From IMG/VR virus record IMGVR_UViG_3300032308_002078, positions 16,073 through 80,072 of that record: a stretch of DNA of 64,000 nt. The stretch is one strand, 5' to 3'. The stretch's first letter is position 1, and the number at the start of each line of letters is the position of its first letter. The notes under the pieces were generated by a model. The model made no database searches. It was not told the DNA's origin and saw only the letters and a program-made list of their open reading frames with translations. The DNA is from a virus (taxonomy: Duplodnaviria > Heunggongvirae > Uroviricota > Caudoviricetes). Below are positions 1-64,000 of the stretch, one piece after another. The position numbers and the translations under genes were made by a program.

Positions 1-252
1 TATACAATAGTTAGAATTGAAGTCTGTGAGTGGGTTAAAACTCCATACACTATATTAAATTATTTTAAAAAACAATTAAATGATGGTATTGAACCTGTAA
101 TTCAAGATACTACAAGATATGTTTTAAGTCTAGATGAATTTTTATATTGGATGAAGATGATTAAATCAGGCGTAAAAAATGAAATGAATGTGTTAGGTAG
201 AAAAATGACTATTAAACAGATTGTAGATGAAATTAAAGCAGGAAAATTATGA
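1..252 (+). CDS. partial CDS (3' end), hypothetical protein
   Basis: Open frame from window start to TGA at 250-252, overlapping the next start (ATGA). Confidence 0.45.
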   Translation, partial: YTIVRIEVCEWVKTPYTILNYFKKQLNDGIEPVIQDTTRYVLSLDEFLYWMKMIKSGVKNEMNVLGRKMTIKQIVDEIKAGKL

Positions 253-1202
253 TAAAGGTTAAAGTATTTTATTTAATAATGCCTTGGCAAATTGATTATG
301 CTTTATTATCATACACTCAGTTTAAAAAATCACATTATTATATAAAAGATGATGTTGAGGTGACTATAGACACTCACTTAAACTTATCTAGTTATATTAC
401 TGATTGGGATAATAGTCAAATACCTAAAGAATTCTTTATAAAAAAATATAATGATTTAGCTGTTTTATTAAAAGATTATAAACATAATTCTATAATCTAT
501 GATGGAGAAGAAAATTATGGTTTATTAGATATGCAAAAAATAGCATATGGAGAAGAATATGACTATTACATTCCAGTATGTCCAGACATGTATTTTAGTG
601 AACATTTATTAACGTACTTAATAGAAGCCGCTAGATTGGTAAAAAACAAATATTTTGTTATTACTCCTGAAATACATAAGATGTGGGATTGGACATGGGA
701 TGAAATAACTAATCAACAATATATGGATGTTCCTTATGATGAGTGGAACTCAACTGATATTTTTGATATTAGACATAATTTAAAAACAAATCACAATGCT
801 GATAAATTATTAGTTCCTACTCAAAGAAGTAAATGGGCTATTTGGTTTGACATCTATAGCAAATCATTTTATGAAGATTTATGTCCCGTACATGATGATT
901 GGATAGGATATGGTCCTTGGGATTGGTATTCAATGATGTTATCAGAATATATAAAATCTTTAGGAGTTGATTTTCAACAATATGTTTTAAAAGGAGAAAC
1001 TATATTTGAATATTCTGTTGGTCCTTTAAAAGATAGAGATTTTACTAATTATTATAAAGATTTTTTAAAGATAAAAGTAGGAGCTAAAGAACAAAGAGAT
1101 AAATTTGAAGCTAGAATGGGGGAATATCTTCAAAAAGGATTTCAAATGGTTAAAGATAAAAACATCATTCCTGAAGATATTCACATTAAATTAATAAAAT
1201 AA
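249..1202 (+). CDS. hypothetical protein, first gene of a glycosyl/methyl-transferase cluster
   Basis: 317 aa ORF; no recognisable motif; tightly coupled to downstream methyltransferase and GT2. Confidence 0.45.
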   Translation: MIKVKVFYLIMPWQIDYALLSYTQFKKSHYYIKDDVEVTIDTHLNLSSYITDWDNSQIPKEFFIKKYNDLAVLLKDYKHNSIIYDGEENYGLLDMQKIAYGEEYDYYIPVCPDMYFSEHLLTYLIEAARLVKNKYFVITPEIHKMWDWTWDEITNQQYMDVPYDEWNSTDIFDIRHNLKTNHNADKLLVPTQRSKWAIWFDIYSKSFYEDLCPVHDDWIGYGPWDWYSMMLSEYIKSLGVDFQQYVLKGETIFEYSVGPLKDRDFTNYYKDFLKIKVGAKEQRDKFEARMGEYLQKGFQMVKDKNIIPEDIHIKLIK

Positions 1203-1208
1203 ACTAAT

Positions 1209-1865
1209 ATGAAAAAATATTCAAATGATACTTATGCTGATCCTAATGGAGTTAAAAGATGGGATTTAATTAACCATTTAATAAAAAATTATGATTTTCT
1301 AAATTATTTAGAAATAGGAGTAAATGATGGGGTTTGTATAAGGAAAATTAATGCCCCACATAAAGATGGTGTTGACCCATCACCTGGTTCTGAAGTTGGA
1401 GGTATGGATGTTCCTGAAATTAATTATCCTATTACATCTGATGAGTTTTTTAATTTTATTAAAGGACATGATATTAAATATGATGTTATTTTTATAGATG
1501 GTCTTCATCATTCTGATCAAGTTGATAAAGATATAAAAAACTCATTAAACCATTTAGTACCAAATGGGTTTATTATATTACATGATTGTAATCCACCTGA
1601 ATTTATAAATCAAGTTGTCCCAAGAATTTCAGGTACATGGAACGGAGATGTATGGAAATCAGTAGTTAAACTTAGATGTACTGAACCTAGCTTAGAAATA
1701 AAAGTAGTAGACACTGACTGGGGAGTAGGTATAGTTAAACAAAAACAACAAGAAATTTATGATAAAGTTTCTTTAGAAAAGTGCTTAGAGTGGAGTTATT
1801 TTGACTCACATAGAGAAGAATTATTAAACATTATATCAGTAGACAATTTTTATAAAACATATTAA
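1209..1865 (+). CDS. class I SAM-dependent methyltransferase (TylF/CmcI-like O-methyltransferase fold)
   Basis: Motif I-like LEIGVNDG, acidic VIFIDGLH, and NGFIILHDCNPP, as in macrocin O-MTase-like enzymes. Confidence 0.5.
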   Translation: MKKYSNDTYADPNGVKRWDLINHLIKNYDFLNYLEIGVNDGVCIRKINAPHKDGVDPSPGSEVGGMDVPEINYPITSDEFFNFIKGHDIKYDVIFIDGLHHSDQVDKDIKNSLNHLVPNGFIILHDCNPPEFINQVVPRISGTWNGDVWKSVVKLRCTEPSLEIKVVDTDWGVGIVKQKQQEIYDKVSLEKCLEWSYFDSHREELLNIISVDNFYKTY

Positions 1866-1866
1866 T

Positions 1867-2769
1867 ATGATATCATTAATCATCCCAACAAACAAAACCA
1901 ACTCAGAGTACACTAACAATATTTTAAATAATATCAAAGAGATTTACCCTGATGTTGATGTAATTATTGAAGAAAACGACAGTGTTACTTTAGGTATAAA
2001 CTATAATAACGCTGTAGCTAAAGCAAAAGGTGAAAAAATTATTCTACTCCATAACGATATGATTATTAAACCTGGTTTTATTGAAACTATGGATAAACAT
2101 ATTACTAAAGGTAGGATAACAACTTATACAAGAATTGAACCACCTATCTATCCAGACACATACGCCGGTAAAGTTATTTTAGATTGTGGTTATGACTTAA
2201 ATACCTTTAATAAAGAAAAATTTTTAAATCACAACATAGAAGAAAAATTAATAGATGGAGGTTCTCAATTATTTTTTGGATGTATGAAAGAAGATTATTT
2301 AGGTATTGATGGTAATACCTTTAAAATGTTTTGTGAGGATGATGATTTACATTTAAGATATAAAATAGCAGGATTTGAACATAAAGTTAGTTCAGCTCAT
2401 GTTTATCATTTTGTTAGTAAAACATCTCGTGTAGGTGATTATCAATCTATAGAACAAGAATCAAATATTAATTTTATTAAGAAATGGGGATTTAGAAAAT
2501 CAGAATATAATGTTGTTTATAATAAAAAATATATTTTAAATAAAAATAATGATTCATTAAAAAACGCTTTAGAAATTTGGTTTAATGGAGGAGAGGATAT
2601 TATTGTTGAAATTAATAGTGAAGCATTCACACAACAGGATTATATGTATGTTCAACAATTAAATGATATTATAAAAGAAAATAATGAATTAGGAGTTTTT
2701 GAATTAGGTAATCTTAAAATAACAGTTAATTCATTAGAAGAGCAACAACAAAAATATATTAGACTATGA
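1867..2769 (+). CDS. glycosyltransferase family 2
   Basis: N-terminal ISLIIPTNKTN signature; acidic CEDDDLHLR (DxD-like) motif; GT-A fold pattern. Confidence 0.6.
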   Translation: MISLIIPTNKTNSEYTNNILNNIKEIYPDVDVIIEENDSVTLGINYNNAVAKAKGEKIILLHNDMIIKPGFIETMDKHITKGRITTYTRIEPPIYPDTYAGKVILDCGYDLNTFNKEKFLNHNIEEKLIDGGSQLFFGCMKEDYLGIDGNTFKMFCEDDDLHLRYKIAGFEHKVSSAHVYHFVSKTSRVGDYQSIEQESNINFIKKWGFRKSEYNVVYNKKYILNKNNDSLKNALEIWFNGGEDIIVEINSEAFTQQDYMYVQQLNDIIKENNELGVFELGNLKITVNSLEEQQQKYIRL

Positions 2770-2920
2770 TATTCAAGTTTTATAGCAGAAACGACAAAAA
2801 TCAAGAGACAATTGGTCGTGTAGTTACAACCTCAAGGTTACAAGCAGCTAAATTATTTGCTGAGAGAAAACAACTCCCATTAAAAGAATTCTTAAAGATA
2901 TTTGGTGTAACAACTATCAT

Positions 2921-3301
2921 ATGAAAAACTTTGGTAAAAATTTAAAAGTTCAACCTAAGAAAAAAGGTGTGAATGAAAAAGAACTATTTATTGATATTAT
3001 AAATGTCTTTGATGAATGTAACCAACGTACTGAGGATTTAGAAGAAACGTATATGATGGGCATTTCTAATTATGACGAGGCCTTCTACCTAATGATTGAG
3101 AACTTGCTTTATATACACTATGGTGAGTGGAAAACCGACATTATATTATGGTGGGTATATGATAGATTTGGACCTGAAGGTGAGATAATGCCTATTGAAT
3201 TAAATAACCATGATGATAAAACCAAAGAAGAAGTTATAGTTGAAACAGCTGAACAACTTTGGTCATTTTTAAAACGAATTGATAAATTAGATAATAAATA
3301 A
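2921..3301 (+). CDS. hypothetical protein
   Basis: 126 aa ORF. Confidence 0.35.
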   Translation: MKNFGKNLKVQPKKKGVNEKELFIDIINVFDECNQRTEDLEETYMMGISNYDEAFYLMIENLLYIHYGEWKTDIILWWVYDRFGPEGEIMPIELNNHDDKTKEEVIVETAEQLWSFLKRIDKLDNK

Positions 3302-3304
3302 GTT

Positions 3305-3610
3305 ATGAGAAATTGTACAGGGTGTGGTGAGCCAATTCATCCAAAACGTTTAGAAATTATGCCTAACACAACACGTTGTGTAGCATGTTCTACAGTCCAG
3401 AAAAAAGGAGCAGTAACAATATTAAAAGGTATTGGTGACCATACTTGGGTTGAAACTATTCATTTGGAACATGAAGATTATAAAGCTTATATTGAGGCAG
3501 AAAATAAACTTCGTAAAAACGGAAATAAATTATTTGATCCAATTGAAGAAAAAACTGACATACCTTTTGGATTTAGTGAAACTAAATTAGATAAAGATAT
3601 AGATGCCTAA
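3305..3610 (+). CDS. DksA/TraR-family C4 zinc-finger protein
   Basis: CTGCGEPIHPKRLEIMPNTTRCVAC four-Cys finger typical of TraR/DksA C-terminal domain. Confidence 0.45.
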   Translation: MRNCTGCGEPIHPKRLEIMPNTTRCVACSTVQKKGAVTILKGIGDHTWVETIHLEHEDYKAYIEAENKLRKNGNKLFDPIEEKTDIPFGFSETKLDKDIDA

Positions 3611-3643
3611 AGCTAAACCTTTTAAAATTTTTTAATATTTATA

Positions 3644-4486
3644 ATGGACATAAAAACCATTAAAATGAATATTAATACAAAGATTTATCTAGTTACTAAT
3701 TGTTATAATGATCCTAATAAAGTTTATATAGGCAAAACTAAAAATAATAGAAAAAATGACCATAAAAAAACTTATGGAGATCAAACAGAATATACTTATA
3801 TTGATGAAGTTAATAGTTTAGATTATAAAGACTGGGAACCACTAGAGACATATTGGATAGAACAATTTAGACAATGGGGTTTTGAAATAATGAATAAACG
3901 AAAAAAAGGAGGAAGTGGACCTGATTTTTGTAGTGAAAACACAAAAATCAATATTGGAAAAAACAATCGTGGAAAGAAAAAACCTGGAGTTAGTTTAGCT
4001 TTAAAAGGAGTAAAAAGACCATATATAATAGGAGTTGCTGAAAAAATAAGTGAATCTAAACAAGGTATGAAATTAACAGAAGAGTGGAAATACAAAATCA
4101 GTGAAAGCACTAAAGGTAATACAAATCGTTTAGGTACCACTCAATCCCTAGAAACTAAAGATAAAATTAGTAAAGCTTTAAAAGGTAAAAAACGAAATGA
4201 AGAAACAATTCAAAAAATGAAAAAACCTAGACTTGATTCTTCTAATTTTGGAAAACATAGAAAAGGAACAAAAGCAAGTAAAGAAACTTTAAAAAAACAA
4301 AAACAAGCTAAACATTATTTATTAAAACCTGTTGTTCAATATGATAAACAAGGTAACATTATTAATGAATTTGACGGTGTACGAGAAGCTTCAAGACAAA
4401 CAGGATGCTATGACTCAGCAATAACTTTATGCTGTCAGGGAAAATTAAAAACAACAAAAGGATTTATTTTTAAATATAAAAACTAA
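3644..4486 (+). CDS. GIY-YIG homing endonuclease with NUMOD3-like repeats and C-terminal NUMOD1/HTH
   Basis: IYLVTN...VYIGKTKN (GIY-YIG); repeated GKK.S.ET modules; C-terminal VVQYDKQGNIINEF...GFIFKY; own upstream TATTTATAAT motif. Confidence 0.75.
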   Translation: MDIKTIKMNINTKIYLVTNCYNDPNKVYIGKTKNNRKNDHKKTYGDQTEYTYIDEVNSLDYKDWEPLETYWIEQFRQWGFEIMNKRKKGGSGPDFCSENTKINIGKNNRGKKKPGVSLALKGVKRPYIIGVAEKISESKQGMKLTEEWKYKISESTKGNTNRLGTTQSLETKDKISKALKGKKRNEETIQKMKKPRLDSSNFGKHRKGTKASKETLKKQKQAKHYLLKPVVQYDKQGNIINEFDGVREASRQTGCYDSAITLCCQGKLKTTKGFIFKYKN

Positions 4487-4488
4487 AA

Positions 4489-5136
4489 ATGCCAAAAGCC
4501 AAACACCTAGGAAAAGAAATGATATTAGCCGCTATGGCTAAAACTAAATCTAATAAAGCTAGTGCTAGATACTTGAACGTTTCATACATACATTATAAGA
4601 AATGGGCTAAAAAATATGAAGCCACACAACCTGGTTATACTGATTTGTTTGAACAACATAAAAACCAATCTGGTAAAGGTATTCCTAAGTTTTTAAGTAA
4701 TGGTAGTCCAAGAAAAGAATTTGCTTTATTAGATTTAATTGAAGGTAGAATAGATCCATCATCATTTAATCCAGCTAAAATAAAATATAGACTTATACAA
4801 GAAGGTTATTTACAAGAGGAATGTTCTACTTGTGGGTTTCATGAACGTAGGGTATTAGACTATAAAATGCCTTTAATTATGCATTTTAAAGATGGTAACA
4901 AACAGCATTATCGACTTGAAAATATACAGTTATTATGTTACAATTGTTATTACTTATACCAAGGTGATTTATTTACTGGTAAACAAATTGAGGGAATGGA
5001 AGACCATGTATCTAAAAATGAATCTAAAGTGGATTGGGAAGTAGATGATTATACTAAAGAACGTTTAAAGGAATTAGGTCTATATGATTCAAAACCAATA
5101 GATGATGATCCTTATGATTTAATATCTAGACTTTAA
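4489..5136 (+). CDS. HNH homing endonuclease (Mob-like)
   Basis: CSTCGFHERRVLD...HFKDGNKQHYRLENIQLLCYNC, an HNH/His-Me finger with flanking Cys pairs; N-terminal HTH-like region. Confidence 0.6.
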   Translation: MPKAKHLGKEMILAAMAKTKSNKASARYLNVSYIHYKKWAKKYEATQPGYTDLFEQHKNQSGKGIPKFLSNGSPRKEFALLDLIEGRIDPSSFNPAKIKYRLIQEGYLQEECSTCGFHERRVLDYKMPLIMHFKDGNKQHYRLENIQLLCYNCYYLYQGDLFTGKQIEGMEDHVSKNESKVDWEVDDYTKERLKELGLYDSKPIDDDPYDLISRL

Positions 5137-5187
5137 ATCTAACGGCCAAAATTTTGGACTTCATAATATTTATAATAAATAAATACT

Positions 5188-5871
5188 ATGAAAGAAATAA
5201 CTTATATTTATTATTTACATACTGGAGATAATATGCCTTTTTATATTGGAAAATCTATATCTCCTAAAGGTAGAATTAGTGAACATAAAAGAAATTTTGG
5301 GGATGTTGTTTTAGAAATAATAGATTATATTCCTACTAAAGACTGGTTATTTTGGGAAAAATGGTATATTGAACTTTTTAAATCTTGGGGATTTAAATTA
5401 AAAAATAAAAACAAAGGTGGAGGTGGAACTGATTTCCATAGTGAAAAAACTAAACAATTAATGTCTAAACCTAAACCAAAAGGATTTGGAGAAAAAACTA
5501 CCCAACGTCTTTTAGGGAAGAAACAATCTCAAGAAACAATAGATAAAAGAGCCGCTAAAAATAAAGGAAAAAAACGAACTTTAGAACAAAGAGCAACTCT
5601 TAGTAAAGTTTTTAAAAATAGAGTATTTAGTGAAGAACGTAATAAAAAAATTGGTGATGCTCAAAGAGGTATTCCTCAACCTAAATCTCAAGAATGTATA
5701 GCTAAATTAAAAAAACCTATTATACAATATGATAAACAAGGTAATTTTATTAAAGAATGGGACAGTTCTACAGACGCTGGAAAATTTTATGGGTCAAATG
5801 CTACCATCCAAAATGCATTAGCTCAAAGAAGATGTAAAAGTGCTTATGGTTACGTTTGGAAGTATAAATAA
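5188..5871 (+). CDS. GIY-YIG homing endonuclease
   Basis: ITYIYYL...FYIGKS...GRISEHK; NUMOD3 repeats; C-terminal IIQYDKQGNFIKEW...GYVWKY. Confidence 0.75.
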   Translation: MKEITYIYYLHTGDNMPFYIGKSISPKGRISEHKRNFGDVVLEIIDYIPTKDWLFWEKWYIELFKSWGFKLKNKNKGGGGTDFHSEKTKQLMSKPKPKGFGEKTTQRLLGKKQSQETIDKRAAKNKGKKRTLEQRATLSKVFKNRVFSEERNKKIGDAQRGIPQPKSQECIAKLKKPIIQYDKQGNFIKEWDSSTDAGKFYGSNATIQNALAQRRCKSAYGYVWKYK

Positions 5872-5891
5872 GGATTTGTATATTTATCTAT

Positions 5892-6080
5892 GTGAAAAAA
5901 AAACGAGTTCCTTTACTTAAAAAAAATAAACATAAGAAACATGACGCTATTGTCAATGATTTTGAAACACAAAAAAACAAACATTTAGAAAAGTTAGCAA
6001 CAAAAACACTAGCAGAACAAGAAAAACTAAGTAAATTAAAAGAAAAGAACATTAACACAGATTTTTTTAAATTATTTTAA
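5892..6080 (+). CDS. lysine-rich small basic protein
   Basis: 62 aa, more than 30% Lys/Arg. Confidence 0.3.
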   Translation: MKKKRVPLLKKNKHKKHDAIVNDFETQKNKHLEKLATKTLAEQEKLSKLKEKNINTDFFKLF

Positions 6081-6082
6081 TT

Positions 6083-6418
6083 ATGGTAGCAGAGATAACA
6101 GTTAACAACACAGAAGAATTTCAAGAACTAGTAGACAATAAAGACTTCAGAATAGCTAAAGCTATTGTAGATGGTATTTTAGATAATATTGATACAAAGA
6201 AAAAACATGTTCATGTTTTGACTATCACTTGTCTTGAAGAAGGTGAAATATATGATATTACAGTTGAACGAAAACATTTTGCTGAGACATTAGAAGAAAA
6301 TTTACCTTACTATATTAGAGAAGAACAATATGAGGATTGTCAGCGTATTGTTAATAGTATTAATAAACTTAAAACTCCAGTAGTTAAGCAAAGAGGAAGA
6401 CCAAAAAAGAATAATTAA
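6083..6418 (+). CDS. hypothetical protein with C-terminal AT-hook-like motif
   Basis: C-terminus KQRGRPKKNN (GRP core of AT-hook). Confidence 0.35.
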   Translation: MVAEITVNNTEEFQELVDNKDFRIAKAIVDGILDNIDTKKKHVHVLTITCLEEGEIYDITVERKHFAETLEENLPYYIREEQYEDCQRIVNSINKLKTPVVKQRGRPKKNN

Positions 6419-6468
6419 GTTTGGCTTAATAAACTTTTAATATTATATTTAAAACAAAAATAAATGTT

Positions 6469-6786
6469 ATGAAAAATTTAATCACAGAAGAGTTCAAAGA
6501 AAAGTTCAAAACAGCATTTGCTCGTTTTATGAATGTCACCATTGTAGCGTCAACTTTGATTGCTGGTTTTGGATTGGGTTATTATTTTCAAGAGTTGAAG
6601 ATGAAACCACAAGCTGTTAATGAAACTATCTTGAATAAAGAAGTTAGGATTGCTGTTGACTCAGAAAACAAACTAATAATTATGGACCGCAAAACAGGTC
6701 AATATATTATTTATAGTGATTCTGTAGGTAGTGCTATCTTTAAAATGTATGCAGCTAAAATTGCATCACCTGTATTAACTAAATAA
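6469..6786 (+). CDS. small membrane protein
   Basis: Hydrophobic segment VTIVASTLIAGFGLGYYF. Confidence 0.35.
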   Translation: MKNLITEEFKEKFKTAFARFMNVTIVASTLIAGFGLGYYFQELKMKPQAVNETILNKEVRIAVDSENKLIIMDRKTGQYIIYSDSVGSAIFKMYAAKIASPVLTK

Positions 6787-7322
6787 TGAAACATATGTTT
6801 GCTAAATTAAAAAATTGGTATCTTATTATCGTTTTGGGAATTATTACTTTAATGTATTTTAATATTAATAGAAAAATTGATGAATTTGAAGACCGTTTAG
6901 ATTTAGCAACAGGAACTATTTCACTCCAGATGTATGAGTCAATTGAACACTGGAGTGATAGTTTCAACATTCCAAAACATATCGCTTATAATGTAGCTTA
7001 TCTTGAAACACGTTATAGGGGTCCATTTGATTTTGATTACAACCCGTATCAAAAATCATTTGCTGGTGCTGTTGGGCCAATGCAAATCATTACTAGATGG
7101 GCTAGACCATATGTTAGAAAACGTTTAAGTGAAAAGGAATTAAAAACTAATATTGATCTTAATGTTAAGATTAGTATGCAAATGCTTCATAAATGGCATT
7201 CAATTCATAGAGACTGGACACTCGCCTGTGGGGCATATAATAGTGGTCAACCAATTAGAAATGAATATGCTGTTTATGCTACTACTAATAAAGATTATAA
7301 GAATAAATGGGAAAGACTTTAA
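6786..7322 (+). CDS. lytic transglycosylase (SLT domain), membrane anchored
   Basis: N-terminal TM; AYLETRYR...SFAGAVGPMQI matches SLT catalytic Glu and AGA.G.MQ motif. Confidence 0.6.
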   Translation: MKHMFAKLKNWYLIIVLGIITLMYFNINRKIDEFEDRLDLATGTISLQMYESIEHWSDSFNIPKHIAYNVAYLETRYRGPFDFDYNPYQKSFAGAVGPMQIITRWARPYVRKRLSEKELKTNIDLNVKISMQMLHKWHSIHRDWTLACGAYNSGQPIRNEYAVYATTNKDYKNKWERL

Positions 7323-7637
7323 TCACAAAGCCATGTATGTATCAGCATGGCAGCAGCAAAATCTAAAAAAACAGCAGTAAGCGCTTCATCGCTTTACAAA
7401 GAAAAACCTAAAAAATCTAGAAAAGGTATTGTAGCAAAAACAAAAACAAGTAAAACAAAAACATCTAAGTTATATAAAAAAATAAGTGTCGGACAAGGTT
7501 AAAAACAATTTATGAGTAAAACAAGCAGCAATCAAAAGTTAGCAGTTCTAAAAATTTGGTTAGAAGAACAAAAACGAAAAGGTAAAATTAAAAAACAACC
7601 TACTTGGTTAAAGGAAATCTTAAACGAAGATTAATAA

Positions 7638-7820
7638 ATGAAACTAGATGGAGGTGCTTTGGAATTCTTTCAAAGTCTACCTGATGACTTAATGGTTCAA
7701 ATAGCTATTAATGATTGGGATGCTTTAGAAAGATTATGTATAGCATTATCCTTAGACATTCAACTTATCATTGAAGATGCTGAGCGATTGAAGAAAAAGA
7801 AAAGAAAAAACAAAAACTAA
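7638..7820 (+). CDS. hypothetical protein
   Basis: 60 aa ORF, overlapping start of next gene. Confidence 0.3.
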   Translation: MKLDGGALEFFQSLPDDLMVQIAINDWDALERLCIALSLDIQLIIEDAERLKKKKRKNKN

Positions 7821-8770
7821 TGAATAAGTTTCAAATAATAAATTACAATTCAGACAGTCAACAAATAGAAATCAGGGTTAATTATCCTGTAAAAGATGGC
7901 TTTATCATAACTAAGGATATAGATTTAGACACTACTATTTATAAAATGAAAATCTGGGATGTACAACCAGGTTTGTTTGTCTTTTTTGTACCAACACCTA
8001 GACATGGTTTTGATTTTCAAAATGAGGATTTTGGTGGATTTACTTTTGAACTTATTGATAAAGGTGTTATTCTAGAAAGACAAATTCTTCGTTTTAGATA
8101 TACTAACATGTATAAGCATAAACAAAACATAAATGACTTTTATCATCCAGTATTTGTTAATTATAGGGAGTTTTTTGTTTATGACAGGTACAAAACATTT
8201 AATTTAGAAGGATGTAATAATGTTATTGACGCTGGAGCTAGTGTAGGTTTATTTACTCAATATATTTTAAATAAAGGAGCTAAACAAGTAGCATCTGTTG
8301 AATGCGATGATAGAAGTATTGTAGCTTTATTTAGTAACTTTATAGGCAATCCAAAAGTTAAAATTGTTGGGATGGCTTTATCTGATACCAATGGAGAAAA
8401 AGAATTATATTGGAAAGAAGATAACCCATTAGTAAACAGTTTAGATGTTGAAGGTAGTGAATTTAAAACTTATGATAGCCCTAACTATAAAATAGTTAAA
8501 ACTACTACTTTAGAAACTTTAATTTCTAATCTAGAATGGGATAAGATTGATTTACTTAAAATAGATATTGAAGGTAGTGAGTGGGATGTTATTGATGTTA
8601 CATCAGATGATACTTTTAAAAATATAAATAAAATATTATTAGAATATCATTGGCCAAAAGGTAGATTACAGTCTGTAATTTCTAGGTTCCAATCTTTAGG
8701 ATTCAAACATATGTTTGAACCTGGTTGTGATGGAAGTGAAGAAAATGGCACTGTATTCTTTTCAAAGTAA
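7820..8770 (+). CDS. FkbM-family methyltransferase
   Basis: VIDAGASVGLFTQYI...VASVECDDRSIVALFSNF...KIVGMALSDTNGEKELYW follows the FkbM (Methyltransf_21) pattern. Confidence 0.6.
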   Translation: MNKFQIINYNSDSQQIEIRVNYPVKDGFIITKDIDLDTTIYKMKIWDVQPGLFVFFVPTPRHGFDFQNEDFGGFTFELIDKGVILERQILRFRYTNMYKHKQNINDFYHPVFVNYREFFVYDRYKTFNLEGCNNVIDAGASVGLFTQYILNKGAKQVASVECDDRSIVALFSNFIGNPKVKIVGMALSDTNGEKELYWKEDNPLVNSLDVEGSEFKTYDSPNYKIVKTTTLETLISNLEWDKIDLLKIDIEGSEWDVIDVTSDDTFKNINKILLEYHWPKGRLQSVISRFQSLGFKHMFEPGCDGSEENGTVFFSK

Positions 8771-8782
8771 TTAAAGAAAAGA

Positions 8783-8830
8783 TTTGGCCTTATAAAATAA
8801 GGATGTTATATTTATGTCATAATAAAGGTT
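8783..8830 (+). promoter_or_regulatory. conserved host-type promoter motif (class 1)
   Basis: GATTTGGCCT-N13-GATGTTATATTTATGTCATAATAAAGGTTATG; TTTG and TAtaTTTa fit the Bacteroidetes -33/-7 consensus. Confidence 0.5.
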
Positions 8831-9304
8831 ATGGCATTACATAGAATAATTGAAACACACAAAGTAAATATTTTAGGTCAAGAAATTACTTATACTAATA
8901 AGTTTCTTAAGTATTCTAAAAGTACATCTTATGGTTTTAAACCATCTAAGAGTTTAGTTAGTAATGGTGTTTATGTATTTAAATACACTTATGAACATCC
9001 GCAATTACCACCTACATTATTTATAGCTCCTGTATCAGGTAAAAAATATATTGTTCCTACTTGGAAAGAAGTTCATCCTGAAACTACTTTAGCTGATATC
9101 AATTGGATTAAACCAACCAAAATAGAGGCTCCAGTCGAAAAAGAAACTTGGAAGTTTGAATCATCAAGTGAAAAAGGATTATTTTATAAAGTTACTAAAC
9201 AGGGTTCAGAACTAAAATGTAACTGTTCTGGTTTTTTTAGATGTAAAGATAGAAGTAAAGGTTGTAAACATGTTCAAGAAGTTCGTAAACAATTAAGCAA
9301 ATGA
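8831..9304 (+). CDS. SWIM-type zinc-finger protein
   Basis: C-terminal KCNCSGFFRCKDRSKGCKHV (CxC...CxH). Confidence 0.35.
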   Translation: MALHRIIETHKVNILGQEITYTNKFLKYSKSTSYGFKPSKSLVSNGVYVFKYTYEHPQLPPTLFIAPVSGKKYIVPTWKEVHPETTLADINWIKPTKIEAPVEKETWKFESSSEKGLFYKVTKQGSELKCNCSGFFRCKDRSKGCKHVQEVRKQLSK

Positions 9305-9519
9305 TAGTAGATAAACGTCCTATAAAAGACAAAATTGAAATTGATTTGTTGGGTCCTGAAGGTAATGCTTTTACACTATTGGGTATCGCTAAGGATTTAA
9401 GTCATAAATTAGGTGAGAATTGGGATGAAGTTCATGCTAATATGACAGCGGCTGATTATGAGTGGTTAATTCAAACTATGGATCACTATTTTGGAGATTA
9501 TATAATAATGTATAGATAA
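9301..9519 (+). CDS. hypothetical protein
   Basis: 72 aa ORF with overlapping start and stop. Confidence 0.3.
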   Translation: MIVDKRPIKDKIEIDLLGPEGNAFTLLGIAKDLSHKLGENWDEVHANMTAADYEWLIQTMDHYFGDYIIMYR

Positions 9520-9935
9520 TGGCAGAAAAAGGTAGACCTAAAGAAACACCACCTGTTCAACTTGATAAGTGGACTAGAGAATTTTATGAAATTCCAACCA
9601 AACCCGAATTAGGTTGGAGAATGAATTGGTACTATGATAAAAGTAAAAATTCAAATGGTCCTTACAAAACAGAAATTTCATATCCTAAAGGTTACAAACA
9701 TGAAAAGTTTAAAGCTGAAAAAGGTAAAGCATATAATGGACAATCAGTAGTGATGGTATTTAAAACATCAGACCGTTCAAATGCTAAAACTAAAATGAAA
9801 GTTTGGAGTCATGAAAATATAGATTATATTATTTCAGCTCCTTCATTACCTGGTATACCTGATACAGCTGTTGTCTTAGAAACAGCAATAGGTGAAGAGT
9901 TTATTGAATTTTTCAAGTCTAAGTATTCCTTATAA
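9519..9935 (+). CDS. hypothetical protein
   Basis: 138 aa ORF. Confidence 0.4.
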   Translation: MAEKGRPKETPPVQLDKWTREFYEIPTKPELGWRMNWYYDKSKNSNGPYKTEISYPKGYKHEKFKAEKGKAYNGQSVVMVFKTSDRSNAKTKMKVWSHENIDYIISAPSLPGIPDTAVVLETAIGEEFIEFFKSKYSL

Positions 9936-9951
9936 TATTTATAATAAAATT

Positions 9952-10614
9952 ATGGCAACTAGAGGACAAATAGCTTATTTAGCAGATCCAAATACAATAT
10001 TTTCAATTTATGTTCATTATGATGCTTACCCTGAAGCTTTAGGTAAAACTTTAAACACTAATTTCAATTCAGATGAACAAGCAAGTAGCTTAGTAATGGA
10101 TGGTAATGATATTAGATTCATTGATGATGATGGAACAGTAGAACGTTTTGATAAAGGTGGAGCTAAACAAATTAAAGGCGAAGAACCAGAAGAATTATTT
10201 AGTGAATTATATTCACACGCTGACAATGCAGCAGCTGATTATGTTTATGTTTGGTTAGAAGATAAATGGGTTGCTCTTAAAATGAGTAAGGGTAGACAGT
10301 ACTTTGTAGGTACTTTATTAGACCAAATAAGAAAAATAGAACCAACTATGGAAAATAAAGATAAAATGAAAGAAGGTTATTATGGTACTACTAATGTAGA
10401 GAACCATATTCAAACCTTAGGATATGATTCATTTGAAGATTTCTTCAGTGACAATCCAGGTGGTGAAGAAGCTTTAATTAGCTGGATTGAAAGTGTTCCT
10501 GAGTTTAGAAAAATGCTTATGCAACAAGGAATGATGGAAGCTAAAAAAGATAAAGAAGAAATGGATGAGGCGTTTGTTCGTCAAATGAAATATAAAGCAG
10601 GTATCATAAAATAA
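9952..10614 (+). CDS. hypothetical protein (start revised to the ATG after the ATATTTATAATAAA motif)
   Basis: ORF-track start 9892 lies inside the previous gene; a conserved promoter motif at 9937-9951 precedes Met 9952 (MATRGQ...). Confidence 0.4.
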   Translation: MATRGQIAYLADPNTIFSIYVHYDAYPEALGKTLNTNFNSDEQASSLVMDGNDIRFIDDDGTVERFDKGGAKQIKGEEPEELFSELYSHADNAAADYVYVWLEDKWVALKMSKGRQYFVGTLLDQIRKIEPTMENKDKMKEGYYGTTNVENHIQTLGYDSFEDFFSDNPGGEEALISWIESVPEFRKMLMQQGMMEAKKDKEEMDEAFVRQMKYKAGIIK

Positions 10615-10635
10615 AAAAACAAATTAAATAAAAAA

Positions 10636-10666
10636 GAGGGGTTTGGCTTTGTCAGACCCCTTTATT
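10636..10666 (+). terminator. rho-independent terminator
   Basis: GAGGGG..CCCC(T) hairpin followed by T-run; contains the GTTTGGCTTT promoter upstream element. Confidence 0.5.
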
Positions 10667-10858
10667 ATATTAACGATATGATGAAACAGGAAGATAAATT
10701 TAACGGTTTAAGTAAAGGACAGGTTAAACAAATTATTCGTCGTAACATGATTACAAGAGTAAAAGCAAGTAAAAAAGTTTATGACCGCAAGAAGGAAAAG
10801 AGGGGTTTGGCTTTTGGAGAATAATTTGTTATATTAATATTATAAGGAAATAAAGGTT

Positions 10859-11038
10859 ATGGTAAATTTAGAAAATATTAAAAAAGCTATTAAGTTACAA
10901 AAAGAAGCAAATTACCAAATTGATATGTTTGGTGAAGCGCATGTTGATGGTGTAAATGAAATGTTAGAATTAATTGACAATTTTAATCTTGAAGAGTGTG
11001 ACATGTTTTTAGAATTGTGGAAGGAGGAAGGATTATGA
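10859..11038 (+). CDS. small hypothetical protein (59 aa, not in ORF track)
   Basis: ATG directly after TTATATTAATATTATAAGGAAATAAAGGTT promoter and start context; MVNLENIKK... Confidence 0.35.
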   Translation: MVNLENIKKAIKLQKEANYQIDMFGEAHVDGVNEMLELIDNFNLEECDMFLELWKEEGL

Positions 11039-11103
11039 TAGTAACAATAATAATAGCAGCAGCTTGGACCGGATGGACAATTCATGTATTAAGAAAATAA
11101 GTT

Positions 11104-11289
11104 ATGATAGATTTTAGATTTGAAGACGCTAAAGGGAAAATGGTTTTCCTAAAACTAAATGAGGAAGGAGATGAATCAACAGAGTATGTTGAAGTAAACA
11201 CTATGGATGATTATTACAATTTAGAGAGAATTATTTATGCTTATCAAGAACAAGGCATATTAAGTGAATATTTTATTTATTATAATTAA
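11104..11289 (+). CDS. hypothetical protein
   Basis: 61 aa. Confidence 0.3.
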   Translation: MIDFRFEDAKGKMVFLKLNEEGDESTEYVEVNTMDDYYNLERIIYAYQEQGILSEYFIYYN

Positions 11290-11292
11290 GTT

Positions 11293-11520
11293 ATGAAGAA
11301 AACAAATATAGTTACCCCAATGTGGAAAAATTGTTTAGCAATTCTTGAATCAGGTGATTTAGAATTAGCTGATACTAAACTAATGGAATTGGTTTGGAAA
11401 CTAGCTGATTATACTATGCAAGGTTTTAAAGACGCTGATAAAATTGAAGGTGTAAAATTGGAAGTTTGGAAAGAACGCACCTGGTATGCAATCCAGAACG
11501 CAGGTTTACTCCCAGATTAA
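11293..11520 (+). CDS. hypothetical protein
   Basis: 75 aa. Confidence 0.3.
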   Translation: MKKTNIVTPMWKNCLAILESGDLELADTKLMELVWKLADYTMQGFKDADKIEGVKLEVWKERTWYAIQNAGLLPD

Positions 11521-11523
11521 GTT

Positions 11524-11832
11524 ATGGCTGAAAAAAGAGGACAATTAGAAAAACTAAGATATAATTTTGACACATCCAAAGCTGTTTATGTCAAAATGAA
11601 TGATAAAATGTATCGAGTAACAGAACGTGACTTTAGATCATTTAATGGTGAAAGATATATTTTTGAAAAAGTAGATGGTGAGTACCAACATGTACCTTAT
11701 AAAGGTCCTATTTATTATCATAATACAAATAAGAAATGTAAAGAACCAATTGGTGTAAATAAGGTTCAATATGCTCATAATATGCCTTGGGTTTCAGTTA
11801 GACGCCCTCATGAAAGCTATTTAGTTGATTAA
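11524..11832 (+). CDS. hypothetical protein
   Basis: 102 aa. Confidence 0.35.
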   Translation: MAEKRGQLEKLRYNFDTSKAVYVKMNDKMYRVTERDFRSFNGERYIFEKVDGEYQHVPYKGPIYYHNTNKKCKEPIGVNKVQYAHNMPWVSVRRPHESYLVD

Positions 11833-11873
11833 AATAAGAGATGCCAATATTTATAACATATAACTGTTATTAA

Positions 11874-14423
11874 ATGGCGAGTCTACTCAACAATGCTTCA
11901 CTCTTATTAAACCCAGCAGGCAGTATAATTGCCTATGAAGAGGATAAAATATTTTCTGTATTACCATCAAATGGTACTGGTGATTTTACTTTTACTGGTG
12001 GTGATGGAGGTACTAGAGTAAACCAACAAGGATATGTTGAAGTAACACCTGCTAACACAAACACATATAGTGAAAAATTTGGAACTGGATTTTGGAATAA
12101 TTTTGGTGGTACAATAACAGATGACTCAGTTATAGCTCCTAATGGAACATTAACAGGTACTACTTTTAATGGTAGCCCAGCAGGTACATATAAAACATAT
12201 CCGGGTATTGCAGTAGGACAAGTTTACACAGTTTCAATGTATGTTAAATTAGGAACTGCTACAAACTGTGTTATTATTATAAATAATACTCAAGCATGGA
12301 ATACAGTTGGAGGTAAATCATTTACAAGTGCTGATGGGTTAAATACTACTGATTGGACAAGAATATCTTTTACATTTACTGGCCCTGCTTTTGGTGCTAT
12401 AAACTGGCATATTGGTTATCAGTTTGAGTCAGGGGTAACTCAACAAACAAATGGTACTTACTTTGTTTGGGGTGCACAACTTAATATTGGCTCAACAGCT
12501 AAACCATACCAACCAACAACAGACCGCTTAAATTACCCTCGTATAACTTATCAAAATGGTAGAGGTGCTTTATTGAGTGAACCACAGAGAACAAATGTTA
12601 CAACTAATAGCCAAACTATAAGTGCAGGTACCGGTACTACTGTTTCTTTGGATAGTGGAATATCTCCTGATGGAACTCAAAACGCTGATAAACTTATAGA
12701 AGATACAAGTACAGGAACTCATATAACAACATTTGGAGGTTCTTTAGGTGGTTCTGTAGATTCAAGTACTTTTTGTGTTAGTATCTTTGCTAAAGCTGCT
12801 GGTAGAACACGTTTCATAATATTCGACAATAATCAGGGTGCAGGTGCTGCTATAAATGTTTTTGATTTAGGTAATGGTACAAAAATTAGTGGGAATGGAA
12901 CTATTGAAAATTATGGAAACGGGTGGTATAGGTGTATTATTTTTCCATCAAAAACTGATAATACAACAGCTAATATACAAATTAGATTAATTAATACAGG
13001 AACAAATGATAGTTACACTGGAGATGGATCTAGCGGTATCTTTTTTTGGGGTAAACAAATCGAAGTAGGTGAATTTCCAACCTCATACATCCCAACAACA
13101 TCAGCAACAGTAACTAGACCTATAGACCAATTCTTTAAAAATGATTCACCAGCTTTAAGTACTACTAGTTGGACATTTTATATGTCTGGAGTTAATATAG
13201 GAAAAAATCAAAATTCTAGTGGGAATCCTATTGATGCTGTAAACTGGAGTTTTGATAGTGGTGCTGGTCCTTATGGGGCAAACTCAATACATAACTACAA
13301 TAATACAGTGTATTATTATGATACTGTTAATGGGGCAGCATTTTTAGGGGCAATTGGTAGTACAACTACAAAATTTGCAGTTACTAAAAACGGAACTACA
13401 TTTAAATTTTTTAGAGATGGAGTTTTAACTACAACAAGTACACTTTCTTTAGCAAGTAATGTTTGGGATTCATTTAGAATGTATGGTGATGTAGATGGCC
13501 AAGGCCAAGCATTTTCAAATAACCCATCTACATTAGCTATTTTACCCTCAGCTTTATCAGATTCAGATGCACAATCACTAACCACAGTCCGCTCAGGTTC
13601 AGGTGGTAACATCTCATACTACGGACCATACACAATCCATACATTCACAGGCTCAGCAACATTCACTCCTTCATTTACAGGTCCTGTAGAGGTACTTGTT
13701 GTTGCTGGAGGTGGTGGAGGAGGTTCTGGTTTTAATAGATCTGCCTGTGGTGGTGGAGGTGGTGCTGGAGGTTTACTTTATGCTTCATCCTATGGTGTAT
13801 CTGCTGGTACTGGAATAACTGTCACTATTGGTGCCGGTGGTGCTGGTGGACCTGCAGGTACAGGAAGCCCTACAGGAGATGGTTCTAATGGCTCTAATTC
13901 AATATTTGGAGGATTAACATCTATTGGTGGTGGTGGAGGTACTACTTATTTTGATACTAATGGTAAAAATGGAGGTTCTGGAGGTGGAGCTGGAGGTGCT
14001 GGTGGTTATACTCCAGTAGGCGGACAAGGAATACCAGGCCAAGGAAATAATGGCGGAAACCAAGTTGGTTCAGGACAAAGTACAGACACTACATCTTGTG
14101 GAGGTGGTGGAGGTGCTGGAGCTGTAGGAGCAAACGGAGTTACCTCTCAAAGAGGAGGTAATGGTGGTATTGGTCTACCTTACTATATTTCAGGATTTTC
14201 TACTTATTATGCTGGTGGTGGTGGTGGAGGTGCTTCACAAGTAGGTGGTGGATTTGGAGGTCTTGGTGGTGGAGCCAATGGAGGTAATTTAGATAGTAAT
14301 GGATCTAGTGGTGTTAATTATACAGGTGGAGGCGGAGGCGGAGCTAGTTCAGGGGTTGGAGTAGCAGCAACAGCAGGTGGTACAGGAGGTTCAGGCATAG
14401 TAATAGTACGTTATTTAACTTAA
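11874..14423 (+). CDS. tail fibre / receptor-binding protein with C-terminal glycine-rich domain
   Basis: 849 aa; Asn/Thr/Gly-rich beta-type sequence; C-terminal YTIHTFTGSATFTP...VEVLVVAGGGGGGSG... long GGxGG repeats ending GGSGIVIVRY, the same module as in ORF 17121. Confidence 0.55.
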   Translation: MASLLNNASLLLNPAGSIIAYEEDKIFSVLPSNGTGDFTFTGGDGGTRVNQQGYVEVTPANTNTYSEKFGTGFWNNFGGTITDDSVIAPNGTLTGTTFNGSPAGTYKTYPGIAVGQVYTVSMYVKLGTATNCVIIINNTQAWNTVGGKSFTSADGLNTTDWTRISFTFTGPAFGAINWHIGYQFESGVTQQTNGTYFVWGAQLNIGSTAKPYQPTTDRLNYPRITYQNGRGALLSEPQRTNVTTNSQTISAGTGTTVSLDSGISPDGTQNADKLIEDTSTGTHITTFGGSLGGSVDSSTFCVSIFAKAAGRTRFIIFDNNQGAGAAINVFDLGNGTKISGNGTIENYGNGWYRCIIFPSKTDNTTANIQIRLINTGTNDSYTGDGSSGIFFWGKQIEVGEFPTSYIPTTSATVTRPIDQFFKNDSPALSTTSWTFYMSGVNIGKNQNSSGNPIDAVNWSFDSGAGPYGANSIHNYNNTVYYYDTVNGAAFLGAIGSTTTKFAVTKNGTTFKFFRDGVLTTTSTLSLASNVWDSFRMYGDVDGQGQAFSNNPSTLAILPSALSDSDAQSLTTVRSGSGGNISYYGPYTIHTFTGSATFTPSFTGPVEVLVVAGGGGGGSGFNRSACGGGGGAGGLLYASSYGVSAGTGITVTIGAGGAGGPAGTGSPTGDGSNGSNSIFGGLTSIGGGGGTTYFDTNGKNGGSGGGAGGAGGYTPVGGQGIPGQGNNGGNQVGSGQSTDTTSCGGGGGAGAVGANGVTSQRGGNGGIGLPYYISGFSTYYAGGGGGGASQVGGGFGGLGGGANGGNLDSNGSSGVNYTGGGGGGASSGVGVAATAGGTGGSGIVIVRYLT

Positions 14424-14424
14424 T

Positions 14425-14625
14425 ATGGATATAATAGAACAATATTTAGGGTTATGGGGTGTAGATGTAGCAGTTAAAAAATTACGTCCACATGCTCAAT
14501 TTGAACTTTACAATACAACATTTACTAAGTGGGTTGATCCTACAGGAACACAACCTCCTACTTGGGAAGAAATAAACAAACAAATAGAAAAAGATAAAGA
14601 ATTATGTCATACTTTGCACACATAA
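14425..14625 (+). CDS. hypothetical protein
   Basis: 66 aa. Confidence 0.3.
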   Translation: MDIIEQYLGLWGVDVAVKKLRPHAQFELYNTTFTKWVDPTGTQPPTWEEINKQIEKDKELCHTLHT

Positions 14626-14942
14626 ACGAAAACAGTGTTGTTACTACCGTTATAGTAGCAACTCAAGAATTTATTAATACAGGTAGTGAAGGCGATCCTG
14701 CTAGTTGGATAGAGACATCTATAGACGGTAGTTTCCGCAAACAATATGCGGGTATAGGTTATACTTATGATGCTCAAGCAGATGTATTTATATATCCTCA
14801 ACCTTATCCTTCTTGGGTTTTAGATTCAAATTATGATTGGGTTGCTCCTGTTCCTTATCCAAACGATGGTAAGTGTTATGTGTGGGATGAGACAATTATT
14901 AACTGGGCAGAAGTACCTTGTATGCCAACTGGATCTATTTAA
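14604..14942 (+). CDS. hypothetical protein
   Basis: 112 aa. Confidence 0.35.
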   Translation: MSYFAHINENSVVTTVIVATQEFINTGSEGDPASWIETSIDGSFRKQYAGIGYTYDAQADVFIYPQPYPSWVLDSNYDWVAPVPYPNDGKCYVWDETIINWAEVPCMPTGSI

Positions 14943-14943
14943 T

Positions 14944-15333
14944 ATGCATAACTACCAATATAGAAAATATATGATGAGTGATTTATTTCTGTTAAATGAG
15001 ATAACTCAAAGTTATACTAACCCAATTACAGAGGAAACTAGTTTTACTTACACTCAAACAGTTTATATAATGGGTCCAATTTGTGAACAATATGTAAGTG
15101 CAAGTTCTCCTATGGGAATGCCTATTATGTCTTGTTCACTTTGGTCTACAGCATCGGCAGTAGATATTTTATGGGATCAAGAACCACTACCTAATTTTAG
15201 TTCAAGTGAGGTATGGCCTTTTCCAGGTACAGAATTAACTACATTTGGCAATGCAATGCCTATTTACCAAAAAGATTATTGTGAGCGTTTCTATTGTCCT
15301 ACAGGTTCAGGTCCAATACCTCCACCTCTTTAA
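14944..15333 (+). CDS. hypothetical protein (start revised; track ORF 14833 begins inside previous gene)
   Basis: ATG at 14944 immediately after stop of preceding ORF; MHNYQYRKY... Confidence 0.35.
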   Translation: MHNYQYRKYMMSDLFLLNEITQSYTNPITEETSFTYTQTVYIMGPICEQYVSASSPMGMPIMSCSLWSTASAVDILWDQEPLPNFSSSEVWPFPGTELTTFGNAMPIYQKDYCERFYCPTGSGPIPPPL

Positions 15334-15351
15334 TATTTATAATAAACCAAT
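15334..15351 (+). promoter_or_regulatory. class 2 (late-type) motif AATATTTATAATAAA
   Basis: One of at least 11 copies 5-25 nt upstream of start codons of tail-fibre, endonuclease and other genes (3621, 5164, 9937, 11842, 15335, 18603/18624, 19483, 27383, 29373, 49135, 60594). Confidence 0.45.
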
Positions 15352-17121
15352 ATGCCAAATCCTGTTGCTGTTAATGATCTAAGTCCTATATCCGGAAGCC
15401 TGCAAACCTCTAGGATAAGTTATGCTGTAGATACAGCAGGTAAAGATTATGGTCAAGACTACAACGGTACTACCTGGTATTCAGATATTCCACAAAACGG
15501 AAGTCAATATACAATTATTTCAGATAATTACACAGCTAACTACTATGTATCTCGTTCAAATGCCGAAGGTGCTTATGTTGAAGGTGGTTTACCAGCAGTA
15601 GATGAATATTCTGCTCCTGTGTTTTGGTTGACGGCAGGTACATCAAGTTTAGATATTATAACTATTGTGAATGGATTACCTGATAGAAGAGGACAAATAC
15701 CATTTAACTCGGGTTCTCAAGCATTAAATTGGGTCGCCTCATCAAGTAATTATTTTGCTGTTGGGCCTCCATATGAACAAATTGATGCTGATTCTTTAAA
15801 ATTATATTTAAATGCAGGTCAAATTATTTCTTATCCAACTACAGCTTCTACTTGGTATGATATAAGTGGATATAATGGTTTAGGAACTTTAACTAATGGA
15901 CCTACATTTAATACAAATGGATGGATTGCTTTTGACGGAACAAACGATTATGTTAACTTTTTTAATAACCTTAATCTAAACATAGGTACTAGTAACTTTT
16001 CAGAAACAGTTACTTTTTTAATCAACTCAGTTACAAGTGGTCAAAGAATAACTTTTAAAAGATTTGGAGGTTTAGGGTATGGTTACTCTATGTTTATAGA
16101 TGGAACTGGAGCACTTGGATTTGAAATTCTTACCCCAAGTACATCTATTACTGCGTATGGTGGGTATCCTTCAACAGGAAGATGGCATCAAGCAACATTT
16201 TCATTAGATAGAGCAGGAAATGGTATATTATATCTTGATGGGGTTGCAGGTACTCCTGTTAACTTTAGTTCATTAGTTGGGTTAGATATTTCTAATAATG
16301 AGGATTTTTGTTTAGCAGCAGTAAGTCCTGCTATTGGTGGTGGTGCTTACTTAAATGGAAACTTATCAACAGTATCTTCATACTCTAAACAATTATCAGC
16401 AGCAGACGTGGCTCAAAACTACTACGGTGGTCCAATTGTAACAAATGGTTTAGTATATGCTCTAGATGCAGGTAATTTAGTATCATATCCCAAATCAGGA
16501 ACAACATGGTATACTTTAACAGGGAGTGTAGATGGAACTTTAACAAATGGCCCTACATTTAGTTCCCTAAACGATGGGTATATTAATTTTGATGGAACTA
16601 ATGATTATGTTGGGTTTGGAAATAACATATTATTTCCTGGAGTATCATTAAATGGAACTATTTCTGAATTAACAATAGACGTTTGGGTCAATTGGAACCA
16701 ATTCTGTGTTGGTGGAGCATTAGATGAAATTATATCATGGTGGGCTTCAGGAACTCAGACATATTCAGATGGTTTCCTAGGAACTTCTATTATATCTCCG
16801 TATTCTCCAACCAACCCTGGAATCCGCTTTGGAGATGATTGGGTTGGTACAGGGGTAACATTTACAGCTGCTACTGATGTAAATAAATGGTGGAATATAA
16901 TGGCTATAAAATCCTCCAATAATGCTTACATATACATAAACGGAGAATTAAGAGCGACTAAAGGTAGTGCTTTAGATTGGGGTTTTAATAATTATGCCTA
17001 TGTCGCTGCTCATGGAGGTGGGGCAACAGAATTTTTAGATGGAAAAATAGCCTCATTACGCCTATACAATAGAGCACTCACCGCAGCAGAAGTCTTACAA
17101 AACTATAACGCAACAAAATAA
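15352..17121 (+). CDS. tail fibre paralogue with two concanavalin A-like/LamG lectin domains
   Basis: Conserved N-terminus MPNPVAVNDLSPISGSL..ISYAVD; repeated LDAGN..SYP..GTTWY.L.G...GTLTNGPTF...FDGTNDYV and LYNRALTAAEVLQNY LamG-type modules. Confidence 0.55.
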   Translation: MPNPVAVNDLSPISGSLQTSRISYAVDTAGKDYGQDYNGTTWYSDIPQNGSQYTIISDNYTANYYVSRSNAEGAYVEGGLPAVDEYSAPVFWLTAGTSSLDIITIVNGLPDRRGQIPFNSGSQALNWVASSSNYFAVGPPYEQIDADSLKLYLNAGQIISYPTTASTWYDISGYNGLGTLTNGPTFNTNGWIAFDGTNDYVNFFNNLNLNIGTSNFSETVTFLINSVTSGQRITFKRFGGLGYGYSMFIDGTGALGFEILTPSTSITAYGGYPSTGRWHQATFSLDRAGNGILYLDGVAGTPVNFSSLVGLDISNNEDFCLAAVSPAIGGGAYLNGNLSTVSSYSKQLSAADVAQNYYGGPIVTNGLVYALDAGNLVSYPKSGTTWYTLTGSVDGTLTNGPTFSSLNDGYINFDGTNDYVGFGNNILFPGVSLNGTISELTIDVWVNWNQFCVGGALDEIISWWASGTQTYSDGFLGTSIISPYSPTNPGIRFGDDWVGTGVTFTAATDVNKWWNIMAIKSSNNAYIYINGELRATKGSALDWGFNNYAYVAAHGGGATEFLDGKIASLRLYNRALTAAEVLQNYNATK

Positions 17122-18596
17122 TGAGTAGATTCGAAGGACCACAAGGTATAGTAACAAACGGTTTAGTATTAAACCTAGATGCAGGCGATCCGGATTCATA
17201 CACTCGCTCACAACCTCCATATGTTGAGGTATTAGTTGTTGCTGGTGGTGGTTCTGGAGGGATAAGAGAGTCTAATAGTAATCCTTTTTGCGGAGGTGGA
17301 GGTGGCGGAGCTGGTGGTTTGATTTACAATAGTGCTTATCAAATTACTAATGCTGCTGCTATCACAGTTACTGTTGGTGCTGGAGCTGCTTCTCCAACTT
17401 CAAATAATGTTAATGGTAATAACGGATCAAACTCAGTATTTGGATCATTAACTGCTATTGGAGGTGGAGGAGGAGGTGCATATCAAGCAAATGGTGTTTC
17501 TGGAGGTTCTGGAGGTGGAGCAGGTAGAGATGCTGTTACTGCAGGCGGAGCAGCTACAGCCGGCCAAGGTTTTCAAGGAGGTAATGGAGGTTTAAATCCT
17601 GTAGGATCTGGAGGAGGAGGAGGTGCAGGACAGCCGGGTGCTATAGGAACTGCTATTGGGGGTAAAGGAGGAGATGGTTTAGCATTCTCTATTTCTGGTA
17701 CTTCTACAACTTATGCTGGTGGTGGAGGAGGTGCTTCTTTTAATAATAATGCAACCCCTAATTCTGGTTCTGGGGGTGGGGGAAATGGTGCTGTTGAAAC
17801 TAGTAATCCTATAGCTACTGCAGGACAAGCTAATACAGGTGGTGGTGGAGGTGGAGACAAAGGTGGAGCAGGTGGCTCAGGCATCGTCATAGTACGTTAT
17901 CCAGGTTTACCAGCAGCAACCGGAGGTACAATCACATACCTAAACGGATATACAATCCATACATTTACTACTAGTGGTACATTTACTCCATATCAATGGT
18001 ATAGTAATACCAATTCAGTATATAGTGGATCTTTAATTAACGGTCCTGCATTTAATTCCCAAATTGTTGGTGGATATTTCCAATTTGATGGAACTGATGA
18101 TTATGTTTTATTTGATGCTCCTATTGGCTCAACTACTACAGTTTCTGTTGAAATGTGGAGTAAAATCCCATCATCTTATCCTAGTGATATGTTTTTTGGT
18201 TGGAATGCTTATGATGTTTGGTGTGATAATGGTAATATAGGATATAACACAAATAATGGTGATGTGTATGGTATTTCAGCAGCTACAGTTTCTTCTTTAG
18301 GATTAGTAAATAACTGGGTACAATATGTTTTTGAAATGAGGAGTGATGTTTCCTATACTAATAATAAAATATACATTAATGGTATTTCTCAATCTTTATC
18401 TCAACTACAAAATAGTGAAAATGGAGGAAATAGAAATTTTAATAGTGGAGCAGGAGTATTTCCTGGATATAGAGCATCTTTAGCAAGTTATTTAATGGCC
18501 TATCAAGTAGGTTCATTTAGAGTATATAATAGAGCTCTTTCAGCAGCAGAAATAACTCAAAACTTCAACGCACAAAGAAATAGATTCGGTTTATAA
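17121..18596 (+). CDS. tail fibre protein with N-terminal glycine-rich domain and C-terminal LamG-like domain
   Basis: VEVLVVAGGGSGG...GGxGG repeats...GGSGIVIVRYPG then YTIHTFTTSGTFTP...FDGTDDYV...YNRALSAAEITQNF. Confidence 0.55.
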   Translation: MSRFEGPQGIVTNGLVLNLDAGDPDSYTRSQPPYVEVLVVAGGGSGGIRESNSNPFCGGGGGGAGGLIYNSAYQITNAAAITVTVGAGAASPTSNNVNGNNGSNSVFGSLTAIGGGGGGAYQANGVSGGSGGGAGRDAVTAGGAATAGQGFQGGNGGLNPVGSGGGGGAGQPGAIGTAIGGKGGDGLAFSISGTSTTYAGGGGGASFNNNATPNSGSGGGGNGAVETSNPIATAGQANTGGGGGGDKGGAGGSGIVIVRYPGLPAATGGTITYLNGYTIHTFTTSGTFTPYQWYSNTNSVYSGSLINGPAFNSQIVGGYFQFDGTDDYVLFDAPIGSTTTVSVEMWSKIPSSYPSDMFFGWNAYDVWCDNGNIGYNTNNGDVYGISAATVSSLGLVNNWVQYVFEMRSDVSYTNNKIYINGISQSLSQLQNSENGGNRNFNSGAGVFPGYRASLASYLMAYQVGSFRVYNRALSAAEITQNFNAQRNRFGL

Positions 18597-18678
18597 TTAA
18601 TATTTATAATAAAATAATAATATTTATAATCGCCAAGTCGAGGTGGCATTTAAGATATTAAAAATATAATACCCAAGC

Positions 18679-19470
18679 GTGAGTAAGGACCTCGACCCTG
18701 AAAGCGTCTTGGGTTTTTTATTTATGAATAATATAACTTACATATACGAATTATCAAAAAATGGAATACCATTTTATATTGGAAAAACAATATCCCATGT
18801 TGTTAGAAAACATTACCATAAATTAACTTATGGGAAAGATATTGTATTTACTATCATAGATGAAATACAAGGAGATAAAAATCAATGGAAACCTTTAGAA
18901 ATGTATTGGATAAACCAATATCAACAATGGGGTTTTGTTTTAAAAAATAAAAATGAAGGTGGTGGAGGTAGAAAAATTATTTATACTAGAGAAGAGATAA
19001 GACAAAGACGTAACGAACAAACCAAACAATGGAATAAAATCCACCCAGAAGTAAGTAAAAAATATTCTGAAGAAAACAAAGAAAAATTTAAAGAATATAG
19101 AGAAACAAATAAAGAAAAAATGCTTCAACAAACTAAAGAATGGAGAAAAAATAATCCTGAGTTAGCTAAACAAATGGTAAAAGATTATCAGGAGAAACAT
19201 AAAGAACAGATTAAATCCTATATGCAGGAATGGCAATCCGCTAACAAAGAAAAAATAAGAGAGTATAATAGAATTTATAAAAATTCAAAATCTACCAAAC
19301 AAAGAAAAAATATAATTCAATATACTTTAGACGATATTTTTATCAAAGAATGGAATTCAGCTACTGAAGCTGCTTTATTTTTAAATAAAAAAACACCTGC
19401 GGCAATATATGAAGTATGTAATGGAAAACGAAAAACTATTTATGGATATAAATGGGGATATAAAAATTAA
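18679..19470 (+). CDS. GIY-YIG homing endonuclease inserted between tail-fibre genes
   Basis: ITYIYEL...FYIGKT; Lys/Glu-rich repeats; C-terminal IIQYTLDDIFIKEWNSATEAALFL...GYKWGY; two ATATTTATAATAAA motifs upstream. Confidence 0.7.
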   Translation: MSKDLDPESVLGFLFMNNITYIYELSKNGIPFYIGKTISHVVRKHYHKLTYGKDIVFTIIDEIQGDKNQWKPLEMYWINQYQQWGFVLKNKNEGGGGRKIIYTREEIRQRRNEQTKQWNKIHPEVSKKYSEENKEKFKEYRETNKEKMLQQTKEWRKNNPELAKQMVKDYQEKHKEQIKSYMQEWQSANKEKIREYNRIYKNSKSTKQRKNIIQYTLDDIFIKEWNSATEAALFLNKKTPAAIYEVCNGKRKTIYGYKWGYKN

Positions 19471-19506
19471 TTAATTTATCAATATTTATAATAAAATAAT
19501 AATAAC

Positions 19507-19791
19507 ATGGCAACACAAGAATCTGAATATGCTAATCGCAGGTTTGTAATTTTCAACGTTACAGAACTCCCCCTTATTGACTTTAACCAAGTCTATGAAA
19601 CATCAATTGATACAGTTCGTAAATCAGTTGATGAAACTCAAACATTCGTAAAATACGATATGCCCCAACCTTCATCAGTTACTGCTTTAACTACAAAATC
19701 TATAGAATACACATATGATGAGATTCTAACTATTCTAGCGACTCCAGAATGGACAGACCCTAACCCATTTCCTTCAGGTTCAATAGGTTAA
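19507..19791 (+). CDS. hypothetical protein
   Basis: 94 aa. Confidence 0.35.
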   Translation: MATQESEYANRRFVIFNVTELPLIDFNQVYETSIDTVRKSVDETQTFVKYDMPQPSSVTALTTKSIEYTYDEILTILATPEWTDPNPFPSGSIG

Positions 19792-19795
19792 TTGA

Positions 19796-22057
19796 ATGTC
19801 TAGGCCTATAGCATATAATGCTTCAGGTCCTTTGTCTGGTAGTATTAGAGGAGGATCTGTTAATTACACTGTAGACAGTGGTAATAGGGACTATACTACC
19901 TTTGCCTCTAAAAAATGGGTACCTTCGGCAGACGGAGTTGCCCCAATTGTATTTGTAACAGATTCATATACTCAAGGGTTTGAAGGTAATCCTAATCTAG
20001 CAGTACCATTGTTTTATTCTTGTAATGGAACAGGTTCGGCAGCTATTATCTATACCGCAAACCGCATACCTGGTTCACCAGGTAATTACAGTGATGCAAA
20101 TGTTGCATTAAATGATTTAATAACTGCTAGAGGTTATTTTATTTTAGAATCAAATGATCCATTTGAGGGAGTAGATGCTGATAGTTTATTATTAGATGTT
20201 GATGCCTCTAAAATGTCTTCTTATCCTCAAGTAGGTACTAACTGGATTGATTTGAGTGGTAATGGAAATACAGGAGCTTTACAAAATGGGGTATTATTTA
20301 GTTCAAGTGGATGGTTTAATTTTGATGGAACTAATGATCAAGTAGCTACTTCTGTTACTAGAGGAACTCTAGGAGATAGTACTAGTGTTGAAGCTACTTT
20401 CCAATATCAAGGAAATAGTGGAGATGCTTATCGCCCTATTATTGGAGGTAATGACCCTGGAGCAGGTACTGAATTCTTTTTAGGTAAAAATTTTGGTAAT
20501 ACTTATTTTGGTGTTCAAGATGGAAATTATGATGGGGGTTTTGTAACAGGATATAATGTGTTCGATGGTAGATGGCACCATATGGTTTACACATATAATA
20601 ATAATACTGGAAAGATTTATTTAGATGGTACTTTAAGAAATACTGGTACTTTTTCTAAATGTAATATTGGGGAACAAATTTATATTGGAGCTGAAGTACA
20701 AGAAGGATACTGGTGGAAAGGAAATATATCTCAGGCAAAATATTACACACAAACATTAACTGAAACTCAAGTCAAACAAAACTACTTCGGTTCACCAATA
20801 GTCACAGACGGTCTAGTATTTGCTGTTGATGCTAATAATATAGTATCATATCCTAAATCAGGAACATCAGTATATAATTTAACAGGTAGTGCAACTACAG
20901 GAACATTAACAAACGGAACATCATTTAATATATCAAATGGTGGTTCTTTTATGTTTGATGGTACTAATGATTATATTGTATTTCCTGACGACACTAATTT
21001 AGATAGTCAAGCTATCACAATGGAAAGTTGGAGTAATATAAGTACACTTTTCCAAAATGGATTTTTATTTGAAAAAGGAAATGTAAACACTCAATACAGT
21101 AATTTTTTTAATAGTGACGGTACTTTTTACTTTAGAACAATGGGTTTAAGTGCCCAAGATTTAACATTCTATTGCCCTAGTTACATAAGTCCTAATACTT
21201 GGAATCATATTGTTTGCACATATGGAGCAGGAATTAAAACAATTTACATAAATGGTATTCAAATAGCTCAACAAACTGGATTAACTGGTATTATTCCTAC
21301 AAATCCAGCTGGTTTGTTTTTAGGAGCTTATGGACCTGGTTCAAGTTATTTCTTAAATGGTAAAATAGCTAATTCTAGAGTATACAACAAAGCACTTACA
21401 GCTGCCGAAGTCCTCCAAAACTACCAAGCCGAACAATACAGATTCAAAACATTCCCTGGTATTCCAACAAACGGATTAATACTCCATCTAGATGCTAATA
21501 ATAAACAATCTTACCCAGGTACAGGTACAGTGTGGTACGATATTTCAGGACAAGGGGCTAATGCTGATTTAGTTAATGGTGTTGCTTATAACTCAGCAGG
21601 ATACTTCTTCTTTGATGGAACAGACGATATAGCAAACTCTATTAACATATCTCAAGAATATAGAGATTTAGTTATAGGAATATGGAGTGAAAGCAATGGT
21701 GGTCTAGAAATGGTATTCTCACTTTATGGAGGATCAGATGCTTCTTTTAGATTAAATGCCAATAATATATTTAGTGCTAATAATAGTGATGACTGGCAAT
21801 TTGGATCTAATAATTTAGTATTTGTTGATGGAGTATATACTCCTGATGCTAATTTAGCTAGTCAATTCCATTTTGTAAGAACTTATAGATCAAATAATGT
21901 AGATTTTGGAACTTCATTTAGATATAGCTTATCATCTACATTCTTAAGTAGATATTTTAAAGGTAAAATAGCATTTGTCTTAGCTTATAATAGACAATTA
22001 TCAGATGCTGAGGTTAGAGGATTATATTATTATTATAAAGACAGATTTCCATTCTAA
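19796..22057 (+). CDS. tail fibre paralogue with multiple LamG-like domains
   Basis: N-terminus MSRPIAYNASGPLSGSI..VNYTVD is paralogous to ORFs 15352 and 22057; three FDGTND/YN(K/R)ALTAAEVLQNY modules. Confidence 0.55.
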   Translation: MSRPIAYNASGPLSGSIRGGSVNYTVDSGNRDYTTFASKKWVPSADGVAPIVFVTDSYTQGFEGNPNLAVPLFYSCNGTGSAAIIYTANRIPGSPGNYSDANVALNDLITARGYFILESNDPFEGVDADSLLLDVDASKMSSYPQVGTNWIDLSGNGNTGALQNGVLFSSSGWFNFDGTNDQVATSVTRGTLGDSTSVEATFQYQGNSGDAYRPIIGGNDPGAGTEFFLGKNFGNTYFGVQDGNYDGGFVTGYNVFDGRWHHMVYTYNNNTGKIYLDGTLRNTGTFSKCNIGEQIYIGAEVQEGYWWKGNISQAKYYTQTLTETQVKQNYFGSPIVTDGLVFAVDANNIVSYPKSGTSVYNLTGSATTGTLTNGTSFNISNGGSFMFDGTNDYIVFPDDTNLDSQAITMESWSNISTLFQNGFLFEKGNVNTQYSNFFNSDGTFYFRTMGLSAQDLTFYCPSYISPNTWNHIVCTYGAGIKTIYINGIQIAQQTGLTGIIPTNPAGLFLGAYGPGSSYFLNGKIANSRVYNKALTAAEVLQNYQAEQYRFKTFPGIPTNGLILHLDANNKQSYPGTGTVWYDISGQGANADLVNGVAYNSAGYFFFDGTDDIANSINISQEYRDLVIGIWSESNGGLEMVFSLYGGSDASFRLNANNIFSANNSDDWQFGSNNLVFVDGVYTPDANLASQFHFVRTYRSNNVDFGTSFRYSLSSTFLSRYFKGKIAFVLAYNRQLSDAEVRGLYYYYKDRFPF

Positions 22058-24384
22058 TGCCACAACCAGTATCATATAACCCCGGAACACCAGTATCAGG
22101 TAGCATACAAGAAAATAGTATCTCATATGTTGTTGATGGTCAAAACCGTAACTACAGAGGTGGTTTCGGAGGACTATCTTGGATGAGTGAAGTACCGGCA
22201 GCCAACAATGTTATTTTTATAGGTAACTCTGTTAGTTTAGGTAGAGGACCAGCTAATATACCTTTATTTTATCCCTCATATAATAACAGTGCGGCCAATA
22301 TTATTTATGCCGCTAATACATTACCGGGTTCACCTAGAAACTTTACTACAACAGGTAGTGCTTATAATTGGGCGGCAACAAATAATTTCTTTATTAATAA
22401 CTCAGATAACCCTATTCCTAGGATTGATGCTGATGGGTTAGTATTATATTTAAATGCTTCCCTCCCAACTTCATACCCACAAACAGGAACAACATGGTAT
22501 GATTTATCAGGATATGGGAATAATGCTACTTTATATAATGGATTAAATTCAAACTGGAATTCAAATGGGTGGTTTTCATTTGATGGGGTAGATGACAATG
22601 CCGCTATAAATTATGATTCTACTAGTATGGCTGCTTGGACTGGAAGTCAAACTATTATATTTTGGGAATATCATACCTTTAATGATGGAAGTAGAAGAAA
22701 TTTATGGAATCAAGCATACGGTGGGGCGGGAACATGGACACATGAACAAGGATATAACATAAATTACTTCTATGGAAACTCAGGAACAGACAATAGTCCA
22801 TATACAGCATTAACCTCAGATCCAACTCCTTTAGGTAGATGGAATATGTTAACTACAACTAGAGATCCAAGTCAAGTAAAATGGTATATAAATAATATTA
22901 ATACAAATAATCAATCAAATCCATTTGGTGTACTTACTCTTACAACAGCTGGTATAACTATAGGAAATGGTTATACAGGAGTACCTTGGGTTGGTAATAT
23001 AGGAGCTATAGCAGCTTATAATAAAGCTTTAACTCAAGCTGAAATAAATCAAGTATATTTCCAAGGTAATATTGTTACAGGTAGTTTAGTATTCATGGTA
23101 GATGCTAATAATTTAGTATCATATCCTAAATCAGGAACAACATGGTATAATTTAACAGGTAGTTCAGGAAATGCTCTATTTTATAATGGACCTACTTATT
23201 TACCCCAATACGGAGGAGGTATTAATAGAGACAATACTGATGATTTTATATCAGCTAGTATCAGTGTTTCTACTACTACAAACTATAGTGTAGAAACTTG
23301 GTTTAAAGCAAATCCACTAACTGGAGCTAACTATAATGCTTTAATTAGTGCTTGGAACGCACCCGGTGGTGGAGCAGGGTCATGGGAATGGCAGTTTTAC
23401 AATGGTGTATTAGGAGTTCATCCAAACTACACAGTAGCTTATACTCCCAATACAATAGCTCATGCTGTTTATACTCAAAATGGAACAGAAACAAAAATTT
23501 ATTTAAATGGGATACTACAACAAACAAGTACTACTTCTGGTGTTGATTTAAGAAATGGAAGTATAGGAATTGGTAATTTAAGTGCTCCTGGGTATGGTGG
23601 ATATAATTTAGAAAGCACATTCTATAATGTTAGATTATATAATAAAACATTAACCTCAGATGAAGTCCAACAAAACTATCAAGCAACTAAAGATAAATTC
23701 CTAGGTCAAAATATAGTAACAAATGGATTAACACTTTATTTAGATTCTGCTAATAAAGATTCATATCCCGGAACAGGAACAACATGGTATGATTTAAGTG
23801 GGAATGGATATAATGGAACATTAATAAATGGACCTTCATTTTTATCTAACCAAAATGGAGGCATCTTAGACTTTGATGGAGTTGATGATTATACTTCTTT
23901 AGGGTCTTCAGCTGCTTCTTTAATACAAGGAAAAACAGCAGTCACTATAGGTATTTTCTTTAAATTAGATGTTTTAGATACTTTAAGAGGATTAATAGGT
24001 ACTTTAAATTATTTTTGTGGTGGAAATTTAGGATTGGTAGCTAGGGGCGATGTTTTAACCTTTTATAACGATACAGGGATTTGCTATGATGTAGGTATTT
24101 CAAGTTTTGTAGAAACAGGAAAATGGATATATGCTGTAGGAACATATGATGGAACTACTACTAGAATATATGGAATTAAAGATGGAACTTTATCCCAAAG
24201 TAGTGGAACAAGTAAAAGCGGAGCTACAAATACTTTCACCTCAGATTTTATAGTTATAGGAAACCAATACCCCTATTATTTTACAAATGGACAATGTGGT
24301 ACAGCCTTTGTTTATAACAGAGTATTAAGTCAAGCAGAAATCCTTCAAAACTACAACGCTCAAAAAACAAGATTTGGCCTTTAA
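22057..24384 (+). CDS. tail fibre paralogue with multiple LamG-like domains
   Basis: N-terminus MPQPVSYNPGTPVSGSIQ..ISYVVD; repeated SYP.TGTTWYDLSG..NG.L.NG and LSQAEILQNYNAQKTRFGL modules. Confidence 0.55.
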   Translation: MPQPVSYNPGTPVSGSIQENSISYVVDGQNRNYRGGFGGLSWMSEVPAANNVIFIGNSVSLGRGPANIPLFYPSYNNSAANIIYAANTLPGSPRNFTTTGSAYNWAATNNFFINNSDNPIPRIDADGLVLYLNASLPTSYPQTGTTWYDLSGYGNNATLYNGLNSNWNSNGWFSFDGVDDNAAINYDSTSMAAWTGSQTIIFWEYHTFNDGSRRNLWNQAYGGAGTWTHEQGYNINYFYGNSGTDNSPYTALTSDPTPLGRWNMLTTTRDPSQVKWYINNINTNNQSNPFGVLTLTTAGITIGNGYTGVPWVGNIGAIAAYNKALTQAEINQVYFQGNIVTGSLVFMVDANNLVSYPKSGTTWYNLTGSSGNALFYNGPTYLPQYGGGINRDNTDDFISASISVSTTTNYSVETWFKANPLTGANYNALISAWNAPGGGAGSWEWQFYNGVLGVHPNYTVAYTPNTIAHAVYTQNGTETKIYLNGILQQTSTTSGVDLRNGSIGIGNLSAPGYGGYNLESTFYNVRLYNKTLTSDEVQQNYQATKDKFLGQNIVTNGLTLYLDSANKDSYPGTGTTWYDLSGNGYNGTLINGPSFLSNQNGGILDFDGVDDYTSLGSSAASLIQGKTAVTIGIFFKLDVLDTLRGLIGTLNYFCGGNLGLVARGDVLTFYNDTGICYDVGISSFVETGKWIYAVGTYDGTTTRIYGIKDGTLSQSSGTSKSGATNTFTSDFIVIGNQYPYYFTNGQCGTAFVYNRVLSQAEILQNYNAQKTRFGL

Positions 24385-24433
24385 TTTGGCTTCATAAAAC
24401 ATCATTAGTATATTACATTATCATTAAATTTCA

Positions 24434-24637
24434 ATGATATTTATACTCATGACTAACGAAGAGCTAATAGAAGAATTATACCACAAGGCTCATGTAAAGG
24501 GTTTCTTTCATGAGTTACATGAAAAAGTAAATGAATTAACTCAAAATAATAAATACAAATGTAAACATGATTTAGTTCGAACAGCATATAATGAGCTTAA
24601 AAAAATTAAGCTTGCTCAACCTACCCCAACAACCTAA
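24434..24637 (+). CDS. hypothetical protein
   Basis: 67 aa. Confidence 0.3.
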   Translation: MIFILMTNEELIEELYHKAHVKGFFHELHEKVNELTQNNKYKCKHDLVRTAYNELKKIKLAQPTPTT

Positions 24638-24649
24638 TCTGTATATACA

Positions 24650-24688
24650 AAAGTTGTAAACATAAGTTATAAACACAAGTTATAAACA
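24650..24688. repeat. three tandem 13-bp direct repeats AAGTT(G/A)TAAACA(T/C)
   Basis: aagttgtaaacat aagttataaacac aagttataaacat directly upstream of the SGNH hydrolase gene. Confidence 0.6.
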
Positions 24689-24708
24689 TAAAACCATAAG
24701 TTTTTATC

Positions 24709-25443
24709 ATGAAACAAAACATCATCAAAAGTAATCAATTAATATTGATTAATTGCTTCAAAGCAATACTACTATTCATATTAGTAGCTATTTTAGGATT
24801 TCTCACAAGTTGGGTGTTATGGAGTAAAACACCAAAACTAGCACCAACCAATGACCCATTACACCCAATTGGACCGTATATTAAAACAGTAGTTGTTGAT
24901 ACGGTAAATGATATTAGAGGCAAACGAGCATTGTTTATAGGCGACTCACATACGGCTAATCACGGCTATGGTTGGCAGGTACAACTATGTCAAGCAACAG
25001 GTTTAATACAAAACAATATTTCAGTTGGAGGCAAAACAACAAGTTGGATGCTTCAACAAGCCCAAATGTATGTAACTTCAAACTATGACTATTGTTTTAT
25101 ATACGGAGGTGCTAATGACATGTATAATAGCCATATAAGTGCTGGAATGGCGTTTAATAACATTCAATACATGGTTAACATATGTAAGTACAAAGGTGTT
25201 AAACCAATTGTATTAACTGGATTTGATTATTCAGTTTGTACTAGGACTGAAAATAAAGCATATCCAGGTAAAGGGGCTGAGTTACAAAGGATGTTACTAG
25301 GGCAGCTTCAGAATGCAACAGTGGTGGATACGAGAGTAGTCTATCGTAGCGATTGTGGTGATGCTTTATGCCATATGAATTATTCAGGGCATCAGAAGAT
25401 GGCACAAGCTGTAATTAGGGCTTGTAAGTTTAGGAAGTATTAA
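24709..25443 (+). CDS. SGNH/GDSL-family hydrolase (esterase), membrane anchored
   Basis: N-terminal TM; block I LFIGDSHTANHGYGW; later YGGANDMYN; probable catalytic His near C-terminus. Confidence 0.6.
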   Translation: MKQNIIKSNQLILINCFKAILLFILVAILGFLTSWVLWSKTPKLAPTNDPLHPIGPYIKTVVVDTVNDIRGKRALFIGDSHTANHGYGWQVQLCQATGLIQNNISVGGKTTSWMLQQAQMYVTSNYDYCFIYGGANDMYNSHISAGMAFNNIQYMVNICKYKGVKPIVLTGFDYSVCTRTENKAYPGKGAELQRMLLGQLQNATVVDTRVVYRSDCGDALCHMNYSGHQKMAQAVIRACKFRKY

Positions 25444-25570
25444 TTATATTTAGGTAATGTGGTTGCAAAAGAATAAGAAAAAATGAAAATTAATCCTTGG
25501 AGCATTATTTTGATTTTAACTTTCAGTATTATAGTATCAACAACAAATAAAATAATAAAAAATAAAGAAT

Positions 25571-26416
25571 ATGAAAAAACTACTAATGACTCTAGTGCTT
25601 ACTTTGATGACAGCACTATCTTTATCCGCGAAATGTGATTGGAGCACACTTAAACTTCAACAATGGAATGAACGTAACTACTATAAGTGGTATGTAAGTG
25701 GGAAAGTATTAGATGATACTTGTGTAGATTGGATGTTTATGGTTTATGATTTTCAAACCAAAAAGACTGATACTGTTAGAGATAACAGAGGGTTGGTAGA
25801 AGTTCAATTTAACGTTAAGGGTAAGTATAAAATGTATTTGAAGGTTTGGAACAAATGTGAGAAGTGTGACACAGCCCTTTACCGGCCTTTAGAAATTATA
25901 CAATTCCCAGGTGCTAAAGTATCTAGTGTAGTAAAGACAGTAGATTGTAAAAAATATACATTTGAAATGAGCTACATTAAAGGATATCCTTTGAAAGATA
26001 CTTGTATGAGCTACTACTTAATGTTCTATTCAGGCCCTTGGATGGCTAAAATGAGTCAAGGTGAATGGGATTCACTCAGTGATTATCAAATTGGAATGGA
26101 GTATGATTTCCCAGATGCTGATTTCTTAGGGTATACTGAAACACGAACTGCTGATTATATCTTTAAAGATACAGGCCGTGTATTAGTGATTGCTCAATGG
26201 TGGAACAAATGTCTTAGACAAGATACGTTTATGTTTAGAAAGCTAGATGTTTGTAAACGTTCTAATGTTTCTAATGTAGTTACATTTAATCGCCCCGAAC
26301 CAAAATTGGTTGCAATGTATGATATTATGGGTCGTCCAGTCCAATATGTTCGTGAAAATGAAATTACTATTTATTTGTATAGTGATGGTTCAACACGAAA
26401 AATAATTAAAAAATAA
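25571..26416 (+). CDS. secreted cysteine-rich protein
   Basis: Signal peptide MKKLLMTLVLTLMTALSLSA; multiple Cys. Confidence 0.4.
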   Translation: MKKLLMTLVLTLMTALSLSAKCDWSTLKLQQWNERNYYKWYVSGKVLDDTCVDWMFMVYDFQTKKTDTVRDNRGLVEVQFNVKGKYKMYLKVWNKCEKCDTALYRPLEIIQFPGAKVSSVVKTVDCKKYTFEMSYIKGYPLKDTCMSYYLMFYSGPWMAKMSQGEWDSLSDYQIGMEYDFPDADFLGYTETRTADYIFKDTGRVLVIAQWWNKCLRQDTFMFRKLDVCKRSNVSNVVTFNRPEPKLVAMYDIMGRPVQYVRENEITIYLYSDGSTRKIIKK

Positions 26417-26436
26417 TTTAAAAATATTTTACAATA

Positions 26437-26462
26437 GGGTTGGCTTTCGCCAACCTTTTTGT
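26437..26462 (+). terminator. rho-independent terminator
   Basis: GGGTTGGC tttc GCCAACC hairpin followed by T-run, then promoter motif. Confidence 0.55.
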
Positions 26463-26486
26463 TATATTAACTGTATAATAAAAGTT

Positions 26487-26909
26487 ATGAAAAAAATAGA
26501 ATACACTAATCGTTACAATGATGTTTTTACATTTAGTAAAACAGAAGATGGTAACATTTTGTTTGAAGGAGAGTTTAAATGGATGCGTTGTGGTTGGCCT
26601 AATGTTTATGATAATGCTTATGAAGCTTATTGTGCTGATGTTGATAGTGATGAGAGAATGACAATGGGTGAATTTAAGAAAGCCGTTCATGAATATGATC
26701 CTGAAACATTTAAATCAACTCCATTATCTAAACAATACGCTAAGTTAGTTTATTCAGACCAAAGTAGAATTGATATGATAGACGCCAGTGGCGGTCCATA
26801 TTTACATAGTGGTTATGATATGGGAATGTTTGATAAATCATTTAAAGGAATGATTGTTAAAGAATTTAAACCAGTTCCAGAAGGATATTTAATTATTATT
26901 GAAAAATAA
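26487..26909 (+). CDS. hypothetical protein
   Basis: 140 aa. Confidence 0.35.
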   Translation: MKKIEYTNRYNDVFTFSKTEDGNILFEGEFKWMRCGWPNVYDNAYEAYCADVDSDERMTMGEFKKAVHEYDPETFKSTPLSKQYAKLVYSDQSRIDMIDASGGPYLHSGYDMGMFDKSFKGMIVKEFKPVPEGYLIIIEK

Positions 26910-26912
26910 GTT

Positions 26913-27269
26913 ATGGAAAATACATTTATCTACAATTTAAGCGAGACCGAGTATTTGGTATTTAAATCACAACGTGATTGCTTTGAGTTATTCAGTGGAC
27001 ATGAAGGTTCAGAAACAAACAGTAAACTAGCTACTTATAAAGGAGGTAGATGGATATTTAATGATTATAATCAGAAAAAATTATTCTGGTTTTTGTTTAG
27101 TATTTATAAAAAGGATTTTGGTAAGGCGCTTAAACAATATATTCGCTCACAACAAGATAAACCTAAAACATATATGATTACTTGTGCTAAACGTAGGGTT
27201 GATATTAAAATTACAAAAATAAAACGTAATATGTGGGATTGGTTTTATGGAACATTTTATGGCAAATAA
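26913..27269 (+). CDS. hypothetical protein
   Basis: 118 aa. Confidence 0.35.
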   Translation: MENTFIYNLSETEYLVFKSQRDCFELFSGHEGSETNSKLATYKGGRWIFNDYNQKKLFWFLFSIYKKDFGKALKQYIRSQQDKPKTYMITCAKRRVDIKITKIKRNMWDWFYGTFYGK

Positions 27270-27360
27270 TAGATTAGACGAACAGTATCAAAGATTGCTT
27301 CAAGACATTATTGATTTTGGAGTTGATAAGAAAGATAGGACAGGGACTGGTTTCCTTTAA
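27259..27360 (+). pseudogene. thyA: vestigial 5' fragment of a thymidylate synthase gene (33 codons)
   Basis: Translates MANNRLDEQYQRLLQDIIDFGVDKKDRTGTGFL*, the canonical ThyA N-terminus including the DRTGTG motif; stops after 33 aa; lies upstream of the GIY-YIG gene and the intact thyA. Confidence 0.5.
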
Positions 27361-27407
27361 CAACTACTAAAAAAACTAGGCCTTCTGTATATTTATAATA
27401 AAATATT

Positions 27408-28082
27408 ATGAGTATAGGAATATATAAAATAACAAATCCAAAAGGACAAATATATGTTGGACAGTCTATTAATATTGAAAGAAGATTTAAAGAATATAAA
27501 AGATTAGCTAAACGTGCTGCTGGAAGAAAAATTTTAAATTCATTAAAAGGGTTTGGGGTTAAAAATCATGTTTTTGAAATTATTGAAGAATGTTTAATAG
27601 AACAATTACATGAAAAAGAATATTATTGGAAAAAATATTATACATCAGTAGAAAATGGTTTAAATTGTGATTATTTTGATAATAGTGGAGGACCTAGAAG
27701 TGAAGAAACAAAACGTAAAATTTCTGAAGGAGCTAAAGGTAAAAAACGGTCTGAAGAAACAAAACAAAAACTTAAAAAACCTAAAACAGAAGAACATAAA
27801 CAAAATATAAGTAAATCAAAACAAAATATATCTGAAGAAACAAAACGTAAAATTTCTGAGGGTAAAAAAGGAAAAACACCTAATAGGGATTATAAAGAAT
27901 GGGCTAAAACAAGAACAAATCCTATTCTTCAATATGATTTAGATGGAAATTTTATTAAAGAATGGGAAGGAACAAAAGCTGCAGCTTTATATTTAGGTTG
28001 TGATCCTACTACTATAACAGCAAATTTAAGAGGAATAACAAAAAAAGGATACGGTTTTATATGGAAAAGAAAAACAATTTAG
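27408..28082 (+). CDS. GIY-YIG homing endonuclease adjacent to thyA
   Basis: GIYKITNPKGQIYVGQSINIERRFKEYKR; NUMOD3 repeats SEETKRKISEGKKGK; C-terminal ILQYDLDGNFIKEW...GYGFIWK. Confidence 0.7.
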   Translation: MSIGIYKITNPKGQIYVGQSINIERRFKEYKRLAKRAAGRKILNSLKGFGVKNHVFEIIEECLIEQLHEKEYYWKKYYTSVENGLNCDYFDNSGGPRSEETKRKISEGAKGKKRSEETKQKLKKPKTEEHKQNISKSKQNISEETKRKISEGKKGKTPNRDYKEWAKTRTNPILQYDLDGNFIKEWEGTKAAALYLGCDPTTITANLRGITKKGYGFIWKRKTI

Positions 28083-29140
28083 ATCCACAATATAATAATT
28101 TATTGAAGGATATTTTAGAAAATGGAATTAAAAAACAAACCAGAAATGGAGAAGTAATTTCAGTATTTGGAAGACAAATTCGACATAATATGTCAGATGG
28201 GTTCCCTCTTTTAACAGGGAAAAAGATGTTTTTTAAAGGTATTGTAACTGAATTACTATGGTTCTTACGTGGTGATACAAACATTAAGTTCCTTGTTGAT
28301 AATGGTTGTCATATTTGGGATGGTGATGCTTATAAGAGATATGTTAATAGTCCTGAAGTGAAGATTCCATATAGTAAAGAAGATTTTATCAATAAAATTA
28401 AAACAGATAAAGAGTGGGAAGATAAGTGGGGTGATTTAGGACCAATTTATGGTAAACAATGGAGAAATTGGAATGGAGATAATTTTATTTATGGTGACTT
28501 TAAAAATGGTATAGACCAAATCCAAAATCTAATCAACGACCTTAAAACAAATCCAGACTCAAGACGATTGATGGTTAATGCTTGGAATGTAGGTGAATTA
28601 AATCAAACGGTTCTTCCACCTTGTCATTACAGCTGGCAAATGTATACAAGAGAGTTGAGTAGAGAAGAAAGAATAGAAAACTATAACTCTAAATTTGAAA
28701 ATAAAATAGAAGTACCGTTTATAAAATTAAACTTGGGAGATGCAATAGAAAATACTATCGATATGACTCTAAGTCAAGTTAACATACCAACACGAGCAAT
28801 CTCTTTAATGTGGAATCAACGTTCGGTTGATGTATTCCTAGGTTTGCCGTTTAATATCGCTTCATACGGTCTATTACTTGAGATGATTGCACGTGAAGTA
28901 AATATGGTGCCTGAATATTTAATCGGTCATTTAGGCGACACACATTTGTATTCAAACCATATTGAACAAGCTAAAGAACAAATTAGCAGAACACCTAAAA
29001 AATTACCTACATTAAAAATGAGTTCGGGTCATAATTTTAGAGCAGCAATGGATGGTAAAGTAGATGAAATTGACTTGAATGATTTTATATTACTTGGATA
29101 TGAACCACACCCAACAATTAAAGCCCCTTTATCAAATTAA
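28061..29140 (+). CDS. thyA: thymidylate synthase (ThyA) with about 50-aa internal insertion
   Basis: Conserved ThyA blocks RNGEV...FG.Q.R, GFPLLTGKK, ELLWFLRGDTN, DLGPIYGKQWRNW, R.LMVNAWN, LPPCH (catalytic Cys), DVFLGLPFNIASYGLL, GDTHLYSNH, GYEPHP.IKAP; insertion after the PCH block as in some phage and Firmicutes ThyA. Confidence 0.85.
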   Translation: MEKKNNLDPQYNNLLKDILENGIKKQTRNGEVISVFGRQIRHNMSDGFPLLTGKKMFFKGIVTELLWFLRGDTNIKFLVDNGCHIWDGDAYKRYVNSPEVKIPYSKEDFINKIKTDKEWEDKWGDLGPIYGKQWRNWNGDNFIYGDFKNGIDQIQNLINDLKTNPDSRRLMVNAWNVGELNQTVLPPCHYSWQMYTRELSREERIENYNSKFENKIEVPFIKLNLGDAIENTIDMTLSQVNIPTRAISLMWNQRSVDVFLGLPFNIASYGLLLEMIAREVNMVPEYLIGHLGDTHLYSNHIEQAKEQISRTPKKLPTLKMSSGHNFRAAMDGKVDEIDLNDFILLGYEPHPTIKAPLSN

Positions 29141-29142
29141 CT

Positions 29143-29376
29143 ATGAATTATACTAATGTTGCTATGATTGAAGAGTATGCTAAACCAATTGTTGCCTCAT
29201 GTGATTGGGATGCATTACTTGACTTAATAGATGATTATTTTGGTCCTGAAAGTAAACGATTAGGATGGTATGTTAGTAATGCTAAGTACCCTGATACTTA
29301 TGTTGGTTACTTTGAGTATAGAGATAGTTATGGTGATGTTGTTGAAGTAAAAATTTACGAGGTAGATTTTAAATAA
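29143..29376 (+). CDS. hypothetical protein
   Basis: 77 aa. Confidence 0.3.
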   Translation: MNYTNVAMIEEYAKPIVASCDWDALLDLIDDYFGPESKRLGWYVSNAKYPDTYVGYFEYRDSYGDVVEVKIYEVDFK

Positions 29377-29390
29377 TAATATTTATCGCT

Positions 29391-29840
29391 GTGCGATTTA
29401 TATTAATTATATTAACTTTATTCACATCTAATATTGTTTATAGCCAAATTATTTTACCGGTTACGGCGAGTCAATATACTAAAACTATTGACTCGGCTAT
29501 AACACTAATCAAAATAACAGACACAGCTGTTTATAATAGATTAGATTCAATGGTTGATGTAATTGATATGTGGTTAAGTGCTTTTTCCTCTTGTGATACT
29601 AAAGTTATCTACATAAGTCGAAACGATGTTTTATTAGGTGTTCAAAACGTAGCTGCTGTTTTGGTTCATGAAAGTCAACATTTATGGATTTGGCATTCAA
29701 ATATTAATTTAAATAAACAAGATGAGGAAATAATGTGTTATAAGTATGAGTTAGCATTTTTAGATAAAATACCTAACTGTGAAAAATATCTTAAAAAACA
29801 TGCTATAAATGCTATAATTGAGTTTGGCTCTTCAAAATAG
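29391..29840 (+). CDS. secreted protein with HExxH-like motif (GTG start)
   Basis: Signal-like N-terminus MRFILIILTLFTSNIVYSQ; VLVHESQHLW. Confidence 0.3.
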   Translation: MRFILIILTLFTSNIVYSQIILPVTASQYTKTIDSAITLIKITDTAVYNRLDSMVDVIDMWLSAFSSCDTKVIYISRNDVLLGVQNVAAVLVHESQHLWIWHSNINLNKQDEEIMCYKYELAFLDKIPNCEKYLKKHAINAIIEFGSSK

Positions 29841-29858
29841 GATTCATATATTTACGTT

Positions 29859-30059
29859 ATGGAAAAAAATAATAAATCAACTAGTTTGGGTTTGGGTACT
29901 ATCTTGTTTTTGATTTTCTTAACACTTAAACTAGCTGGTTTGGGTGTTGTTGCTACTTGGAGTTGGTGGTGGGTGTTTTCACCTATTTTGATTCCTATAG
30001 CTGCTTTATTAATAATATTTACTGTTATTGGAATAGCTACTTATATTGATTCAAAATAA
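29859..30059 (+). CDS. small membrane protein (two TM)
   Basis: 66 aa; two hydrophobic helices. Confidence 0.35.
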   Translation: MEKNNKSTSLGLGTILFLIFLTLKLAGLGVVATWSWWWVFSPILIPIAALLIIFTVIGIATYIDSK

Positions 30060-30289
30060 TGACAAACATTCCAGTATTAGATTTGCATGGTGTTAAACAT
30101 GAAGATGTTGCCTTAATAGTAGAAGAGTGGGCTATTATGTGGGATTATCGAGTATTAGGTTTTCAAGGTAAAATCATTACAGGTAATAGCACTAAAATGA
30201 AAACACTAGCAGTAGGTGCTTTAAAAAAACATAAGTTTGATCACCAAGTTATGGGTGATGGATCAATTTTAATTTCAGGAACAATATGA
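30059..30289 (+). CDS. hypothetical protein
   Basis: 76 aa. Confidence 0.3.
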   Translation: MTNIPVLDLHGVKHEDVALIVEEWAIMWDYRVLGFQGKIITGNSTKMKTLAVGALKKHKFDHQVMGDGSILISGTI

Positions 30290-30708
30290 GCAAAGAATAT
30301 AACGAGTGGTATTGGAAATTATACAGATGGTTTTTATGGGATGTTAAACATGTTCATAAAACAGTTTGGACAGGTATTAAAAATCTTTGGAAATGGTTCC
30401 CTATTATTTGGAAAGACCGAGATTGGGACTATTACTATATCTTCCAGGTACTAAAATTTAAATTAGAAAAACAAGCTAAACATTTAGGTGAAAGAAATTG
30501 GCATGAAAGTTCTAAACGTGATGCTGAGTTAATGATGACTTGTGTTAGGTTGATTAATAAACTTCAAAATGAAGATTATTATGAAGCATATTATGATAGT
30601 AGACCTATGAATAATGAAATGATGCATAGATGTCAAGCGCAGCATAACAAAGCCAAACGTTTATTATTTAAGATAATGAATGATAGGATTGGTAGTTGGT
30701 GGGACTAG
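30286..30708 (+). CDS. hypothetical Trp-rich protein
   Basis: 140 aa. Confidence 0.35.
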   Translation: MSKEYNEWYWKLYRWFLWDVKHVHKTVWTGIKNLWKWFPIIWKDRDWDYYYIFQVLKFKLEKQAKHLGERNWHESSKRDAELMMTCVRLINKLQNEDYYEAYYDSRPMNNEMMHRCQAQHNKAKRLLFKIMNDRIGSWWD

Positions 30709-30761
30709 TTTGGCTCCTTAAAATAATATTCATATATTAACATTATAAAGAAATAAAAGTT

Positions 30762-30932
30762 ATGCCTCCAGAAAATTTTACTATTACTACACTTACTATT
30801 TCAATGGAAGAATTTCAACAAATTTTTCCTTGGTTTGAAAATCTAGGTACTGAAAAACCAAAATCTAAACGCGGTAGAAAACCTAAAGCACATCATGTAA
30901 CAGACAAGGCTGTTGAAATGAAACACTCTTAA
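30762..30932 (+). CDS. small protein with AT-hook-like motif (56 aa, not in ORF track)
   Basis: Follows promoter motif; ...KPKSKRGRKPKAHH. Confidence 0.3.
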   Translation: MPPENFTITTLTISMEEFQQIFPWFENLGTEKPKSKRGRKPKAHHVTDKAVEMKHS

Positions 30933-30936
30933 AATT

Positions 30937-31155
30937 ATGACAAAGAAAATATTTTATTTATTTTACATACTAACAATGGTTGTTGGTATAGTATTAGCTA
31001 GTAACGTTGTTATTGGCATAGCATTACCTCTTATCAATATGGCAAGTACTGGTGGGGTTGCTTTGGGGGTTTTAATATTGCTTTGGTTAGCAATGCTTGT
31101 TACATTAGCAGTATATGTTACTGTTAAATTTATTAAACGAAAAATTTTAAATTAA
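30937..31155 (+). CDS. small membrane protein
   Basis: 72 aa; two TM segments. Confidence 0.35.
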   Translation: MTKKIFYLFYILTMVVGIVLASNVVIGIALPLINMASTGGVALGVLILLWLAMLVTLAVYVTVKFIKRKILN

Positions 31156-31160
31156 AAAAT

Positions 31161-31574
31161 ATGATAGTATTACTCGTTTTATTATTCACAGGTGCAGTAC
31201 TTATGACTGTAACCTACTTAGTACAGTTCCATGTGAATTTAGATGGAAAAAAAGAAAGGATTATCAAAGATGGTTTGATTAAAGAATTAATGAATAAAGC
31301 CGTTGCTGATCCTGATCCAAATTCACTCATTATTGATGTTAATGCACAAACTATTACAATGGGGAATATTGTAATTAGAAAAGATTACGGTGATGTGTTT
31401 TGGTTTCCTTACGAAGTGGCGATAACTGACGGTAGTAGCTATTATTGTAACCAAAAAACAGTAGGATATATTATCCATTATAGTAAAGATTATTATTTAG
31501 TTAGAGATTTATTAAAGAAATCAAAAACGGATATTGAAAAAACACAAAGAGAAAAATTAAACTTGAACAAATAA
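31161..31574 (+). CDS. membrane-anchored protein
   Basis: N-terminal TM MIVLLVLLFTGAVLMTVTYLV. Confidence 0.35.
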   Translation: MIVLLVLLFTGAVLMTVTYLVQFHVNLDGKKERIIKDGLIKELMNKAVADPDPNSLIIDVNAQTITMGNIVIRKDYGDVFWFPYEVAITDGSSYYCNQKTVGYIIHYSKDYYLVRDLLKKSKTDIEKTQREKLNLNK

Positions 31575-31577
31575 AAA

Positions 31578-32429
31578 ATGAATACACTAATTAAAGTAGC
31601 TATTATGCTCGGAGTAGCAGTAGTAGCAGGTTTTGCAATCATCGGTCTAGAAAGAATCGATGCAGGTCATGTAGGTATCAAAGTTAATTTGATTGGTACC
31701 GGTAAGGGAGTAGATAACGCAACCGAAGTAACTGGTTGGGTATTTTACAACCGTTTCACAACTAAGATTGTTGAGTTTCCAACATTTGTACAACATAAAG
31801 AGTACAGGAAAGTTGAAGACAGTGATGAATCATTTGTAATTAACTCTAAGGACGGTAGTGAGTTCCATGTTTCACCACTACTAAACTACTCAGTACAACG
31901 TGAAAAAGTACCTTATATCTTTACTAAGTACCGTGTTGAGTTGGGTGCTATTGAAGCTGGATTTCTAAAAACTGCTGTTTATGATGCCTTTAGGGTTGTT
32001 GCTAATAGTTATACTGCTGATGAATTGATTTCTAATCGTGAATTGTTTGAGAATAAAGTTAGAAAGAATTTGGAAAGTCATTTGTTGCCTGAAGGATTTA
32101 TTTTGGCTCAATTTACTTCAAACCTAGTCTATCCAGAAACATTTAAGAAAGCTATTGAAGCTAAAAATAATGCAGTACAGTCAGCGTTGAGAGCTGAAAA
32201 TGAAGTTAAAACAGCTGAAGCACAAGCTAAAATTAAAGTAGCAACTGCCGCTGGTAATGCTCAAGCAATGTTGACAAGTGCTAAAGCAGAAGCTGAAGCA
32301 AACCGTTTGAAACAACAAACAATTACACCAATGTTGTTACAACTTGAATGGGTTAATAAATGGAATGGTAAATTGCCTGAAACAATGTTAGGTCAAGGCA
32401 GTAATACATTTTATGGATTAAATAAATAA
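31578..32429 (+). CDS. SPFH/band-7 (stomatin/prohibitin-like) membrane protein
   Basis: N-terminal TM; SPFH core with Ala-rich coiled-coil tail (AEAQAKIKVATAAGNAQAMLTSAKAEAEANRLKQQ), architecture of HflK/C-like proteins. Confidence 0.6.
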   Translation: MNTLIKVAIMLGVAVVAGFAIIGLERIDAGHVGIKVNLIGTGKGVDNATEVTGWVFYNRFTTKIVEFPTFVQHKEYRKVEDSDESFVINSKDGSEFHVSPLLNYSVQREKVPYIFTKYRVELGAIEAGFLKTAVYDAFRVVANSYTADELISNRELFENKVRKNLESHLLPEGFILAQFTSNLVYPETFKKAIEAKNNAVQSALRAENEVKTAEAQAKIKVATAAGNAQAMLTSAKAEAEANRLKQQTITPMLLQLEWVNKWNGKLPETMLGQGSNTFYGLNK

Positions 32430-32448
32430 TAAATTTAAAAACATTTTA

Positions 32449-32480
32449 AAGAGAGGTTTGGTTTTCCAAACCTCTTTTTT
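32449..32480 (+). terminator. rho-independent terminator
   Basis: GAGAGGTTTGG tttt CCAAACCTCT hairpin plus T7 run. Confidence 0.65.
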
Positions 32481-32492
32481 TATATTAACAGT

Positions 32493-33149
32493 ATGAAAAT
32501 AGTATTAGAAAAAGGTCAAAACTTATTTTTTACTAGTGATACTCACTATAATCACTCTAACATTTGTAGAGCAACTACAAGGTGGACTGATGCTGATAAT
32601 GTGACTCGTGATTTTAAATCACTTGATCATATGAATGACACTATTGTTAATAACATTAATGAGATAGTAGGGGAAAATGATATTTTAATTCACTTAGGTG
32701 ATTGGTCATTTGGTGGTTTTGAAATGATTGAAGAATTTAGGAGCCGTATTATATGTAAGAATGTTCATTTAGTGCTCGGTAATCATGACCACCATATTGA
32801 GCGTAATAAAGACGATATAAGGCGTTTATTCACATCAGTAAACCATTATATTAACTTAGATGTTAGATGTCATTCACTTACAAAGAAAGGTGAGATGCAT
32901 AAATTTAAGTTTGTACTAATGCATTTTCCTATCGCAAGTTGGGATGGTATGAATGATAATGTTATTCATCTTCATGGACATGTTCATTTACCTAAGCATC
33001 AAAGAATTGCTGAAGGTAGAGCAATGGATGTTGGGGTAGATGGAAATGACATGTACCCAGTAGGTATATTTGGGGTACTTAATTTACTTAAAAACCAACC
33101 AATTAAAAAATTGTGTTTACCAAAGGACCATCATGAAAAGCGTATTTAA
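32493..33149 (+). CDS. calcineurin-like metallophosphoesterase (candidate 2',3'-phosphatase of an RNA-repair module)
   Basis: Phosphoesterase motifs FTSDTHYNH, HLGDW, LGNHD, HGHVH. Confidence 0.65.
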   Translation: MKIVLEKGQNLFFTSDTHYNHSNICRATTRWTDADNVTRDFKSLDHMNDTIVNNINEIVGENDILIHLGDWSFGGFEMIEEFRSRIICKNVHLVLGNHDHHIERNKDDIRRLFTSVNHYINLDVRCHSLTKKGEMHKFKFVLMHFPIASWDGMNDNVIHLHGHVHLPKHQRIAEGRAMDVGVDGNDMYPVGIFGVLNLLKNQPIKKLCLPKDHHEKRI

Positions 33150-33495
33150 TGTGAAAGACTTTATACTACACTCAGAAGCTTTAGAGTTAAAGCAACTTGG
33201 ATTTGATGAACCTTGTTTTGGTGTTTATGCCACAAAGGATGGATATGTCAGAAAAAGTGCATATGATGAAATTGGAGATGCTCCAACTTATTCACAAGCA
33301 TTTAGATGGTTTAGAGATAAGTACGACCTATATTGTTATGTTGAACCATATAAAGATAATCAATTTGATTATGTAGTGGTTAGTGATTTGTTTGGACAAG
33401 AAGACTGCGATGGCGAATTATTGAATACCTACGAAGAAGCAGAACTTGCTTGTCTTAGAGAAATGATTAAAATAGTAAAAGAAAAACAAAAATGA
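33134..33495 (+). CDS. hypothetical protein (track ORF 33070; probable start MKSVF)
   Basis: 120 aa between phosphoesterase and kinase. Confidence 0.3.
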
Positions 33496-33872
33496 AAGAA
33501 CTAATATTACTTCGTGGAATCCCAGGCAGCGGAAAGTCAACATTTGCAAAACTTGTTTGTAATCAACATGTTGAGGCAGATATGTTTTTTATGCAAGATG
33601 GAGAATATAAATTTGATGCTTCTAAACTTAGGCAAGCACATGCTTGGTGTCAAGAAAAAACTGAAACATGGATGAAAATGCGTTATAATGTAGTTGTTTC
33701 AAATACATTTACTCAAGAATGGGAAATGGAAGCGTATTATAAATTAGCTGAACAGTATGGTTATCGAGTTCATTCTATTATAATGGAGAATAGACATTTT
33801 GGTATTAATGAGCATAATGTGCCTGTAGACAAATTAGAACAAATGAAAAATAGATTCGAGGTAAAATTATGA
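33492..33872 (+). CDS. P-loop polynucleotide 5'-kinase (T4 Pnk kinase-domain-like)
   Basis: Walker A LLRGIPGSGKST; VVVSNTFTQEWEMEAYYKLAEQYGYRVHSI and NVPVDKLEQMKNRF parallel T4 Pnk kinase-domain blocks. Confidence 0.55.
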   Translation: MKELILLRGIPGSGKSTFAKLVCNQHVEADMFFMQDGEYKFDASKLRQAHAWCQEKTETWMKMRYNVVVSNTFTQEWEMEAYYKLAEQYGYRVHSIIMENRHFGINEHNVPVDKLEQMKNRFEVKL

Positions 33873-34132
33873 GCGAAGAATATTCACCTTATTGTCCTAT
33901 ATGTGAGGGGTGTGGAGAAGATGGTTGCTGTTCAGCAGTGCATTGTCAACAACATCCTGATGGTAGTTACTGCCAAACATACCTACAAGATCTAAAACAT
34001 GCTTACCTAATGAATGATTGGTGGTATAAAAATGTTTATGATACCTTATCACCTGAGTTAAAAGAACAATGTGATGCTGAGTTTGATAAAGCTTATGATC
34101 ATTGTTACAAAGAGCTTGGCTCCTCAGAATAA
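33869..34132 (+). CDS. Cys-rich small protein
   Basis: CPICEGCGEDGCC..HC motif cluster. Confidence 0.3.
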   Translation: MSEEYSPYCPICEGCGEDGCCSAVHCQQHPDGSYCQTYLQDLKHAYLMNDWWYKNVYDTLSPELKEQCDAEFDKAYDHCYKELGSSE

Positions 34133-34167
34133 TGATGTTATATTTATAGTATAATAAAAATAAAGTT

Positions 34168-34509
34168 ATGAGAGTAATAGAAGTATCAGGAGAATTAGTA
34201 TTTGAAGACGGAACTCGTTTATATTCAAGCCATGAGAGTAGTTGTTGTGAGTCACATTATTTGGACTTTGAACATATTAGTATAGATGATTTTGAAGGAC
34301 TTGATTTTGATTTATCAAATGATAATTTCTTTGAAGCCGTAGATGGTTATGGTATTCGTTTAGTTCCTACAAATGGTTTTCCAGTATCTATTCCAGGTTA
34401 TGGTTATAATAATGGATATTATAGTACTGAGCTTGAATTAGTTTTAAGTTCACCTGATGGGAACCGTAGAGTGTTTGATATTAGTGATTGTCAAGAAATA
34501 AATTATTAA
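34168..34509 (+). CDS. hypothetical protein
   Basis: 113 aa. Confidence 0.3.
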   Translation: MRVIEVSGELVFEDGTRLYSSHESSCCESHYLDFEHISIDDFEGLDFDLSNDNFFEAVDGYGIRLVPTNGFPVSIPGYGYNNGYYSTELELVLSSPDGNRRVFDISDCQEINY

Positions 34510-34518
34510 ATAAAAGTT

Positions 34519-35652
34519 ATGGAAAATAATAATAGTGTATGTTTTGTAGCTCGTATTAACGAGATTAAACCAATTGAAGGTGCAGATAACATTGAGTTAG
34601 GTGTTATTGGTGGTTGGAATTGTATTATTAAGAAAGGAGAATACACCGAAGGTGATTTAGTTGTAGTAGCAACTACTGATGCTGTTATACCTCAAGAATT
34701 ATCTGATTCAATGAATGTAACTAATTATTTGAGAAAAGGTCAAAGAGTTAGAACAGTTAAATTAAGAGGTGTATATAGTGAGTGTTTAATTATCCCTATT
34801 AGTATCGCAGCTAAAGCAACTGGTTTTGCTAATACTAAGTTTGATGAAGGTGATGATATGATGGATACATTGAAAATTTTTAAGTACGAACCACCAGCAG
34901 TTGAAGTACAGCTAGCTTCAGGTCGTAAAATTAGATATAGTCAAAATCCAAACTTTGGTATTTACTACAAGTTCCCAAACATTAAAAACGTTAAAGGAAT
35001 GTTTAATGAAGAAGATGTTGTAGAAGTATCTCGTAAGATTCACGGTACTAATGCTCGTTATGGTATTGTTAAGAAAAACAAACTTAGTTTGTGGGATAAA
35101 GTAAAACGTTTATTTGGAGACAAATGGATTGAATATGAATACGTTTATGGTAGCCATAATGTGGAGAAAGGATCTGATTCACAAGGTTTTTACGATACTG
35201 ATGTTTGGAGAACAATTGCTGATAGATACAACATTAGAGAAAAGCTGTGGAAATTCTTTAAACACACTAAAGATCTATATAATACTAGTGAGGGTATTAT
35301 TATCTACGGAGAAATTTATGGCCCAGGTATTCAAAAGAACTATGACTATGGTTTAAAAGAAATTGAGTATGCTGGTTTTGATGTTACTATTAACGGTGAA
35401 TACCAACCGACTTCTAGAAGTTATGTAATTCATGATAACTTAGGGCTTAGTTATGTACCTGTATTAGAATTTAATGTTTGGTCTGAAGATTTACTTACTA
35501 AATATACCTTTGATAAAATTGAAGGCACTAAAGTACCACATGAAGGAGTAGTAGTTAAATCAACTGATGGTGATAGACGTAAAGTTGCAAAGGTAATTAA
35601 CCCAGACTATCTAATTTATGGAGAAAAAAATAACGTAGGAGATTCACACTAA
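34519..35652 (+). CDS. RNA ligase, Rnl2 family (nucleotidyltransferase)
   Basis: Motif I RKIHGTNAR (KxHGxN, as in T4 Rnl2 EKIHGTNFS); motif IV-like YGEIYGPGIQKNYDYG (T4 Rnl2 FGEFAGPGIQKNVDY). Confidence 0.7.
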   Translation: MENNNSVCFVARINEIKPIEGADNIELGVIGGWNCIIKKGEYTEGDLVVVATTDAVIPQELSDSMNVTNYLRKGQRVRTVKLRGVYSECLIIPISIAAKATGFANTKFDEGDDMMDTLKIFKYEPPAVEVQLASGRKIRYSQNPNFGIYYKFPNIKNVKGMFNEEDVVEVSRKIHGTNARYGIVKKNKLSLWDKVKRLFGDKWIEYEYVYGSHNVEKGSDSQGFYDTDVWRTIADRYNIREKLWKFFKHTKDLYNTSEGIIIYGEIYGPGIQKNYDYGLKEIEYAGFDVTINGEYQPTSRSYVIHDNLGLSYVPVLEFNVWSEDLLTKYTFDKIEGTKVPHEGVVVKSTDGDRRKVAKVINPDYLIYGEKNNVGDSH

Positions 35653-35655
35653 AAT

Positions 35656-35850
35656 ATGAAAACACCTGAAGAACAAATAAAAGAAGTAATGGAAATGACT
35701 GATGATATGTTGGTTGAAATCCATAAAGACCTTGTTGAAAAAGTTGGAGAAGAATCAGCAAATAACTGGGTTAGGATGCTTAAAAAATTTAGAGAGGAAG
35801 AAATTGAAATGTTTAAACAAAACCAAAATGATAACAGGAGAACAACCTAA
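35656..35850 (+). CDS. hypothetical protein
   Basis: 64 aa. Confidence 0.3.
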   Translation: MKTPEEQIKEVMEMTDDMLVEIHKDLVEKVGEESANNWVRMLKKFREEEIEMFKQNQNDNRRTT

Positions 35851-36196
35851 ACTATTAGTTGCGATTGACGAAAATGGCAACATAGGTCTTGATGAAAATC
35901 AAGCGGAATTAATGGGCTTAATTGAAAACGAATTTAATTGGAAATTGGTTCGTGAACGTGATGGGCTAACTAATCAATCTAAAGATATTAAATGGATTGA
36001 ATGGAATGAGGAAGGTAGATTTAAAGCTGATCATAAAGAACCAGCAGTAGGTCGAGCATTACTTATGTCTCCATTTAATGATTTTTTTACTTGGATGACA
36101 ACAGATGTTACAGAAATTTTGGAAAACCAAGAGGATTATGTTAAATTTAGGACACGAAATAGTAATTACGAGTTATGGAAACTAAAAAACGATTAA
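35829..36196 (+). CDS. hypothetical protein (likely start MITGEQPK; track ORF 35702 overlaps previous gene)
   Basis: Frame continues to 36196. Confidence 0.3.
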
Positions 36197-36468
36197 CTAG
36201 AGAACAAAAACGAGAACAAGCTGTTGTTGATTTAATTAATCAAATGTTTATTATTGCTGGTCATGAAGTTACATTTGACGATATTAAGGACCGAAAAGAT
36301 GATTGGTATATGAAATGGACTATGACTGTTGAGCAGAGTGAAGAATTGAAAAAATGGGGTATAGATTACCTACGTAAGAATCTTAAAATAAATAAAGCAT
36401 CAGCCGAAAAGGAAATGATGTGGTTTAATTTACAATGGGGTTTAACTTATTCTAACTGGGAAGAATAA
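36175..36468 (+). CDS. hypothetical protein
   Basis: 97 aa. Confidence 0.3.
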   Translation: METKKRLTREQKREQAVVDLINQMFIIAGHEVTFDDIKDRKDDWYMKWTMTVEQSEELKKWGIDYLRKNLKINKASAEKEMMWFNLQWGLTYSNWEE

Positions 36469-36669
36469 ACAAAAATGAAAAGTAAAATATTTAGAGCATT
36501 TATGCTTATTGGGATTTTAGGTAATGTGGGGGTAGGGATATCTTACCTTATAACTGGTGGTTGGTCAATAGCTATAATGCATATTGGTTGTGGTCTTATT
36601 TTTACACCTATGTATTTAAAGTTAAAAAATAATCCTAAGTAAAAGAAGGTTTAAAGAGGGTTTTAAGGG

Positions 36670-36728
36670 CTTGGCCTCATGTGATTGTGATGTTATATTT
36701 ATGTCATAATAAAAAACGATAAAAGGTT
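36670..36728 (+). promoter_or_regulatory. conserved promoter motif (class 1); 45-bp near-identical copy of 49877-49929
   Basis: CTTGGCCT...GTGATGTTATATTTATGTCATAATAAAAAACGATAAAAGGTTATG. Confidence 0.5.
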
Positions 36729-37550
36729 ATGAAAAATGTAAATGTTGTAAAAAGAGGCCGTCCAAGTAGTAAGAGTGTTCAAAACGTTACTTACACTCCA
36801 TCACTTATTGATTTTTCAAATGTAACAAAATTGAGTGACTTGAATATTGATTCACGTATGATGAATTCAATGAAATCAGGTTTAAATATTGATAGTATGT
36901 TCTCACATGAAGGAGGTATTCCAGCTGCAACTAACATTATGATGATTGGTGACCCAGGAGTAGGTAAAACAACTGTATTATTAGATGTGTTGAGTGCTGT
37001 TCAAAATAAAGGAGGTAAATGTTTATTTATTTCAGGTGAGATGGGTAAGAAGCAAATGTTCAAATACACAGAACGCTTTAAACAATTTGGATGTATTGAA
37101 ACATTGTTTATGCAAGATTTTTTAGATTACAATACTAAAGATGTAATTGAGCAAGTTTTGAATCGTGGTTATGATTTAGTATTGATTGATTCAGCAGCTG
37201 AAATTATTGAAGGTGTTCGTGACGACAACAATTGGGATCGTAAAATGGCTGAGTCATGGTTGGTTGATGTTTGTATCAAGAATAATAAAGGTGAAAATAC
37301 AGATACTAAATTCACTTCGTTTTTGTTGATTCAACAAGTAACTAAATCAGGTGTATTTGCAGGTTCAAACAAACTTAAGCACCTTGTTGATGCAATGGGA
37401 GAAATGAGAAGAGAATCAGAGCGTGATGGTTCAGGTACTTATATTAACTTTACTAAAAACAGAAATGGTTTGGTTGATGTTAAAATGTATTATGAATTGA
37501 ATAACAGTAAAATTAAGTACGGTCAAATGATGTCTAACAATAATGATTAA
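36729..37550 (+). CDS. RecA-superfamily ATPase (Sak4/DnaB-C-terminal-like)
   Basis: Walker A GDPGVGKTT; Walker B-like DLVLIDSAAE; size and pattern of phage Sak4/RadA-like ATPases. Confidence 0.5.
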   Translation: MKNVNVVKRGRPSSKSVQNVTYTPSLIDFSNVTKLSDLNIDSRMMNSMKSGLNIDSMFSHEGGIPAATNIMMIGDPGVGKTTVLLDVLSAVQNKGGKCLFISGEMGKKQMFKYTERFKQFGCIETLFMQDFLDYNTKDVIEQVLNRGYDLVLIDSAAEIIEGVRDDNNWDRKMAESWLVDVCIKNNKGENTDTKFTSFLLIQQVTKSGVFAGSNKLKHLVDAMGEMRRESERDGSGTYINFTKNRNGLVDVKMYYELNNSKIKYGQMMSNNND

Positions 37551-37558
37551 TATAAATT

Positions 37559-37837
37559 ATGGCAACTAAAGCATTTAAAGCAACATTAGAACTAGGTTAT
37601 AACAATGGTTTCCAAATGACATTTGAAAATGGTTGCACAATCAGTGTTCAATTTGGTAAATACACCTATAGTGATCAAGGTGAAACAACAGCAGAAGTAG
37701 CCGCTTGGGATAATAAAGGCAATTGGTTGATGTTTGATGAGGATAAATGGACAGAAATTGAAAATGGTTCTGATGTTATGTCTCATCAAACAACAAGTGA
37801 TGTTGCTAAATTAATTTACACTTTAAGTCAATGGTAA
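37559..37837 (+). CDS. hypothetical protein
   Basis: 92 aa. Confidence 0.3.
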   Translation: MATKAFKATLELGYNNGFQMTFENGCTISVQFGKYTYSDQGETTAEVAAWDNKGNWLMFDEDKWTEIENGSDVMSHQTTSDVAKLIYTLSQW

Positions 37838-37838
37838 T

Positions 37839-38252
37839 ATGAATGTACATAATTTAGATAGAGAAGAAATGGAATCACTTTATAATTTATTAGGTAAAAT
37901 GCTTAATGAAGATGAAGATAAAAAAGAACCATTAGATAAAATGATTGATGAAATCATGGATGAATTTAACTTTGCTACAGTACATAAAACAATGGTAGCT
38001 CTAGATTGGAAATGGGCATCCTCTAAAAATTATATCCCTAGTATGGATGAACTGAGGGCAGAAGCAGAACGTTTGTTACGTGATGTCGCTGATGTAAGAT
38101 TAAATATGTGGCAAGATGAGGATTGGAAATCACCTATAATTTGCAGCACAGGAGGCTTTTCAGCTACAGCATGGTGTAATGAAGATAAAACTAAAATTAC
38201 AAGATTAAATTTAGACTTTGTAGTATCATCTTGGAAATCACGTATTGATTAA
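37839..38252 (+). CDS. hypothetical protein
   Basis: 137 aa. Confidence 0.3.
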   Translation: MNVHNLDREEMESLYNLLGKMLNEDEDKKEPLDKMIDEIMDEFNFATVHKTMVALDWKWASSKNYIPSMDELRAEAERLLRDVADVRLNMWQDEDWKSPIICSTGGFSATAWCNEDKTKITRLNLDFVVSSWKSRID

Positions 38253-38628
38253 TATGGATCAACATAGAAAAGCAGCCTTAGAAATTATTCACGAGTACTA
38301 TTATGCACTGCCTAATAATGGTTATTTAAATCATGGTCTATTAAGTTGTGATAAGCGTTATAAAGAAGCAACACAGTGCGCTTTAATAGGCGTTAAACGA
38401 ATTATTTTAATTTTAGAATTCATGTCAACCGAATCAAATGATCCTGCTATTATGGGTAGAATAAATTTCTATGATAAGGTACAGGATGAACTATACAAAA
38501 TACAGGCCGATAACCATAAAATGAAATTAAATGAGCTTCCTACATCATCTGAGTATGAAATAAGTGTAGAAGAAGCAGTAGCATACTTTGAACGAGCAGA
38601 ACAAAATAAGAACAATGAGCAACAATAG
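38245..38628 (+). CDS. hypothetical protein
   Basis: 127 aa. Confidence 0.3.
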   Translation: MINMDQHRKAALEIIHEYYYALPNNGYLNHGLLSCDKRYKEATQCALIGVKRIILILEFMSTESNDPAIMGRINFYDKVQDELYKIQADNHKMKLNELPTSSEYEISVEEAVAYFERAEQNKNNEQQ

Positions 38629-38995
38629 TATAAAAGCAAATGAATTAAGAATTGGTAATTATGTATTCGACAATTTAGGTGGCACACTTAAAATTAAAGC
38701 TGTAAGTACAGAATCAGATTTACCCCATATTAAAGGTATACCACTAACCGATGAATGGTTTAAAAAGTGGGGGTTTTATAAAGATGGTGAATATTGGAGT
38801 AAAGGCATATTTGATTACAAATATTGCTTTAAATATAGGGATTGGGCTAATAATTGGGCCTTCTATCAAGAATATACAGACAGTCCAAACCCAAAAGATG
38901 ATGGAATAAAATACCCTATATCGTTTGATATTGAATATGTTCATCAGTTACAAAACCTATGGTTTGCATTATTATATGAAGAAATTGAACCATAA
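38588..38995 (+). CDS. hypothetical protein
   Basis: 135 aa. Confidence 0.3.
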   Translation: MNEQNKIRTMSNNSIKANELRIGNYVFDNLGGTLKIKAVSTESDLPHIKGIPLTDEWFKKWGFYKDGEYWSKGIFDYKYCFKYRDWANNWAFYQEYTDSPNPKDDGIKYPISFDIEYVHQLQNLWFALLYEEIEP

Positions 38996-39049
38996 ATTTG
39001 GCTCCCCAAAATAGGATTCATATATTAACAATATAAAGAAATTAAGGTT

Positions 39050-39268
39050 ATGCAAGAAGAAAGATTTGTAATTACTAAATACGAAAACAATCCAGGATGG
39101 GATAGAATTGACATTAAACAAAAATGGTCAGAATGGGGTGTAGAAGGTCATTTGGATGGTGATGTTGAATTTTCATGTTATACAAATGATAGTGGTACTC
39201 ACAGTTTGTTTGTAAATCAAGATGAACTAAAGCAACTAATTGAATTTCTACAATCTAAAGTTAAATAA
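39050..39268 (+). CDS. hypothetical protein
   Basis: 72 aa. Confidence 0.3.
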   Translation: MQEERFVITKYENNPGWDRIDIKQKWSEWGVEGHLDGDVEFSCYTNDSGTHSLFVNQDELKQLIEFLQSKVK

Positions 39269-39273
39269 AAGTT

Positions 39274-39525
39274 ATGACAAACAATAAACAACAAACAGCA
39301 GTGGATGCTGCAGAATTGGCTTTAAAACTTTATCCATTTAGTGGTGATTCGGTAAGAAATGCATTTATTACTGGGTATAACAAAGCCAAGGAAATGGAGA
39401 AGGAACGGATGATTGGTTTTACAAACAAATACATAAACTCAGAACTTTGGGTAAACTGCAACGCAATTGAATCTGACAGCACTGTAGAACAATATTACGA
39501 ACAAACCTACGGAGGTAACAAATGA
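39274..39525 (+). CDS. hypothetical protein, tandem paralogue 1
   Basis: MTNNKQQT...EQYYEQTYGGNK; paralogous to the next ORF. Confidence 0.4.
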   Translation: MTNNKQQTAVDAAELALKLYPFSGDSVRNAFITGYNKAKEMEKERMIGFTNKYINSELWVNCNAIESDSTVEQYYEQTYGGNK

Positions 39526-39773
39526 CAAACAATAAACAACAAACACCTGTTGAGTGGTTTTTTATGACTATGAATGTTTGTGGACTATTACCAACTGAAG
39601 AGATAGTTGAGTATTATAATCAAGCCAAAGAAATGCAGAAGCAAATGACAATAAAACTTTATAATGATTATGAAAATTATTTAGAAGAAGCATTTAAACA
39701 CCAAAACGGTGGTCAAGCAGTAATATTGTCATTTGAAGAATTTTACGAACAAACATACGGAGGTAACAAATGA
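39522..39773 (+). CDS. hypothetical protein, tandem paralogue 2
   Basis: MTNNKQQT...EEFYEQTYGGNK; ATGA overlap with neighbours. Confidence 0.4.
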   Translation: MTNNKQQTPVEWFFMTMNVCGLLPTEEIVEYYNQAKEMQKQMTIKLYNDYENYLEEAFKHQNGGQAVILSFEEFYEQTYGGNK

Positions 39774-39918
39774 ATAAAATAGATTACGTATCAGGATTAC
39801 AATGGGACGAATATGGTAATCCAAACCCAATTATAGATAATGAACAATATATTGTTGATTATAATGCAATGGAAGAAGAATGGGAGATGGATAACTACAA
39901 TGAAATGATAGATGAACA

Positions 39919-40116
39919 ATGACACAACACGAATTTACAGAACATAGAAACACATGGCTAAAAGAATGGGCCGATAAATGGAGGTTACTAGATATTGATT
40001 TTGAAACATACATGGTAATGAAAGGTATGGCGCCTGAAGAATACAAGGCAATGAATGAGGACAGTTGGAAAACATCTGAACTTATTAGTGATGACTGGAA
40101 TGAAAAATTAATATAA
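39919..40116 (+). CDS. hypothetical protein
   Basis: 65 aa. Confidence 0.3.
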   Translation: MTQHEFTEHRNTWLKEWADKWRLLDIDFETYMVMKGMAPEEYKAMNEDSWKTSELISDDWNEKLI

Positions 40117-40207
40117 AAATGATAATATTAGCAGCAGTAATTGTATCTTGTCCTTTATGGTTGATAGCATCATTTCTAAAAGACATAGTTAAACAAGGAT
40201 ATAAAAA

Positions 40208-40489
40208 ATGAAAACATATAGAAAAATAGCAACAGTACAAGCCAAGTTATTTGAACAAGGAGATGAAAATGGATTCATACATCCTGGAGGTATTGGAGGT
40301 GCGATGACGGATTTAAAATATGGGTTTAAACCAGAATTGGTACCATACATTAAAACATTAGAAAATCCATTTCACATAGGTGAATTTGGTAAACATTATA
40401 TCTGTGTGGGTGTGAAGGGTGAACGATGGTTAGTTGAGAAAGATATATTTGAATTAACATACGAGGAGGTAACAAATGAAACTATATAG
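40208..40489 (+). CDS. hypothetical protein
   Basis: 93 aa. Confidence 0.3.
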   Translation: MKTYRKIATVQAKLFEQGDENGFIHPGGIGGAMTDLKYGFKPELVPYIKTLENPFHIGEFGKHYICVGVKGERWLVEKDIFELTYEEVTNETI

Positions 40490-40949
40490 ACATAAAACAA
40501 CTAAGGTAATCATGAGTCAATATGATTACAACCATTTATCATTTGCTGAACAACAACAAATGGAGCCAACTGATAGAGTAACGGTTGCGGAACTAAATCA
40601 AATGTCCCGAGACACATCTTACTGGGTAAGTGAACCCACTAATGTAGGAGTGAAGGAGGGGGGAGTGAATGAGACAATGACGGTGAATAATAATCCAGGG
40701 ACAAATAACATGACGACGGGACAAAACAATACGGGAACATATCCTGAACCAAATCAAATATGGTCACATTATAAGGGTGGACGGTATGAGATTATAGCGA
40801 TGTGTAACCATACAACGACAAATGAATTGTTGGTAATCTATAAATCACTCTCGTTTAATGGGTTTCATGCTCGCCCGTATAGTGAATGGCATGATGAGGT
40901 ATGGGAAGGGGCTCATTGTAAAACAAGATTTACATTAGTATCATGGTAA
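40476..40949 (+). CDS. DUF1653-like protein
   Basis: C-terminal YKGGRYEII...LVIYKSL..NGFHARPYSEWHDEVWEG..RFTLV resembles the DUF1653 signature. Confidence 0.4.
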   Translation: MKLYRHKTTKVIMSQYDYNHLSFAEQQQMEPTDRVTVAELNQMSRDTSYWVSEPTNVGVKEGGVNETMTVNNNPGTNNMTTGQNNTGTYPEPNQIWSHYKGGRYEIIAMCNHTTTNELLVIYKSLSFNGFHARPYSEWHDEVWEGAHCKTRFTLVSW

Positions 40950-41161
40950 CAACATTTATAACACTGGCAATCATAGGTTGGGTAATCAATCTCATATTCG
41001 GGATAGGAACAATGATGGATGGGTGGAAGAATAAGGATAAAAGAATATTCGAATTGGGTATATCGGTAACGGTAATAGGATTAATCTTTGGTTTGGTAAC
41101 GGGATGGGTGATTTTGTTTAAATTGATTAGTGGAAAGTATATTGATAAACATTTTGAATAA
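40943..41161 (+). CDS. small membrane protein
   Basis: 72 aa; two TM. Confidence 0.35.
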   Translation: MVTTFITLAIIGWVINLIFGIGTMMDGWKNKDKRIFELGISVTVIGLIFGLVTGWVILFKLISGKYIDKHFE

Positions 41162-41344
41162 TAATGTCTATAACGGGTGACAAACATCCCCTATATAGAT
41201 ATACAAAGATACTAATATAAGTATTGTATGTGACAAAACGGGGGTACGATGTGGTATGTGGAAGGGCAGATGGGTTAACCCCTTTTCCGCGCGCAGCCAA
41301 GCCCTACACTATATAAAAAAGGATATACCTTCTCGCACCTCTCG

Positions 41345-41398
41345 CTTGGCCTTTGCATGATGTGATGTTATATTTATAGCATAATAAAAATAAAGGTT
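41345..41398 (+). promoter_or_regulatory. conserved promoter motif (class 1)
   Basis: GCTTGGCCTTTGCATGATGTGATGTTATATTTATAGCATAATAAAAATAAAGGTTATG. Confidence 0.5.
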
Positions 41399-41815
41399 AT
41401 GAAAAATATTATCATCACAAACAGAAACAAGGATTTGAAAGTGTTATCATTTATGGGTGAATTTAAAGCTGGTAAAGGTACTTACCGCGTCATCACTAAA
41501 TGCCAAGCCGGGTTTATGGTTTCGAGTGAGATTGAAGCCAATAGCGCAGTTGCAGCATTCAGACGTTACAAACCAAAAGCAATTCAATCGATTGCATACA
41601 TTACCAACATCGGTCACCCAATTACAGTATATGCTCGTGCCGGTAAGAAAGTATGGGCGAGTGAGTGTTTCTTAAGTGAGGTGACTGTAGGTGATATTAA
41701 CCAAGCACTTCATAACACAGCATTATATAATCAGGGCCAATACGAGGCAGTTAATGCTAAGACATGGGCCGATAAGGCTTATGTGATGAATGAGGTTAAA
41801 GAGGTTGCAGCATAA
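41399..41815 (+). CDS. hypothetical protein
   Basis: 138 aa. Confidence 0.35.
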   Translation: MKNIIITNRNKDLKVLSFMGEFKAGKGTYRVITKCQAGFMVSSEIEANSAVAAFRRYKPKAIQSIAYITNIGHPITVYARAGKKVWASECFLSEVTVGDINQALHNTALYNQGQYEAVNAKTWADKAYVMNEVKEVAA

Positions 41816-41874
41816 GTTTGGCCTCCCAAACACACTATGTTATATTTAAGTATAATAAAAAACAAATAAAGGTT

Positions 41875-42024
41875 ATGGTAAAAATAGGAGATAAAATAGC
41901 AGTTAAAGACAAGGACCTTAAAGGTAGAACGTTCACTGTAATTAGCACCGACGGTAAAACAGCTTATATTCAGGATGTTCATAACTTTGAAAGATGGACT
42001 GTAAGTGTTAAAATTATACGCTAA
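41875..42024 (+). CDS. small hypothetical protein (start revised to MVKIGDK after the promoter motif)
   Basis: Track ORF starts at TTG 41818 inside promoter element; ATG 41875 has the AAAGGTTATG context. Confidence 0.35.
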   Translation: MVKIGDKIAVKDKDLKGRTFTVISTDGKTAYIQDVHNFERWTVSVKIIR

Positions 42025-42431
42025 TAATATAAATATGAAACAAATACTCAAACAATCAGTAATTGGTGGGCTTTATTTATTTTCAATAGCTTCTTTTGGG
42101 GCTGTGGTGGTGATTACTCTTTATGCCCTAGCGGGTAAGTAGTATGCAGTACGGTGTGTGTACGTAGTACGTACGTATGCATCACCGGGTAAGGACCACG
42201 TGCGTTGTTATCCCCGTAATGTGGGATATGTGGGAAAAGGGACTTAGATCGATTTTTAGATCTAATATAAAAGTAACCCATCGACAAGTATATACTTATA
42301 TCCCATAACATAATCCCAATTTCCATATAGGGAAAATTTTTAAAAATTCAAAGGACCAAAAGAAGATCTCTTAAAAAGAAGTTTGGCTATCCAAGAATAT
42401 ATACGTATATTTATTTCATAATAAAGGTTAT

Positions 42432-42971
42432 ATGATCACAGAAAAAGCAATATTAACAAACGGAAAAAAAGTTGAAGCTTTCAAGTCTCAGTATTTTGTA
42501 AATAGTGAAAAAATAGCTCGTGAATCAGGTGAGTTAGGTAAAAAAGAAAATGGTGATTGTGTTGTAAGAGCGTTTGCGGCTGCTTTAGATTTACCATATG
42601 ATAAAGCACATGCTTGGGTTAAAAAGGAATTGAAACGTAAAGATCGTAAAGGTACATTTGTAAGTTCATATGCTAAAAATATTTTAGGTAAAATTAAAAA
42701 CGGTAAAAAGATTGATTATATTGGAGCTCATCCAACACGCAATTTTTTAAAATATTCAATTGGTAGTGATAAGGTTTTAGTTAATCCAAAATACAAAACC
42801 AAAACAGGTTATACATTAAAATCATTTATCGAAAATAATCCAGTAGGTAGATTTGTATTAATTGTTCAAGGCCATGCGGTAGCAGTTGTTAACGGAGTAT
42901 TGTATGGTAACAGAGATGAACAATGGAAAGGTTTATATCGTTCAGTTTGGTTTGGGTTTGAAATGAAATAA
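42432..42971 (+). CDS. hypothetical protein with Cys and His pair (possible papain-like peptidase fold)
   Basis: GDCVVRAFAAAL early and QGHAVAVVNG late resemble Cys/His dyad spacing; weak. Confidence 0.25.
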   Translation: MITEKAILTNGKKVEAFKSQYFVNSEKIARESGELGKKENGDCVVRAFAAALDLPYDKAHAWVKKELKRKDRKGTFVSSYAKNILGKIKNGKKIDYIGAHPTRNFLKYSIGSDKVLVNPKYKTKTGYTLKSFIENNPVGRFVLIVQGHAVAVVNGVLYGNRDEQWKGLYRSVWFGFEMK

Positions 42972-43038
42972 AGGGGTTTGGCTTTTGGAAATAAGGATGT
43001 TATATTAACATTATAAGAAAAAATAAATAATAAAGGTT

Positions 43039-43227
43039 ATGGAAACAAGAGTAAGTTTAGTAATTAAAAGTCATTTAAATGATGCAATGGATGAAGTTCA
43101 TAATAATCCCGAATTAGTTCAAGCACGTTTACGTTTTGTAAAGTATTTGGTTCATATGTTTCCAGATACAGATGAAAAAATTGATGTGGATGTAGTTTAC
43201 AAACAATTTAAATTAGGTGATGTTTAA
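43039..43227 (+). CDS. hypothetical protein
   Basis: 62 aa. Confidence 0.3.
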   Translation: METRVSLVIKSHLNDAMDEVHNNPELVQARLRFVKYLVHMFPDTDEKIDVDVVYKQFKLGDV

Positions 43228-43377
43228 TATACTATTATTTTTTTGGTATTGTTTTGGGTTCTATTGGGGTATTACCCAATTAGTTAAATTCATAAAGAGA
43301 AAACTATCCTAGTTTGGCTACCAAGAAAAAGATCGGTATCTTCATAATATAATAAATTATATAGTTAAATAAAGGTT

Positions 43378-43572
43378 ATGATAAAAGATGAAAAATTAAC
43401 TCAACAAGCAATTTCTTATCTCGAGAAATGTGACGGATGTAAAGCGTCAATAAAAAGCGTCCCATGCAACGATATAGAGGCCAGATTCTCTGCCTATCTG
43501 AGAGTTAAAAAAGGCATGTCCTTGGTTGCCATGGTTGATTGGGAAAAAGTTTCTAAACACTTTACCGCATGA
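43378..43572 (+). CDS. hypothetical protein
   Basis: 64 aa. Confidence 0.3.
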   Translation: MIKDEKLTQQAISYLEKCDGCKASIKSVPCNDIEARFSAYLRVKKGMSLVAMVDWEKVSKHFTA

Positions 43573-44057
43573 TAAAATATATTTCTCCAGATGCCATTAC
43601 CAACAATCCAGAGTATCTGGAAGTTGATATTCGTCCAGATATAGACGGTGGTCATAAGATGTCTCGTGTAACTCATTTTACTCGAATATCAACCGATGAT
43701 GGATGGGATACTGTGGTATATTACCGCTATATAGGGTCTAATAACAACTCAAACTCCGTTCGCAATAAGCTCGGTGGCTTTGTTTATATATTAACTAATA
43801 ACGCCTATCCGGGTATTTGTAAGATAGGCATGACTACAAACTCTCCCGAACATCGCCTTCATCAAATCAATAATGCCGGGGTGATGGATGATTGGGAAAT
43901 AGCTTTTTCTATACAAACAGGTCGTCCTTATGATTTTGAAAAGTATATCCATAGTATGCTATCCGAGGTTAGGACTAGGGGCGATAGGGAGTTTTTTGAT
44001 ATACCTGTGAGTGAGGCTATTGAATTAATTAATGAGTCCTCACATAAATTTAAATAA
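43569..44057 (+). CDS. T5orf172 (GIY-YIG-like) domain protein
   Basis: GGFVYILTNNAYPGICKIGMT...RLHQIN...REFFDIPVSEAI follows the T5orf172/MUG113 pattern. Confidence 0.5.
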   Translation: MIKYISPDAITNNPEYLEVDIRPDIDGGHKMSRVTHFTRISTDDGWDTVVYYRYIGSNNNSNSVRNKLGGFVYILTNNAYPGICKIGMTTNSPEHRLHQINNAGVMDDWEIAFSIQTGRPYDFEKYIHSMLSEVRTRGDREFFDIPVSEAIELINESSHKFK

Positions 44058-44115
44058 ATTGTATATACGTATTATTTTGGGGTGTAGGGTCAAGCCAAAT
44101 TTGCAAAAGAAAAAA

Positions 44116-44174
44116 GGTTTGGCTTTTGGAGAATGAAATGTTATATTTAAGTATAATAAAAATAAATAAAAGTT
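44116..44174 (+). promoter_or_regulatory. conserved promoter motif (class 1 variant TTATATTTAAGTATAATAAAA)
   Basis: GGTTTGGCTTTTGGAGAATGAAATGTTATATTTAAGTATAATAAAAATAAATAAAAGTT; same variant at 41816-41874. Confidence 0.5.
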
Positions 44175-45347
44175 ATGAAAAAAGATCTTATTTCAATCAA
44201 CGTTAACGAACTTAAGGATTTCTTAGGTCACATCATTTCAAACAACCGTTATTTGCAAGAACAAAGTAAGTCACCTGTTAGTGTAGAAGTAATTGGTGAA
44301 AGTGGTATTGGTAAAACATCTGCTATTATTCAATTGGCTAAAGAACAAAATCTTAACTTTGTTAAGTTGAACTTAGCCCAAATTGAGGAAATTGGTGACT
44401 TGGTAGGTTTTCCAATTCGTCAATTTGAAGTAGAAATTAATAATGAAAAAACTTGGGTTGATGAACATGCTTTTGATGAGTACCTTAAACTAGGATATAG
44501 GTCAACTGGTCAAAACAGAATGAGTTATTGTCCACCTGAATGGATTGCTAATAAAGAAAAAGGTGGTATTTTGCTTTTGGATGACTGGAATAGAGCTGAT
44601 GTTAGGTTTATTCAGGCTATTATGGAATTGATTGATCGTCAACAATATGTTAGTTGGTCATTGCCTAAAGATTGGCATATTATTCTTACCGCTAATCCTG
44701 ACAATGGAGATTATTTAGTTAATAGTATTGATAATGCTCAAAAGACTCGATTCATTAGTGTTAATTTGAAGTTTGATATTGATTGTTGGGGTAAGTGGGC
44801 TGAGGAAAATGATATTGATGGTAGATGTATTAACTTCCTATTGATGCATCCAGAACTAGTTACTACAGATGTTAATAGTAGAAGTGTATCTATGTTCTTT
44901 AATTCTATTTCTTCAATTAAATCATTTGATGATAGTTTGCCTTTGATTCAAATGATTGGAGAAGGTTCAGTTGGGCCTGAGTTTAGTAGTTTGTTTACTA
45001 TGTTTATTAATAATAAGTTGGATAAAATGATTTCACCTGAAAATATCTTTAAACAGGATGAAAAATATGTTTTGACTACTTTGAAATCTCTAGTTGGTAA
45101 AGATAGTAAATATAGAGCTGATATTGCCTCAACATTATCTACTAGGATTGTTAACTATTTGGATTTGTATTCTAAAAACAATCCAGTTGAAAAAGATACT
45201 ATTGGTAGAATTTCTAAACTAGTTACTGAGGAGATTTTTACTACTGATATTTGTTATAATATGGTTAAGTCAATTTATAACAATAATATGAGTAAATTCA
45301 AAACCATGATTATGGATAAAGAATTAGTAAAATATATTATGAAATAA
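44175..45347 (+). CDS. MoxR-like AAA+ ATPase (AAA_5/CbbQ-NorQ type)
   Basis: Walker A GESGIGKTS; Walker B ILLLDDWNRAD; sensor HIILTANP; about 390 aa. Confidence 0.6.
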   Translation: MKKDLISINVNELKDFLGHIISNNRYLQEQSKSPVSVEVIGESGIGKTSAIIQLAKEQNLNFVKLNLAQIEEIGDLVGFPIRQFEVEINNEKTWVDEHAFDEYLKLGYRSTGQNRMSYCPPEWIANKEKGGILLLDDWNRADVRFIQAIMELIDRQQYVSWSLPKDWHIILTANPDNGDYLVNSIDNAQKTRFISVNLKFDIDCWGKWAEENDIDGRCINFLLMHPELVTTDVNSRSVSMFFNSISSIKSFDDSLPLIQMIGEGSVGPEFSSLFTMFINNKLDKMISPENIFKQDEKYVLTTLKSLVGKDSKYRADIASTLSTRIVNYLDLYSKNNPVEKDTIGRISKLVTEEIFTTDICYNMVKSIYNNNMSKFKTMIMDKELVKYIMK

Positions 45348-45356
45348 GATCCGACA

Positions 45357-45386
45357 TTGGGGGTTTGGTTTTCCAAATCCCCTTTG
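45357..45386 (+). terminator. rho-independent terminator
   Basis: GGGGGTTTGG tttt CCAAATCCCC hairpin plus T-run, then promoter motif. Confidence 0.55.
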
Positions 45387-45416
45387 TTATATTTAATTAA
45401 ATAAGAAATAAAAGTT

Positions 45417-46523
45417 ATGAAATTAGAAAATTGTATAACACCTAAGTACACGTATAATACCTACCAAAAATTAGGTTATTTTTACACAGGTTGGGATAAT
45501 ACAGGTAATAAAACTTTCCTTACCCAAATTGAGTTACAAGATTATAAAGGCAAAATTAATGCTATTCTTAATAATTCAGGTAAAGGAGAGATAGGTAAAG
45601 TTCTTTATGTAGGTAAAGGTTCTAATATCCCTCGTCATAAGATTAAAGTTTTTATAGAAGAAAACAAAATTAAAAAAACTTCTATTATTGAAAAATCAGA
45701 TACTGTCTTTTTTGATAAAAAAGTAATTAATGATGTTTATAAATGGTTTAACCAATGTAAAGAAGTAAAAATAGCTATTGTTCCTTTTACTAAAGAATTA
45801 TTAAATGTTATTAAAACAATAAATAGTTTGACTACCCAAACTAATTATCTTAAACAATATACTGATTCTTTTAATAATAAATCAAATATGGTTATTTACT
45901 ATAATGAGTATAATAATTATCCACAAGAATTTAAGCAAGCACTTGGTAATTTGGATTGGGTAGATTACCATGAACAAGATACTTACCGTACAAAGAATAT
46001 TGAAGATATATTTAATACTCTTGAATATTACTTTAAAAATCCTCACGGTAATATTATTTGGGATGATACTATTTTAGAAACACTTAATTCTGATGGTATT
46101 GATTTAGATGATGATTATATTTCTACTTTAGATTCTATGTTTGCTAGTAGAGAATCAGATAATATTAGATTAGCTATTGAGATGATGGCTAATGTTAATT
46201 TAAATAAATTTGGTTTGACAATTGCTCTTTTATTAAATAAATATAAAGAGGCTATGAATTGGGGTAATGGTAATACAGGTAGTCAAGCATATAAAACACT
46301 AGACCGTTATTTTAAAAATAAAGGAATTAATTGGAAATATGATTTCAGAACATTTAGTGCTGGTCTATATAAAAATTATTCTCATGATAATGAAGCTAAG
46401 AAAACTATTGAACATTTTGTTTTAGGAAATATTAATAATTTTTTAAGTGAAAATGGGTTTAGATTAGATGGAGGATGTTTACAAATAGATAGTTTTAAAA
46501 TATCATTACATAATAAAAAATAA
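45417..46523 (+). CDS. hypothetical protein between MoxR ATPase and VWA protein
   Basis: 368 aa, Asn/Lys-rich. Confidence 0.35.
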   Translation: MKLENCITPKYTYNTYQKLGYFYTGWDNTGNKTFLTQIELQDYKGKINAILNNSGKGEIGKVLYVGKGSNIPRHKIKVFIEENKIKKTSIIEKSDTVFFDKKVINDVYKWFNQCKEVKIAIVPFTKELLNVIKTINSLTTQTNYLKQYTDSFNNKSNMVIYYNEYNNYPQEFKQALGNLDWVDYHEQDTYRTKNIEDIFNTLEYYFKNPHGNIIWDDTILETLNSDGIDLDDDYISTLDSMFASRESDNIRLAIEMMANVNLNKFGLTIALLLNKYKEAMNWGNGNTGSQAYKTLDRYFKNKGINWKYDFRTFSAGLYKNYSHDNEAKKTIEHFVLGNINNFLSENGFRLDGGCLQIDSFKISLHNKK

Positions 46524-46527
46524 AGAT

Positions 46528-46549
46528 TTGGCCTTCGGGCCATTTTTTG
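46528..46549 (+). terminator. rho-independent terminator
   Basis: TGGCC ttcg GGCCA hairpin plus T6. Confidence 0.55.
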
Positions 46550-46570
46550 TTATATTAATATAAATAGGTT

Positions 46571-47752
46571 ATGAATAACGTTTACGAAGAAATCGCAAAA
46601 TTTTCTAAGCAATTAATGCTTAAAGAACCATTTTATGGTTTAGTTTTAATTAGTCTTAATAAAGAGCTAGATAAAAACATCCAGACAGCTTATGTTACTC
46701 CAGATAAGATTAATACTAAATTAAAAGTTAATCCTGAGTTTTGGGGTACATTAGATGATAAGACTAAATTAGGAGTATTAAAACATGAATTACTTCATAT
46801 TTGTTTTTTTCATTTAACTAATTGGGATCGTTTTGAGAATAAAAAAGTTTATAATATGGCTGCTGATTTAGAAATCAACCAGTATATTAATTCTGATATG
46901 AAAGGTGAGGCTTGGGATGGATTGGAAATTGATGGTCCTACTTTTGCACCTCTTAATTTAGAACCTAAAAAAGGTACAGGTTATTATTATGGTAAATTGA
47001 TGCAAGAAATTCAAGACAATCCAGAGGGTGATATAGCTAAAATGGCTAGTGAAAGTGGAGATTTTGTTTTGGATTTGGATGGGGTTGAAGGTTTGAGTGA
47101 GGCTGAAAAGAAACTCATTGCTAAACAAATTGACCATCAATTAAAAGATGTAACTAATGCCTTAGAGAAAAAAGGTAGCAGCAGAGGTTTAGTACCAGGT
47201 GAAATGAAAGACTATATTGATAGTTTGTTTGAAATTGTTGAACCTGTTATTGATTGGAAATCATATTTAAGACGTTTTAATAGTATGTCTACTATGGTTT
47301 ATACTAAAAAAACTCGTCGTAAACCGAACAGACGTTTTGGAACTGGTCCTGCCCTTAAAATAAAACAAAAGAAAAGAACATTAGTTGCTATTGATACTTC
47401 AGGTTCTGTTAGTAATGATGATTTAGTAGAGTTTTTCAATGAAATTTATCATATATACAAATCAGGTACTTATGTTGATATTATAGAATGTGATGCTAAA
47501 GTTAGAAGGGTTTATGAGTATAAAGGTGAAAGAAATGAGATTGAAGTACAAGGTAGAGGTGGTACTGATTTTGAACCTGTAATGGTTTACCTAGCTGAGA
47601 ATAGAGACAAATATGCTAATTTGATTTACTTAACTGATGGTGAATGTACTGCTCCTCAAACTCAACCTAAGAAACCTATGTTATGGGTTCATAGTTCAGG
47701 TCATAATATAAATGATACTCTACCAGGTGCTAAAGTAAGAATTGTAAGATAA
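46571..47752 (+). CDS. VWA-domain protein with N-terminal HExxH putative metallopeptidase domain (DUF2201-like)
   Basis: LKHELLHICFFHL (HExxH); MIDAS motif LVAIDTSGSVS followed by VWA fold features (GGTDF, YLTDGE). Confidence 0.6.
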   Translation: MNNVYEEIAKFSKQLMLKEPFYGLVLISLNKELDKNIQTAYVTPDKINTKLKVNPEFWGTLDDKTKLGVLKHELLHICFFHLTNWDRFENKKVYNMAADLEINQYINSDMKGEAWDGLEIDGPTFAPLNLEPKKGTGYYYGKLMQEIQDNPEGDIAKMASESGDFVLDLDGVEGLSEAEKKLIAKQIDHQLKDVTNALEKKGSSRGLVPGEMKDYIDSLFEIVEPVIDWKSYLRRFNSMSTMVYTKKTRRKPNRRFGTGPALKIKQKKRTLVAIDTSGSVSNDDLVEFFNEIYHIYKSGTYVDIIECDAKVRRVYEYKGERNEIEVQGRGGTDFEPVMVYLAENRDKYANLIYLTDGECTAPQTQPKKPMLWVHSSGHNINDTLPGAKVRIVR

Positions 47753-47955
47753 TGGAAGAATTATTAGGTGGTAGGACTAATGAAGAATTTATTGACTTTA
47801 TGTCTGATATGCTTATATCAGATAATGCTTTAGCAAATAATATATTAAATCAACATTTTAACTTATATACAAAAGAATGTTATAATCTACGAATTAATAT
47901 TATCATTGAGTATTTGAGTAAAAAAGAAAAATTAAAAAACAATGGAAACATTTGA
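47752..47955 (+). CDS. hypothetical protein
   Basis: 67 aa. Confidence 0.3.
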   Translation: MEELLGGRTNEEFIDFMSDMLISDNALANNILNQHFNLYTKECYNLRINIIIEYLSKKEKLKNNGNI

Positions 47956-48409
47956 AAAATTTATAATCGAAAAAGAATTAGTAGACGGCTTTGCTGATAT
48001 TATTAAAAGCACTGATGAAGAGGGTATTAAAATGGCCTTGGATATTATTGCTAATAGAGATACTACTCATAAAGAAAGTCAAAAAAACTTTATGGAAATA
48101 ATGAATAAAATTATTAAAGATGAAGAATTATTTCCTGTGACTGAAGTATGGATTGTTAAGCTAGGAGGTAGAATCTTAACATGTGGAGGCAATTCAGGAT
48201 TTGTTTCAGAAACAGATGCTAGAAGACAATTGTCTCTTCATTTAACAAAATTAATAGGTTCTAAAAGTAAACGTTATGATAATAACAATTACCGCCGTAG
48301 ATTTACTCCTTACCAAATTGCTTTAAGACAAATCTTTAAATCAGGAAATGATTTAAGAAACTTCTTAATTAAAAATGGTTTAATTGAAATTGTAAGTATT
48401 AAATATTAA
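47942..48409 (+). CDS. hypothetical protein
   Basis: 155 aa. Confidence 0.3.
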   Translation: METFEKFIIEKELVDGFADIIKSTDEEGIKMALDIIANRDTTHKESQKNFMEIMNKIIKDEELFPVTEVWIVKLGGRILTCGGNSGFVSETDARRQLSLHLTKLIGSKSKRYDNNNYRRRFTPYQIALRQIFKSGNDLRNFLIKNGLIEIVSIKY

Positions 48410-48411
48410 AA

Positions 48412-49134
48412 ATGGAAAGAAAAATTAATCGTATGCCTTCAATGTGGGAGGATAGATTTTTAGCTTTAATGGCTGTTAATGATAAACTTGTTTTAGGAGG
48501 AAGTGTAGCTTTGCATATCTTGGATATTATAAAATATGATTTTGTAGGAAGAACTCCTGATTTAGATTTTAGTTTAACTGAGGCTCTTAATGAAGATGAA
48601 TTGTCTGTATTAGTTGATTTTTTTAATTTAAGTATCCTTAGAAGTACTAATGACTATGAGGAAGAAAATGGAATGCCTAAACCTATAAACATACCAGATA
48701 CTTTAGAGAAAGAACTAATTTTGTTAGAAACAAATTATCCAATAGGTATTTCATTAACTGATGAAGAATTGAATGAATATAAGAAAAAATATTATAAAGT
48801 AGATTTCTTTAATAATGATTATTTAAAGAAAAGAGATTGGTTTGAGTTAGATTATTTTGGAACACCTATTAAGCTTACTCATCCAAGTATTATCTTTGCC
48901 GCCAAAATGAAATATGCTACTGATAATAGAGTAGGAAAACAATATAAACACTTCCAGGATATTAAGAATATTAATTGGGATAATTATTTTCCAATTGTTA
49001 AATCAATCCAACCCCATTATTCAATAGATACATCAACTAAAGATAAAAACGGAAATCATACATATGCTTTAGAAAAATATAAGTTTGACATTGGAATAGC
49101 AGATACACATAATGGTAATGATTTGCCTTTCTAA
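48412..49134 (+). CDS. putative nucleotidyltransferase-fold protein
   Basis: LGGSVALHILDI...GRTPDLDFSL matches the Pol-beta-type hG[GS]...D.D pattern. Confidence 0.35.
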   Translation: MERKINRMPSMWEDRFLALMAVNDKLVLGGSVALHILDIIKYDFVGRTPDLDFSLTEALNEDELSVLVDFFNLSILRSTNDYEEENGMPKPINIPDTLEKELILLETNYPIGISLTDEELNEYKKKYYKVDFFNNDYLKKRDWFELDYFGTPIKLTHPSIIFAAKMKYATDNRVGKQYKHFQDIKNINWDNYFPIVKSIQPHYSIDTSTKDKNGNHTYALEKYKFDIGIADTHNGNDLPF

Positions 49135-49148
49135 CATATTTATAATAT

Positions 49149-49631
49149 ATGGCTAAAATTGTATTATTGAGTTGTACTAAATCTAAGTTGGACAAGCCAG
49201 CTCCAGCTAAAGACATGTACTCACCTTCTCCTATGTTCCAAAAAACAAAGGTATACGGTGAAGCTCTTAAACCTGATAAAATGTTTATTTTATCTGCTAA
49301 GTATGGTTTATTACCTATGGATAAGCAGATTGAACCTTATGATTTGACTCTTAAAACTATGAAAAAAGAAGAAAAAGATCAATGGGGTGAGACAGTAAAA
49401 GGCCAAATGAGTAAAATGGGTGTTAATCCTCAATCTGATAAATTTGTTTTCTTAACAGGGGCTGAGTATATGAAACCATTAGAAAGTTTTATACCAGCAG
49501 AGAATGTAGAAAAACCAATGGAAGGAAAACGTATGGGAGAAAGATTAAGTTGGTTAAATTCACAAGCACAAAAACTAAAAGAAATAGTTAAAAAAATTAA
49601 AAAACTTATATATGAGCATTTCAAAGGATAA
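49149..49631 (+). CDS. hypothetical protein
   Basis: 160 aa; conserved-looking IVLLSCTKSK...FILSAKYGLLP. Confidence 0.3.
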   Translation: MAKIVLLSCTKSKLDKPAPAKDMYSPSPMFQKTKVYGEALKPDKMFILSAKYGLLPMDKQIEPYDLTLKTMKKEEKDQWGETVKGQMSKMGVNPQSDKFVFLTGAEYMKPLESFIPAENVEKPMEGKRMGERLSWLNSQAQKLKEIVKKIKKLIYEHFKG

Positions 49632-49848
49632 ACTTAATGAATACATTGATTTGTATTTAAATGATGTAGCTGACTATGGTAGTAATAAAGATAACATCAT
49701 AGCAGAAAACACGCTTAAACCCGTTAAATACCTTATATTAGAGTCTAAAAAGGATGCTATGACGACTTTGTTAGAAATGGCAGTTAAGTCGAATATGGAG
49801 GGGAGAGAAGTAATTGAAGATTTTATTCTTTATTTAGAAAATCTTTAA
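49612..49848 (+). CDS. hypothetical protein
   Basis: 78 aa. Confidence 0.3.
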   Translation: MSISKDKLNEYIDLYLNDVADYGSNKDNIIAENTLKPVKYLILESKKDAMTTLLEMAVKSNMEGREVIEDFILYLENL

Positions 49849-49860
49849 CCTTTCTTAACT

Positions 49861-49929
49861 TTTGGCTTGGCCTTTGGTGAGTGTGATGTTATATTTATGT
49901 CATAATAAAAAACGATAAAAATTAAGGTT
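49861..49929 (+). promoter_or_regulatory. conserved promoter motif (class 1)
   Basis: TTTGGCTTGGCCTTTGGTGAGTGTGATGTTATATTTATGTCATAATAAAAAACGATAAAAATTAAGGTT. Confidence 0.5.
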
Positions 49930-50739
49930 ATGTTAGACATCAGAAACACAGAATTCATCGACAAGAAAGAAATTAAGAACCGTGCCAAATCAATTTTCAC
50001 TGAAAAAGGTGCGCCAAATGTAAGTGACAAGTACGCTCATATTTCAACTGAAAAAATCATTGACGATATGGCTATTCTAGGTTGGGGAGTGGTTGACGCT
50101 AAAGAAGTTAAAGCTCGTAAAGCAGATACAATGGGTTTCCAAAAACACCTAGTTGTGTTCCGTAACAATGAAATTCAAATCACTTCAGAAGATGGTGATA
50201 ATGTGTTTCCACAAATTTTGCTTACTAATTCACATGACGGTAAAAACGCTTTTACTTTCACAGCTGGTTTGTTTAGAATGGTTTGTGAAAATGGTTTGGT
50301 TGTTTCAAGCAAAGAATTTGAAAATATGAAACTTCGTCACTACGGTTACACATTTGAAGAATTGCAAGAAACAATTAAGTCAATGGTTGAAAAATTGCCT
50401 TTAACTGTTGAGTCACTTAATAAGTTTCGTTCAGTAGAATTGGGTCAAGAACAAATGCTTGATTTTGCTAAGAAAGCTTTGTTGACTCGTTTTGATGAAA
50501 AAGAATTGGAGAATATTAAAATCGATTTTAATGATTTGTTGACTCCAACTCGTCCAGAAGACAAAGGTTCTGATTTGTGGAGTATTTATAATGTAGTTCA
50601 AGAAAAATTAACACACGGAATGTTTAATTACGGTTACGGAACTAAAGTTCGTAAAGCTCGTAAAATTAAGAACTTCAGTAAAGATTTGGAATTGAACGAA
50701 AAATTATACGGTTTGGCTCTTGAGTACGTTCCCGCATAA
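49930..50739 (+). CDS. DUF932-like phage/plasmid protein
   Basis: QILLTNSHDGKNAFTFTAGLFRMVCENGLV resembles the DUF932 core (NSHDG...R.VC.NG). Confidence 0.45.
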   Translation: MLDIRNTEFIDKKEIKNRAKSIFTEKGAPNVSDKYAHISTEKIIDDMAILGWGVVDAKEVKARKADTMGFQKHLVVFRNNEIQITSEDGDNVFPQILLTNSHDGKNAFTFTAGLFRMVCENGLVVSSKEFENMKLRHYGYTFEELQETIKSMVEKLPLTVESLNKFRSVELGQEQMLDFAKKALLTRFDEKELENIKIDFNDLLTPTRPEDKGSDLWSIYNVVQEKLTHGMFNYGYGTKVRKARKIKNFSKDLELNEKLYGLALEYVPA

Positions 50740-50753
50740 GGGAATGTATTCAA

Positions 50754-50800
50754 GTTTGGAAATACAAAAATTAGTTCTTATATTTACGACATAATAAAAA
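50754..50800 (+). promoter_or_regulatory. conserved promoter motif preceding first tRNA sub-array
   Basis: GTTTGGAAATACAAAAATTAGTTCTTATATTTACGACATAATAAAAA, followed within 6 nt by tRNA-Leu. Confidence 0.45.
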
Positions 50801-50805
50801 CAATT

Positions 50806-50891
50806 GCTACTGTGGCGGAATAGGTAGACGCGTTGGACTTAAAATCCAATGGACAGTAATGTTCGTACCGGTTCGATTCCGGTCAGTAGTA
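50806..50891 (+). tRNA. tRNA-Leu (anticodon TAA), class II
   Basis: Acceptor GCTACTG/CAGTAGT; D-arm TGGCGGAATAGGTAGACGC; anticodon loop CTTAAAA; long variable arm; T-loop TTCGATT. Confidence 0.7.
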
Positions 50892-50924
50892 CAAAAAATA
50901 AAAAATTATATATTTATATCAAAA

Positions 50925-51115
50925 TGAAAAAAGTATTATTTATCGCCGCTATTTTCGCTTTGGCTTCTTGCTCAAACGAAACTACTACCTCTTCAACCGA
51001 TTCAACATGTGTTGATTCAACTTGTTCTGATTCATTTAACACTGATTCTCTTATCCAAATCACAGAAGCACATGCTGATTCTTTGCATACAGAGATTATG
51101 GAGTTGAAAAAATAA
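50925..51115 (+). CDS. small lipoprotein embedded in tRNA array
   Basis: MKKVLFIAAIFALASC lipobox; Ser/Thr/Asp-rich mature region; track ORF 50849 starts inside tRNA-Leu. Confidence 0.45.
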
Positions 51116-51126
51116 TAACTCTAAAC

Positions 51127-51209
51127 GCCGAGATCGCATAGCGGTTGATTGCACCTGACTTGTAATCAGGTTCCGTAAGGACACGCCAGTTCGAATCTGG
51201 CTCTCGGCT
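51127..51209 (+). tRNA. atypical class II tRNA with anticodon loop CTTGTAA (reads as UGU)
   Basis: Acceptor GCCGAGA/TCTCGGC; 3-bp D-stem; AGCGGTTGATT D-loop like the Tyr and Ser genes here; anticodon stem CCTGA/TCAGG; 14-nt variable arm; T-loop TTCGAAT. Confidence 0.45.
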
Positions 51210-51270
51210 CAAATGTAGTCTTCAATTAACTCCCCGACCCAATTAAAATGTTAGTTGGAGGCTACTCCCC

Positions 51271-51345
51271 GCGGGTGTCGTATAATGGTTATTACACTAG
51301 CCTTCCAAGCCTGTGATGTCAGTTCGATTCTGTCCACCCGCTCCA
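51271..51345 (+). tRNA. tRNA-Gly (TCC)-like with weakened anticodon stem; encoded CCA
   Basis: Perfect acceptor GCGGGTG/CACCCGC; loop CTTCCAA identical to bacterial Gly-UCC; anticodon stem CTAGC/GCCTG pairs at only 3 of 5 positions. Confidence 0.45.
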
Positions 51346-51370
51346 AAAAGAAAGAAAAAAATTAAATATA

Positions 51371-51420
51371 GTTTGGCGATTTAAAATTCCTTACATATAT
51401 TTATCACATATTAAAACACA
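51371..51420 (+). promoter_or_regulatory. promoter-like motif inside tRNA array
   Basis: GTTTGGCG ... TACATATATTTATCACATATTAAAA, a variant of the recurrent GTTTGGC(T) / TTATATTTA motif. Confidence 0.4.
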
Positions 51421-51554
51421 TTAAAACATGAAACATTGTAGATCATATCAGTTTAGTCTTAAAGCCGCTTGGATGAATCGTCCGGTGTCTGAGGATATTA
51501 AATTGATAGGGCTTATGATGTGATGTTTTTAAAGACATATTGAAACACAAAGTA

Positions 51555-51584
51555 AGCCCGATTCACAAGATCGGGCATTTTTTA
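51555..51584 (+). terminator. rho-independent terminator
   Basis: GCCCGAT tcacaa GATCGGGC hairpin plus T6. Confidence 0.65.
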
Positions 51585-51586
51585 TG

Positions 51587-51605
51587 TTCTTTGACGTATG
51601 AGAAA
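51587..51605 (+). repeat. 19-nt exact direct repeat TTCTTTGACGTATGAGAAA (second copy at 53086-53104)
   Basis: Both copies sit 5-7 nt upstream of the first tRNA of a sub-array (Phe at 51610; Leu-TAG at 53110); contains TTGACG. Confidence 0.55.
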
Positions 51606-51609
51606 AATT

Positions 51610-51682
51610 GCGACGGTAGCAAAGATGGTCAATGCACTGGACTGAAAATCCAGCCATGCAGGTTCGAGTCCTGCCCGTCGCA
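51610..51682 (+). tRNA. tRNA-Phe (GAA)
   Basis: Acceptor GCGACGG/CCGTCGC; anticodon stem-loop CTGGA CTGAAAA TCCAG. Confidence 0.7.
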
Positions 51683-51691
51683 CAAATAAAC

Positions 51692-51767
51692 AGCGTAGTA
51701 GAGGAGTCTGGTTTATCTCATCTGCTTTGGGAGCAGAGGCACGCCGGTTCGAATCCGGCCTACGCTA
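51692..51767 (+). tRNA. tRNA-Pro (TGG)
   Basis: Acceptor AGCGTAG/CTACGCT; anticodon stem-loop TCTGC TTTGGGA GCAGA. Confidence 0.7.
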
Positions 51768-51775
51768 CAAAATAT

Positions 51776-51849
51776 GACTTCGTAGCTCAATAGGTTAGAG
51801 CACCTCACTTTTAATGAGGGGGTTTCGAGTTCGAGTCTCGACGGGGTCA
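51776..51849 (+). tRNA. tRNA-Lys (TTT)
   Basis: D-arm TAGCTCAATAGGTTAGAGC; anticodon CCTCA CTTTTAA TGAGG. Confidence 0.7.
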
Positions 51850-51855
51850 CAATTT

Positions 51856-51931
51856 CTTTCCTTCGCTTAGTTGGTTTTAAAGCATCTCTTTTACACAGAG
51901 AAGATCGTTGGTTCGAATCCAGCAGGAAAGA
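51856..51931 (+). tRNA. tRNA-Val (TAC)
   Basis: Acceptor CTTTCCT/AGGAAAG; anticodon TCTCT TTTACAC AGAGA. Confidence 0.65.
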
Positions 51932-51940
51932 CAAATAAAT

Positions 51941-52022
51941 GCCAGTATCGCATAGCGGCAATTGCTGGGGACTGTAAATCCCCTCTCTTTGGAGTTCGTA
52001 GGTTCGAGTCCTGCTGCTGGCA
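51941..52022 (+). tRNA. tRNA-Tyr (GTA), class II
   Basis: Anticodon GGGGA CTGTAAA TCCCC; long variable arm; acceptor GCCAGTA/TGCTGGC. Confidence 0.7.
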
Positions 52023-52029
52023 CTAAAAT

Positions 52030-52103
52030 GGAGATATAGCTCAATTGGTTAGAGCGCCTGCCTGATACACATAAGGTTATAGGTTCGAGTCCTATTTTCT
52101 CCA
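52030..52103 (+). tRNA. tRNA-like gene, possibly Ile (GAT), with non-pairing anticodon stem
   Basis: Canonical acceptor, D-arm (TAGCTCAATTGGTTAGAGC) and T-arm; anticodon region CCTGC CTGATAC ACATA does not form a stem. Confidence 0.3.
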
Positions 52104-52112
52104 CAATTAAAT

Positions 52113-52185
52113 GGTGTATGTAACTCAGAGGAAGAGTACTCGCTTGTGACGCGAGAAGTCGGGATTTCGAAACTCCTCATATACC
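52113..52185 (+). tRNA. tRNA-His (GTG) with G-1
   Basis: 8-bp acceptor G-GTGTATG/CATATAC-C; anticodon CTCGC TTGTGAC GCGAG. Confidence 0.65.
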
Positions 52186-52191
52186 CTAAAA

Positions 52192-52275
52192 GGAAAATGA
52201 CCCTTGATGGTGATAGGGCTTGCCTGCTAAGCAATGTGTACCTTCGGGTATTTGGTTCGATTCCAACTTTTTCCG
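52192..52275 (+). tRNA. tRNA-Ser (GCT), class II
   Basis: 3-bp D-stem CCC/GGG; anticodon TTGC CTGCTAA GCAA; variable arm hairpin TACC ttcg GGTA; discriminator G. Confidence 0.65.
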
Positions 52276-52296
52276 CTATGTAAAAAATACTTATAA

Positions 52297-52759
52297 AAAA
52301 CAGATTATGAACTTCAAGACCCTATCAAACAGAAAAACAGTTGACTTAGTTGACTACATTAAAGCGTATTTAAACGACAACCCCAACACCGAATTGTTAG
52401 TTGGGTGCGACTCGCAAAACTATGCTTATAACACAACTTATGCCACTGTAGTAGCGCTTTATAAGCCGAAGGGTGGTGCGCATGTTTTATTCAATAAAGA
52501 AGTTTTACCTCTAGAAAAAGTAAGACAAGTACGTTTAATGAATGAGGTTTGGAAGTCTGTTGAAGTAGCAGAATTACTTAAAAATTCAGGTTTACCTCAA
52601 GTTAAATATATTGATATAGACATCAACCCAGACAAAAAATATAAATCAAATGAAGTATTAAGAGCGGCAGTTGGTTTAGTTGAAGGTATGGGTTATAAAG
52701 TTAGATACAAATCATTAGGCGTTATGGCAACATACGCTGCTGATATGCTAGTAAAATAA
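52297..52759 (+). CDS. hypothetical protein between tRNA sub-arrays (start revised to MNFKT)
   Basis: Track ORF 52220 starts inside tRNA-Ser; ATG 52297 follows it; 154 aa. Confidence 0.4.
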
Positions 52760-52763
52760 CAAT

Positions 52764-52836
52764 TGTTCTTTCGTCCAACGGATTAGGACACTTCGCTACG
52801 AACGAAGAAATAGGGGTTCGAATCCCTTAAGAACAA
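52764..52836 (+). tRNA. tRNA-Arg (ACG)
   Basis: Acceptor TGTTCTT/AAGAACA; anticodon CTTCG CTACGAA CGAAG. Confidence 0.65.
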
Positions 52837-52842
52837 CTAAAA

Positions 52843-52912
52843 GTTCAGGTTGGTTTAGGAAGCCGGGTAGTCTGCAAAACTACTGAAGTAGGTTCGATTC
52901 CTACCTTGAACT
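52843..52912 (+). tRNA. tRNA-Cys (GCA)
   Basis: Anticodon GTAGT CTGCAAA ACTAC; short D-arm. Confidence 0.55.
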
Positions 52913-52919
52913 CAAATAC

Positions 52920-52990
52920 GCGAGTGTGGTGAAATGGTATCATAATGGTCTCCAAAACTATTGTTGAGGGTTCGAATCCTTCCACTCGTG
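52920..52990 (+). tRNA. tRNA-Trp (CCA)
   Basis: Acceptor GCGAGTG/CACTCGT; anticodon ATGGT CTCCAAA ACTAT. Confidence 0.6.
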
Positions 52991-53020
52991 CAAAAGAAAG
53001 TTAAAAAGTTTTAAAAACAG

Positions 53021-53068
53021 GTTTGGCTTTCATAAGACATGATGTTATATTTATGTCATAATAAAAAT
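53021..53068 (+). promoter_or_regulatory. conserved host-type promoter motif driving second tRNA sub-array
   Basis: GTTTGGCTTT-N14-GATGTTATATTTATGTCATAATAAAAA, near-identical to copies at 8783, 36670 and 49861; no ATG follows, tRNA-Leu starts about 40 bp downstream. Confidence 0.55.
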
Positions 53069-53109
53069 AATAAGAATTAAAAAGTTCTTTGACGTATGAG
53101 AAATTAAAT

Positions 53110-53191
53110 GCCGAGGTGGTGGAAATGGTAGACACACCGGTCTTAGAAACCGGAGCGTAACAGCATGCGAGTTCGACTCTCGCCCACGGTA
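53110..53191 (+). tRNA. tRNA-Leu (TAG), class II
   Basis: D-arm TGGTGGAAATGGTAGACAC; anticodon CCGGT CTTAGAA ACCGG; long variable arm. Confidence 0.65.
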
Positions 53192-53196
53192 CAAAT

Positions 53197-53318
53197 AGTC
53201 AAATGGCGGAATGGTAAACGCTGTGTATGCTCGATTAGACACCAGTACGAGGCAATGAAAATCTTGCACGTAGGGCTTAGAAAACTGGTTATAGGTTCGA
53301 ATCCTGTTTTGACTACCA
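53197..53318 (+). tRNA. unusually long (about 120 nt) tRNA-like gene A; encoded CCA
   Basis: Acceptor AGTCAAA/TTTGACT; Leu-like D-arm TGGCGGAATGGTAAACGC; T-arm ATAGG TTCGAAT CCTGT; about 65 nt between D-arm and T-arm including a CCAGT...ACTGG hairpin. Confidence 0.35.
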
Positions 53319-53372
53319 AGTTAACCCACTAAGACTAGAAACGGGTGACAGCTCGGAAAGTACGAGCAATAT

Positions 53373-53478
53373 AGTCAGGTGGCGGAAGTTATCGGTAGAG
53401 TGATGATTGATTGGAAGACATTAAGTTGACACCCACTCAATATGTAGCTTAATGCAGGTTCGAATCCTGTTCTGACTA
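53373..53478 (+). tRNA. unusually long (about 106 nt) tRNA-like gene B, paralogue of A
   Basis: Same ends as A (AGTCAGG TGGCGGAA ... GGTTCGAATCCTGTTCTGACTA); internal 7-bp stem CATTAAG/CTTAATG enclosing 22 nt. Confidence 0.35.
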
Positions 53479-53528
53479 CGGAGAATGGTTAGTACTAAAC
53501 AACAAAATCGAAAAGGAAGTACAAATAC

Positions 53529-53603
53529 GCCTTCATAGCTCAGTGGTAGAGCAAGCGGCTGTTAACCGCTGGGTCGTAGGTTCAAATCCTGCTGAGGGCG
53601 CCA
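53529..53603 (+). tRNA. tRNA-Asn (GTT); encoded CCA
   Basis: Anticodon AGCGG CTGTTAA CCGCT; acceptor GCCTTCA/TGAGGGC. Confidence 0.7.
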
Positions 53604-53609
53604 ATAAAT

Positions 53610-53681
53610 GGCCCGTTCGTCTATCGGTTAGGACACCAGGTTTTCAACCTGTAAAGACGAGTTCGATTCTCGTACGGGCTA
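53610..53681 (+). tRNA. tRNA-Glu (TTC)
   Basis: Anticodon CCAGG TTTTCAA CCTGT; acceptor GGCCCGT/ACGGGCT. Confidence 0.65.
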
Positions 53682-53694
53682 CAAAAAAATAAAT

Positions 53695-53769
53695 AGCGGG
53701 GTAGAGCAGAGGTAGCTTGCAAGGCTCATAACCTTGAGGTCGCTGGTTCGAGTCCAGCCCCCGCTACCA
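53695..53769 (+). tRNA. tRNA-Met (CAT) copy 1; encoded CCA
   Basis: Acceptor AGCGGGG/CCCCGCT; anticodon CAAGG CTCATAA CCTTG. Confidence 0.65.
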
Positions 53770-53779
53770 AAAAATAACT

Positions 53780-53857
53780 AGCGGGGAACTAGAGCTGGTG
53801 CACTGACGAGTCTCATAAGCTCGGACTAGGTGGGTTCGATTCCCACCCCCGCTACCA
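53780..53857 (+). tRNA. CAT-anticodon tRNA copy 2 (initiator Met, elongator Met or Ile2); encoded CCA
   Basis: Same acceptor AGCGGGG/CCCCGCT; anticodon CGAGT CTCATAA GCTCG; D-arm and variable region differ from copy 1. Confidence 0.55.
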
Positions 53858-53864
53858 AATAAAT

Positions 53865-53935
53865 TACCCTCTCGTCTAACGGCAGGACAAGTGGTTTTGG
53901 GCCACTGAATCGGAGTTCGAATCTCTGGGGGGTAA
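53865..53935 (+). tRNA. tRNA-Gln (TTG)
   Basis: Anticodon AGTGG TTTTGGG CCACT; acceptor TACCCTC/GGGGGTA. Confidence 0.6.
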
Positions 53936-53942
53936 CAAAAAT

Positions 53943-54015
53943 GGGCTGTTGGTATAGTCGGCTAACACGATTGCCTTGCACGCAGTAGTCCCCAGTTCGA
54001 ACCTGGGACGGTCCA
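53943..54015 (+). tRNA. tRNA-Ala (TGC) with G3:U70
   Basis: Acceptor GGGCTGT/ACGGTCC gives the G3-T70 wobble identity pair; anticodon ATTGC CTTGCAC GCAGT. Confidence 0.65.
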
Positions 54016-54027
54016 CAAAAATAATTT

Positions 54028-54102
54028 GGTCTATTAGTGTAGTGGTTAACACGCCTCACTGTCTATGAGGTAGCCTCGGTTCGAATCCGTGATAGACCGC
54101 CA
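54028..54102 (+). tRNA. tRNA-Asp (GTC); encoded CCA
   Basis: Perfect acceptor GGTCTAT/ATAGACC; anticodon CCTCA CTGTCTA TGAGG. Confidence 0.7.
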
Positions 54103-54110
54103 ACATATAC

Positions 54111-54198
54111 GGAAGTTTGGCAGAGTTGGCCGATTGCGCTAGTCTTGAAAACTAGAGATGCCGAAAGGTATCCGGGGGTTCGAATCCCTCAGCTTCCG
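54111..54198 (+). tRNA. tRNA-Ser (TGA), class II
   Basis: Anticodon CTAGT CTTGAAA ACTAG; long variable arm GATGCCGAAAGGTATC; discriminator G. Confidence 0.7.
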
Positions 54199-54308
54199 CA
54201 CCTTAAAACCAGTTCAGGTCCGTGATCAAGGGAGGCCTGTTCTTCTCGTGCAAGAAAGAAATCACGTTAAATCTCCCCACGCTAGGTGGTATTGGTGACC
54301 TAGCACTT

Positions 54309-54380
54309 GCCTCCATAGTTAAATGGATATAACAGGAATCTTCTAAGTTCTAGTTCGTGGTTCGATTCCACGTGGAGGTA
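54309..54380 (+). tRNA. tRNA-Arg (TCT)
   Basis: Acceptor GCCTCCA/TGGAGGT; anticodon GGAAT CTTCTAA GTTCT; T-arm CGTGG TTCGATT CCACG. Confidence 0.6.
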
Positions 54381-54435
54381 TAAAAAATTTCTCATACAGC
54401 TTGGATATTTAAAAAAACATTATTATATTAACATT

Positions 54436-54873
54436 ATGAATTTGACAAAAGCACTAAAACACAAAAAGAAGCTTGTTAAACAAGCAGATGAAGCGTTTAT
54501 GCGTTTCCAAAGGTATAATTCTCAAAATAAAGAGAATGTAGATAAAGGTTATGACCCAGAAACTGCTTACCGTAAATGGATTGCTTTAACACAAGAGTTG
54601 ATTACTCTAAAAACTAAAATCCATAATGCAAACGCTCCTATTGCAAATAAAATTTTCCGTTTGGGTGAATTAAAGAATTTGGTTTCTCGTTTACGTAATA
54701 TTGATACTAAAAAAGGACTTATTAGAGAGCATCGTTCAGCAGATTCTATTCCTGTTGAATATGTAGCATACATGGATTTGTTTACTAAAGATAATCAAAT
54801 TTTTAATTGGGAACAAGAAATTGAAACCATTCAAGAAGAGATTGAGGCATTTAATGCCATCACAAAGATATAA
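54436..54873 (+). CDS. hypothetical protein
   Basis: 145 aa; follows TTATATTAACATT promoter motif. Confidence 0.35.
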   Translation: MNLTKALKHKKKLVKQADEAFMRFQRYNSQNKENVDKGYDPETAYRKWIALTQELITLKTKIHNANAPIANKIFRLGELKNLVSRLRNIDTKKGLIREHRSADSIPVEYVAYMDLFTKDNQIFNWEQEIETIQEEIEAFNAITKI

Positions 54874-55096
54874 CCAATTTAAAGAGTAAAATTAGATTAG
54901 TAGCGCCTTGTACAAATCTGCTTGCGGATTTATACATACCCTAGATAGATAACAAATCTATCCTCATAAGACTGATGCTTGGATATTGATTTTGATAAAT
55001 GCCTTAAGATTTAAAATTCAAAATTTAATATTGGGAAAACTCAAATCTTAAAACTTTTCAGCGAACATTTAATTTTACTCTACTTTGGTTTTTTTT

Positions 55097-64000: not shown

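Follow-up and report, generated by a model that had tools for sequence, protein, structure and literature searches.

Organization of the gene cluster

The DNA analyzed here is a stretch of 64,000 nt (the window) from a contig of approximately 154 kb that belongs to an uncultivated phage. Positions 11874-24384 of the window (12.5 kb) hold five large ORFs, all on the + strand and all exactly where an earlier note on this DNA had located them, which we call proteins A (11874..14423, 849 aa), B (15352..17121, 589 aa), C (17121..18596, 491 aa), D (19796..22057, 753 aa) and E (22057..24384, 775 aa). Together with four small conserved ORFs (s66, s112, s120 and s94) they form three tightly packed groups, namely A with s66, s112 and s120, then B with C, and lastly s94 with D and E; the stop codon of B overlaps the start codon of C, and that of D the start codon of E, in an ATGA sequence. 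An Rfam search found nothing within the cluster, and a scan for sigma-70 promoters and terminators, which gave fewer sites than were obtained in shuffled sequences, was uninformative.

The phage is a large myovirus whose hosts are probably Flavobacterium-like bacteria, and Flavobacterium phage immuto is its closest cultured relative as judged by the sheath protein. A search of the cluster DNA against 50,697 phage records returned no match, so the cluster has no close cultured relative.

Protein A and the glycine-rich domain of A and C

Protein A begins with approximately 40 conserved residues and a variable N-terminal region (residues ~41-205), continues into GTA-spike-fibre-type domains (nt 12528-13133 and beyond) and ends in a YTIHTFT hairpin and a glycine-rich (TNF-like/polyglycine) domain (nt 13590-14420). 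Its central region corresponds to the NCBIfam family GTA_spike_fiber in two stretches (1.8e-54), and among PDB sequences it matches those of the RcGTA head spike fibre (6tb9, 6e-28), the baseplate wedge protein 9b45 and the tail fibre gp17 (9occ). The same domain is found in many cultured phages, where it is annotated overwhelmingly as a tail fibre, minor tail or baseplate protein. The name of the spike-fibre domain is taken from a capsid head spike.

The glycine-rich domain recurs in C. Pfam family Gly_rich_2 (PF21722, cut-off 24.3 bits) covers residues 592-847 of A (83 bits) and 33-260 of C (103 bits), the two domains are 51% identical over 265 aa (BLASTP, E 6e-59), glycine accounts for 39% of residues 596-847 of A and 34% of residues 33-260 of C, and invariant glycine columns recur across 104 homologues. 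The glycine-rich GGxGG stretches alternate with beta-strands. The motifs VEVLVVAGGG, GGSGIVIVRY and YTIHTFT, picked out by the earlier note, are each present in both proteins, with YTIHTFT followed by GSATFTP in A and by TSGTFTP in C, and the hairpin flanks the glycine domain as had been described, on its N-terminal side in A and on its C-terminal side in C. The domain of C had been called N-terminal, which is correct as far as it goes, but an HMM built from the LamG units places it inside such a unit: a first LamG hairpin (nt 17142-17207) is followed by the nested glycine-rich domain (nt 17217-17918) and then by a second hairpin with the remainder of the LamG unit (nt 17919-18593). The N-terminal 31 residues of C have a pLDDT below 50 in the AlphaFold model, so this predicted topology, with the glycine domain nested after the first hairpin, rests on sequence only.

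The LamG part of the AlphaFold model of C was matched by Foldseek to clostridial toxin Hc-N lectin and trans-sialidase lectin domains (E 1e-6, probability 1.00), and a profile search matched it to 4qvs at 3e-13, confirming the proposed LamG (concanavalin-type) jelly-roll fold for C, the one protein modelled in this way. Foldseek results with the two-domain model were dominated by the LamG half, and the glycine domain was therefore modelled alone (pLDDT 89, pTM 0.90). For the glycine domain, Foldseek puts the same three matches at the top. The predicted fold resembles those solved for Pam3 gp24 and Bxb1 gp33, making the domain a structural homologue of a tail-fibre distal domain and of a tail-tip brush, and solved homologues occur in tail structures only. 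The glycine stretches of the model carry the DSSP label 'other'. A sequence search of the PDB with protein C found nothing, a profile search gave LamG matches only, plus a non-significant match to Pam3, and the ALK-type glycine-rich family of Pfam was not matched.

Anchor domain and LamG units of B, D and E

An all-vs-all BLASTP alignment of the five proteins established the paralogy of B, D and E as well as that of the glycine domains of A and C. The first three align colinearly beginning at residue 1 (31-32% identity, E 3e-67 to 4e-102) and share an N-terminal domain of ~120 aa, here termed the anchor, followed by two, three and three LamG units, respectively. In B the anchor (nt 15352-15774) precedes units at nt 15775-16431 and 16432-17118, in D (anchor, nt 19796-20164) the units lie at nt 20165-20794, 20795-21454 and 21455-22054, and in E (anchor, nt 22057-22419) at nt 22420-23067, 23068-23706 and 23707-24381. 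The N-terminal motif that had been ascribed to these three ORFs fits D and E exactly, but B has AVN instead of AYN. Laminin_G_3 (PF13385, cut-off 27.6 bits) is matched by B (80.5 bits), C (36.9 bits), D (153 bits) and E (102 bits), and the HMM built from the units finds two in B, one in C, three each in D and E and none in A, so the 9-10 copies previously claimed for these four proteins come to exactly nine.

Searches of Pfam, PHROGs, NCBIfam and the PDB gave no match for the anchor, and a sequence search of the PDB with protein E likewise found nothing; distant homologues of E in S-PM2 and in Flavobacterium phage immuto are annotated as virion structural proteins. A word-indexed homologue search with the anchor gave 15 short fragments only, and an exhaustive profile search was used instead. 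In the wider family obtained in this way the anchor always stands at residue 1, with 1-5 LamG units or distal modules of another kind behind it; the number of modules varies in this wider family only and not among the relatives compared below.

Small conserved ORFs

The small ORFs, described in the earlier note as wedged between the paralogues, turned out to be the most conserved genes of the cluster and are components of it, not insertions. All four are on the + strand, after A and after C: s66 (14425..14625, 66 aa; 88-100% identity in the relatives L002, L005 and L006), s112 (14604..14942, 112 aa; phrog_7759; 90-96% identity in relatives), s120 (14971..15333; 82-95%), for which there is a gene call in L001, and s94 (19507..19791, 94 aa; 88-94%). 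The 166-aa ORF listed from 14833 for s120 is probably too long, and the homologue in L002 aligns from window position 14944. Three of the small proteins end in P(T/S)GS(I/G), the C-terminal ends being PTGSI in s112, CPTGSGPIPPPL in s120 and PSGSIG in s94.

Searches of Pfam, PHROGs and the PDB detected no similarity of the small ORFs to known chaperones or to any solved chain; s94 had no family match in these databases, and a sequence search of the PDB with s112 and s94 found nothing. In phage Melnitz, three homologues of s112 are located among putative tail fibre and tail assembly chaperone genes, in a run where large and small ORFs alternate. On this gene context s112 is a candidate fibre assembly factor, and all four small ORFs probably encode proteins that assist assembly or serve as adaptors.

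The endonuclease insertion

ORF 18679 (18679..19470, + strand; an alternative start ATG at 18724 may apply) is a free-standing gene between C and s94 that is absent from the relatives L002, L005, L006 and L008. Compared with these relatives it is the sole insertion in the cluster, it is recent, and it is confined to this phage. The insert is bounded by a perfect 24-bp direct duplication on the + strand, the left copy at 18599..18622 (AATATTTATAATAAAATAATAATA) and the right copy at 19481..19504, directly upstream of s94, and none of 100 shuffles reached three matches. At the empty sites of L002, L005 and L006 the 24-bp sequence is present once, where the insert has two copies flanking it.

The gene had been read as a GIY-YIG endonuclease, an assignment that finds no backing in a Pfam match of its own (no PF01541 match even at E 5, thus below the Pfam GIY-YIG threshold) and only 15 bits against the NCBIfam model TIGR01453 (cut-off 56), but that is sustained by its homologues. 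Full-length homologues in a crAss-like phage and in Bacillus phage Izhevsk pass PF01541 (31 and 37 bits), and the alignment with them keeps I7, Y8, Y18, G20, R28 and E59 (catalytic Y, Y, G, R, E). Over its last 125 aa, ORF 18679 can be aligned with the tail of the GIY-YIG/NUMOD3/NUMOD1 protein ORF 27408 (8e-11), and its own NUMOD matches are weak. ORF 18679 is thus a predicted divergent GIY-YIG homing endonuclease with a NUMOD-type DNA-binding tail.

The window has a second GIY-YIG gene, situated next to thymidylate synthase. A group I intron was considered for this site and rejected, Rfam finding none and a complete thyA following the endonuclease; upstream there is only a 28-aa remnant of another thyA allele.

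Comparison with related phages

Four related phages have the same cluster architecture, and which of them comes nearest to the window changes from one module to the next. Anchors are 87-100% identical across four phages and LamG units fall to 28-50%; in B of the relatives, the anchor keeps 87-100% identity and the LamG units 33-90%. Against L005, identity is 100% from the spike-fibre part of A to the N-terminus of B and 31% in the LamG part of C, and against L002 it is 88% in the LamG part of C, 89% in the third LamG unit of E and 23% in the middle of A. A tract of 4074 nt is 96% identical to L005 where the background is ~85-88%, and the breakpoints are located at conserved junction motifs. 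As read from these alignments, the mosaic pattern supports recombination between related phages. The modules had been suspected of being shuffled by recombination, and the jumps in identity between modules bear out the recombination, but the outcome among these relatives is an exchange of module alleles within a fixed architecture, without reordering. Recent gene conversion between paralogues in this genome was also considered and found no support, the direct repeats between paralogues being 60-93% identical (mostly 60-82%), no longer than ~150 nt and confined to junction motifs and glycine codons.

Genomic neighbourhood

Downstream of the cluster in L002 and L006, at a distance of 1.1-1.3 kb, comes a 585-aa ORF. 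That of L002 has Pfam domains of phage sheath proteins and shares 51.6% identity with the sheath of immuto, and that of L006 is of the same size. In the window and in L005 the cluster is not directly upstream of a sheath gene, and none occurs within the 64 kb; the flanking genes in the window are non-structural (methyltransferase, esterase and thymidylate synthase), which counts against placing the products on the tail. Glycosyltransferase genes are directly upstream of the cluster in L002, and T9SS-sorted proteins are encoded elsewhere in the window. Proteins A to E themselves have no signal peptide, transmembrane segment or T9SS sorting (C-terminal) domain.

The SGNH/GDSL esterase that had been noted after the locus (24709..25443, + strand) was verified by a match to Pfam Lipase_GDSL_2 (PF13472, 38.3 bits, cut-off 32.9, 2.6e-9). 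It has an N-terminal transmembrane helix, seen in the sequence as the hydrophobic stretch LILINCFKAILLFILVAILGFLTSWVLW, and is present after the cluster in L005 and absent beside it in L002 and L006; because of both features it probably stands outside the fibre set.

A probable adsorption gene cluster with exchangeable modules

Our data suggest that the segment is likely to be an adsorption gene cluster that encodes five virion receptor-binding proteins, the modules of which are exchanged by recombination. The modular system of several receptor-binding proteins envisaged in the earlier note gains support from the LamG fold, the homology of the glycine domain and the tail-protein domain of A, and a conserved N-terminal attachment region with a variable distal region was found across four phages. 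The anchor of B, D and E presumably docks these proteins to equivalent sites on the tail, and their two or three LamG lectin-like beta-sandwiches presumably bind host surface glycans. A and C would display a TNF-like/polyglycine bundle like the one at the receptor-binding tip of the tail fibre in Pam3, and C, since it is without an anchor domain, probably rides on another component, perhaps B. Host range would evolve via homologous recombination between related phages, with crossover points predicted at the anchor-coding 5' ends, at the VEVLVVAGGG and GGSGIVIVRY borders and at the unit-boundary motif YN(R/K)AL(T/S)AAE..QNY / IVTNGLV..LDA...SYP.SGTTWY; conserved segments acting as crossover points would allow single binding modules to be replaced with the architecture fixed. 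The free-standing GIY-YIG homing endonuclease appears to have entered the spacer between C and s94 recently.

We infer 'tail fibre' as the physical location of A to E, and three other placements have to be weighed against it. As regards oligomeric state, likewise a matter of prediction, LamG arrays are usually monomeric beads and not trimeric fibres, which counts against the fibre reading. It is possible, if rather unlikely, that A to E are accessory adhesins, that is, a non-essential wing, brush or whisker-like decoration that aids reversible adsorption to polysaccharide, and not primary fibres; the Bxb1 homologue of the glycine domain, the closest from a siphovirus, belongs to just such a dispensable wing, but five large genes spanning 12.5 kb in an architecture conserved in four phages, the extreme module-level diversification expected of primary host-range determinants and the lack of other fibre-like genes in the 64-kb window argue for primary fibres. 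That some or all of them, A especially, sit on the capsid as head fibres or spikes, like those of the Rhodobacter gene transfer agent, seems very improbable: the RcGTA head spike fibre is the best match to the centre of A in both NCBIfam and PDB sequence searches and the cluster is not beside tail genes in this window, yet a baseplate wedge protein and a tail fibre of solved structure also contain this domain, its annotations in cultured phages point overwhelmingly to the tail, the glycine-rich domain has been solved only in tails, and the cluster adjoins the sheath gene in L002 and the same-sized 585-aa ORF in L006. We give hardly any credence to non-virion lectin-like proteins, retained in or released from the infected cell and modifying or masking host glycans, for instance, together with the neighbouring esterase, methyltransferases and glycosyltransferases, a reading for which one can cite the frequency of LamG domains in secreted bacterial proteins, the SGNH esterase and methyltransferase neighbours, the glycosyltransferases upstream in L002 and the T9SS-sorted proteins of the window. 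Its form as secreted effectors was rejected on the lack of any signal peptide or T9SS domain in A to E, which also have no transmembrane segment, and both the solved homologues in phage tails and the conserved N-terminal anchor with variable distal modules, the classic pattern of receptor-binding proteins, favour virion components.

Within the adsorption cluster reading, the endonuclease could be more than a passenger. The earlier note had suggested that it perhaps helps the shuffling, and cutting of endonuclease-free relatives during co-infection would then lead to co-conversion of adjacent modules, a process established in T4, where free-standing endonucleases of the Seg and Mob types co-convert markers. 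The insertion polymorphism with its 24-bp duplication, the position of the gene, with the cluster's two longest stretches of conserved sequence on either side, and the local recombination footprint at the second GIY-YIG gene, with its 28-aa remnant of the replaced thyA 5' end, are all compatible with this role, which we nevertheless regard as unlikely: the four relatives without the gene display the same mosaicism when compared with one another, which means that exchange can proceed without the endonuclease, and breakpoints occur at module junctions cluster-wide, not concentrated near the insertion. The suggestion is not supported for what is a recent insertion in this phage only. Quite doubtful, too, is a full cassette-exchange system with motifs kept as recombination joints. 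If it were true, LamG and polyglycine modules would be swapped singly between co-infecting phages, with free-standing GIY-YIG endonucleases supplying the double-strand breaks; the glycine domain nested in LamG would be a composite binding site of a kind undescribed so far, and the three small proteins ending in P(T/S)GS(I/G) would represent fibre adaptors or chaperones of a new class.

Relation to known systems

The adsorption cluster illustrates a known theme well and does not represent a new kind of system or biological principle. Among homologues of the glycine domain, tail fibre gp24 of cyanophage Pam3 (PDB 7YPX, 7YFW), with its chaperone gp25, differs in that the domain here is C-terminal to spike-fibre domains (A) or nested in LamG (C), is about twice as long (~230-250 aa) and is seen without a helical trimerisation domain. 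Mycobacteriophage Bxb1, a siphovirus of an actinobacterium, has the homologue gp33 or 'tail wing brush' (PDB 9D93 chain Qa), a 230-aa single-domain protein on a deletable gp30-gp31 wing, without LamG or spike-fibre domains. The glycine-rich domain of the metazoan cytokine receptors ALK/LTK (PDB 7LIR, 7LRZ, 7NX3) is far weaker as a match (~15% identity over ~100-114 residues). As in gp38 of T-even phages and Salmonella phage S16 (polyglycine-II sandwich), a glycine-rich scaffold would present variable loops at the fibre tip, and C, like gp38, is without a fibre-shaft or anchor domain of its own. In gp38, conserved glycine motifs delimit exchangeable variable segments.

The LamG units are similar (~30-33% identity, E down to 2e-28) to proteins p175-p177 of the T4-like cyanophage S-PM2 and to gp050/gp051 of immuto, which carry virion structural annotations and have fibre genes beside them; the S-PM2 proteins were reportedly identified by virion proteomics. 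Those of immuto, labelled 'structural proteins', have a single unit and are encoded upstream of its sheath gene with fibre genes on either side, and those of S-PM2 exceed 1000 aa and contain other domains, but neither set has the anchor domain, a 2-3-unit array or a nested glycine-rich domain. Side-by-side paralogues with conserved N-terminal docking and divergent distal parts are also known from the branched fibres and tailspikes of CBA120, G7C, phiK64-1 and phiKp24, which use trimeric beta-helix depolymerases, whereas the distal parts here consist of LamG beads and polyglycine bundles, and no enzyme domain is predicted in them. Our search of the literature on LamG receptor-binding proteins of phages found no paper on this architecture.

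Little is understood of host range in uncultivated aquatic and Bacteroidota phages, and the cluster offers a clear natural example of single binding modules exchanged at defined junctions. It could help in annotating the receptor-binding proteins of viromes, in predicting hosts and in designing chimeric fibres, because the junction motifs mark swap points that spare the fold. It also ties to solved tail-fibre structures two very abundant unannotated metagenomic families, with more than 3775 matches for LamG/Gly_rich_2 and 1374 representative clusters for anchor-plus-LamG.

Domain content of the proposed receptor-binding cluster

The five large ORFs lie on the + strand exactly where the earlier note had placed them: A at 11874-14423 (849 aa), B at 15352-17121 (589 aa), C at 17121-18596 (491 aa), D at 19796-22057 (753 aa) and E at 22057-24384 (775 aa), within an AT-rich window (27-42% G+C) in which the + strand carries nearly every ORF. 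The window is a segment of the 154-kb ENA metagenome scaffold KRAE22-1 scaffold_7. The best-supported reading of this cluster is a host-recognition locus for several virion receptor-binding proteins. The proposed paralogy was borne out by all-vs-all BLASTP: colinear alignments starting at residue 1 link B, D and E (31-32% identity, E 3e-67 to 4e-102), and A and C share 51% identity across 265 residues of their glycine-rich regions (E 6e-59). The Pfam matches, all far over the curated cut-offs, are Gly_rich_2 (PF21722) at A 592-847 and C 33-260 and, in each of B-E, Laminin_G_3 (PF13385); glycine makes up 39% of the glycine domain of A and 34% of that of C, and the border motifs quoted for these modules were found in the sequence. 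An HMM of the LamG unit, built from intact units, confirmed the recurrence claimed across B, C, D and E and set its count, previously given as 9-10, at nine (B 2, C 1, D 3, E 3, A 0). Likewise, the N-terminal motif said to be shared by B, D and E holds for D and E (AYN), but B has AVN. No signal peptide, transmembrane segment or T9SS sorting domain was detected in A-E from sequence and Pfam.

The N-terminal domain of B, D and E (the anchor, ~120 aa) has no match in Pfam, PHROGs, NCBIfam or PDB. An exhaustive profile search returned homologues in 1374 representative clusters, 55 of them at E <= 1e-30, with the anchor at residue 1 in nearly all stronger matches and a distal part made up of one to five LamG units or of LamG together with other modules (e.g. 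DUF285 repeats, PKD). The anchor would behave as an attachment domain with swappable distal parts. The central region of A contains two GTA-spike-fibre domains (NCBIfam NF048003, 1.8e-54) and matches, in the PDB, the RcGTA head spike fibre, a 'gp46 Baseplate wedge 2' protein (9b45) and tail fibre gp17.

Modelled structure of C and its proposed nested glycine domain

Homologues of C are abundant in metagenomes (>3775), almost all with PF21722 and most also with PF13385, and none of them bears an informative name. The AlphaFold model of full-length C, computed from an alignment of 104 of these homologues, has a pLDDT of 79.9, with most of the glycine domain >90 and residues 1-31 <50. Foldseek matched it to concanavalin-type lectin domains, i.e. 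the clostridial toxin Hc-N domain and the trans-sialidase lectin domain, so that the LamG/jelly-roll fold anticipated in the earlier note is confirmed for C at the level of the model. The glycine domain gave ten Foldseek matches altogether, from three families, and its solved structural relatives are the Pam3 tail fibre gp24 and Bxb1 gp33. In Pam3 a TNF-like plus glycine-rich unit forms the distal host-recognizing end of a single tail fibre, for which the chaperone gp25 is required (PMC9608196), and the Bxb1 and Pam3 domains have been described as polyglycine/PPII bundles resembling S16 gp38 (PMC13243192).

The LamG-unit HMM matches C twice, with model positions 1-22 at residues 8-29 (E 8e-6) and positions 5-228 at residues 267-485 (E 1e-20), from which we infer that the glycine domain (33-266) is nested within the LamG unit, downstream of its first hairpin. 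Since residues 1-31 are poorly modelled, this topology is deduced from sequence. After the glycine domain of C comes the TITYLNGYTIHTFTTSGT hairpin, which the LamG model aligns at these first-hairpin positions too, whereas the equivalent hairpin of A lies ahead of the glycine domain, a permutation between the two proteins that had been described correctly. The N-terminal hairpin residues of C are invariant or nearly so among the 104 homologues, suggesting that the nested layout is a family trait.

Evidence for module exchange among related phages

Four related loci were retrieved, one on a 307-kb JGI contig (L002) and three on IMG/VR contigs of 99-136 kb (L005, L006 and L008), and all four have the same A-E gene order and domain architecture. 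Module-by-module identities across the four phages are 82-100% for the small ORFs of the cluster (s66, s112, s120 and s94, named by length in aa), 87-100% for the B, D and E anchors and 28-50% for most LamG units, and the nearest relative of the window switches along the cluster. Compared with L005, the window is 100% identical from the spike-fibre domain of A to the B anchor and 90% identical in the first LamG unit of B, and only 45% in the N-terminal module of A, 39% in the second LamG unit of B, 31% in the LamG unit of C and 43% in the third LamG unit of E. Compared with L002, the last two modules reach 88% and 89%, and the middle module of A and the first LamG unit of B 23% and 34%. At the DNA level, window 12488-16561 corresponds to L005 3563-7636 with 96.2% identity over 4074 nt, against ~85-88% in conserved flanking genes, which points to a recent exchange that took in the greater part of A, the first half of B and the three small ORFs between them.

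Module junctions delimit the tracts of high identity: 12488 lies directly ahead of the spike-fibre domain of A, 16561 inside the unit-start motif block of the second LamG unit of B, 17869 at the GGSGIVIVRY border of C and 23662 at the boundary motif between the second and third LamG units of E. The identity jumps between modules, together with these breakpoints, are good evidence that related phages exchange single modules by homologous recombination at conserved joints, in agreement with the recombination suggested in the earlier note. Repeats shared by the paralogues within the window genome are short, confined to junction motifs and glycine codons, and 60-93% (mostly 60-82%) identical; recent intragenomic conversion among the paralogues is therefore not evident from this repeat comparison.

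The conservation of s66, s112, s120 and s94 identifies them as members of the cluster and not, as had been thought, as insertions wedged between the paralogues. s112 (14604-14942) belongs to phrog_7759, and homologues of s112 are encoded by many aquatic podoviruses and myoviruses; Methylophilales phage Melnitz carries three, in a run of alternating larger and small ORFs among genes with putative tail fibre and tail assembly chaperone annotations, and this gene context suggests an assembly role. The motif P(T/S)GS(I/G) occurs 0-6 residues from the C-terminus of s112, s120 (14971-15333) and s94 (19507-19791), the sole three matches among 128 + strand ORFs (~20,000 aa), and is kept in most of their homologues in three relatives. 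A similar P(I/L/V)SGS(I/L) is found at residues 12-17 of the B, D and E anchors.

Proposed role of the cluster

We propose that B, D and E would be three anchor-plus-LamG arrays of the host-recognition cluster, A a spike-fibre/polyglycine receptor-binding protein and C a LamG/polyglycine protein lacking the anchor and coupled translationally to B, with the conserved small ORFs acting as assembly factors and the whole evolving via module exchange at conserved joints. The match of A to the RcGTA head spike fibre raises the alternative that A is itself a head spike, which is unlikely; cultured phages carrying its spike-fibre domain have it annotated as tail fibre, minor tail, tail protein J or baseplate protein. 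A role of A-E outside the virion is very unlikely. Cyanophage S-PM2 encodes distant LamG homologues with virion structural protein annotations, and Flavobacterium phage immuto has single-unit LamG 'structural proteins' among its fibre genes, upstream of its own sheath gene. The five proteins may be an accessory 'brush' and not the primary fibres; the Bxb1 wing bearing gp33 is dispensable.

Multi-protein receptor-binding loci, polyglycine fibre tips (S16, Pam3, Bxb1), LamG structural proteins and mosaic fibre genes are already known. In the literature searched we found no description of a lineage-specific anchor with LamG arrays, of a glycine-rich domain nested in a LamG unit, or of sharply defined module joints in such a cluster, the protein families of which are very large in metagenomes.

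Homing endonucleases

The endonuclease ORF at 18679-19470 (+) lies on an 882-bp insert between the two copies of a perfect 24-bp direct repeat (18599-18622 and 19481-19504) and is absent from all four relatives, whose empty sites hold one copy of the 24-bp sequence between the C stop and the s94 start. Pfam detected no GIY-YIG domain in this ORF. The C-terminal half of its product can be aligned with the DNA-binding tail of the window's bona fide GIY-YIG/NUMOD protein (8e-11), a crAss-like Bacteroides phage and Bacillus phage Izhevsk have full-length homologues that exceed the Pfam GIY-YIG threshold, and the catalytic Tyr, Tyr-Gly, Arg and Glu are kept in the alignment with homologues; the GIY-YIG identity proposed earlier is thus upheld, as a predicted divergent homing endonuclease. 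The suggestion that it helped module shuffling is not supported, as relatives without it are equally mosaic.

The bona fide GIY-YIG/NUMOD3/NUMOD1 gene (27408-28082), which L005 lacks, lies directly upstream of a full-length thymidylate synthase gene (thyA; 28061-29140), and a 28-aa thyA N-terminus remnant of a different allele (27268-27351), just ahead of the endonuclease gene, is 93% identical to L005 thyA. This arrangement resembles what an endonuclease-associated replacement of the thyA 5' end would leave behind. A group I intron at this site was rejected, with none found by Rfam. A further pair of endonuclease-like genes (3644-4486 and 46571-47752; PHROG homing endonuclease/HNH, 1e-15 and 4e-67) brings the window to at least four.

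The 14-nt motif ATATTTATAATAAA occurs seven times in the window, on the + strand only (5166, 9935, 15333, 18600, 19482, 27389 and, with one mismatch, 49136), a count attained in 0 of 100 shuffles. The majority sit within a few bases of a start codon, on its upstream side, among them the start codons of B, s94 and the second endonuclease; from the copy at 18600 it is ~80 nt to the first endonuclease gene downstream. The 24-bp repeat duplicated at the insertion contains the motif, and each of the two endonuclease genes has a copy ahead of it. The motif is probably a phage promoter or translation-initiation element.

Host and neighbouring genes

L002 and L006 carry a 585-aa ORF 1.1-1.3 kb downstream of the cluster end, in L002 with phage sheath Pfam domains, and among cultured phages it is the immuto sheath that comes closest to the L002 one (51.6% identity). 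This link and a 630-aa T9SS cargo-type protein of the window (55213-57105), which has cohesin domains and, at its C-terminus, a T9SS sorting domain (Por_Secre_tail, 8e-14), lead us to infer a Bacteroidota host, and the cargo protein suggests export through the host's own secretion system. A 357-aa GEVED-domain protein is encoded at 59521-60594.

The SGNH esterase noted after the cluster is present at 24709-25443 and, with its N-terminal transmembrane helix, is predicted to be anchored in the membrane and not to belong to the virion. The next ORF (25571-26416, 281 aa) has a signal-peptide-like start, MKKLLMTLVLTLMTALSLSAKC; both occur in L005 at ~47% identity and do not adjoin the cluster in L002 or L006. 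The L002 cluster comes after several genes for glycosyltransferases and methyltransferases (1-4713), of which the window retains only a Methyltransf_21 homologue (7820-8770, 63% identity). The window also has 24 tRNA genes clustered at 50806-55171, covering most amino acids, in the same place as the local G+C peak of 0.42.

Follow-up and report, generated by a model that had tools for sequence, protein, structure and literature searches.

A free-standing GIY-YIG homing endonuclease that probably moved together with a replacement start for a phage thymidylate synthase gene

Homing endonucleases usually enter essential genes within introns or inteins, or else occupy intergenic positions and depend on synteny to spread. 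Mobile endonuclease open reading frames (mORFs) carrying a foreign gene end are known from fungal mitochondria, in atp6 of Allomyces macrogynus and in atp6, atp9, cox2 and nad3 of Glomus (PMC3630166). The mORF, mostly of the LAGLIDADG type, travels with a replacement for the 3′ (C-terminal) end of its target gene; the inserted end is divergent and the native end is kept alongside as a remnant matching the sister lineage. It is the hybrid gene that is expressed, and the leftover end goes unused. The Seg endonucleases of phage T4 are GIY-YIG enzymes encoded beside, not inside, their target genes, and intronless homing has been described for SegF and SegG (PMC2988022) and for SegB (PMC2330249). 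They cut the neighbouring gene of an endonuclease-free phage, the flanks are co-converted and immunity comes from site polymorphism; homology exists on both flanks and no gene fragment is duplicated. Free-standing endonucleases are inherited only when resection gets to flanking homology (PMC2988022). Two other GIY-YIG endonucleases, I-TevI of the T4 td intron and I-BmoI of a Bacillus thyA intron, are intron-encoded and target thymidylate synthase at codons of conserved active-site residues, around the catalytic cysteine and far downstream (PMC3664794, PMC5009752 and PMC2988022). In Aeromonas phage Aeh1, mobE is inserted in the coding sequence of nrdA, an essential nucleotide-metabolism gene, with no intron (Friedrich et al. 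2007, as cited in PMC2988022 and PMC10448857). Both pieces of nrdA are required and assemble as separate polypeptides. A T4 cassette of mobA and gene 60, reportedly the subject of work by Bonocora et al. in PNAS in 2011, is said to combine a homing endonuclease with the beginning of the gene that follows it, including a 50-nt bypass insert; 10.1101/2022.08.31.505936 is a related preprint. The target is reportedly split (39/60), a sequence change at this gene start is proposed to keep carriers from being cleaved, and immunity is said to come from the untranslated insert, which ribosomes bypass.

We analysed a 64,000-nt stretch of Caudoviricetes DNA (the window), in which a thymidylate synthase gene (thyA) directly follows a GIY-YIG endonuclease gene. 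The closest analogue of this locus is the fungal mORF carrying a replacement gene end. In both, the endonuclease ORF appears to bring along a substitute for one end of its target gene, and the native end is kept as a remnant matching a sister lineage, the inserted end being divergent; in the window, expression of the hybrid gene and disuse of the remnant are predicted from sequence. Unlike the mORFs, the locus belongs to a phage, encodes a GIY-YIG enzyme and has the 5′ end and start codon replaced, the endonuclease stop codon overlapping the new start. As with the Seg enzymes, the endonuclease gene lies beside its target, and cutting of an endonuclease-free neighbour gene, co-conversion of flanks and immunity by polymorphism would operate here too; unlike in Seg homing, the left junction falls inside the target gene, a stub is left behind, and a fixed left end carries a relic of that gene. 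The mobA–gene 60 cassette likewise joins a phage endonuclease and the start of a downstream essential gene in one mobile unit and may offer a similar protection, whereas in the window the target is a single ORF and immunity would stem from amino-acid-changing substitutions and a one-codon deletion. With I-TevI and I-BmoI the enzyme shares an architecture of GIY-YIG domain, linker and NUMOD/helix-turn-helix, and probably a thymidylate synthase target at codons of conserved active-site residues. It differs in being free-standing and in its predicted target, the N-terminal phosphate-binding loop, and the identity is low: the I-TevI catalytic domain (1mk0) is the top PDB match, at E 0.0027. As in Aeh1, no intron accompanies the entry of the endonuclease into the coding region of an essential gene of nucleotide metabolism, but here the upstream piece is redundant and duplicates the N-terminus of a complete ORF; an Aeh1-type split is seen in one relative (L173). 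A phage thyA arrangement of this kind was not found described in the literature searched, which is not proof of its absence.

The endonuclease gene occupies 27408–28082 on the plus strand and encodes 224 residues (A-type). The initial annotation had proposed a GIY-YIG endonuclease at this position, and the Pfam matches confirm it: the N-terminal domain is GIY-YIG (PF01541, 1.5e-8) and the C-terminal part holds NUMOD3 in two stretches (4.1e-7) and a NUMOD1 helix-turn-helix (5.2e-5), all above cut-off. In the 1mk0 alignment the GIY...YVG motifs are present, and R, E and N occupy aligned positions. The enzyme is 88–91% identical to those of contigs L009, L021 and L104–L109, each of which is encoded directly upstream of thyA. 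Among the IMG/VR endonucleases at least 88% identical, 6/6 lie directly upstream of thyA; for more distant ones the count is 0/74, one of them (L173) lying within a split thyA. The overlap of 22 nt with thyA (28061–28082) and the position of an intact thyA at 28061–29140 are also as that annotation had them; the thyA product has 359 residues.

Upstream, the window keeps the resident arrangement. A gene for a 118-residue protein with no Pfam family (26913–27269, plus strand) is 92% identical in amino acid sequence to its counterpart in L083 and 86% to those in L006 and L084; on these identities it is a marker of the recipient backbone. Its 3′ end overlaps the ATG of the next ORF, as it does in endonuclease-free relatives. 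This ORF (27259–27360, with an alternative ATG at 27247) translates as MANNRLDEQYQRLLQDIIDFGVDKKDRTGTGFL*; its start codon is kept and it continues to a stop at 27358–27360. It had been described as a 33-codon ORF of ThyA type. The ORF is real and so is its kinship, but resident thyA accounts only for codons 1–31 (27259–27350, plus strand; MANNRLDEQYQRLLQDIIDFGVDKKDRTGTG), the last two codons and the stop being part of the junction. The stub matches Pfam Thymidylat_synt at positions 1–24 with E 0.005, a score below threshold because the stub is short, and in amino acid sequence is 93% (L083) and 86% (L006) identical to the N-terminus of ThyA. Window 26371–27350 is colinear with L083 4456–5435 at 87% nucleotide identity, and 26902–27341 is colinear with L006 at 88%. 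In both relatives the matching sequence runs on into a full-length thyA with no endonuclease, and chance resemblance can therefore be set aside. The initial annotation had proposed looking for endonuclease-free relatives, and L083 and L006 do locate the insertion site of the window. Homology of the upstream gene and stub to L083 breaks off at 27350, within DRTGTG codons (27334–27350, plus strand) that form the broken stub end and the likely cleavage region of the endonuclease-free allele. Alternatively, the last ~20 nt of the stub could be donor-derived and L104-like, which would place the left crossover within a donor stub. Just two or three diagnostic positions there favour such an origin, and the stub as a whole is 71% identical to L104 vs 87% to L083.

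Immediately after the stub we observed a feature absent from the initial annotation, a 25-nt relic of thyA codons ~47–55 (GFPLLTTKK) at 27351–27375 on the plus strand (TTTCCTTTAACAACTACTAAAAAAA). Its consensus across cassettes, TTTCCTTTACTAACTACTAAAAAAG, agrees with the thyA of L083 and L006 at 23–24 of the 25 positions. In L083 the segments corresponding to stub and relic are separated by 49 nt that the window lacks. The relic also adjoins the upstream side of the endonuclease in L009, L021, L104 and L186, and to its left there are five different sequence contexts; on this pattern it is the fixed left end of a mobile cassette. Homology of the window to L009 and to L021 starts exactly at 27351. 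The equivalent position in L104 (2570) is where its cassette-type sequence, that is the L104/L021 homology, begins; the BLAST match between window and L104 (27274–28337) reaches left to 27274 because L104 has its own thyA stub. The idea that the relic length equals an I-TevI-like cleavage-to-insertion distance of 23–25 nt was dropped: weak thyA similarity may run ~12 nt beyond the relic, which leaves its length poorly defined.

The intact thyA (28061–29140, plus strand) is full-length and chimeric. It matches Pfam at 3.3e-93 and thymidylate synthases in the PDB at ~1e-70, and retains the catalytic motifs R28, DSRR, PPCH, RSVD and DTHLY (DTHLYSNH in the PDB alignment), in line with a complete thymidylate synthase fold that has its catalytic Cys, dUMP-binding arginines and folate-binding motifs. 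Sliding identity assigns codons 1–70 (28061–28270, plus strand) to a cassette-borne part of donor type. This part is 96% identical to L104 overall, with 98–100% in sliding windows to ~28240, and 83% to L009 overall, with ~90% as far as ~28210; the nucleotide identity to L083 and L006 is 46–61%. That the intact gene has its own diverged N-terminus, as first annotated, is borne out by these values. The crossover zone from donor-like to resident-like sequence spans 28271–28352 (plus strand): L083 homology comes back at 28271–28337 and then at 28377–29140, L006 homology resumes at 28432–29016, and high identity to L009 and L104 stops at 28337–28352. Further on, 28511–28810 is L006-like (95–100%) and 28811–29140 L083-like (91–95%), and the gene is a mosaic of at least three origins. 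The locus as a whole is L083/L006-like to 27350, L104/L009/L021-like from 27351 to ~28270–28350 and resident-like thereafter, in agreement with the earlier proposal of a 5′-region replacement with co-conversion. Tract bounds of this kind, seen in the sequence mosaic, are the pattern that homing would leave.

Two segments of the donor-type part may bear on recognition. The codons TRNGEV (28139–28156, plus strand) stand in place of the conserved DRTGTGT loop of solved thymidylate synthases; the PDB alignment has a one-residue gap, so that the segment is one codon shorter, and the Arg is retained. We regard them as a putative immunity patch. The codons FPLLTGKK (28202–28225, plus strand) are a possible second determinant of recognition or immunity. 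In allele lists, thyA alleles linked to A-type endonucleases read LLT(G/C)K and other alleles LLTTKK, and the relic at 27351–27375 is an undiverged version of this segment; FPLLTTKK codons are possibly a further recognition determinant of the endonuclease.

The relatives point to the same short motif. The stub ends of the window, L104, L071 and L053 are all inside the DRTGTGT codons. Compared with L011, L053 has an 834-bp insert that interrupts the DR|TGT|GT codons, with L011 positions 6079 and 6087 on either side of it. Compared with L051, L058 is identical over thyA codons 1–20 and 97–100% identical afterwards, and its sole converted patch, ~35 nt, changes DRTGTGT to TRNGVT. Because stub ends and conversion patches cluster there, we infer that the DRTGTGT codons are the site of cleavage and immunity. 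Three endonuclease lineages, ~30% identical to one another, occupy the same spot before thyA, and all three are linked with a thyA allele reading TRNG, one codon shorter. An endonuclease lies upstream in 9/20 TRNG clusters vs 1/52 DRTGTG clusters (51 without), an association with Fisher p = 1.7e-5 for clusters de-duplicated at 97% and with no phylogenetic correction. Since 11 TRNG clusters have no adjacent endonuclease, the linkage is not strict, and TRNG may be nothing more than the allele native to the clade hosting these endonucleases.

The succession of stub, endonuclease gene and intact thyA recurs in L104, L053/L054 (two samples), L071, L058, L022 and L186, and stacked relics occur in L058 and L071. 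L173 has a true split thyA with the endonuclease inside, both pieces being non-redundant there. Empty-site relatives are L083 and L006 for the window, L011 for L053 and L051 for L058. Those closest to the window are 83–88% identical to it, so that cousins stand in for donor and recipient, and there may have been one homing event or several recombinations. The nearest cultured phage in INPHARED is Flavobacterium phage immuto, whose thyA (69% nucleotide and 55% amino acid identity, no endonuclease) was of no use for placing breakpoints.

We consider it likely that a free-standing, I-TevI-like GIY-YIG homing endonuclease, moving as one cassette and replacing the start of its target gene, explains the locus. 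At the level of sequence the comparisons establish that in an L083/L006-like phage the 118-aa upstream gene was followed immediately by an ordinary thyA, that thyA codons ~32–70 were replaced by a 920-bp segment (27351–28270) whose closest kin are endonuclease-bearing contigs, and that resident codons 1–31 persist as a presumably dead stub, the predicted expressed ThyA beginning inside the cassette. Such a cassette would begin with the thyA relic and the phage promoter-like motif, continue with the endonuclease gene and close with codons 1 to ~70 of a thyA that resists cleavage. During co-infection, the endonuclease would cut the endonuclease-free allele in the DRTGTGT-loop segment and the endonuclease-bearing genome would serve as template for mending the break. 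Homology within thyA (28271–28350) would resolve the right-hand side. On the left, where donor and recipient have no homologous upstream gene, the broken DRTGTG end would be joined to the fixed left end of the cassette, leaving the stub. TRNGEV, one codon shorter, and LLTGKK in the cassette-borne thyA would keep the enzyme from cutting the genome that carries it. With a start codon and N-terminal region supplied by the cassette, thyA would stay functional without an intron, an intein or splitting of the gene.

A group I intron with an intron-encoded endonuclease, in the style of T4 td or Bacillus thyA and with the stub as exon 1, would suit the standing of thyA/td as the classic host of I-TevI and I-BmoI (PMC3664794 and PMC5009752) and the start codon still present in the stub, but we find it hardly credible. 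An Rfam search of 26500–29500 at E<=10 gave no group I intron and one chance snoRNA match only; at gathering thresholds, six to seven related loci gave no group I intron and tRNA only. The noncoding room beside the endonuclease ORF is 47 nt on the 5′ side, counted from the stub stop, and none on the 3′ side, where the ORF overlaps the thyA start, and there is thus no space for a ribozyme. Stub residues 1–31 are homologous to residues 3–32 of the downstream ORF, which encodes a complete N-terminus; they are duplicates, not consecutive exons. In L009 and L021 thyA is full-length behind an endonuclease of the same type with no recognisable stub upstream, and among other relatives stub length varies, that of L058 holding stop codons. 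The endonuclease ORF is separate from thyA and out of frame with it, not embedded in a self-splicing intron or intein. On the Rfam result, the lack of ribozyme space and the duplicated residues, the initial annotation was right to call the gene free-standing and not td-style.

General homologous recombination among co-infecting phages could have made both mosaic and stub, with the endonuclease a passive or inactive passenger at a recombination boundary. It would accommodate the additional thyA breakpoints at ~28510 and ~28810, which are unrelated to the cassette, the 11 endonuclease-free TRNG clusters and the mosaicism of the endonuclease gene itself (84% identical to L104 in its N-terminal half and 99% in its C-terminal half). 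We nevertheless think it unlikely: the endonuclease ORF is intact with its catalytic motifs, three different lineages hold the same spot, the junctions and the 35-nt conversion patch meet at one short motif, and a non-homologous left junction is unexplained by such recombination. The two thyA N-terminal segments lie in direct orientation ~800 bp apart, as would follow had the thyA 5′ end been duplicated in tandem at the locus and diverged, the endonuclease being inserted later between the copies. The copies are, however, just ~46–61% identical to each other in nucleotides and 87–100% identical to separate lineages (stub to L083/L006, intact 5′ end to L104), which makes this origin very improbable. 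We give equally little weight to an assembly chimera joining reads of two co-occurring strains at 27350/27351. The window, like every contig compared with it, is probably a metagenomic assembly, and the exact junction 25-mer had no match in IMG/VR, analogous junctions being found instead; but the same architecture recurs in independent contigs of other samples (L104, L186, L053/L054, L071, L058 and L022), and a chimera is not expected to leave thyA full-length, in frame and overlapping the stop codon of the endonuclease in exactly the manner of L009 and L021.

If homing of the cassette is the correct explanation, it represents a third route in phages, in which the endonuclease supplies a replacement start for its target gene. 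Such a route explains how a free-standing endonuclease can pass between mosaic phage genomes with the target gene in common but not the genes around it. Tentatively, stub and relic might have a function within a self-sufficient mobile element and be more than scars, although we rate this as rather doubtful. With target-gene sequence on both sides, such a cassette would be able to home into any thyA, whatever its neighbours. On this reading, one homing event after another would be preserved in the stacked relics of L058 and L071, the near-invariant DRTGTGT phosphate-binding loop would owe its change to TRNG to an arms race, and entry into the coding sequence of an essential gene would have been free of intron and intein. 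The locus and its relatives suggest that endonuclease pressure reshaped this near-invariant active-site loop of thymidylate synthase. The relatives form a natural series that covers the endonuclease life cycle: sites still empty, recent insertions, stubs in decay, remnants of endonucleases, resistant alleles with no endonuclease, and a split thyA. In annotation, a short thyA-like ORF that precedes an endonuclease of this kind is to be read as a remnant, not an exon.

The promoter-like motif ATATTTATAATAAAA (27389–27403, plus strand) is located 4 nt upstream of the endonuclease ATG. A sigma-70 promoter scan gave fewer matches than shuffled sequence, the model being uninformative for a Bacteroidota-type phage; what emerged instead was this recurrent phage motif. 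The exact 15-mer has 4 copies in the window; at <=2 mismatches there are 17 matches vs 4.5 expected, a number reached in 0/100 shuffles. By analogy with I-TevI autoregulation, the 25-nt relic beside the motif could be a putative binding site for the DNA-binding domain of the endonuclease. The motif also stands 4–10 nt ahead of ORF starts at 5188, 9952, 15352 and 19507, and motifs of this type precede B- and C-type endonucleases too.

Three open reading frames make up the thyA locus, all on the plus strand. A short frame at 27259–27360 (or with the ATG at 27247 as its start) encodes MANNRLDEQYQRLLQDIIDFGVDKKDRTGTGFL up to its stop codon and matches the first 24 positions of the Pfam family Thymidylat_synt (E 0.005). 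It is followed by an endonuclease gene at 27408–28082, encoding 224 residues, and by an intact thyA at 28061–29140, encoding 359 residues; these two overlap by 22 nt. The initial annotation had described the same three elements at these positions, and Pfam agrees. The long frame is a thymidylate synthase (3.3e-93); it aligns with solved thymidylate synthases at around 1e-70 and has the PPCH, DSRR, RSVD and DTHLYSNH motifs in place. The endonuclease carries GIY-YIG (1.5e-8), NUMOD3 and NUMOD1 domains. Its best solved relative is the I-TevI catalytic domain (1mk0); both the GIY/YVG motifs and, at aligned positions, Arg, Glu and Asn are kept. Its domain content places it in the I-TevI/Seg-type GIY-YIG family. 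We note that ThyA has an insertion of some 45 residues relative to the solved enzymes (residues ~198–245, 28650–28800), between the catalytic-Cys segment and RSVD. A second, hypervariable insertion point follows IWDGD (28340–28390), where relatives carry inserts of 0–60 residues; it is the position split by an endonuclease in the related contig L173.

Two contigs, L083 and L006, are relatives whose thyA has no endonuclease. Both are colinear with the window from the upstream gene into the stub (27259–27350, codons 1–31), at 87% for 26371–27350 against L083 4456–5435 and at 88% for 26902–27341 against L006. In both, the equivalent sequence runs on as full-length thyA, in keeping with the earlier reading of the short frame as a thyA remnant. 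At the amino-acid level the stub shares 93% identity with the N-terminus of L083 and 86% with that of L006; judged by colinearity, it is the resident thyA start. Homology to L083 ends at 27350; exactly at 27351 the window begins to match L009 and L021, two contigs that bear an endonuclease. L083 homology returns at 28271–28337 and 28377–29140. The stub/endonuclease/thyA layout is common to the window and contig L104.

After the DRTGTG codons of the stub, 49 nt of L083 are absent. Next comes a 25-nt relic, TTTCCTTTAACAACTACTAAAAAAA (27351–27375), which corresponds to thyA codons ~47–55 (GFPLLTTKK). It differs from the L083 and L006 genes at few positions, and across cassettes the relic consensus agrees with those genes at 23–24 of 25. 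In four further contigs the same relic sits directly 5′ of the endonuclease, with different sequence to the left of the relic in each: no recognisable stub in L009 and L021, a stub–relic gap of 41 nt in L104 and thyA codons 1–6 joined directly to the relic in L186. The left end of the cassette is therefore fixed and the host side variable. An AT-rich stretch with ATATTTATAATAAAA separates the relic from the endonuclease ATG. This 15-mer is over-represented in the window, with four exact copies and 17 matches at up to two mismatches (4.5 expected). It directly precedes several other gene starts there, as well as the endonucleases of two other thyA-linked lineages (B and C), and we read it as a putative phage promoter-like signal borne by the cassette.

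The intact thyA was compared with its relatives by codon-aware sliding identity and segment identity. Segment 28061–28270 is closest to L104 (96%; 98–100% up to about 28240); L009 is 83% identical overall (about 90% up to about 28210) and L083 and L006 only 46–61%. Segment 28511–28810 is closest to L006 (95–100%) and 28811–29140 to L083 (91–95%). Since the closest relative differs by segment, the gene is, on these identities, a chimera whose first ~70 codons arrived with the endonuclease. This segment and the breakpoints at 27350/27351 and from 28271 on uphold the proposal that the thyA 5′ region was replaced with co-conversion. The breakpoints within 28511–29140 are additional and unrelated to the cassette. 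The endonuclease gene is itself mosaic relative to L104 (catalytic half 84%, DNA-binding half 99%), which points to recombination between endonuclease domains and to inheritance of the DNA-binding module together with its resistant target. The DNA-binding half and adjoining thyA start form one block at 27701–28250 (96–99% to L104); the catalytic half is equally far from L009 and L021.

An intron with the stub as exon 1 would offer another explanation of the layout, but the sequence contradicts it. Rfam found no group I intron in window 26500–29500 at E ≤ 10, nor in seven related loci. Only 47 nt separate the stub stop from the endonuclease start, the endonuclease 3′ end overlaps the thyA start (by 22 nt in L021 also), and the residues encoded by the stub are encoded again by the intact thyA. 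In L009 and L021 thyA is full-length although no stub is recognisable upstream of the cassette. The initial annotation had likewise decided against a td-style group I intron, and its interpretation of the locus is supported.

Endonucleases of three lineages, mutually ~30% identical, are found immediately 5′ of thyA, each overlapping the start of the gene: A (the window), B (L053, L058 and L071) and C (L022). The Pfam scores of B and C are close to the cut-offs at best, or below them, but a GIY...YIG N-terminus is kept. All six IMG/VR proteins at least 88% identical to the window endonuclease are directly upstream of thyA; none of 74 more distant ones is, and the one in L173 is located within a split thyA. 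In each thyA that follows an endonuclease at this position, TRNG(E/G)(V/T), one codon shorter, replaces the conserved DRTGTGT loop. Among clusters after 97% de-duplication, TRNG thyA has an endonuclease upstream in 9 and none in 11; for DRTGTG thyA the counts are 1 (L005, a decayed C-type remnant) and 51 (Fisher p = 1.7e-5, clusters counted without phylogenetic correction).

Compared with L011, contig L053 has an 834-bp insert between L011 6079 and 6087, within the DR|TGT|GT codons. The L058 and L051 thyA genes are identical over codons 1–20 and 97–100% afterwards; a ~35-nt patch alone is converted, DRTGTGT to TRNGVT, and the L058 endonuclease lies just upstream of the ATG. Both of these within-lineage comparisons locate the same spot, the DRTGTGT codons, which is also where the stubs of the window, L104, L071 and L053 stop. 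From the junctions, conversion patch, stub ends and allele association we infer that cleavage and immunity both map to the segment coding for DRTGTGT. A-type-linked alleles have LLT(G/C)K where others have LLTTKK, the segment surviving undiverged as the relic; for the A-type enzyme, a second determinant may lie in the FPLLTTKK codons.

Alongside the observed thyA mosaic and breakpoints, intact endonuclease, fixed cassette end and allele association, we propose a homing route. During co-infection the endonuclease would cut an endonuclease-free thyA and the cassette would be copied during repair. The right side would be resolved by homology within thyA. On the left, the differing backbones of donor and recipient would make upstream homology unusable, so the broken end would be joined to the cassette left end and the stub would remain. 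Self-cleavage would be blocked by the TRNG allele that the cassette brings, and the start and N-terminal codons brought with it would keep thyA functional.

A phage parallel is the T4 mobA–gene 60 cassette, in which endonuclease and protected gene start travel together. The intronless homing of T4 Seg endonucleases also matches the proposed behaviour of the thyA cassette; the duplicated target fragment, however, is found only in the thyA case. Free-standing endonucleases normally need upstream homology (PMC2988022). The architecture mirrors that of fungal mitochondrial mobile endonuclease ORFs (Allomyces atp6; Glomus atp6, atp9, cox2 and nad3), which introduce a foreign gene end, C-terminal in those cases, while the native end persists as a remnant (PMC3630166). 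No report of a thyA arrangement of this kind was found in the literature searched. Recurrence in three lineages, a rewritten active-site loop and a fixed end of the cassette that bears a relic of the target mean that the locus merits a bench test.

Three other contigs show stages of an endonuclease life cycle. In L023 (5903–6019) an A-type endonuclease is reduced to its last ~35 codons before a TRNG thyA, in L005 (5810–6010) a C-type C-terminal remnant precedes a DRTGTG thyA, and L047 (6001 onwards) has an A-type-like thyA start (KNNIDPQYNNLLKDILENG..TRNGS..LLTCKK) and no endonuclease. B-type cassettes have a relic of thyA codons 19–25 (GGAGTAGAAAAGTCTGATAG) adjoining the promoter-like motif; in alignment L058 (545–687) and L071 (5045–5172) apparently hold two tandem relic layers of this type, possibly a record of successive homing events. 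In L173 (IMGVR_UViG_3300046000_011443, 2620–4823) a 283-residue GIY-YIG/NUMOD1 endonuclease splits thyA into 110-residue N-terminal and 336-residue C-terminal ORFs, with gaps of only 3 and 5 nt and no intron found by Rfam. By this layout it is a gene in pieces, like Aeh1 nrdA/mobE. Immediately 5′ of an intact DRTGTG thyA, L050 (5379–6020) has a 213-residue ORF with a ThyA-like N-terminus (MEDLDKKYQSLLQDVLNNGV) followed by unrelated sequence that gives no convincing Pfam match; it is another, non-endonuclease, thyA-start insertion.

Elsewhere in the window, three endonuclease-like ORFs adjoin at 3644–5871: 3644–4486 (NUMOD3, NUMOD1 and I-HmuI NUMOD-like, above cut-offs), 4489–5136 (weak HNH) and 5188–5871 (weak GIY-YIG), the last preceded by a ATATTTATAATAAA motif copy with one mismatch. 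A 263-residue ORF at 18679–19470 is similar at its C-terminus to the DNA-binding part of the thyA-linked endonucleases (31–48% identity by tblastn; weak I-HmuI NUMOD-like match), and exact 15-mer copies at 18600 and 19482 flank this ORF.

The closest cultured phage, Flavobacterium phage immuto, is not a close relative (thyA 69% nucleotide, 55% amino acid identity) and its thyA has no endonuclease. Related thyA loci are numerous in IMG/VR (52–66% amino acid identity), which also has relatives of the 118-residue upstream gene. Close homologues of the latter (81–88% amino acid identity; L085–L094, L102) occur in many phages with no thyA within 5 kb downstream, thus the presence and position of thyA vary within the phage group. 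The window has a G+C content of 32% and 24 tRNA genes, clustered on the plus strand at 50806–55171 and covering most amino acids, with three tRNA-Met. A strong terminator-like hairpin (26436–26457; 9-bp stem, five G-C pairs, T-run) sits between an ORF ending at 26416 and one starting at 26487.

Follow-up and report, generated by a model that had tools for sequence, protein, structure and literature searches.

A putative RNA end-healing and sealing cassette with an Rnl5-type ligase in an uncultured Bacteroidota phage

Can three neighbouring genes of an uncultured phage together heal and seal broken RNA, and if so, what kind of break would they mend? Repairing RNA is the classic way in which phages counter host defences that cleave tRNAs, but to our knowledge T4 Pnkp/Rnl1 is the one pair understood in detail. 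Here we analysed a window of 64,000 nucleotides from a Bacteroidota phage (IMG/VR record IMGVR_UViG_3300032308_002078, positions 16,073 to 80,072), which at positions 32493-35652 of its + strand carries genes for a metallophosphoesterase (MPE), a P-loop kinase (KIN) and an RNA ligase (LIG); the catalytic motifs are preserved in each. We consider it probable that the three genes form a phage-encoded end-healing and sealing module whose polynucleotide target is most likely RNA. The reading as phosphoesterase, 5'-kinase and RNA ligase, put forward in an initial annotation of this DNA, draws support from profile matches, predicted structures, synteny kept among relatives and fusions between domains.

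Layout of the cassette

The three ORFs of the initial annotation were recovered with the same ends and on the same strand, in the following setting:

32448-32479, + strand: intrinsic-terminator-like hairpin, a 14-bp stem followed by a T run, between an upstream SPFH gene and the cassette
32493-33149, + strand: MPE, 218 aa, binuclear metallophosphoesterase of the aq_1665/cd07390 subfamily
33133-33495, + strand: small ORF, 120 aa, spanning the MPE stop and the KIN start; matches phrog_12005 (1.3e-6)
33492-33872, + strand: KIN, 126 aa, stand-alone P-loop kinase of the polynucleotide-kinase clade
33869-34132, + strand: small Cys-rich ORF, 87 aa, the third interleaved ORF
34168-34509, + strand: DUF7448 ORF, 113 aa (PF24240, 1.4e-7)
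34519-35652, + strand: LIG, 377 aa, ATP-dependent RNA ligase of Rnl5 architecture
50806-55171, + strand: array of 24 tRNA genes (ARAGORN; Rfam gives 23 matches over the same stretch)

Start/stop overlaps at 33133/33149, 33492/33495 and 33869/33872, together with the terminator-like hairpin just upstream, give the cassette an operon-like layout. The hairpin marks the upstream boundary of the unit; three terminator-like sites occur in 6 kb where 1.5 are expected, and this one has the longest stem.

For comparison we took all 80 IMG/VR loci with a LIG homolog (63-83% identity) and counted linkage in the 53 whose flanks each measure 4 kb or more. The interleaved small ORFs, first thought to be two in number and possible extra components, are in fact three (33869-34132 had been missed) and are not conserved with the cassette. 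The first, which starts at 33133 and not at 33134 (a frame with nine stops), recurs in only 9 of the 80 loci, has no Pfam match and is a variable passenger rather than a core component. The Cys-rich ORF, without a match in Pfam or PHROG, recurs in one of these loci and the DUF7448 ORF in none at E<=1e-5.

The ligase

LIG combines an N-terminal OB domain (residues ~10-127) with a nucleotidyltransferase domain (~150-365), and the motifs K173-I-H-G-T-N178 and Y267-G-P-G-I-Q-K-N274, both already quoted in the initial annotation, occur intact and do not vary among homologs, with K173 as the predicted site of adenylylation. Matches to PF09414 RNA_ligase (5e-14, residues 168-360), the PF21189 OB domain (8e-17, residues 10-94) and phrog_968 'RNA ligase' (3e-60) were obtained, and the protein falls in RNA-ligase families rather than among DNA ligases or capping enzymes.

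Within these families, the architecture is that of Rnl5, whose signature is an OB domain at the N-terminus joined to an adenylyltransferase domain at the C-terminus (PMC5397189). This signature is seen in the pairing of PF21189 with PF09414, in the alignment of the N-domain of the Naegleria ligase NgrRnl to residues 10-127 (3e-13), and in a full-length match to TIGR02306 (DRB0094 family; 1.3e-28, model positions 5-339 of 341), against 8.6e-5 over residues 154-294 only for the Rnl2 model TIGR02307. NgrRnl (5cot) is also the best PDB match, with its OB domain included (9e-16, or 5.7e-21 with a family profile), while T4 Rnl2 (2hvq) matches at 1e-4 over the NTase core only. The essential NgrRnl residues, namely the nucleophile K170 and E227, E312 and K326 of motifs III, IV and V (PMC7261155), correspond to K173, E265, E342 and K358, which, with K355, are invariant or nearly so in 24 homologs; F248 likewise corresponds to F287 and D53/K121 to D54/K122, all conserved.

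LIG was also considered as an Rnl2 proper and rejected: its nucleotidyltransferase domain makes up the C-terminal part, and motif V is followed by just 19 residues and no Rnl2 C-terminal domain. Motifs I (KIHGTN) and III (GPGIQKN) nonetheless resemble those of T4 Rnl2, which is the part of the earlier Rnl2-type assignment that stands. Unlike DraRnl and NgrRnl, to which it is ~28% identical, LIG has this KIHGTN in place of KxDG and ~40 additional residues between motifs I and III, and its TIGR02306 score is below the equivalog cut-off (99.9 vs 151.15 bits). Judged by its sequence, LIG is a divergent Rnl5 member or belongs to a sister clade, and is not an equivalog. Its gene is linked to healing enzymes, whereas that of DraRnl lies in an operon with a DEDDh-like gene, and the physiological role of Rnl5, called uncharted by its discoverers, is not established (PMC5397189).

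The candidate healing enzymes

The P-loop of KIN (G9-x-P-G-S-G-K15-S16) is more than 95% conserved in homologs, and the protein matches AAA_33 (3.7e-14), phrog_2071 (6e-42) and phrog_505 'polynucleotide kinase' (2e-12). With an AF2 model of pLDDT 82.6, the top Foldseek PDB matches were CthPnk, in first place, T4 Pnkp, Pnkp1, PSTK and Mucorales RNA 5'-OH kinases, and hhalign against T4 Pnk gave a probability of 95% (E 2.7e-8). Foldseek, hhalign and phrog_505 thus bear out the kinship with the T4 Pnk kinase domain that had been read from the P-loop and later sequence blocks, and the best matches are polynucleotide and tRNA kinases rather than an unrelated NTP-kinase family such as the dNMP kinases. 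Fusions of this family to RNA ligases and HD domains favour the predicted phosphorylation of 5'-OH ends, and we propose that KIN is a 5'-OH polynucleotide kinase.

The acceptor site of KIN departs from the known pattern. In T4 Pnk and CthPnk, the Asp of a DxxR motif serves as general base, and its Arg, which is essential, holds the first phosphodiester of the acceptor (PMC3902929). KIN lacks this arginine, and over 133 family representatives the motif reads D30-x-[YF]-F33 (D30 98%, F33 87% conserved). An alternative DxxR counterpart from hhalign, D42-x-x-K45, was set aside, being 70% and 51% conserved and N...E in a fused homolog (P0358). Because F33 occupies the +3 position and this alternative is weakly conserved, the arginine appears to be missing or supplied from elsewhere, with R8, H50, H108 and R121 as candidates. 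N71-T72 (100% and 96% conserved) aligns with T4 D85-T86, of which T86 (Cth T80) binds the acceptor phosphate in the known enzymes. For the lid arginines that contact the NTP gamma phosphate there, R101 lies two positions off T4 R126 but is only 64% conserved, and R121 is 84% conserved. Unlike T4 Pnk, KIN has no Arg38 equivalent and lacks most of the lid helix, which is ~9 residues shorter.

MPE contains all the core motifs of a binuclear metallophosphoesterase (DxH, GD, GNH[DE], H, GHxH) as D16-T-H18, G69-D70-W71, G96-N97-H98-D99, H144 and G162-H163-V-H165, invariant in homologs and in agreement with the calcineurin-like motifs first listed for it (DxH, GDW, GNHD, GHVH). Its matches are to PF00149 (1.5e-6, above the gathering threshold) and phrog_547 (5e-38). 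Judged by the GDxxDRG motif with its phosphate-binding Arg and by the closest fold relatives, it falls outside the lambda-phosphatase-like clade. The initial annotation was right in seeing a separate calcineurin-type enzyme, but MPE belongs to the uncharacterised Aquifex aq_1665 subfamily and not to the CthPnkp/lambda-phosphatase clade; the nearest relative with a solved structure has no known function. We infer that MPE acts as a 2',3'-cyclic phosphodiesterase/3'-phosphatase. In the literature, we found no measured activity for any member of the KIN or MPE subfamilies, whose homologs number thousands in metagenomes, with 641 (KIN) and 347 (MPE) records in cultured phages, respectively. Two abundant and unstudied enzyme subfamilies are hereby flagged for biochemistry.

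Linkage, known systems and proposed function

Of the 53 related loci, 41 have KIN close to LIG, 31 have MPE there and 29 have the two together, while in a fifth of related loci neither is near. The gene orders MPE-KIN-LIG (21), KIN-LIG-MPE (12) and KIN-MPE-LIG (4) were found, and a Sediminibacterium MAG contig has a fourth, MPE-LIG-KIN, giving at least four overall. KIN-family domains are fused to Rnl1 ligases (P0246, P0286, P0329, P0298) and to HD phosphohydrolases in both orders (P0323, P0282, P0320), and in P0358 a kinase part 49% identical to KIN is fused to an OB + PF09414 Rnl5-type ligase. The clustering of the three genes is beyond chance: phages that are related and others that are not show it again, with the genes in several orders, and fused genes occur as well. 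Since the HD fusions occur in both orders, the KIN-family kinase can be seen as pairing with interchangeable phosphoesterases, and the conserved linkage with a natural kinase-Rnl5 fusion offers a concrete, testable setting for Rnl5 function.

The arrangement is not unusual, contrary to the first claim: in many cultured phages, this type of stand-alone kinase and phosphoesterase flanks RNA ligases and is already annotated so. Homologs of KIN (38-53% identity) and MPE (27%, with identical motifs) flank Rnl1-type (PF09511) ligases in E. coli Bas57 (Vequintavirus, 'MaxTheCat'), Pseudomonas Pyxpy02 (VCM-like), Vibrio ABurr (Thalassavirus) and Aeromonas phiA009, often near tRNA genes; Acidovorax ACP17 has a like layout beside a gene annotated as RNA ligase, for which there was no Pfam match. 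The ligase of these cassettes is a ~300-aa Rnl1-type enzyme (PF09511, where Pfam matched), whereas here it is a 377-aa OB + PF09414 protein of Rnl5 type. No biochemical test of these cultured-phage cassettes was found in the literature. Published work on jumbo phages depicts ATP-dependent RNA ligases as partners of polynucleotide kinases and of phosphoesterases, some of them calcineurin-like (PMC7824862). The concept is therefore not new, the Rnl1 version being annotated in cultured phages and such systems described in comparative-genomics papers; this is a known kind of RNA end-healing and sealing module with a ligase swap, and the Rnl5-type ligase is its sole unusual choice. This locus and its many relatives show one portable pair of predicted healing enzymes, a ~130-aa kinase and a ~200-aa metallophosphoesterase, in combination with different sealing enzymes across phage lineages.

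With T4 Pnkp and Rnl1, the counter to the PrrC anticodon nuclease, the cassette shares the proposed 3' healing, 5' phosphorylation and ATP-dependent sealing; in T4, however, the kinase and a HAD-type (DxDxT) phosphatase form one protein and the ligase is Rnl1, whereas here there are three separate proteins with a metallophosphoesterase and an Rnl5-type ligase. Bacterial Pnkp/Hen1, as in Clostridium thermocellum Pnkp, also unites a kinase, a binuclear metallophosphoesterase and an adenylyltransferase, but no ORF in 31578-37550 has a methyltransferase domain that could represent the Hen1 2'-O-methyltransferase partner; methyltransferase-like ORFs lie at 1209 and 7820, more than 23 kb from the cassette. 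HD-Pnk enzymes (kinase fused to HD phosphohydrolase) appear to resemble the close KIN relatives with HD fusions, whereas the window has a separate calcineurin-type enzyme and no HD domain.

Breaks made by ribotoxins and other metal-independent RNases carry a 2',3'-cyclic phosphate (or 3'-phosphate) on one side and a 5'-OH on the other. On such ends, the two-metal MPE would open and remove the cyclic or 3' phosphate so that a 3'-OH remains, KIN would move the NTP gamma phosphate onto the 5'-OH, and LIG, adenylylated on K173, would transfer AMP to the 5'-phosphate and join the ends. Rnl5 ligases seal 3'-OH/5'-PO4 duplex nicks, with ribonucleotides needed on the 3'-OH side and DNA tolerated in the other strands (PMC5397189). 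Given its Rnl5 architecture, LIG would probably prefer a duplex-held nick with ribonucleotides on the 3'-OH side, and the break would lie within a tRNA or rRNA stem, or beside one, and not in a free single-stranded loop. We infer these activities, the RNA target (tRNA or otherwise) and a role in counter-defence from the comparisons above. A link to anticodon nucleases is conceivable; duplex-nick sealing by Rnl5 suits an anticodon-loop break less well than does Rnl1. More tentatively, the cassette may be dedicated to base-paired RNA nicks, for example in tRNA or rRNA stems cut by host ribotoxins. If this were true, it would provide the first physiological role for the Rnl5 clade, in phage counter-defence, define a new minimal clade of polynucleotide kinases that can dispense with the canonical arginine of DxxR, and give aq_1665-type metallophosphoesterases their first function, the healing of RNA 3' ends.

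Alternatively, the module could heal and seal DNA or RNA-DNA junctions, with KIN and MPE cleaning 5'-OH/3'-phosphate nick ends in phage DNA and LIG sealing nicks with 3'-side ribonucleotides, such as primer remnants or misincorporated rNMPs. Rnl5 indeed requires RNA only on the 3'-OH side, and its only genetic phenotype is in DNA repair, loss of DraRnl delaying genome reassembly after irradiation (PMC5397189). In one related locus (L024), the gene directly upstream of LIG encodes a DNA ligase, and such a gene is also close to the Rnl1-KIN pair of phiA009, Pyxpy02 and Bas57; MPE homologs lie among replication genes in Cellulophaga phages, and DNA is commonly accepted by Pnk-clade kinases. We nevertheless regard this as unlikely: members of the KIN and MPE families are found paired with, and also fused to, Rnl1-type ligases, of which the characterised T4 member repairs tRNA, tRNA arrays are often near the cassette, and the phages concerned encode separate DNA ligases.

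It is less likely still that the three genes do not form one pathway, with MPE acting on small molecules (cyclic or linear nucleotide signals, or Ap4A-like compounds) in a counter-defence or metabolic role of its own, and only KIN and LIG, or neither, on polynucleotide ends. The uncharacterised MPE subfamily has generic phosphodiesterases, LpxH and Ap4A hydrolases among its structural neighbours, its linkage is looser than that of KIN (31 vs 41 of 53), and homologs occur without ligase or kinase nearby in Flavobacterium phage immuto (71% identity, beside tRNAs) and in the Cellulophaga phages. However, MPE homologs adjoin KIN in several unrelated phage lineages, and phrog_8238 (a 737-position profile, 'RNA ligase') joins kinase-like and MPE-like segments, matching KIN at its N-terminus (8e-9) and MPE at positions 191-250 (0.0018). 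Furthermore, in three of the ten loci that have neither KIN nor MPE (L005, L007, L017), a different, unrelated Metallophos protein takes the place of MPE beside LIG, which suggests that the position needs a phosphoesterase.

That the cassette processes the phage's own RNAs, for example by maturing or circularising transcripts of the tRNA array or other structured RNAs, rather than repairing host-inflicted damage is highly improbable despite the large same-strand arrays frequently close by, since ARAGORN and Rfam revealed no split, permuted or intron-bearing tRNA in the 50806-55171 array, many cassette phages show no tRNA gene in the flanks examined, and we know of no bacterial or phage tRNA maturation step that needs healing and sealing. 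For the healing and sealing of damaged RNA, the array, large and on the cassette strand as first noted but 15 kb downstream and not adjacent, is context outside the cassette and possibly a parallel response to defences that target tRNA; in about 16-19 of 41 related viral loci, the ligase has tRNA genes within 6 kb.

Layout of the cassette

Downstream of a strong terminator-like hairpin, six open reading frames (ORFs) run from a calcineurin-type metallophosphoesterase (MPE) through a P-loop kinase (KIN) to an ATP-dependent RNA ligase (LIG), with ends that overlap or nearly abut.

Features of the cassette (window positions)
32448-32479, strong terminator-like hairpin upstream of the six-ORF run
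32493-33149 (+), MPE, metallophosphoesterase, 218 aa
33133-33495 (+), small ORF, 120 aa
33492-33872 (+), KIN, P-loop kinase, 126 aa
33869-34132 (+), Cys-rich ORF, 87 aa
34168-34509 (+), DUF7448 ORF
34519-35652 (+), LIG, RNA ligase, 377 aa

The coordinates and motifs of the initial annotation were correct, apart from a one-base error in the first small ORF and one small ORF that was missed. Its suggestion that the interleaved small ORFs may be additional components was ruled out, as these are found in 9/80, 1/80 and 0/80 related loci and are therefore passengers. Among ~60 other ORFs of the window we found no Hen1-like methyltransferase, second ligase, RtcB or T4-type Pnkp.

The ligase, kinase and phosphoesterase

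Pfam places a PHA02142 OB domain at the N-terminus of LIG (8e-17) and a PF09414 RNA-ligase domain at its C-terminus (5e-14). The only strong solved relatives are structures of the Naegleria gruberi RNA ligase, NgrRnl (9e-16, and 5.7e-21 with the family profile), T4 Rnl2 being far weaker. Seven LIG residues (K173, E265, F287, E342, K358, D54 and K122), which vary little or not at all among 24 homologs, align with NgrRnl residues that are essential or contact ATP or metal, as catalogued in PMC7261155. Furthermore, LIG terminates 19 residues past motif V and thus lacks the Rnl2-type C-terminal domain. Judged on its sequence, LIG is an Rnl5-type ligase (the DraRnl/NgrRnl clade) in Shuman's classification, and a divergent member given that it scores below the curated equivalog cut-off. 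It had originally been typed as Rnl2, which is explained by motif I (KIHGTN) and motif III (GPGIQKN) being the T4 Rnl2 versions; the motifs do match, but the class does not, since the NCBIfam DRB0094 (DraRnl) model covers the whole protein at 1.3e-28 and the Rnl2 model only its core at 8.6e-5.

KIN matches the AAA_33 (3.7e-14), phrog_2071 (6e-42) and polynucleotide-kinase PHROG (2e-12) profiles. Single-sequence PDB searches with KIN and MPE gave marginal matches only, and predicted structures were used instead. For the KIN AlphaFold model (pLDDT 82.6) the best PDB matches were C. thermocellum polynucleotide kinase (Pnk), T4 Pnkp, Capnocytophaga Pnkp1, phosphoseryl-tRNA kinase and Mucorales RNA 5'-OH kinases, the last of which are also the top sequence-profile matches (2e-4), and hhalign related the KIN family to T4 Pnk (reference sequence identical to 1LTQ) with a probability of 95% (E 2.7e-8). 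Across 133 family representatives at ≤50% identity the P-loop, D30, N71-T72, H50, H108 and R121 are conserved. The DxxR arginine, an essential residue of both T4 Pnk and Clostridium Pnk (PMC3902929), is absent from these 133 representatives, and the lid of KIN is shortened. D42-x-x-K45, considered as a DxxR equivalent from the hhalign comparison with T4 Pnk, was rejected, as D42 and K45 vary in the family and in a fused homolog, unlike D30, which is 98% conserved. The family (33492-33872; representatives P0241-P0390) has invariant residues of its own, namely R8 before the P-loop, Y39, H50, C53, E78, Y82 and H108, for which neither T4 nor Clostridium Pnk has an equivalent. KIN therefore appears Pnk-like by predicted fold and context, yet lacks one of the hallmarks that define the characterised clade, and is treated here as a distinct minimal subfamily. 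The family, including its own invariant residues, may resemble the N4BP2/NONU-1 kinase domain of animals, which we take as a lead only.

The binuclear metal-site motif set of MPE is complete and invariant among homologs, and the protein passes the Pfam Metallophos threshold. Its model (pLDDT 74) matched MJ0936 (10.7), LpxH (10.5), lambda phosphatase (9.6) and the CthPnkp phosphatase domain (7.9), so the likeness to CthPnkp that had been proposed holds at superfamily level and no closer. Both lambda phosphatase and CthPnkp have 2',3'-cyclic phosphodiesterase/phosphatase activity (PMC2190708), making the same putative activity plausible for MPE, which belongs to an uncharacterised subfamily.

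Linkage, precedents and proposed function

An IMG/VR scan returned 80 loci with LIG homologs (63-83% identity). The flanks were 4 kb or longer on both sides in 53 loci, of which 41 carry KIN, 31 carry MPE and 29 carry the two together. Counting all 80, 56 loci bear KIN, and in 20 of those it is the gene immediately 5' of LIG. The gene orders were MPE-KIN-LIG (21 loci), KIN-LIG-MPE (12), KIN-MPE-LIG (4) and, once, on a MAG contig, MPE-LIG-KIN. Where KIN and MPE were both missing, a different Metallophos protein adjoins LIG in three of ten loci. One viral locus (L024 3716-4798) has an ATP-dependent DNA ligase gene directly 5' of the Rnl5-type ligase, and such a gene often sits no more than a few kb from the RNA ligase/kinase pair (L001 4658-6031, L002 1-958, L088 1-488), and NAD-salvage genes (nicotinate/nicotinamide phosphoribosyltransferase, PRPP synthetase) recurrently adjoin the kinase/ligase cassette in unrelated phages (L042 3976-5850, L002 4889-8408, L086 5762-8396). 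On a related viral contig (L081 1387-1787, +) ARAGORN also reported a tmRNA-like gene, ~4 kb upstream of the ligase, whose tag peptide has 25 residues.

Computational work has described phage RNA repair with ATP-dependent ligases, polynucleotide kinases and phosphoesterases, some of the last being calcineurin-like (PMC7824862). Beyond the present phage group, homologs of KIN and MPE occur in 641 and 347 cultured-phage records, respectively. Both adjoin a gene annotated as RNA ligase in Bas57 (an E. coli Vequintavirus), Pseudomonas Pyxpy02, Vibrio ABurr and Acidovorax ACP17, as does KIN in Aeromonas phiA009. In Bas57 the annotations read 'RNA ligase', 'polynucleotide kinase' and 'putative phosphoresterase' [sic], with a tRNA cluster 3 kb away. 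Wherever Pfam matched (Bas57, Pyxpy02, ABurr and phiA009) the ligase is Rnl1-type (PF09511), whereas that of the window is Rnl5-type. The Rnl1 version of the cassette is thus already annotated in cultured phages; what differs here is the Rnl5-type ligase, a kinase without the canonical DxxR arginine and a phosphoesterase from an uncharacterised subfamily. The cassette is useful for Rnl5 biology, while the concept itself is unsurprising. In an exhaustive profile search KIN-family domains were fused, in both orders, to Rnl1 ligases and to HD phosphohydrolases, and in one representative (P0358) to an OB plus PF09414 Rnl5-type ligase. Some of these fusions could be gene-calling artefacts, although it is unlikely that all seven independent architectures are.

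End healing followed by sealing is the best explanation for the cassette, for which we infer the three activities and the substrate. MPE would remove a 2',3'-cyclic or 3' phosphate, KIN would phosphorylate the 5'-OH and LIG would seal the break via lysyl-AMP and AppRNA intermediates. The connection to tRNA rests on T4 precedent and proximity. Roughly 40% of related loci have tRNA genes no more than 6 kb from LIG; in the window the distance is 15 kb. Enzymes of the Rnl5 type join 3'-OH and 5'-PO4 ends at duplex nicks whose 3'-OH side is RNA, and what they do physiologically has been termed uncharted (PMC5397189). The Rnl5 architecture argues for a probable nick in a base-paired context. Such a context suits breaks in stems, or RNA:DNA junctions, no less than breaks in an anticodon loop. 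Because such a nick also suits RNA:DNA junctions, a role in DNA repair, although unlikely, retains real weight. That MPE acts separately, on small molecules, is less likely again, and a role of the cassette in RNA processing is highly improbable. Healing enzymes that stay constant while their ligase and phosphoesterase partners are swapped, together with fusions of several architectures, make up the standard signature of a single pathway.

The phage and its probable host

The window is AT-rich (G+C ~31%), carries all its ORFs of at least 150 aa on the plus strand, and contains tail-fibre-like genes, thymidylate synthase, homing-endonuclease-like genes and 24 tRNA genes, the source being a large tailed phage. 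With the cassette DNA as query, megablast gave zero matches among 50,697 phage records, and the phage has no close cultured relative. The nearest, via MPE only, is Flavobacterium phage immuto (L084 5880-7651), where an MPE homolog with 71% identity lies directly 3' of four annotated tRNA genes (three by ARAGORN); no kinase or RNA ligase was found within 7 kb of it, and a second 'phosphoesterase' gene is 2.2 kb downstream. Two further lines join immuto in pointing to a Bacteroidota host. Directly 3' of the tRNA array is a gene for a 630-aa protein with Cohesin and Por_Secre_tail (type IX secretion C-terminal sorting) domains:

55213-57105 (+), Cohesin and Por_Secre_tail protein, 630 aa

This implies a Bacteroidota host, whose type IX system perhaps exports the protein. 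In addition, related contigs were binned with Bacteroidetes and Sediminibacterium MAGs in a genome scan. That scan yielded three loci only, all on Bacteroidota or unclassified MAG contigs and probably phage sequence, so little was learned about cellular Rnl5 neighbourhoods.

Rfam found tRNAs and nothing else in the window. An ORF at 52220-52759 (+), flanked by tRNA-His and tRNA-Arg within the array, has a PF04308 RNaseH-like domain (3e-19), and a weak extra Rfam tRNA (52193-52274) overlaps its start. Homing-endonuclease-like genes (GIY-YIG+NUMOD, NUMOD/I-HmuI-like, T5orf172 and HNH) occur at 27408-28082, 3644-4486, 43569-44057 and 46571-47752 (all +), the GIY-YIG ORF overlapping the start of a long (359 aa) thymidylate synthase gene (28061-29140). 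Four large consecutive ORFs at 15352-24384 (+), of 589, 491, 753 and 775 aa and interrupted by a 263-aa ORF, have the C-terminal PHROG domains phrog_24074 and phrog_8510 in common, and look like paralogous tail-fibre or receptor-binding proteins.

Follow-up and report, generated by a model that had tools for sequence, protein, structure and literature searches.

A probable threonine tRNA of class II architecture, conserved in phage tRNA arrays and in Eremiobacterota

A UGU gene with a long variable arm in a phage tRNA array

The DNA analyzed here, referred to as the window, is a stretch of 64,000 nucleotides of a viral contig (IMGVR_UViG_3300032308_002078:16073-80072). It has a GC content of 32%, carries all of its long ORFs on the plus strand, and encodes tail-fibre-like proteins, a thymidylate synthase (ThyA), and an Rnl1-type RNA ligase. 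A further protein with a T9SS C-terminal sorting domain points to a host among the Bacteroidota. A ThyA identical to that of the window was found on metagenomic contigs of 154 and 166 kb, and no close relative of the phage was found among deposited phage genomes.

A co-directional tRNA array extends from 50806 to 55171 on the plus strand and comprises 24 genes called by ARAGORN, a Ser(GCU) gene, and two tRNA-like RNAs, about 26 genes in all; if the gene described below is a threonine tRNA, all 20 amino acids are covered. The same array is present on three IMG/VR contigs (L007, L015, and L013) at 73 to 90% identity. Neither ARAGORN nor Rfam detected another tRNA with a threonine anticodon within the 64-kb window, which is the scope of any statement about a sole Thr tRNA and forms part of a genome of roughly 155 to 166 kb. 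This is in line with the initial annotation, which had seen no conventional tRNA-Thr in the array. The possibility that a canonical tRNA-Thr was hidden among the two extra matches produced by Rfam was rejected: they correspond to the Ser(GCU) gene (52191-52275), which ARAGORN had missed, and to a Leu-like tRNA-like RNA of 119 nt (53197-53315). An Ile(GAT) gene at 52030 is visibly decayed and has lost its anticodon stem. The array also holds a tRNA-Tyr(GUA), called by ARAGORN at 51941-52022 on the plus strand, which has A73, resembles the UGU gene in its D arm, shares its variable-arm geometry, and has an unrelated anticodon stem.

The UGU gene lies at 51127-51209 on the plus strand, has the sequence GCCGAGATCGCATAGCGGTTGATTGCACCTGACTTGTAATCAGGTTCCGTAAGGACACGCCAGTTCGAATCTGGCTCTCGGCT, and measures 83 nt up to the discriminator U73. 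ARAGORN calls it tRNA-Thr(tgt) at 51127-51210, and Rfam RF00005 aligns to it over its full length (model positions 1-71 of 71) with 57.6 bits (gathering score 29) and an E value of 1.8e-12; the z score of its MFE fold is -3.45. All the parts of a tRNA are there, namely a 7-bp acceptor stem, a D arm, an anticodon arm of 5 bp and 7 nt, and a T loop of the TPsiC type. In the Rfam alignment, the 5′ strand of the acceptor stem (GCCGAGA, 51127-51133) pairs with TCTCGGC at 51202-51208, so that both G1-C72 and C2-G71 are present, and is followed by U8 and C9. The D arm (51136-51152) has a 3-bp stem, GCA/TGC, and the 11-nt loop TAGCGGTTGAT with A14, G15, G18, G19, and A21. The anticodon arm (51154-51170) has five perfect pairs (CCTGA/TCAGG) around the 7-nt loop CTTGTAA, in which TGT (UGU, 51161-51163) occupies positions 34-36 and precedes A37. 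The variable arm TTCCGTAAGGACAC (51171-51184) consists of one unpaired nucleotide, a 3-bp stem (TCC/GGA), the loop GTAA, and three unpaired nucleotides ending in C48; this 14-nt variable region, UUCCGUAAGGACAC, can be written as U-UCC-GUAA-GGA-CAC and exceeds the class I consensus by an insertion of 11 nt. The T arm (51185-51201), placed by the alignment and by covariation, is GCCAG-TTCGAAT-CTGGC. U73 is read from the sequence at 51209, and CCA is not encoded.

The initial annotation had described a class II tRNA with UGU at this place, with a 3-bp D stem, a 14-nt variable arm, and the 7-nt loop CTTGTAA, and had listed G1-C72, C2-G71, G35, and U36 among its features; all of this agrees with the ARAGORN call, the sequence, and the structure-aware alignment. 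Isotype assignment by ARAGORN, one of the checks it had named, gives Thr(tgt), and its refuting condition, a different fold that keeps GUA at positions 34-36, finds no support, as no register of the anticodon stem gives GUA there in the structure-aware alignment.

By architecture, the gene belongs to class II, since its variable region exceeds 10 nt and forms a stem-loop (14 nt, UCC/GGA). By isotype, it falls outside the textbook class II set (Leu, Ser, Tyr, and Sec) with its UGU anticodon and Thr-type acceptor end, and its sequence contains the bacterial Thr identity set (G1-C72, C2-G71, G35, and U36). Where a tRNA-Tyr has GUA, with G34 and U35, and A73, the window gene has UGU and U73. Where a tRNA-Ser has G73, G2-C71, and a long variable stem followed by about one unpaired 3′ nucleotide, we found U73, C2-G71, 3 bp, and three unpaired nucleotides. 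Compared with a tRNA-Leu, which has A73, a Leu-type D loop, and an arm of no unpaired 5′ nucleotide, 4-5 bp, and one unpaired 3′ nucleotide, both the discriminator (U73) and the geometry are different. A quadruplet decoder has an 8-nt anticodon loop; the loop here is of 7 nt between five perfect pairs.

The long-arm tRNA(UGU) family in phages and bacteria

A scan of viral contigs with a pattern combining the D arm and the UGU loop yielded 23 loci, nearly all with a tRNA(UGU) of 83-86 nt. A second pattern, CTTGTAA-N18-29-GGTTCGAATCC, the spacing of which implies a variable region of 10-21 nt, yielded at least 120 more, and ARAGORN called 130 tRNA(UGU) genes on the loci listed from this second scan, 120 of them of at least 80 nt. 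Among the matches listed, there were 110 distinct tRNA(UGU) sequences, about 100 of which have a long arm (variable region 10-21 nt). Across the family, stemless variable regions measure 5, 7, or 10-12 nt, and those that form a stem measure 13-21 nt. When the anticodon arm was fixed as CCTGA-CTTGTAA-TCAGG, the long form was found in 28 viral loci and a form with 4-5 nt in 13. Thr(UGU) genes were long in 2 of 22 and 8 of 53 cases at loci picked for unrelated reasons, and on the basis of these independently chosen loci, the long form may represent roughly a tenth of phage Thr(UGU) genes. Of 28 viral arrays holding 15 or more tRNAs, 21 have the long form as their sole Thr tRNA. The class I and class II forms of Thr(UGU) occur together in three of these 28 arrays, a point against the reading of the long form as the working threonine tRNA, since carrying both would be redundant were the two forms equivalent.

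Members of the family are also present in the deposited genomes of cultured phages. An 87-nt copy is found in about 100 T5-like phages of E. coli and Salmonella (Lindwurm, HildyBeyeler, fp01, and others), and in Lindwurm it sits at the array position of the 75-nt tRNA-Thr(UGU) of T5. The Aeromonas phages PX29 and Ah1 have an 85-nt long-arm copy, and in the 84-nt copy of the Sinorhizobium phiM12 group, the variable region is 12 nt long and lacks a clear stem. About 100 GenBank phage records label genes of the family plain ‘tRNA-Thr’. These deposited genes share UGU, G1-C72, C2-G71, the 3-bp D stem, and a long variable region with the window gene; they differ from it in sequence (73-79% identity), and the T5-like copies have A73 and an encoded CCA.

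The covariation alignment contained 35 members of the same layout, 24 from phages, nine from Eremiobacterota, and two from other bacterial contigs. Standard pairs occupy 99.5% of its cells, a value favored by ARAGORN detection and by a filter requiring 7 of 7 acceptor pairs, both of which select for well-paired sequences. Double-sided changes were observed in 20 of the 23 pairs, and all five helices covary. The covariation score was 0.857, compared to 0.19 for shuffles and 0.10-0.14 for slid partners, and no control came near it. All three pairs of the variable stem covary (GC, UA, CG, and AU), as do all three D-stem pairs and all five anticodon-stem pairs; in the acceptor stem, pairs 3-7 covary, and G1-C72 and C2-G71 never change. 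The columns of the anticodon loop and the T loop are invariant by design of the search patterns. Alignment positions A14, G15, G17, G18, and A22 are invariant, and so is the C that ends the variable region; the invariant G15 and this final C are consistent with a G15:C48 Levitt pair. Judged from these substitution patterns, the structure of the long-arm tRNA(UGU) family is under selection. Nearer to the window, the gene is 100% identical in the related contigs L007 and L015, and closer relatives with the same acceptor stem have a compensatory change of the variable stem from TCC/GGA to TCT/AGA.

Bacteria were scanned with the same loop-spacing pattern, using one genome per GTDB species, and the results refer to the matches listed. 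MAGs of Candidatus Eremiobacterota and Vulcanimicrobiota gave repeated matches on contigs of up to 3.5 Mb. Each of them has a tRNA(UGU) of 82-88 nt with the layout GCCGACG-UA-GCC...GGC-A-(stem)-CUUGUAA-(stem)-ACCCGAAAGGGCAC-(T arm)-CGUCGGC-U. The genes Tyr(GUA)-Gly(UCC)-Thr(GGU) are found at a distance of a few kb, on the strand opposite to that of the Thr(UGU) gene; at one locus (L145), tRNA-Trp and the genes for NusG and ribosomal protein L1 come next. These surroundings are the classical thrU-tyrU-glyT-thrT/secE-nusG-rplKA neighborhood. The neighboring Thr(GGU) gene is class I and stands beside the class II Thr(UGU), so one ThrRS must serve both architectures. The Eremiobacterota copies are apparently housekeeping genes. 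A copy in a MAG of the Spirosomataceae (Bacteroidota) has a 5′ half almost identical to that of the window gene and is flanked by G6PD, RpiB, and response regulators, with phage genes absent nearby. The scan also gave Ser-type tRNAs with UGU (GGAGGGA..., G73) and Leu-type tRNAs with UGU (A73, GCGGAAUUGGUAGACGC D arm), in a few MAGs and clearly unlike the long-arm Thr(UGU) family. Many pattern matches in Bacteroidota and other phyla were discarded as chance matches or tmRNA-like 3′ ends that are not tRNAs.

Amino-acid identity and competing readings

The Thr identity elements of E. coli are G1-C72, C2-G71, G35, and U36, and the rules for bacterial Thr identity are reportedly those of Hasegawa et al. 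from 1992. We counted the acceptor-end positions over distinct viral sequences among the matches listed. In 97 long-arm tRNA(UGU) sequences, G1-C72 was found in 94, C2-G71 in 96, U73 in 80, and A73 in 16. The class I Thr tRNAs of the same loci (n = 27) gave closely matching figures, with G1-C72 in 25, C2-G71 in 26, U73 in 22, and A73 in 5. The phage tRNAs of the class II isotypes looked different: Tyr (n = 34) had G1-C72 in 30, G2-C71 in 25, and A73 in 32; Ser (n = 72) had G1-C72 in 66, G2-C71 in 66, and G73 in 56; and Leu (n = 82) had G1-C72 in 39, C2-G71 in 51, and A73 in 79. The acceptor-end pattern of the long-arm family is thus that of class I phage Thr and is unlike those of Tyr, Ser, and Leu. 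According to PMC9976931, Thr identity is determined by pairs of the acceptor stem together with the anticodon; C2-G71 is an antideterminant for SerRS, and G73 marks Ser against LeuRS and TyrRS. Taken together, the acceptor counts and these rules indicate that the window tRNA possesses the identity set for Thr but not those for Tyr, Ser, or Leu.

Codon usage, the frequency of ACA having been put forward as a check in the initial annotation, points the same way. ACA accounts for 414 of 979 Thr codons (42%) in 42 ORFs of the window. The thymidylate synthase gene contains 10 ACA codons, three of which (T52, T73 in the GDTN motif, and T196) specify residues that are Thr in all of 119 homologues; printed PDB thymidylate synthase alignments likewise have Thr for T52 and T73, and most of the remaining ACA codons correspond to Thr in 78-93% of homologues. 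Judged from these positions, ACA means threonine in the genes of the phage, and a phage tRNA that placed another residue there would harm the phage’s own proteins. Recoding is most probably not involved.

The family has a marked likeness to tRNA-Tyr. Its most frequent variable-arm geometry (1 unpaired nucleotide, 3 bp, a 4-nt loop, and 3 unpaired nucleotides) is also that of phage Tyr, the corresponding modes being 1, 6 bp, 4, and 1 for Ser and 0, 4-5 bp, 4, and 1 for Leu. The D region of the window gene, TCGCATAGCGGTTGATTGCA, resembles that of the Tyr gene at 51941, TCGCATAGCGGCAATTGCT, just as the initial annotation had reported. The 3-bp D stem and the arm geometry are common to the window gene and bacterial tRNA-Tyr, which differs in having GUA, A73, and, in phages, mostly G2-C71, where the window gene has UGU, U73, and C2-G71. 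The Tyr-type architecture that had been assigned to the gene therefore holds for the variable-arm geometry, but descent from Tyr is not established. Overall identity between the window Thr(UGU) and Tyr genes is 58%, no higher than with Leu(UAG), Pro, or Lys; their anticodon stems, CCUGA and GGGGA, are unrelated; and within-locus comparisons of D arms at 50-odd loci showed no isotype to be consistently nearest. A recent Tyr duplicate altered by an indel was rejected on the grounds of the 58% identity and of these D-arm comparisons. The likeness to class I tRNA-Thr(UGU) (E. coli thrU type; 75 nt in T5) includes the loop CUUGUAA, G1-C72, C2-G71, U73 or A73, and the role of ACA reader, whereas the variable region of the class I form is 4-5 nt and that of the window gene is 14 nt with a covarying 3-bp stem. 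The 3-bp D arm GCA/UGC also occurs in the class I Thr of T5 and in Gly(UCC) of a Cellulophaga phage. From these comparisons, a Thr tRNA with a short D stem whose variable loop grew step by step would be at least as likely an origin as the capture of a Tyr body.

We propose, with a probability of roughly 0.85, that the gene encodes a working tRNA-Thr(UGU) built on a class II body with Tyr-type arm geometry and charged by the ThrRS of the host. It would be transcribed within the co-directional array of the phage and then processed, and a host enzyme would add CCA. Host ThrRS would recognize it through G1-C72, C2-G71, G35, and U36, and the combination of U73 and C2-G71 would disfavor TyrRS, LeuRS, and SerRS. 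On the ribosome, it would read ACA, and possibly other ACN codons, as threonine, serving as the only Thr tRNA of the array in a genome of low GC content with frequent ACA. The long arm would be tolerated by ThrRS, EF-Tu, and the ribosome, and may be neutral or of use in phage-host conflict over tRNAs. Threonylation by ThrRS is indirectly suggested by the conserved Thr residues at ACA codons, by the position of the gene as sole Thr tRNA in arrays, and by the chromosomal copies in Eremiobacterota. A Thr isoacceptor on a class II scaffold had been one of the options of the initial annotation, and it is strongly supported by these same observations together with the acceptor signature and the covariation.

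Other options deserve far less credence. The initial annotation had also raised a Tyr-derived tRNA that misreads ACA or reads a four-base codon, and had described the anticodon loop as the Tyr loop with one T gained and one A lost. The strings CTTGTAA and CTGTAAA do differ in this way, and a frameshifting or four-base decoder could on paper have arisen from tRNA-Tyr if one nucleotide had been inserted into its anticodon loop; nevertheless, the likeness is a coincidence of strings, given the 58% identity and the unrelated anticodon stems, the loop is a canonical 7-nt one with five perfect pairs around it, and CUUGUAA is also the loop of class I Thr(UGU) genes (e.g., those of T5 and of loci L005 and L215). 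With U73 against the A73 of 32 of 34 phage Tyr tRNAs and no special similarity to Tyr, we regard such a decoder as extremely improbable. A mistranslating or recoding tRNA, the class II body of which is seen by TyrRS, SerRS, or LeuRS so that ACA is translated as Tyr, Ser, or Leu, is very improbable as well. SerRS and LeuRS do recognize their tRNAs by class II features, irrespective of the anticodon (PMC7609411, PMC9976931), Ser-type (G73) and Leu-type (A73, Leu-like D arm) UGU tRNAs do exist in MAGs, and the arm geometry is that of Tyr. However, C2-G71 acts against SerRS, the discriminator is U73, where Ser has G73 and both Leu and Tyr have A73, the G34 and U35 needed by TyrRS are missing, and a 3-bp variable stem followed by three unpaired 3′ nucleotides is unlike Ser and Leu. 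Moreover, 42% of Thr codons are ACA, invariant Thr residues of ThyA are among those it encodes, and the long-arm family fills the Thr slot in complete arrays. The idea of a pseudogene, also among the earlier suggestions, in the form of a decaying or nonfunctional product of array duplication, can draw on the decayed Ile(GAT) gene at 52030 and on the lack of an encoded CCA. It too is highly unlikely: all stems are perfect, two related contigs carry an identical gene, relatives further away show compensatory changes, no second Thr tRNA was detected in the array within the 64-kb window, and the family has been kept across very different phages and bacteria.

Several class II tRNAs with switched anticodons are known to mistranslate, including nematode nev-tRNAs, allo-tRNAs, and tRNASer or tRNALeu with foreign anticodons. 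Like the window gene, nev-tRNAs and allo-tRNAs combine a class II body with the anticodon of an amino acid that normally has a class I tRNA; they keep the acceptor and discriminator of Ser or Leu, whereas the acceptor end of the window gene is of the Thr type. Recruitment offers another comparison. Saks et al. are said to have reported in 1998 that an anticodon change turned a tRNA-Arg(UCU) into a Thr(UGU) tRNA. The yeast mitochondrial tRNA-Thr(UAG) is derived from tRNA-His (PMC7609411, which also mentions allo-tRNA). These cases indicate that Thr identity readily follows the anticodon and that a tRNA body can change isotype. Unlike them, the long-arm Thr(UGU) shows no sign of a recent recruitment event, and its family is old and widespread.

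The long arm and its implications

The preferred reading, a functional threonine tRNA, leaves room for a benefit of the arm itself. The arm could be adaptive, either by allowing escape from a defense system or toxin directed at class I tRNA-Thr or by marking the tRNA as ‘self’ when the phage induces degradation of host tRNAs. Phage tRNAs are known to neutralize tRNA-cleaving defenses, long-arm versions of other class I isotypes that keep their own discriminators are common in phages, and the gene products of the window include a tRNA-repair enzyme, the Rnl1-type RNA ligase. The toxSAS FaRel2 targets tRNA-Thr and tRNA-Gly and co-precipitates mostly type I tRNAs; on the other hand, it selects by acceptor pairs that the window tRNA keeps (PMC11559606). 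Furthermore, the apparently housekeeping copies in Eremiobacterota chromosomes share this architecture with no need for counter-defense, so the arm need not be a counter-defense device, and the intermediate, stemless variable regions of 7 and 10-12 nt look like drift. An adaptive role is plausible, and for the threonine tRNA, we consider it rather unlikely. [quoted passage not shown] Two other candidate systems were set aside: the PARIS effector AriB, considered for a targeting of Thr and Asn, because the PARIS paper mentions neither tRNA-Thr nor tRNA-Asn, and bacterial Schlafen as a class II-specific tRNase, because the reported cleavage is of the class I tRNAs Lys and Met.

Threonine is not the only isotype concerned. 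In the phage loci selected for Thr, long-arm versions of other class I isotypes make up 72 of 758 distinct tRNAs. A dedicated scan for class II Asn(GUU) gave at least 111 genes, in which G73 and U1-A72 are kept, whereas a control scan with the Phe loop gave mostly Ser(UGA) genes and chance matches and only nine long Phe genes. Long arms of Tyr-like geometry may be a recurrent, selected feature of phage class I isotypes that retain their own identity elements (among them Thr(UGU), Asn(GUU), Cys, Lys, Gly, Met, and Val), and may serve as a disguise or self-mark against tRNA-targeting defenses, a possibility that we put forward tentatively. If this were the case, class II tRNA-Thr would add a fourth genuine isoacceptor family to the class II tRNAs of bacteria (Eremiobacterota), one so far undescribed.

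tRNA-Tyr is class II only in bacteria, and the question of the class switch has been open since that finding. Bacterial class II tRNAs are described as restricted to Leu, Ser, Tyr, and Sec (PMC7609411, PMC11559606, PMC9976931). The literature searched yielded no account of a tRNA-Thr that is class II or has a long arm, nor of Eremiobacterota tRNAs, a weak negative given that this was mostly non-subscription literature; as far as we have seen, the gene type has been annotated already yet has gone unremarked. What emerges is a threonine tRNA, in all probability, of class II architecture that is conserved, covarying, and widespread, with representatives in the laboratory-tractable T5-like coliphages and in a bacterial phylum. 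If it is charged by ThrRS, then a class I isotype can bear a long arm and still be accepted by ThrRS, EF-Tu, and the ribosome, and the series of variable regions (stemless at 4-5, 7, and 10-12 nt, stem-forming at 13-21 nt) would represent living intermediates of a tRNA class switch. In that event, annotation pipelines and isotype models should also expect long-arm Thr genes. That phages have long-arm Asn, Cys, Lys, and Gly tRNAs in parallel suggests a broader phenomenon, which may connect to tRNA-targeting immunity.

Long variable arms on other phage tRNAs

In the viral loci recovered by our pattern scans (L002-L142 and L284-L400), variable arms forming a stem-loop of 13-20 nt were found on many tRNAs that are normally class I, and these tRNAs retained their own discriminators. 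The long-arm Asn(GUU) tRNA with G73 is represented by at least 111 genes (101 distinct), and the T5-like phage Lindwurm has an Asn gene of 83 nt. Other examples include Cys with U73, Lys with A73, and Gly with U73, and further long-arm isotypes are Met/fMet, Val, Gln, Glu, His, Ile, and Pro. No long-arm Ala or Arg tRNAs were seen in these viral loci. Likewise, no long-arm Phe tRNA was seen in the loci selected by the Thr(UGU) pattern; the Phe-loop control scan yielded nine long Phe genes.

Bacterial tRNAs with a UGU anticodon

The long-arm Thr(UGU) gene of Eremiobacterota lies on the strand opposite to the Tyr-Gly-Thr(GGU) cluster, at a distance of 0.1-5 kb (L144, L145, L157, L205, L235, L237, and other Eremiobacterota loci). 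This placement differs from that in Escherichia coli, where Thr(UGU) is the first gene of the Tyr-Gly-Thr(GGU) operon, and from that in a Balneolaceae locus (L215), where Thr(UGU) is again first in the operon and is a 73-nt class I gene; the Eremiobacterota copy is not first.

Class II UGU tRNAs of another kind were present in bacterial MAGs assigned to Litorilinea, an Eubacteriales, Rhodobacteraceae, and Rhodobacterales (L167 4398-4485, L206 535-623, and L209 4159-4248; L185 6175-6261, L194 350-436, and L217 1650-1736). These are either Ser-type, beginning GGAGGGA and carrying G73, or Leu-type, with A73 and a Leu D arm. Both types are candidate mistranslating tRNAs, which would place Ser or Leu at Thr codons.

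Other RNA genes of the array

A class II tRNA-Ser(GCU) gene with the loop CTGCTAA and a long variable arm lies at 52191-52275 (+) in the window. It is absent from the ARAGORN calls, and Rfam gave only a sub-threshold tRNA-Sec-like match of 35.6 bits. ARAGORN labeled the gene at 52030-52104 (+) as Ser(tga); it is in fact the Ile(GAU) gene of the array, with the loop CTGATAC. The anticodon stem of this Ile(GAU) gene is CCTGC/GCAGG in the related contig L013 and CCTGC/GCATG in L015 and L007, whereas the window copy carries ACATA; these two further G-to-A changes nearly destroy the stem, and the gene is therefore probably in decay.

In two tRNA-like RNAs, at 53197-53315 and 53372-53478 (+), a well-formed acceptor stem (AGTCAAA/TTTGACT) is accompanied by A73, a T arm, and a D arm resembling that of Leu tRNAs, with approximately 45 extra nt in the middle of the molecule. 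They are reminiscent of the "tRNA-like stable RNAs of unknown function" annotated in the tRNA region of phage T5. The first is conserved in L015, where its acceptor stem shows compensatory substitutions (AA to GG on one strand, TT to CC on the other), and its counterpart in L007 is deleted.

Protein genes and the host

An RNase H-like protein of the DUF458 type (PF04308) is encoded inside the array at 52220-52759 (+), and its gene is kept at the same place in the related contigs L001, L011, L007, and L015. Directly after the array, a gene at 55213-57105 (+) encodes a product of 630 aa that combines a cohesin domain with a T9SS C-terminal sorting domain (Por_Secre_tail), which points to a Bacteroidota host. 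The window also encodes an Rnl1-type RNA ligase at 34519-35652 (+; phrog_968, E = 3e-60). Ligases of this class are the means by which T4 repairs anticodon-nuclease damage, and the presence of this gene suggests exposure of the phage to tRNA-cleaving host defences.
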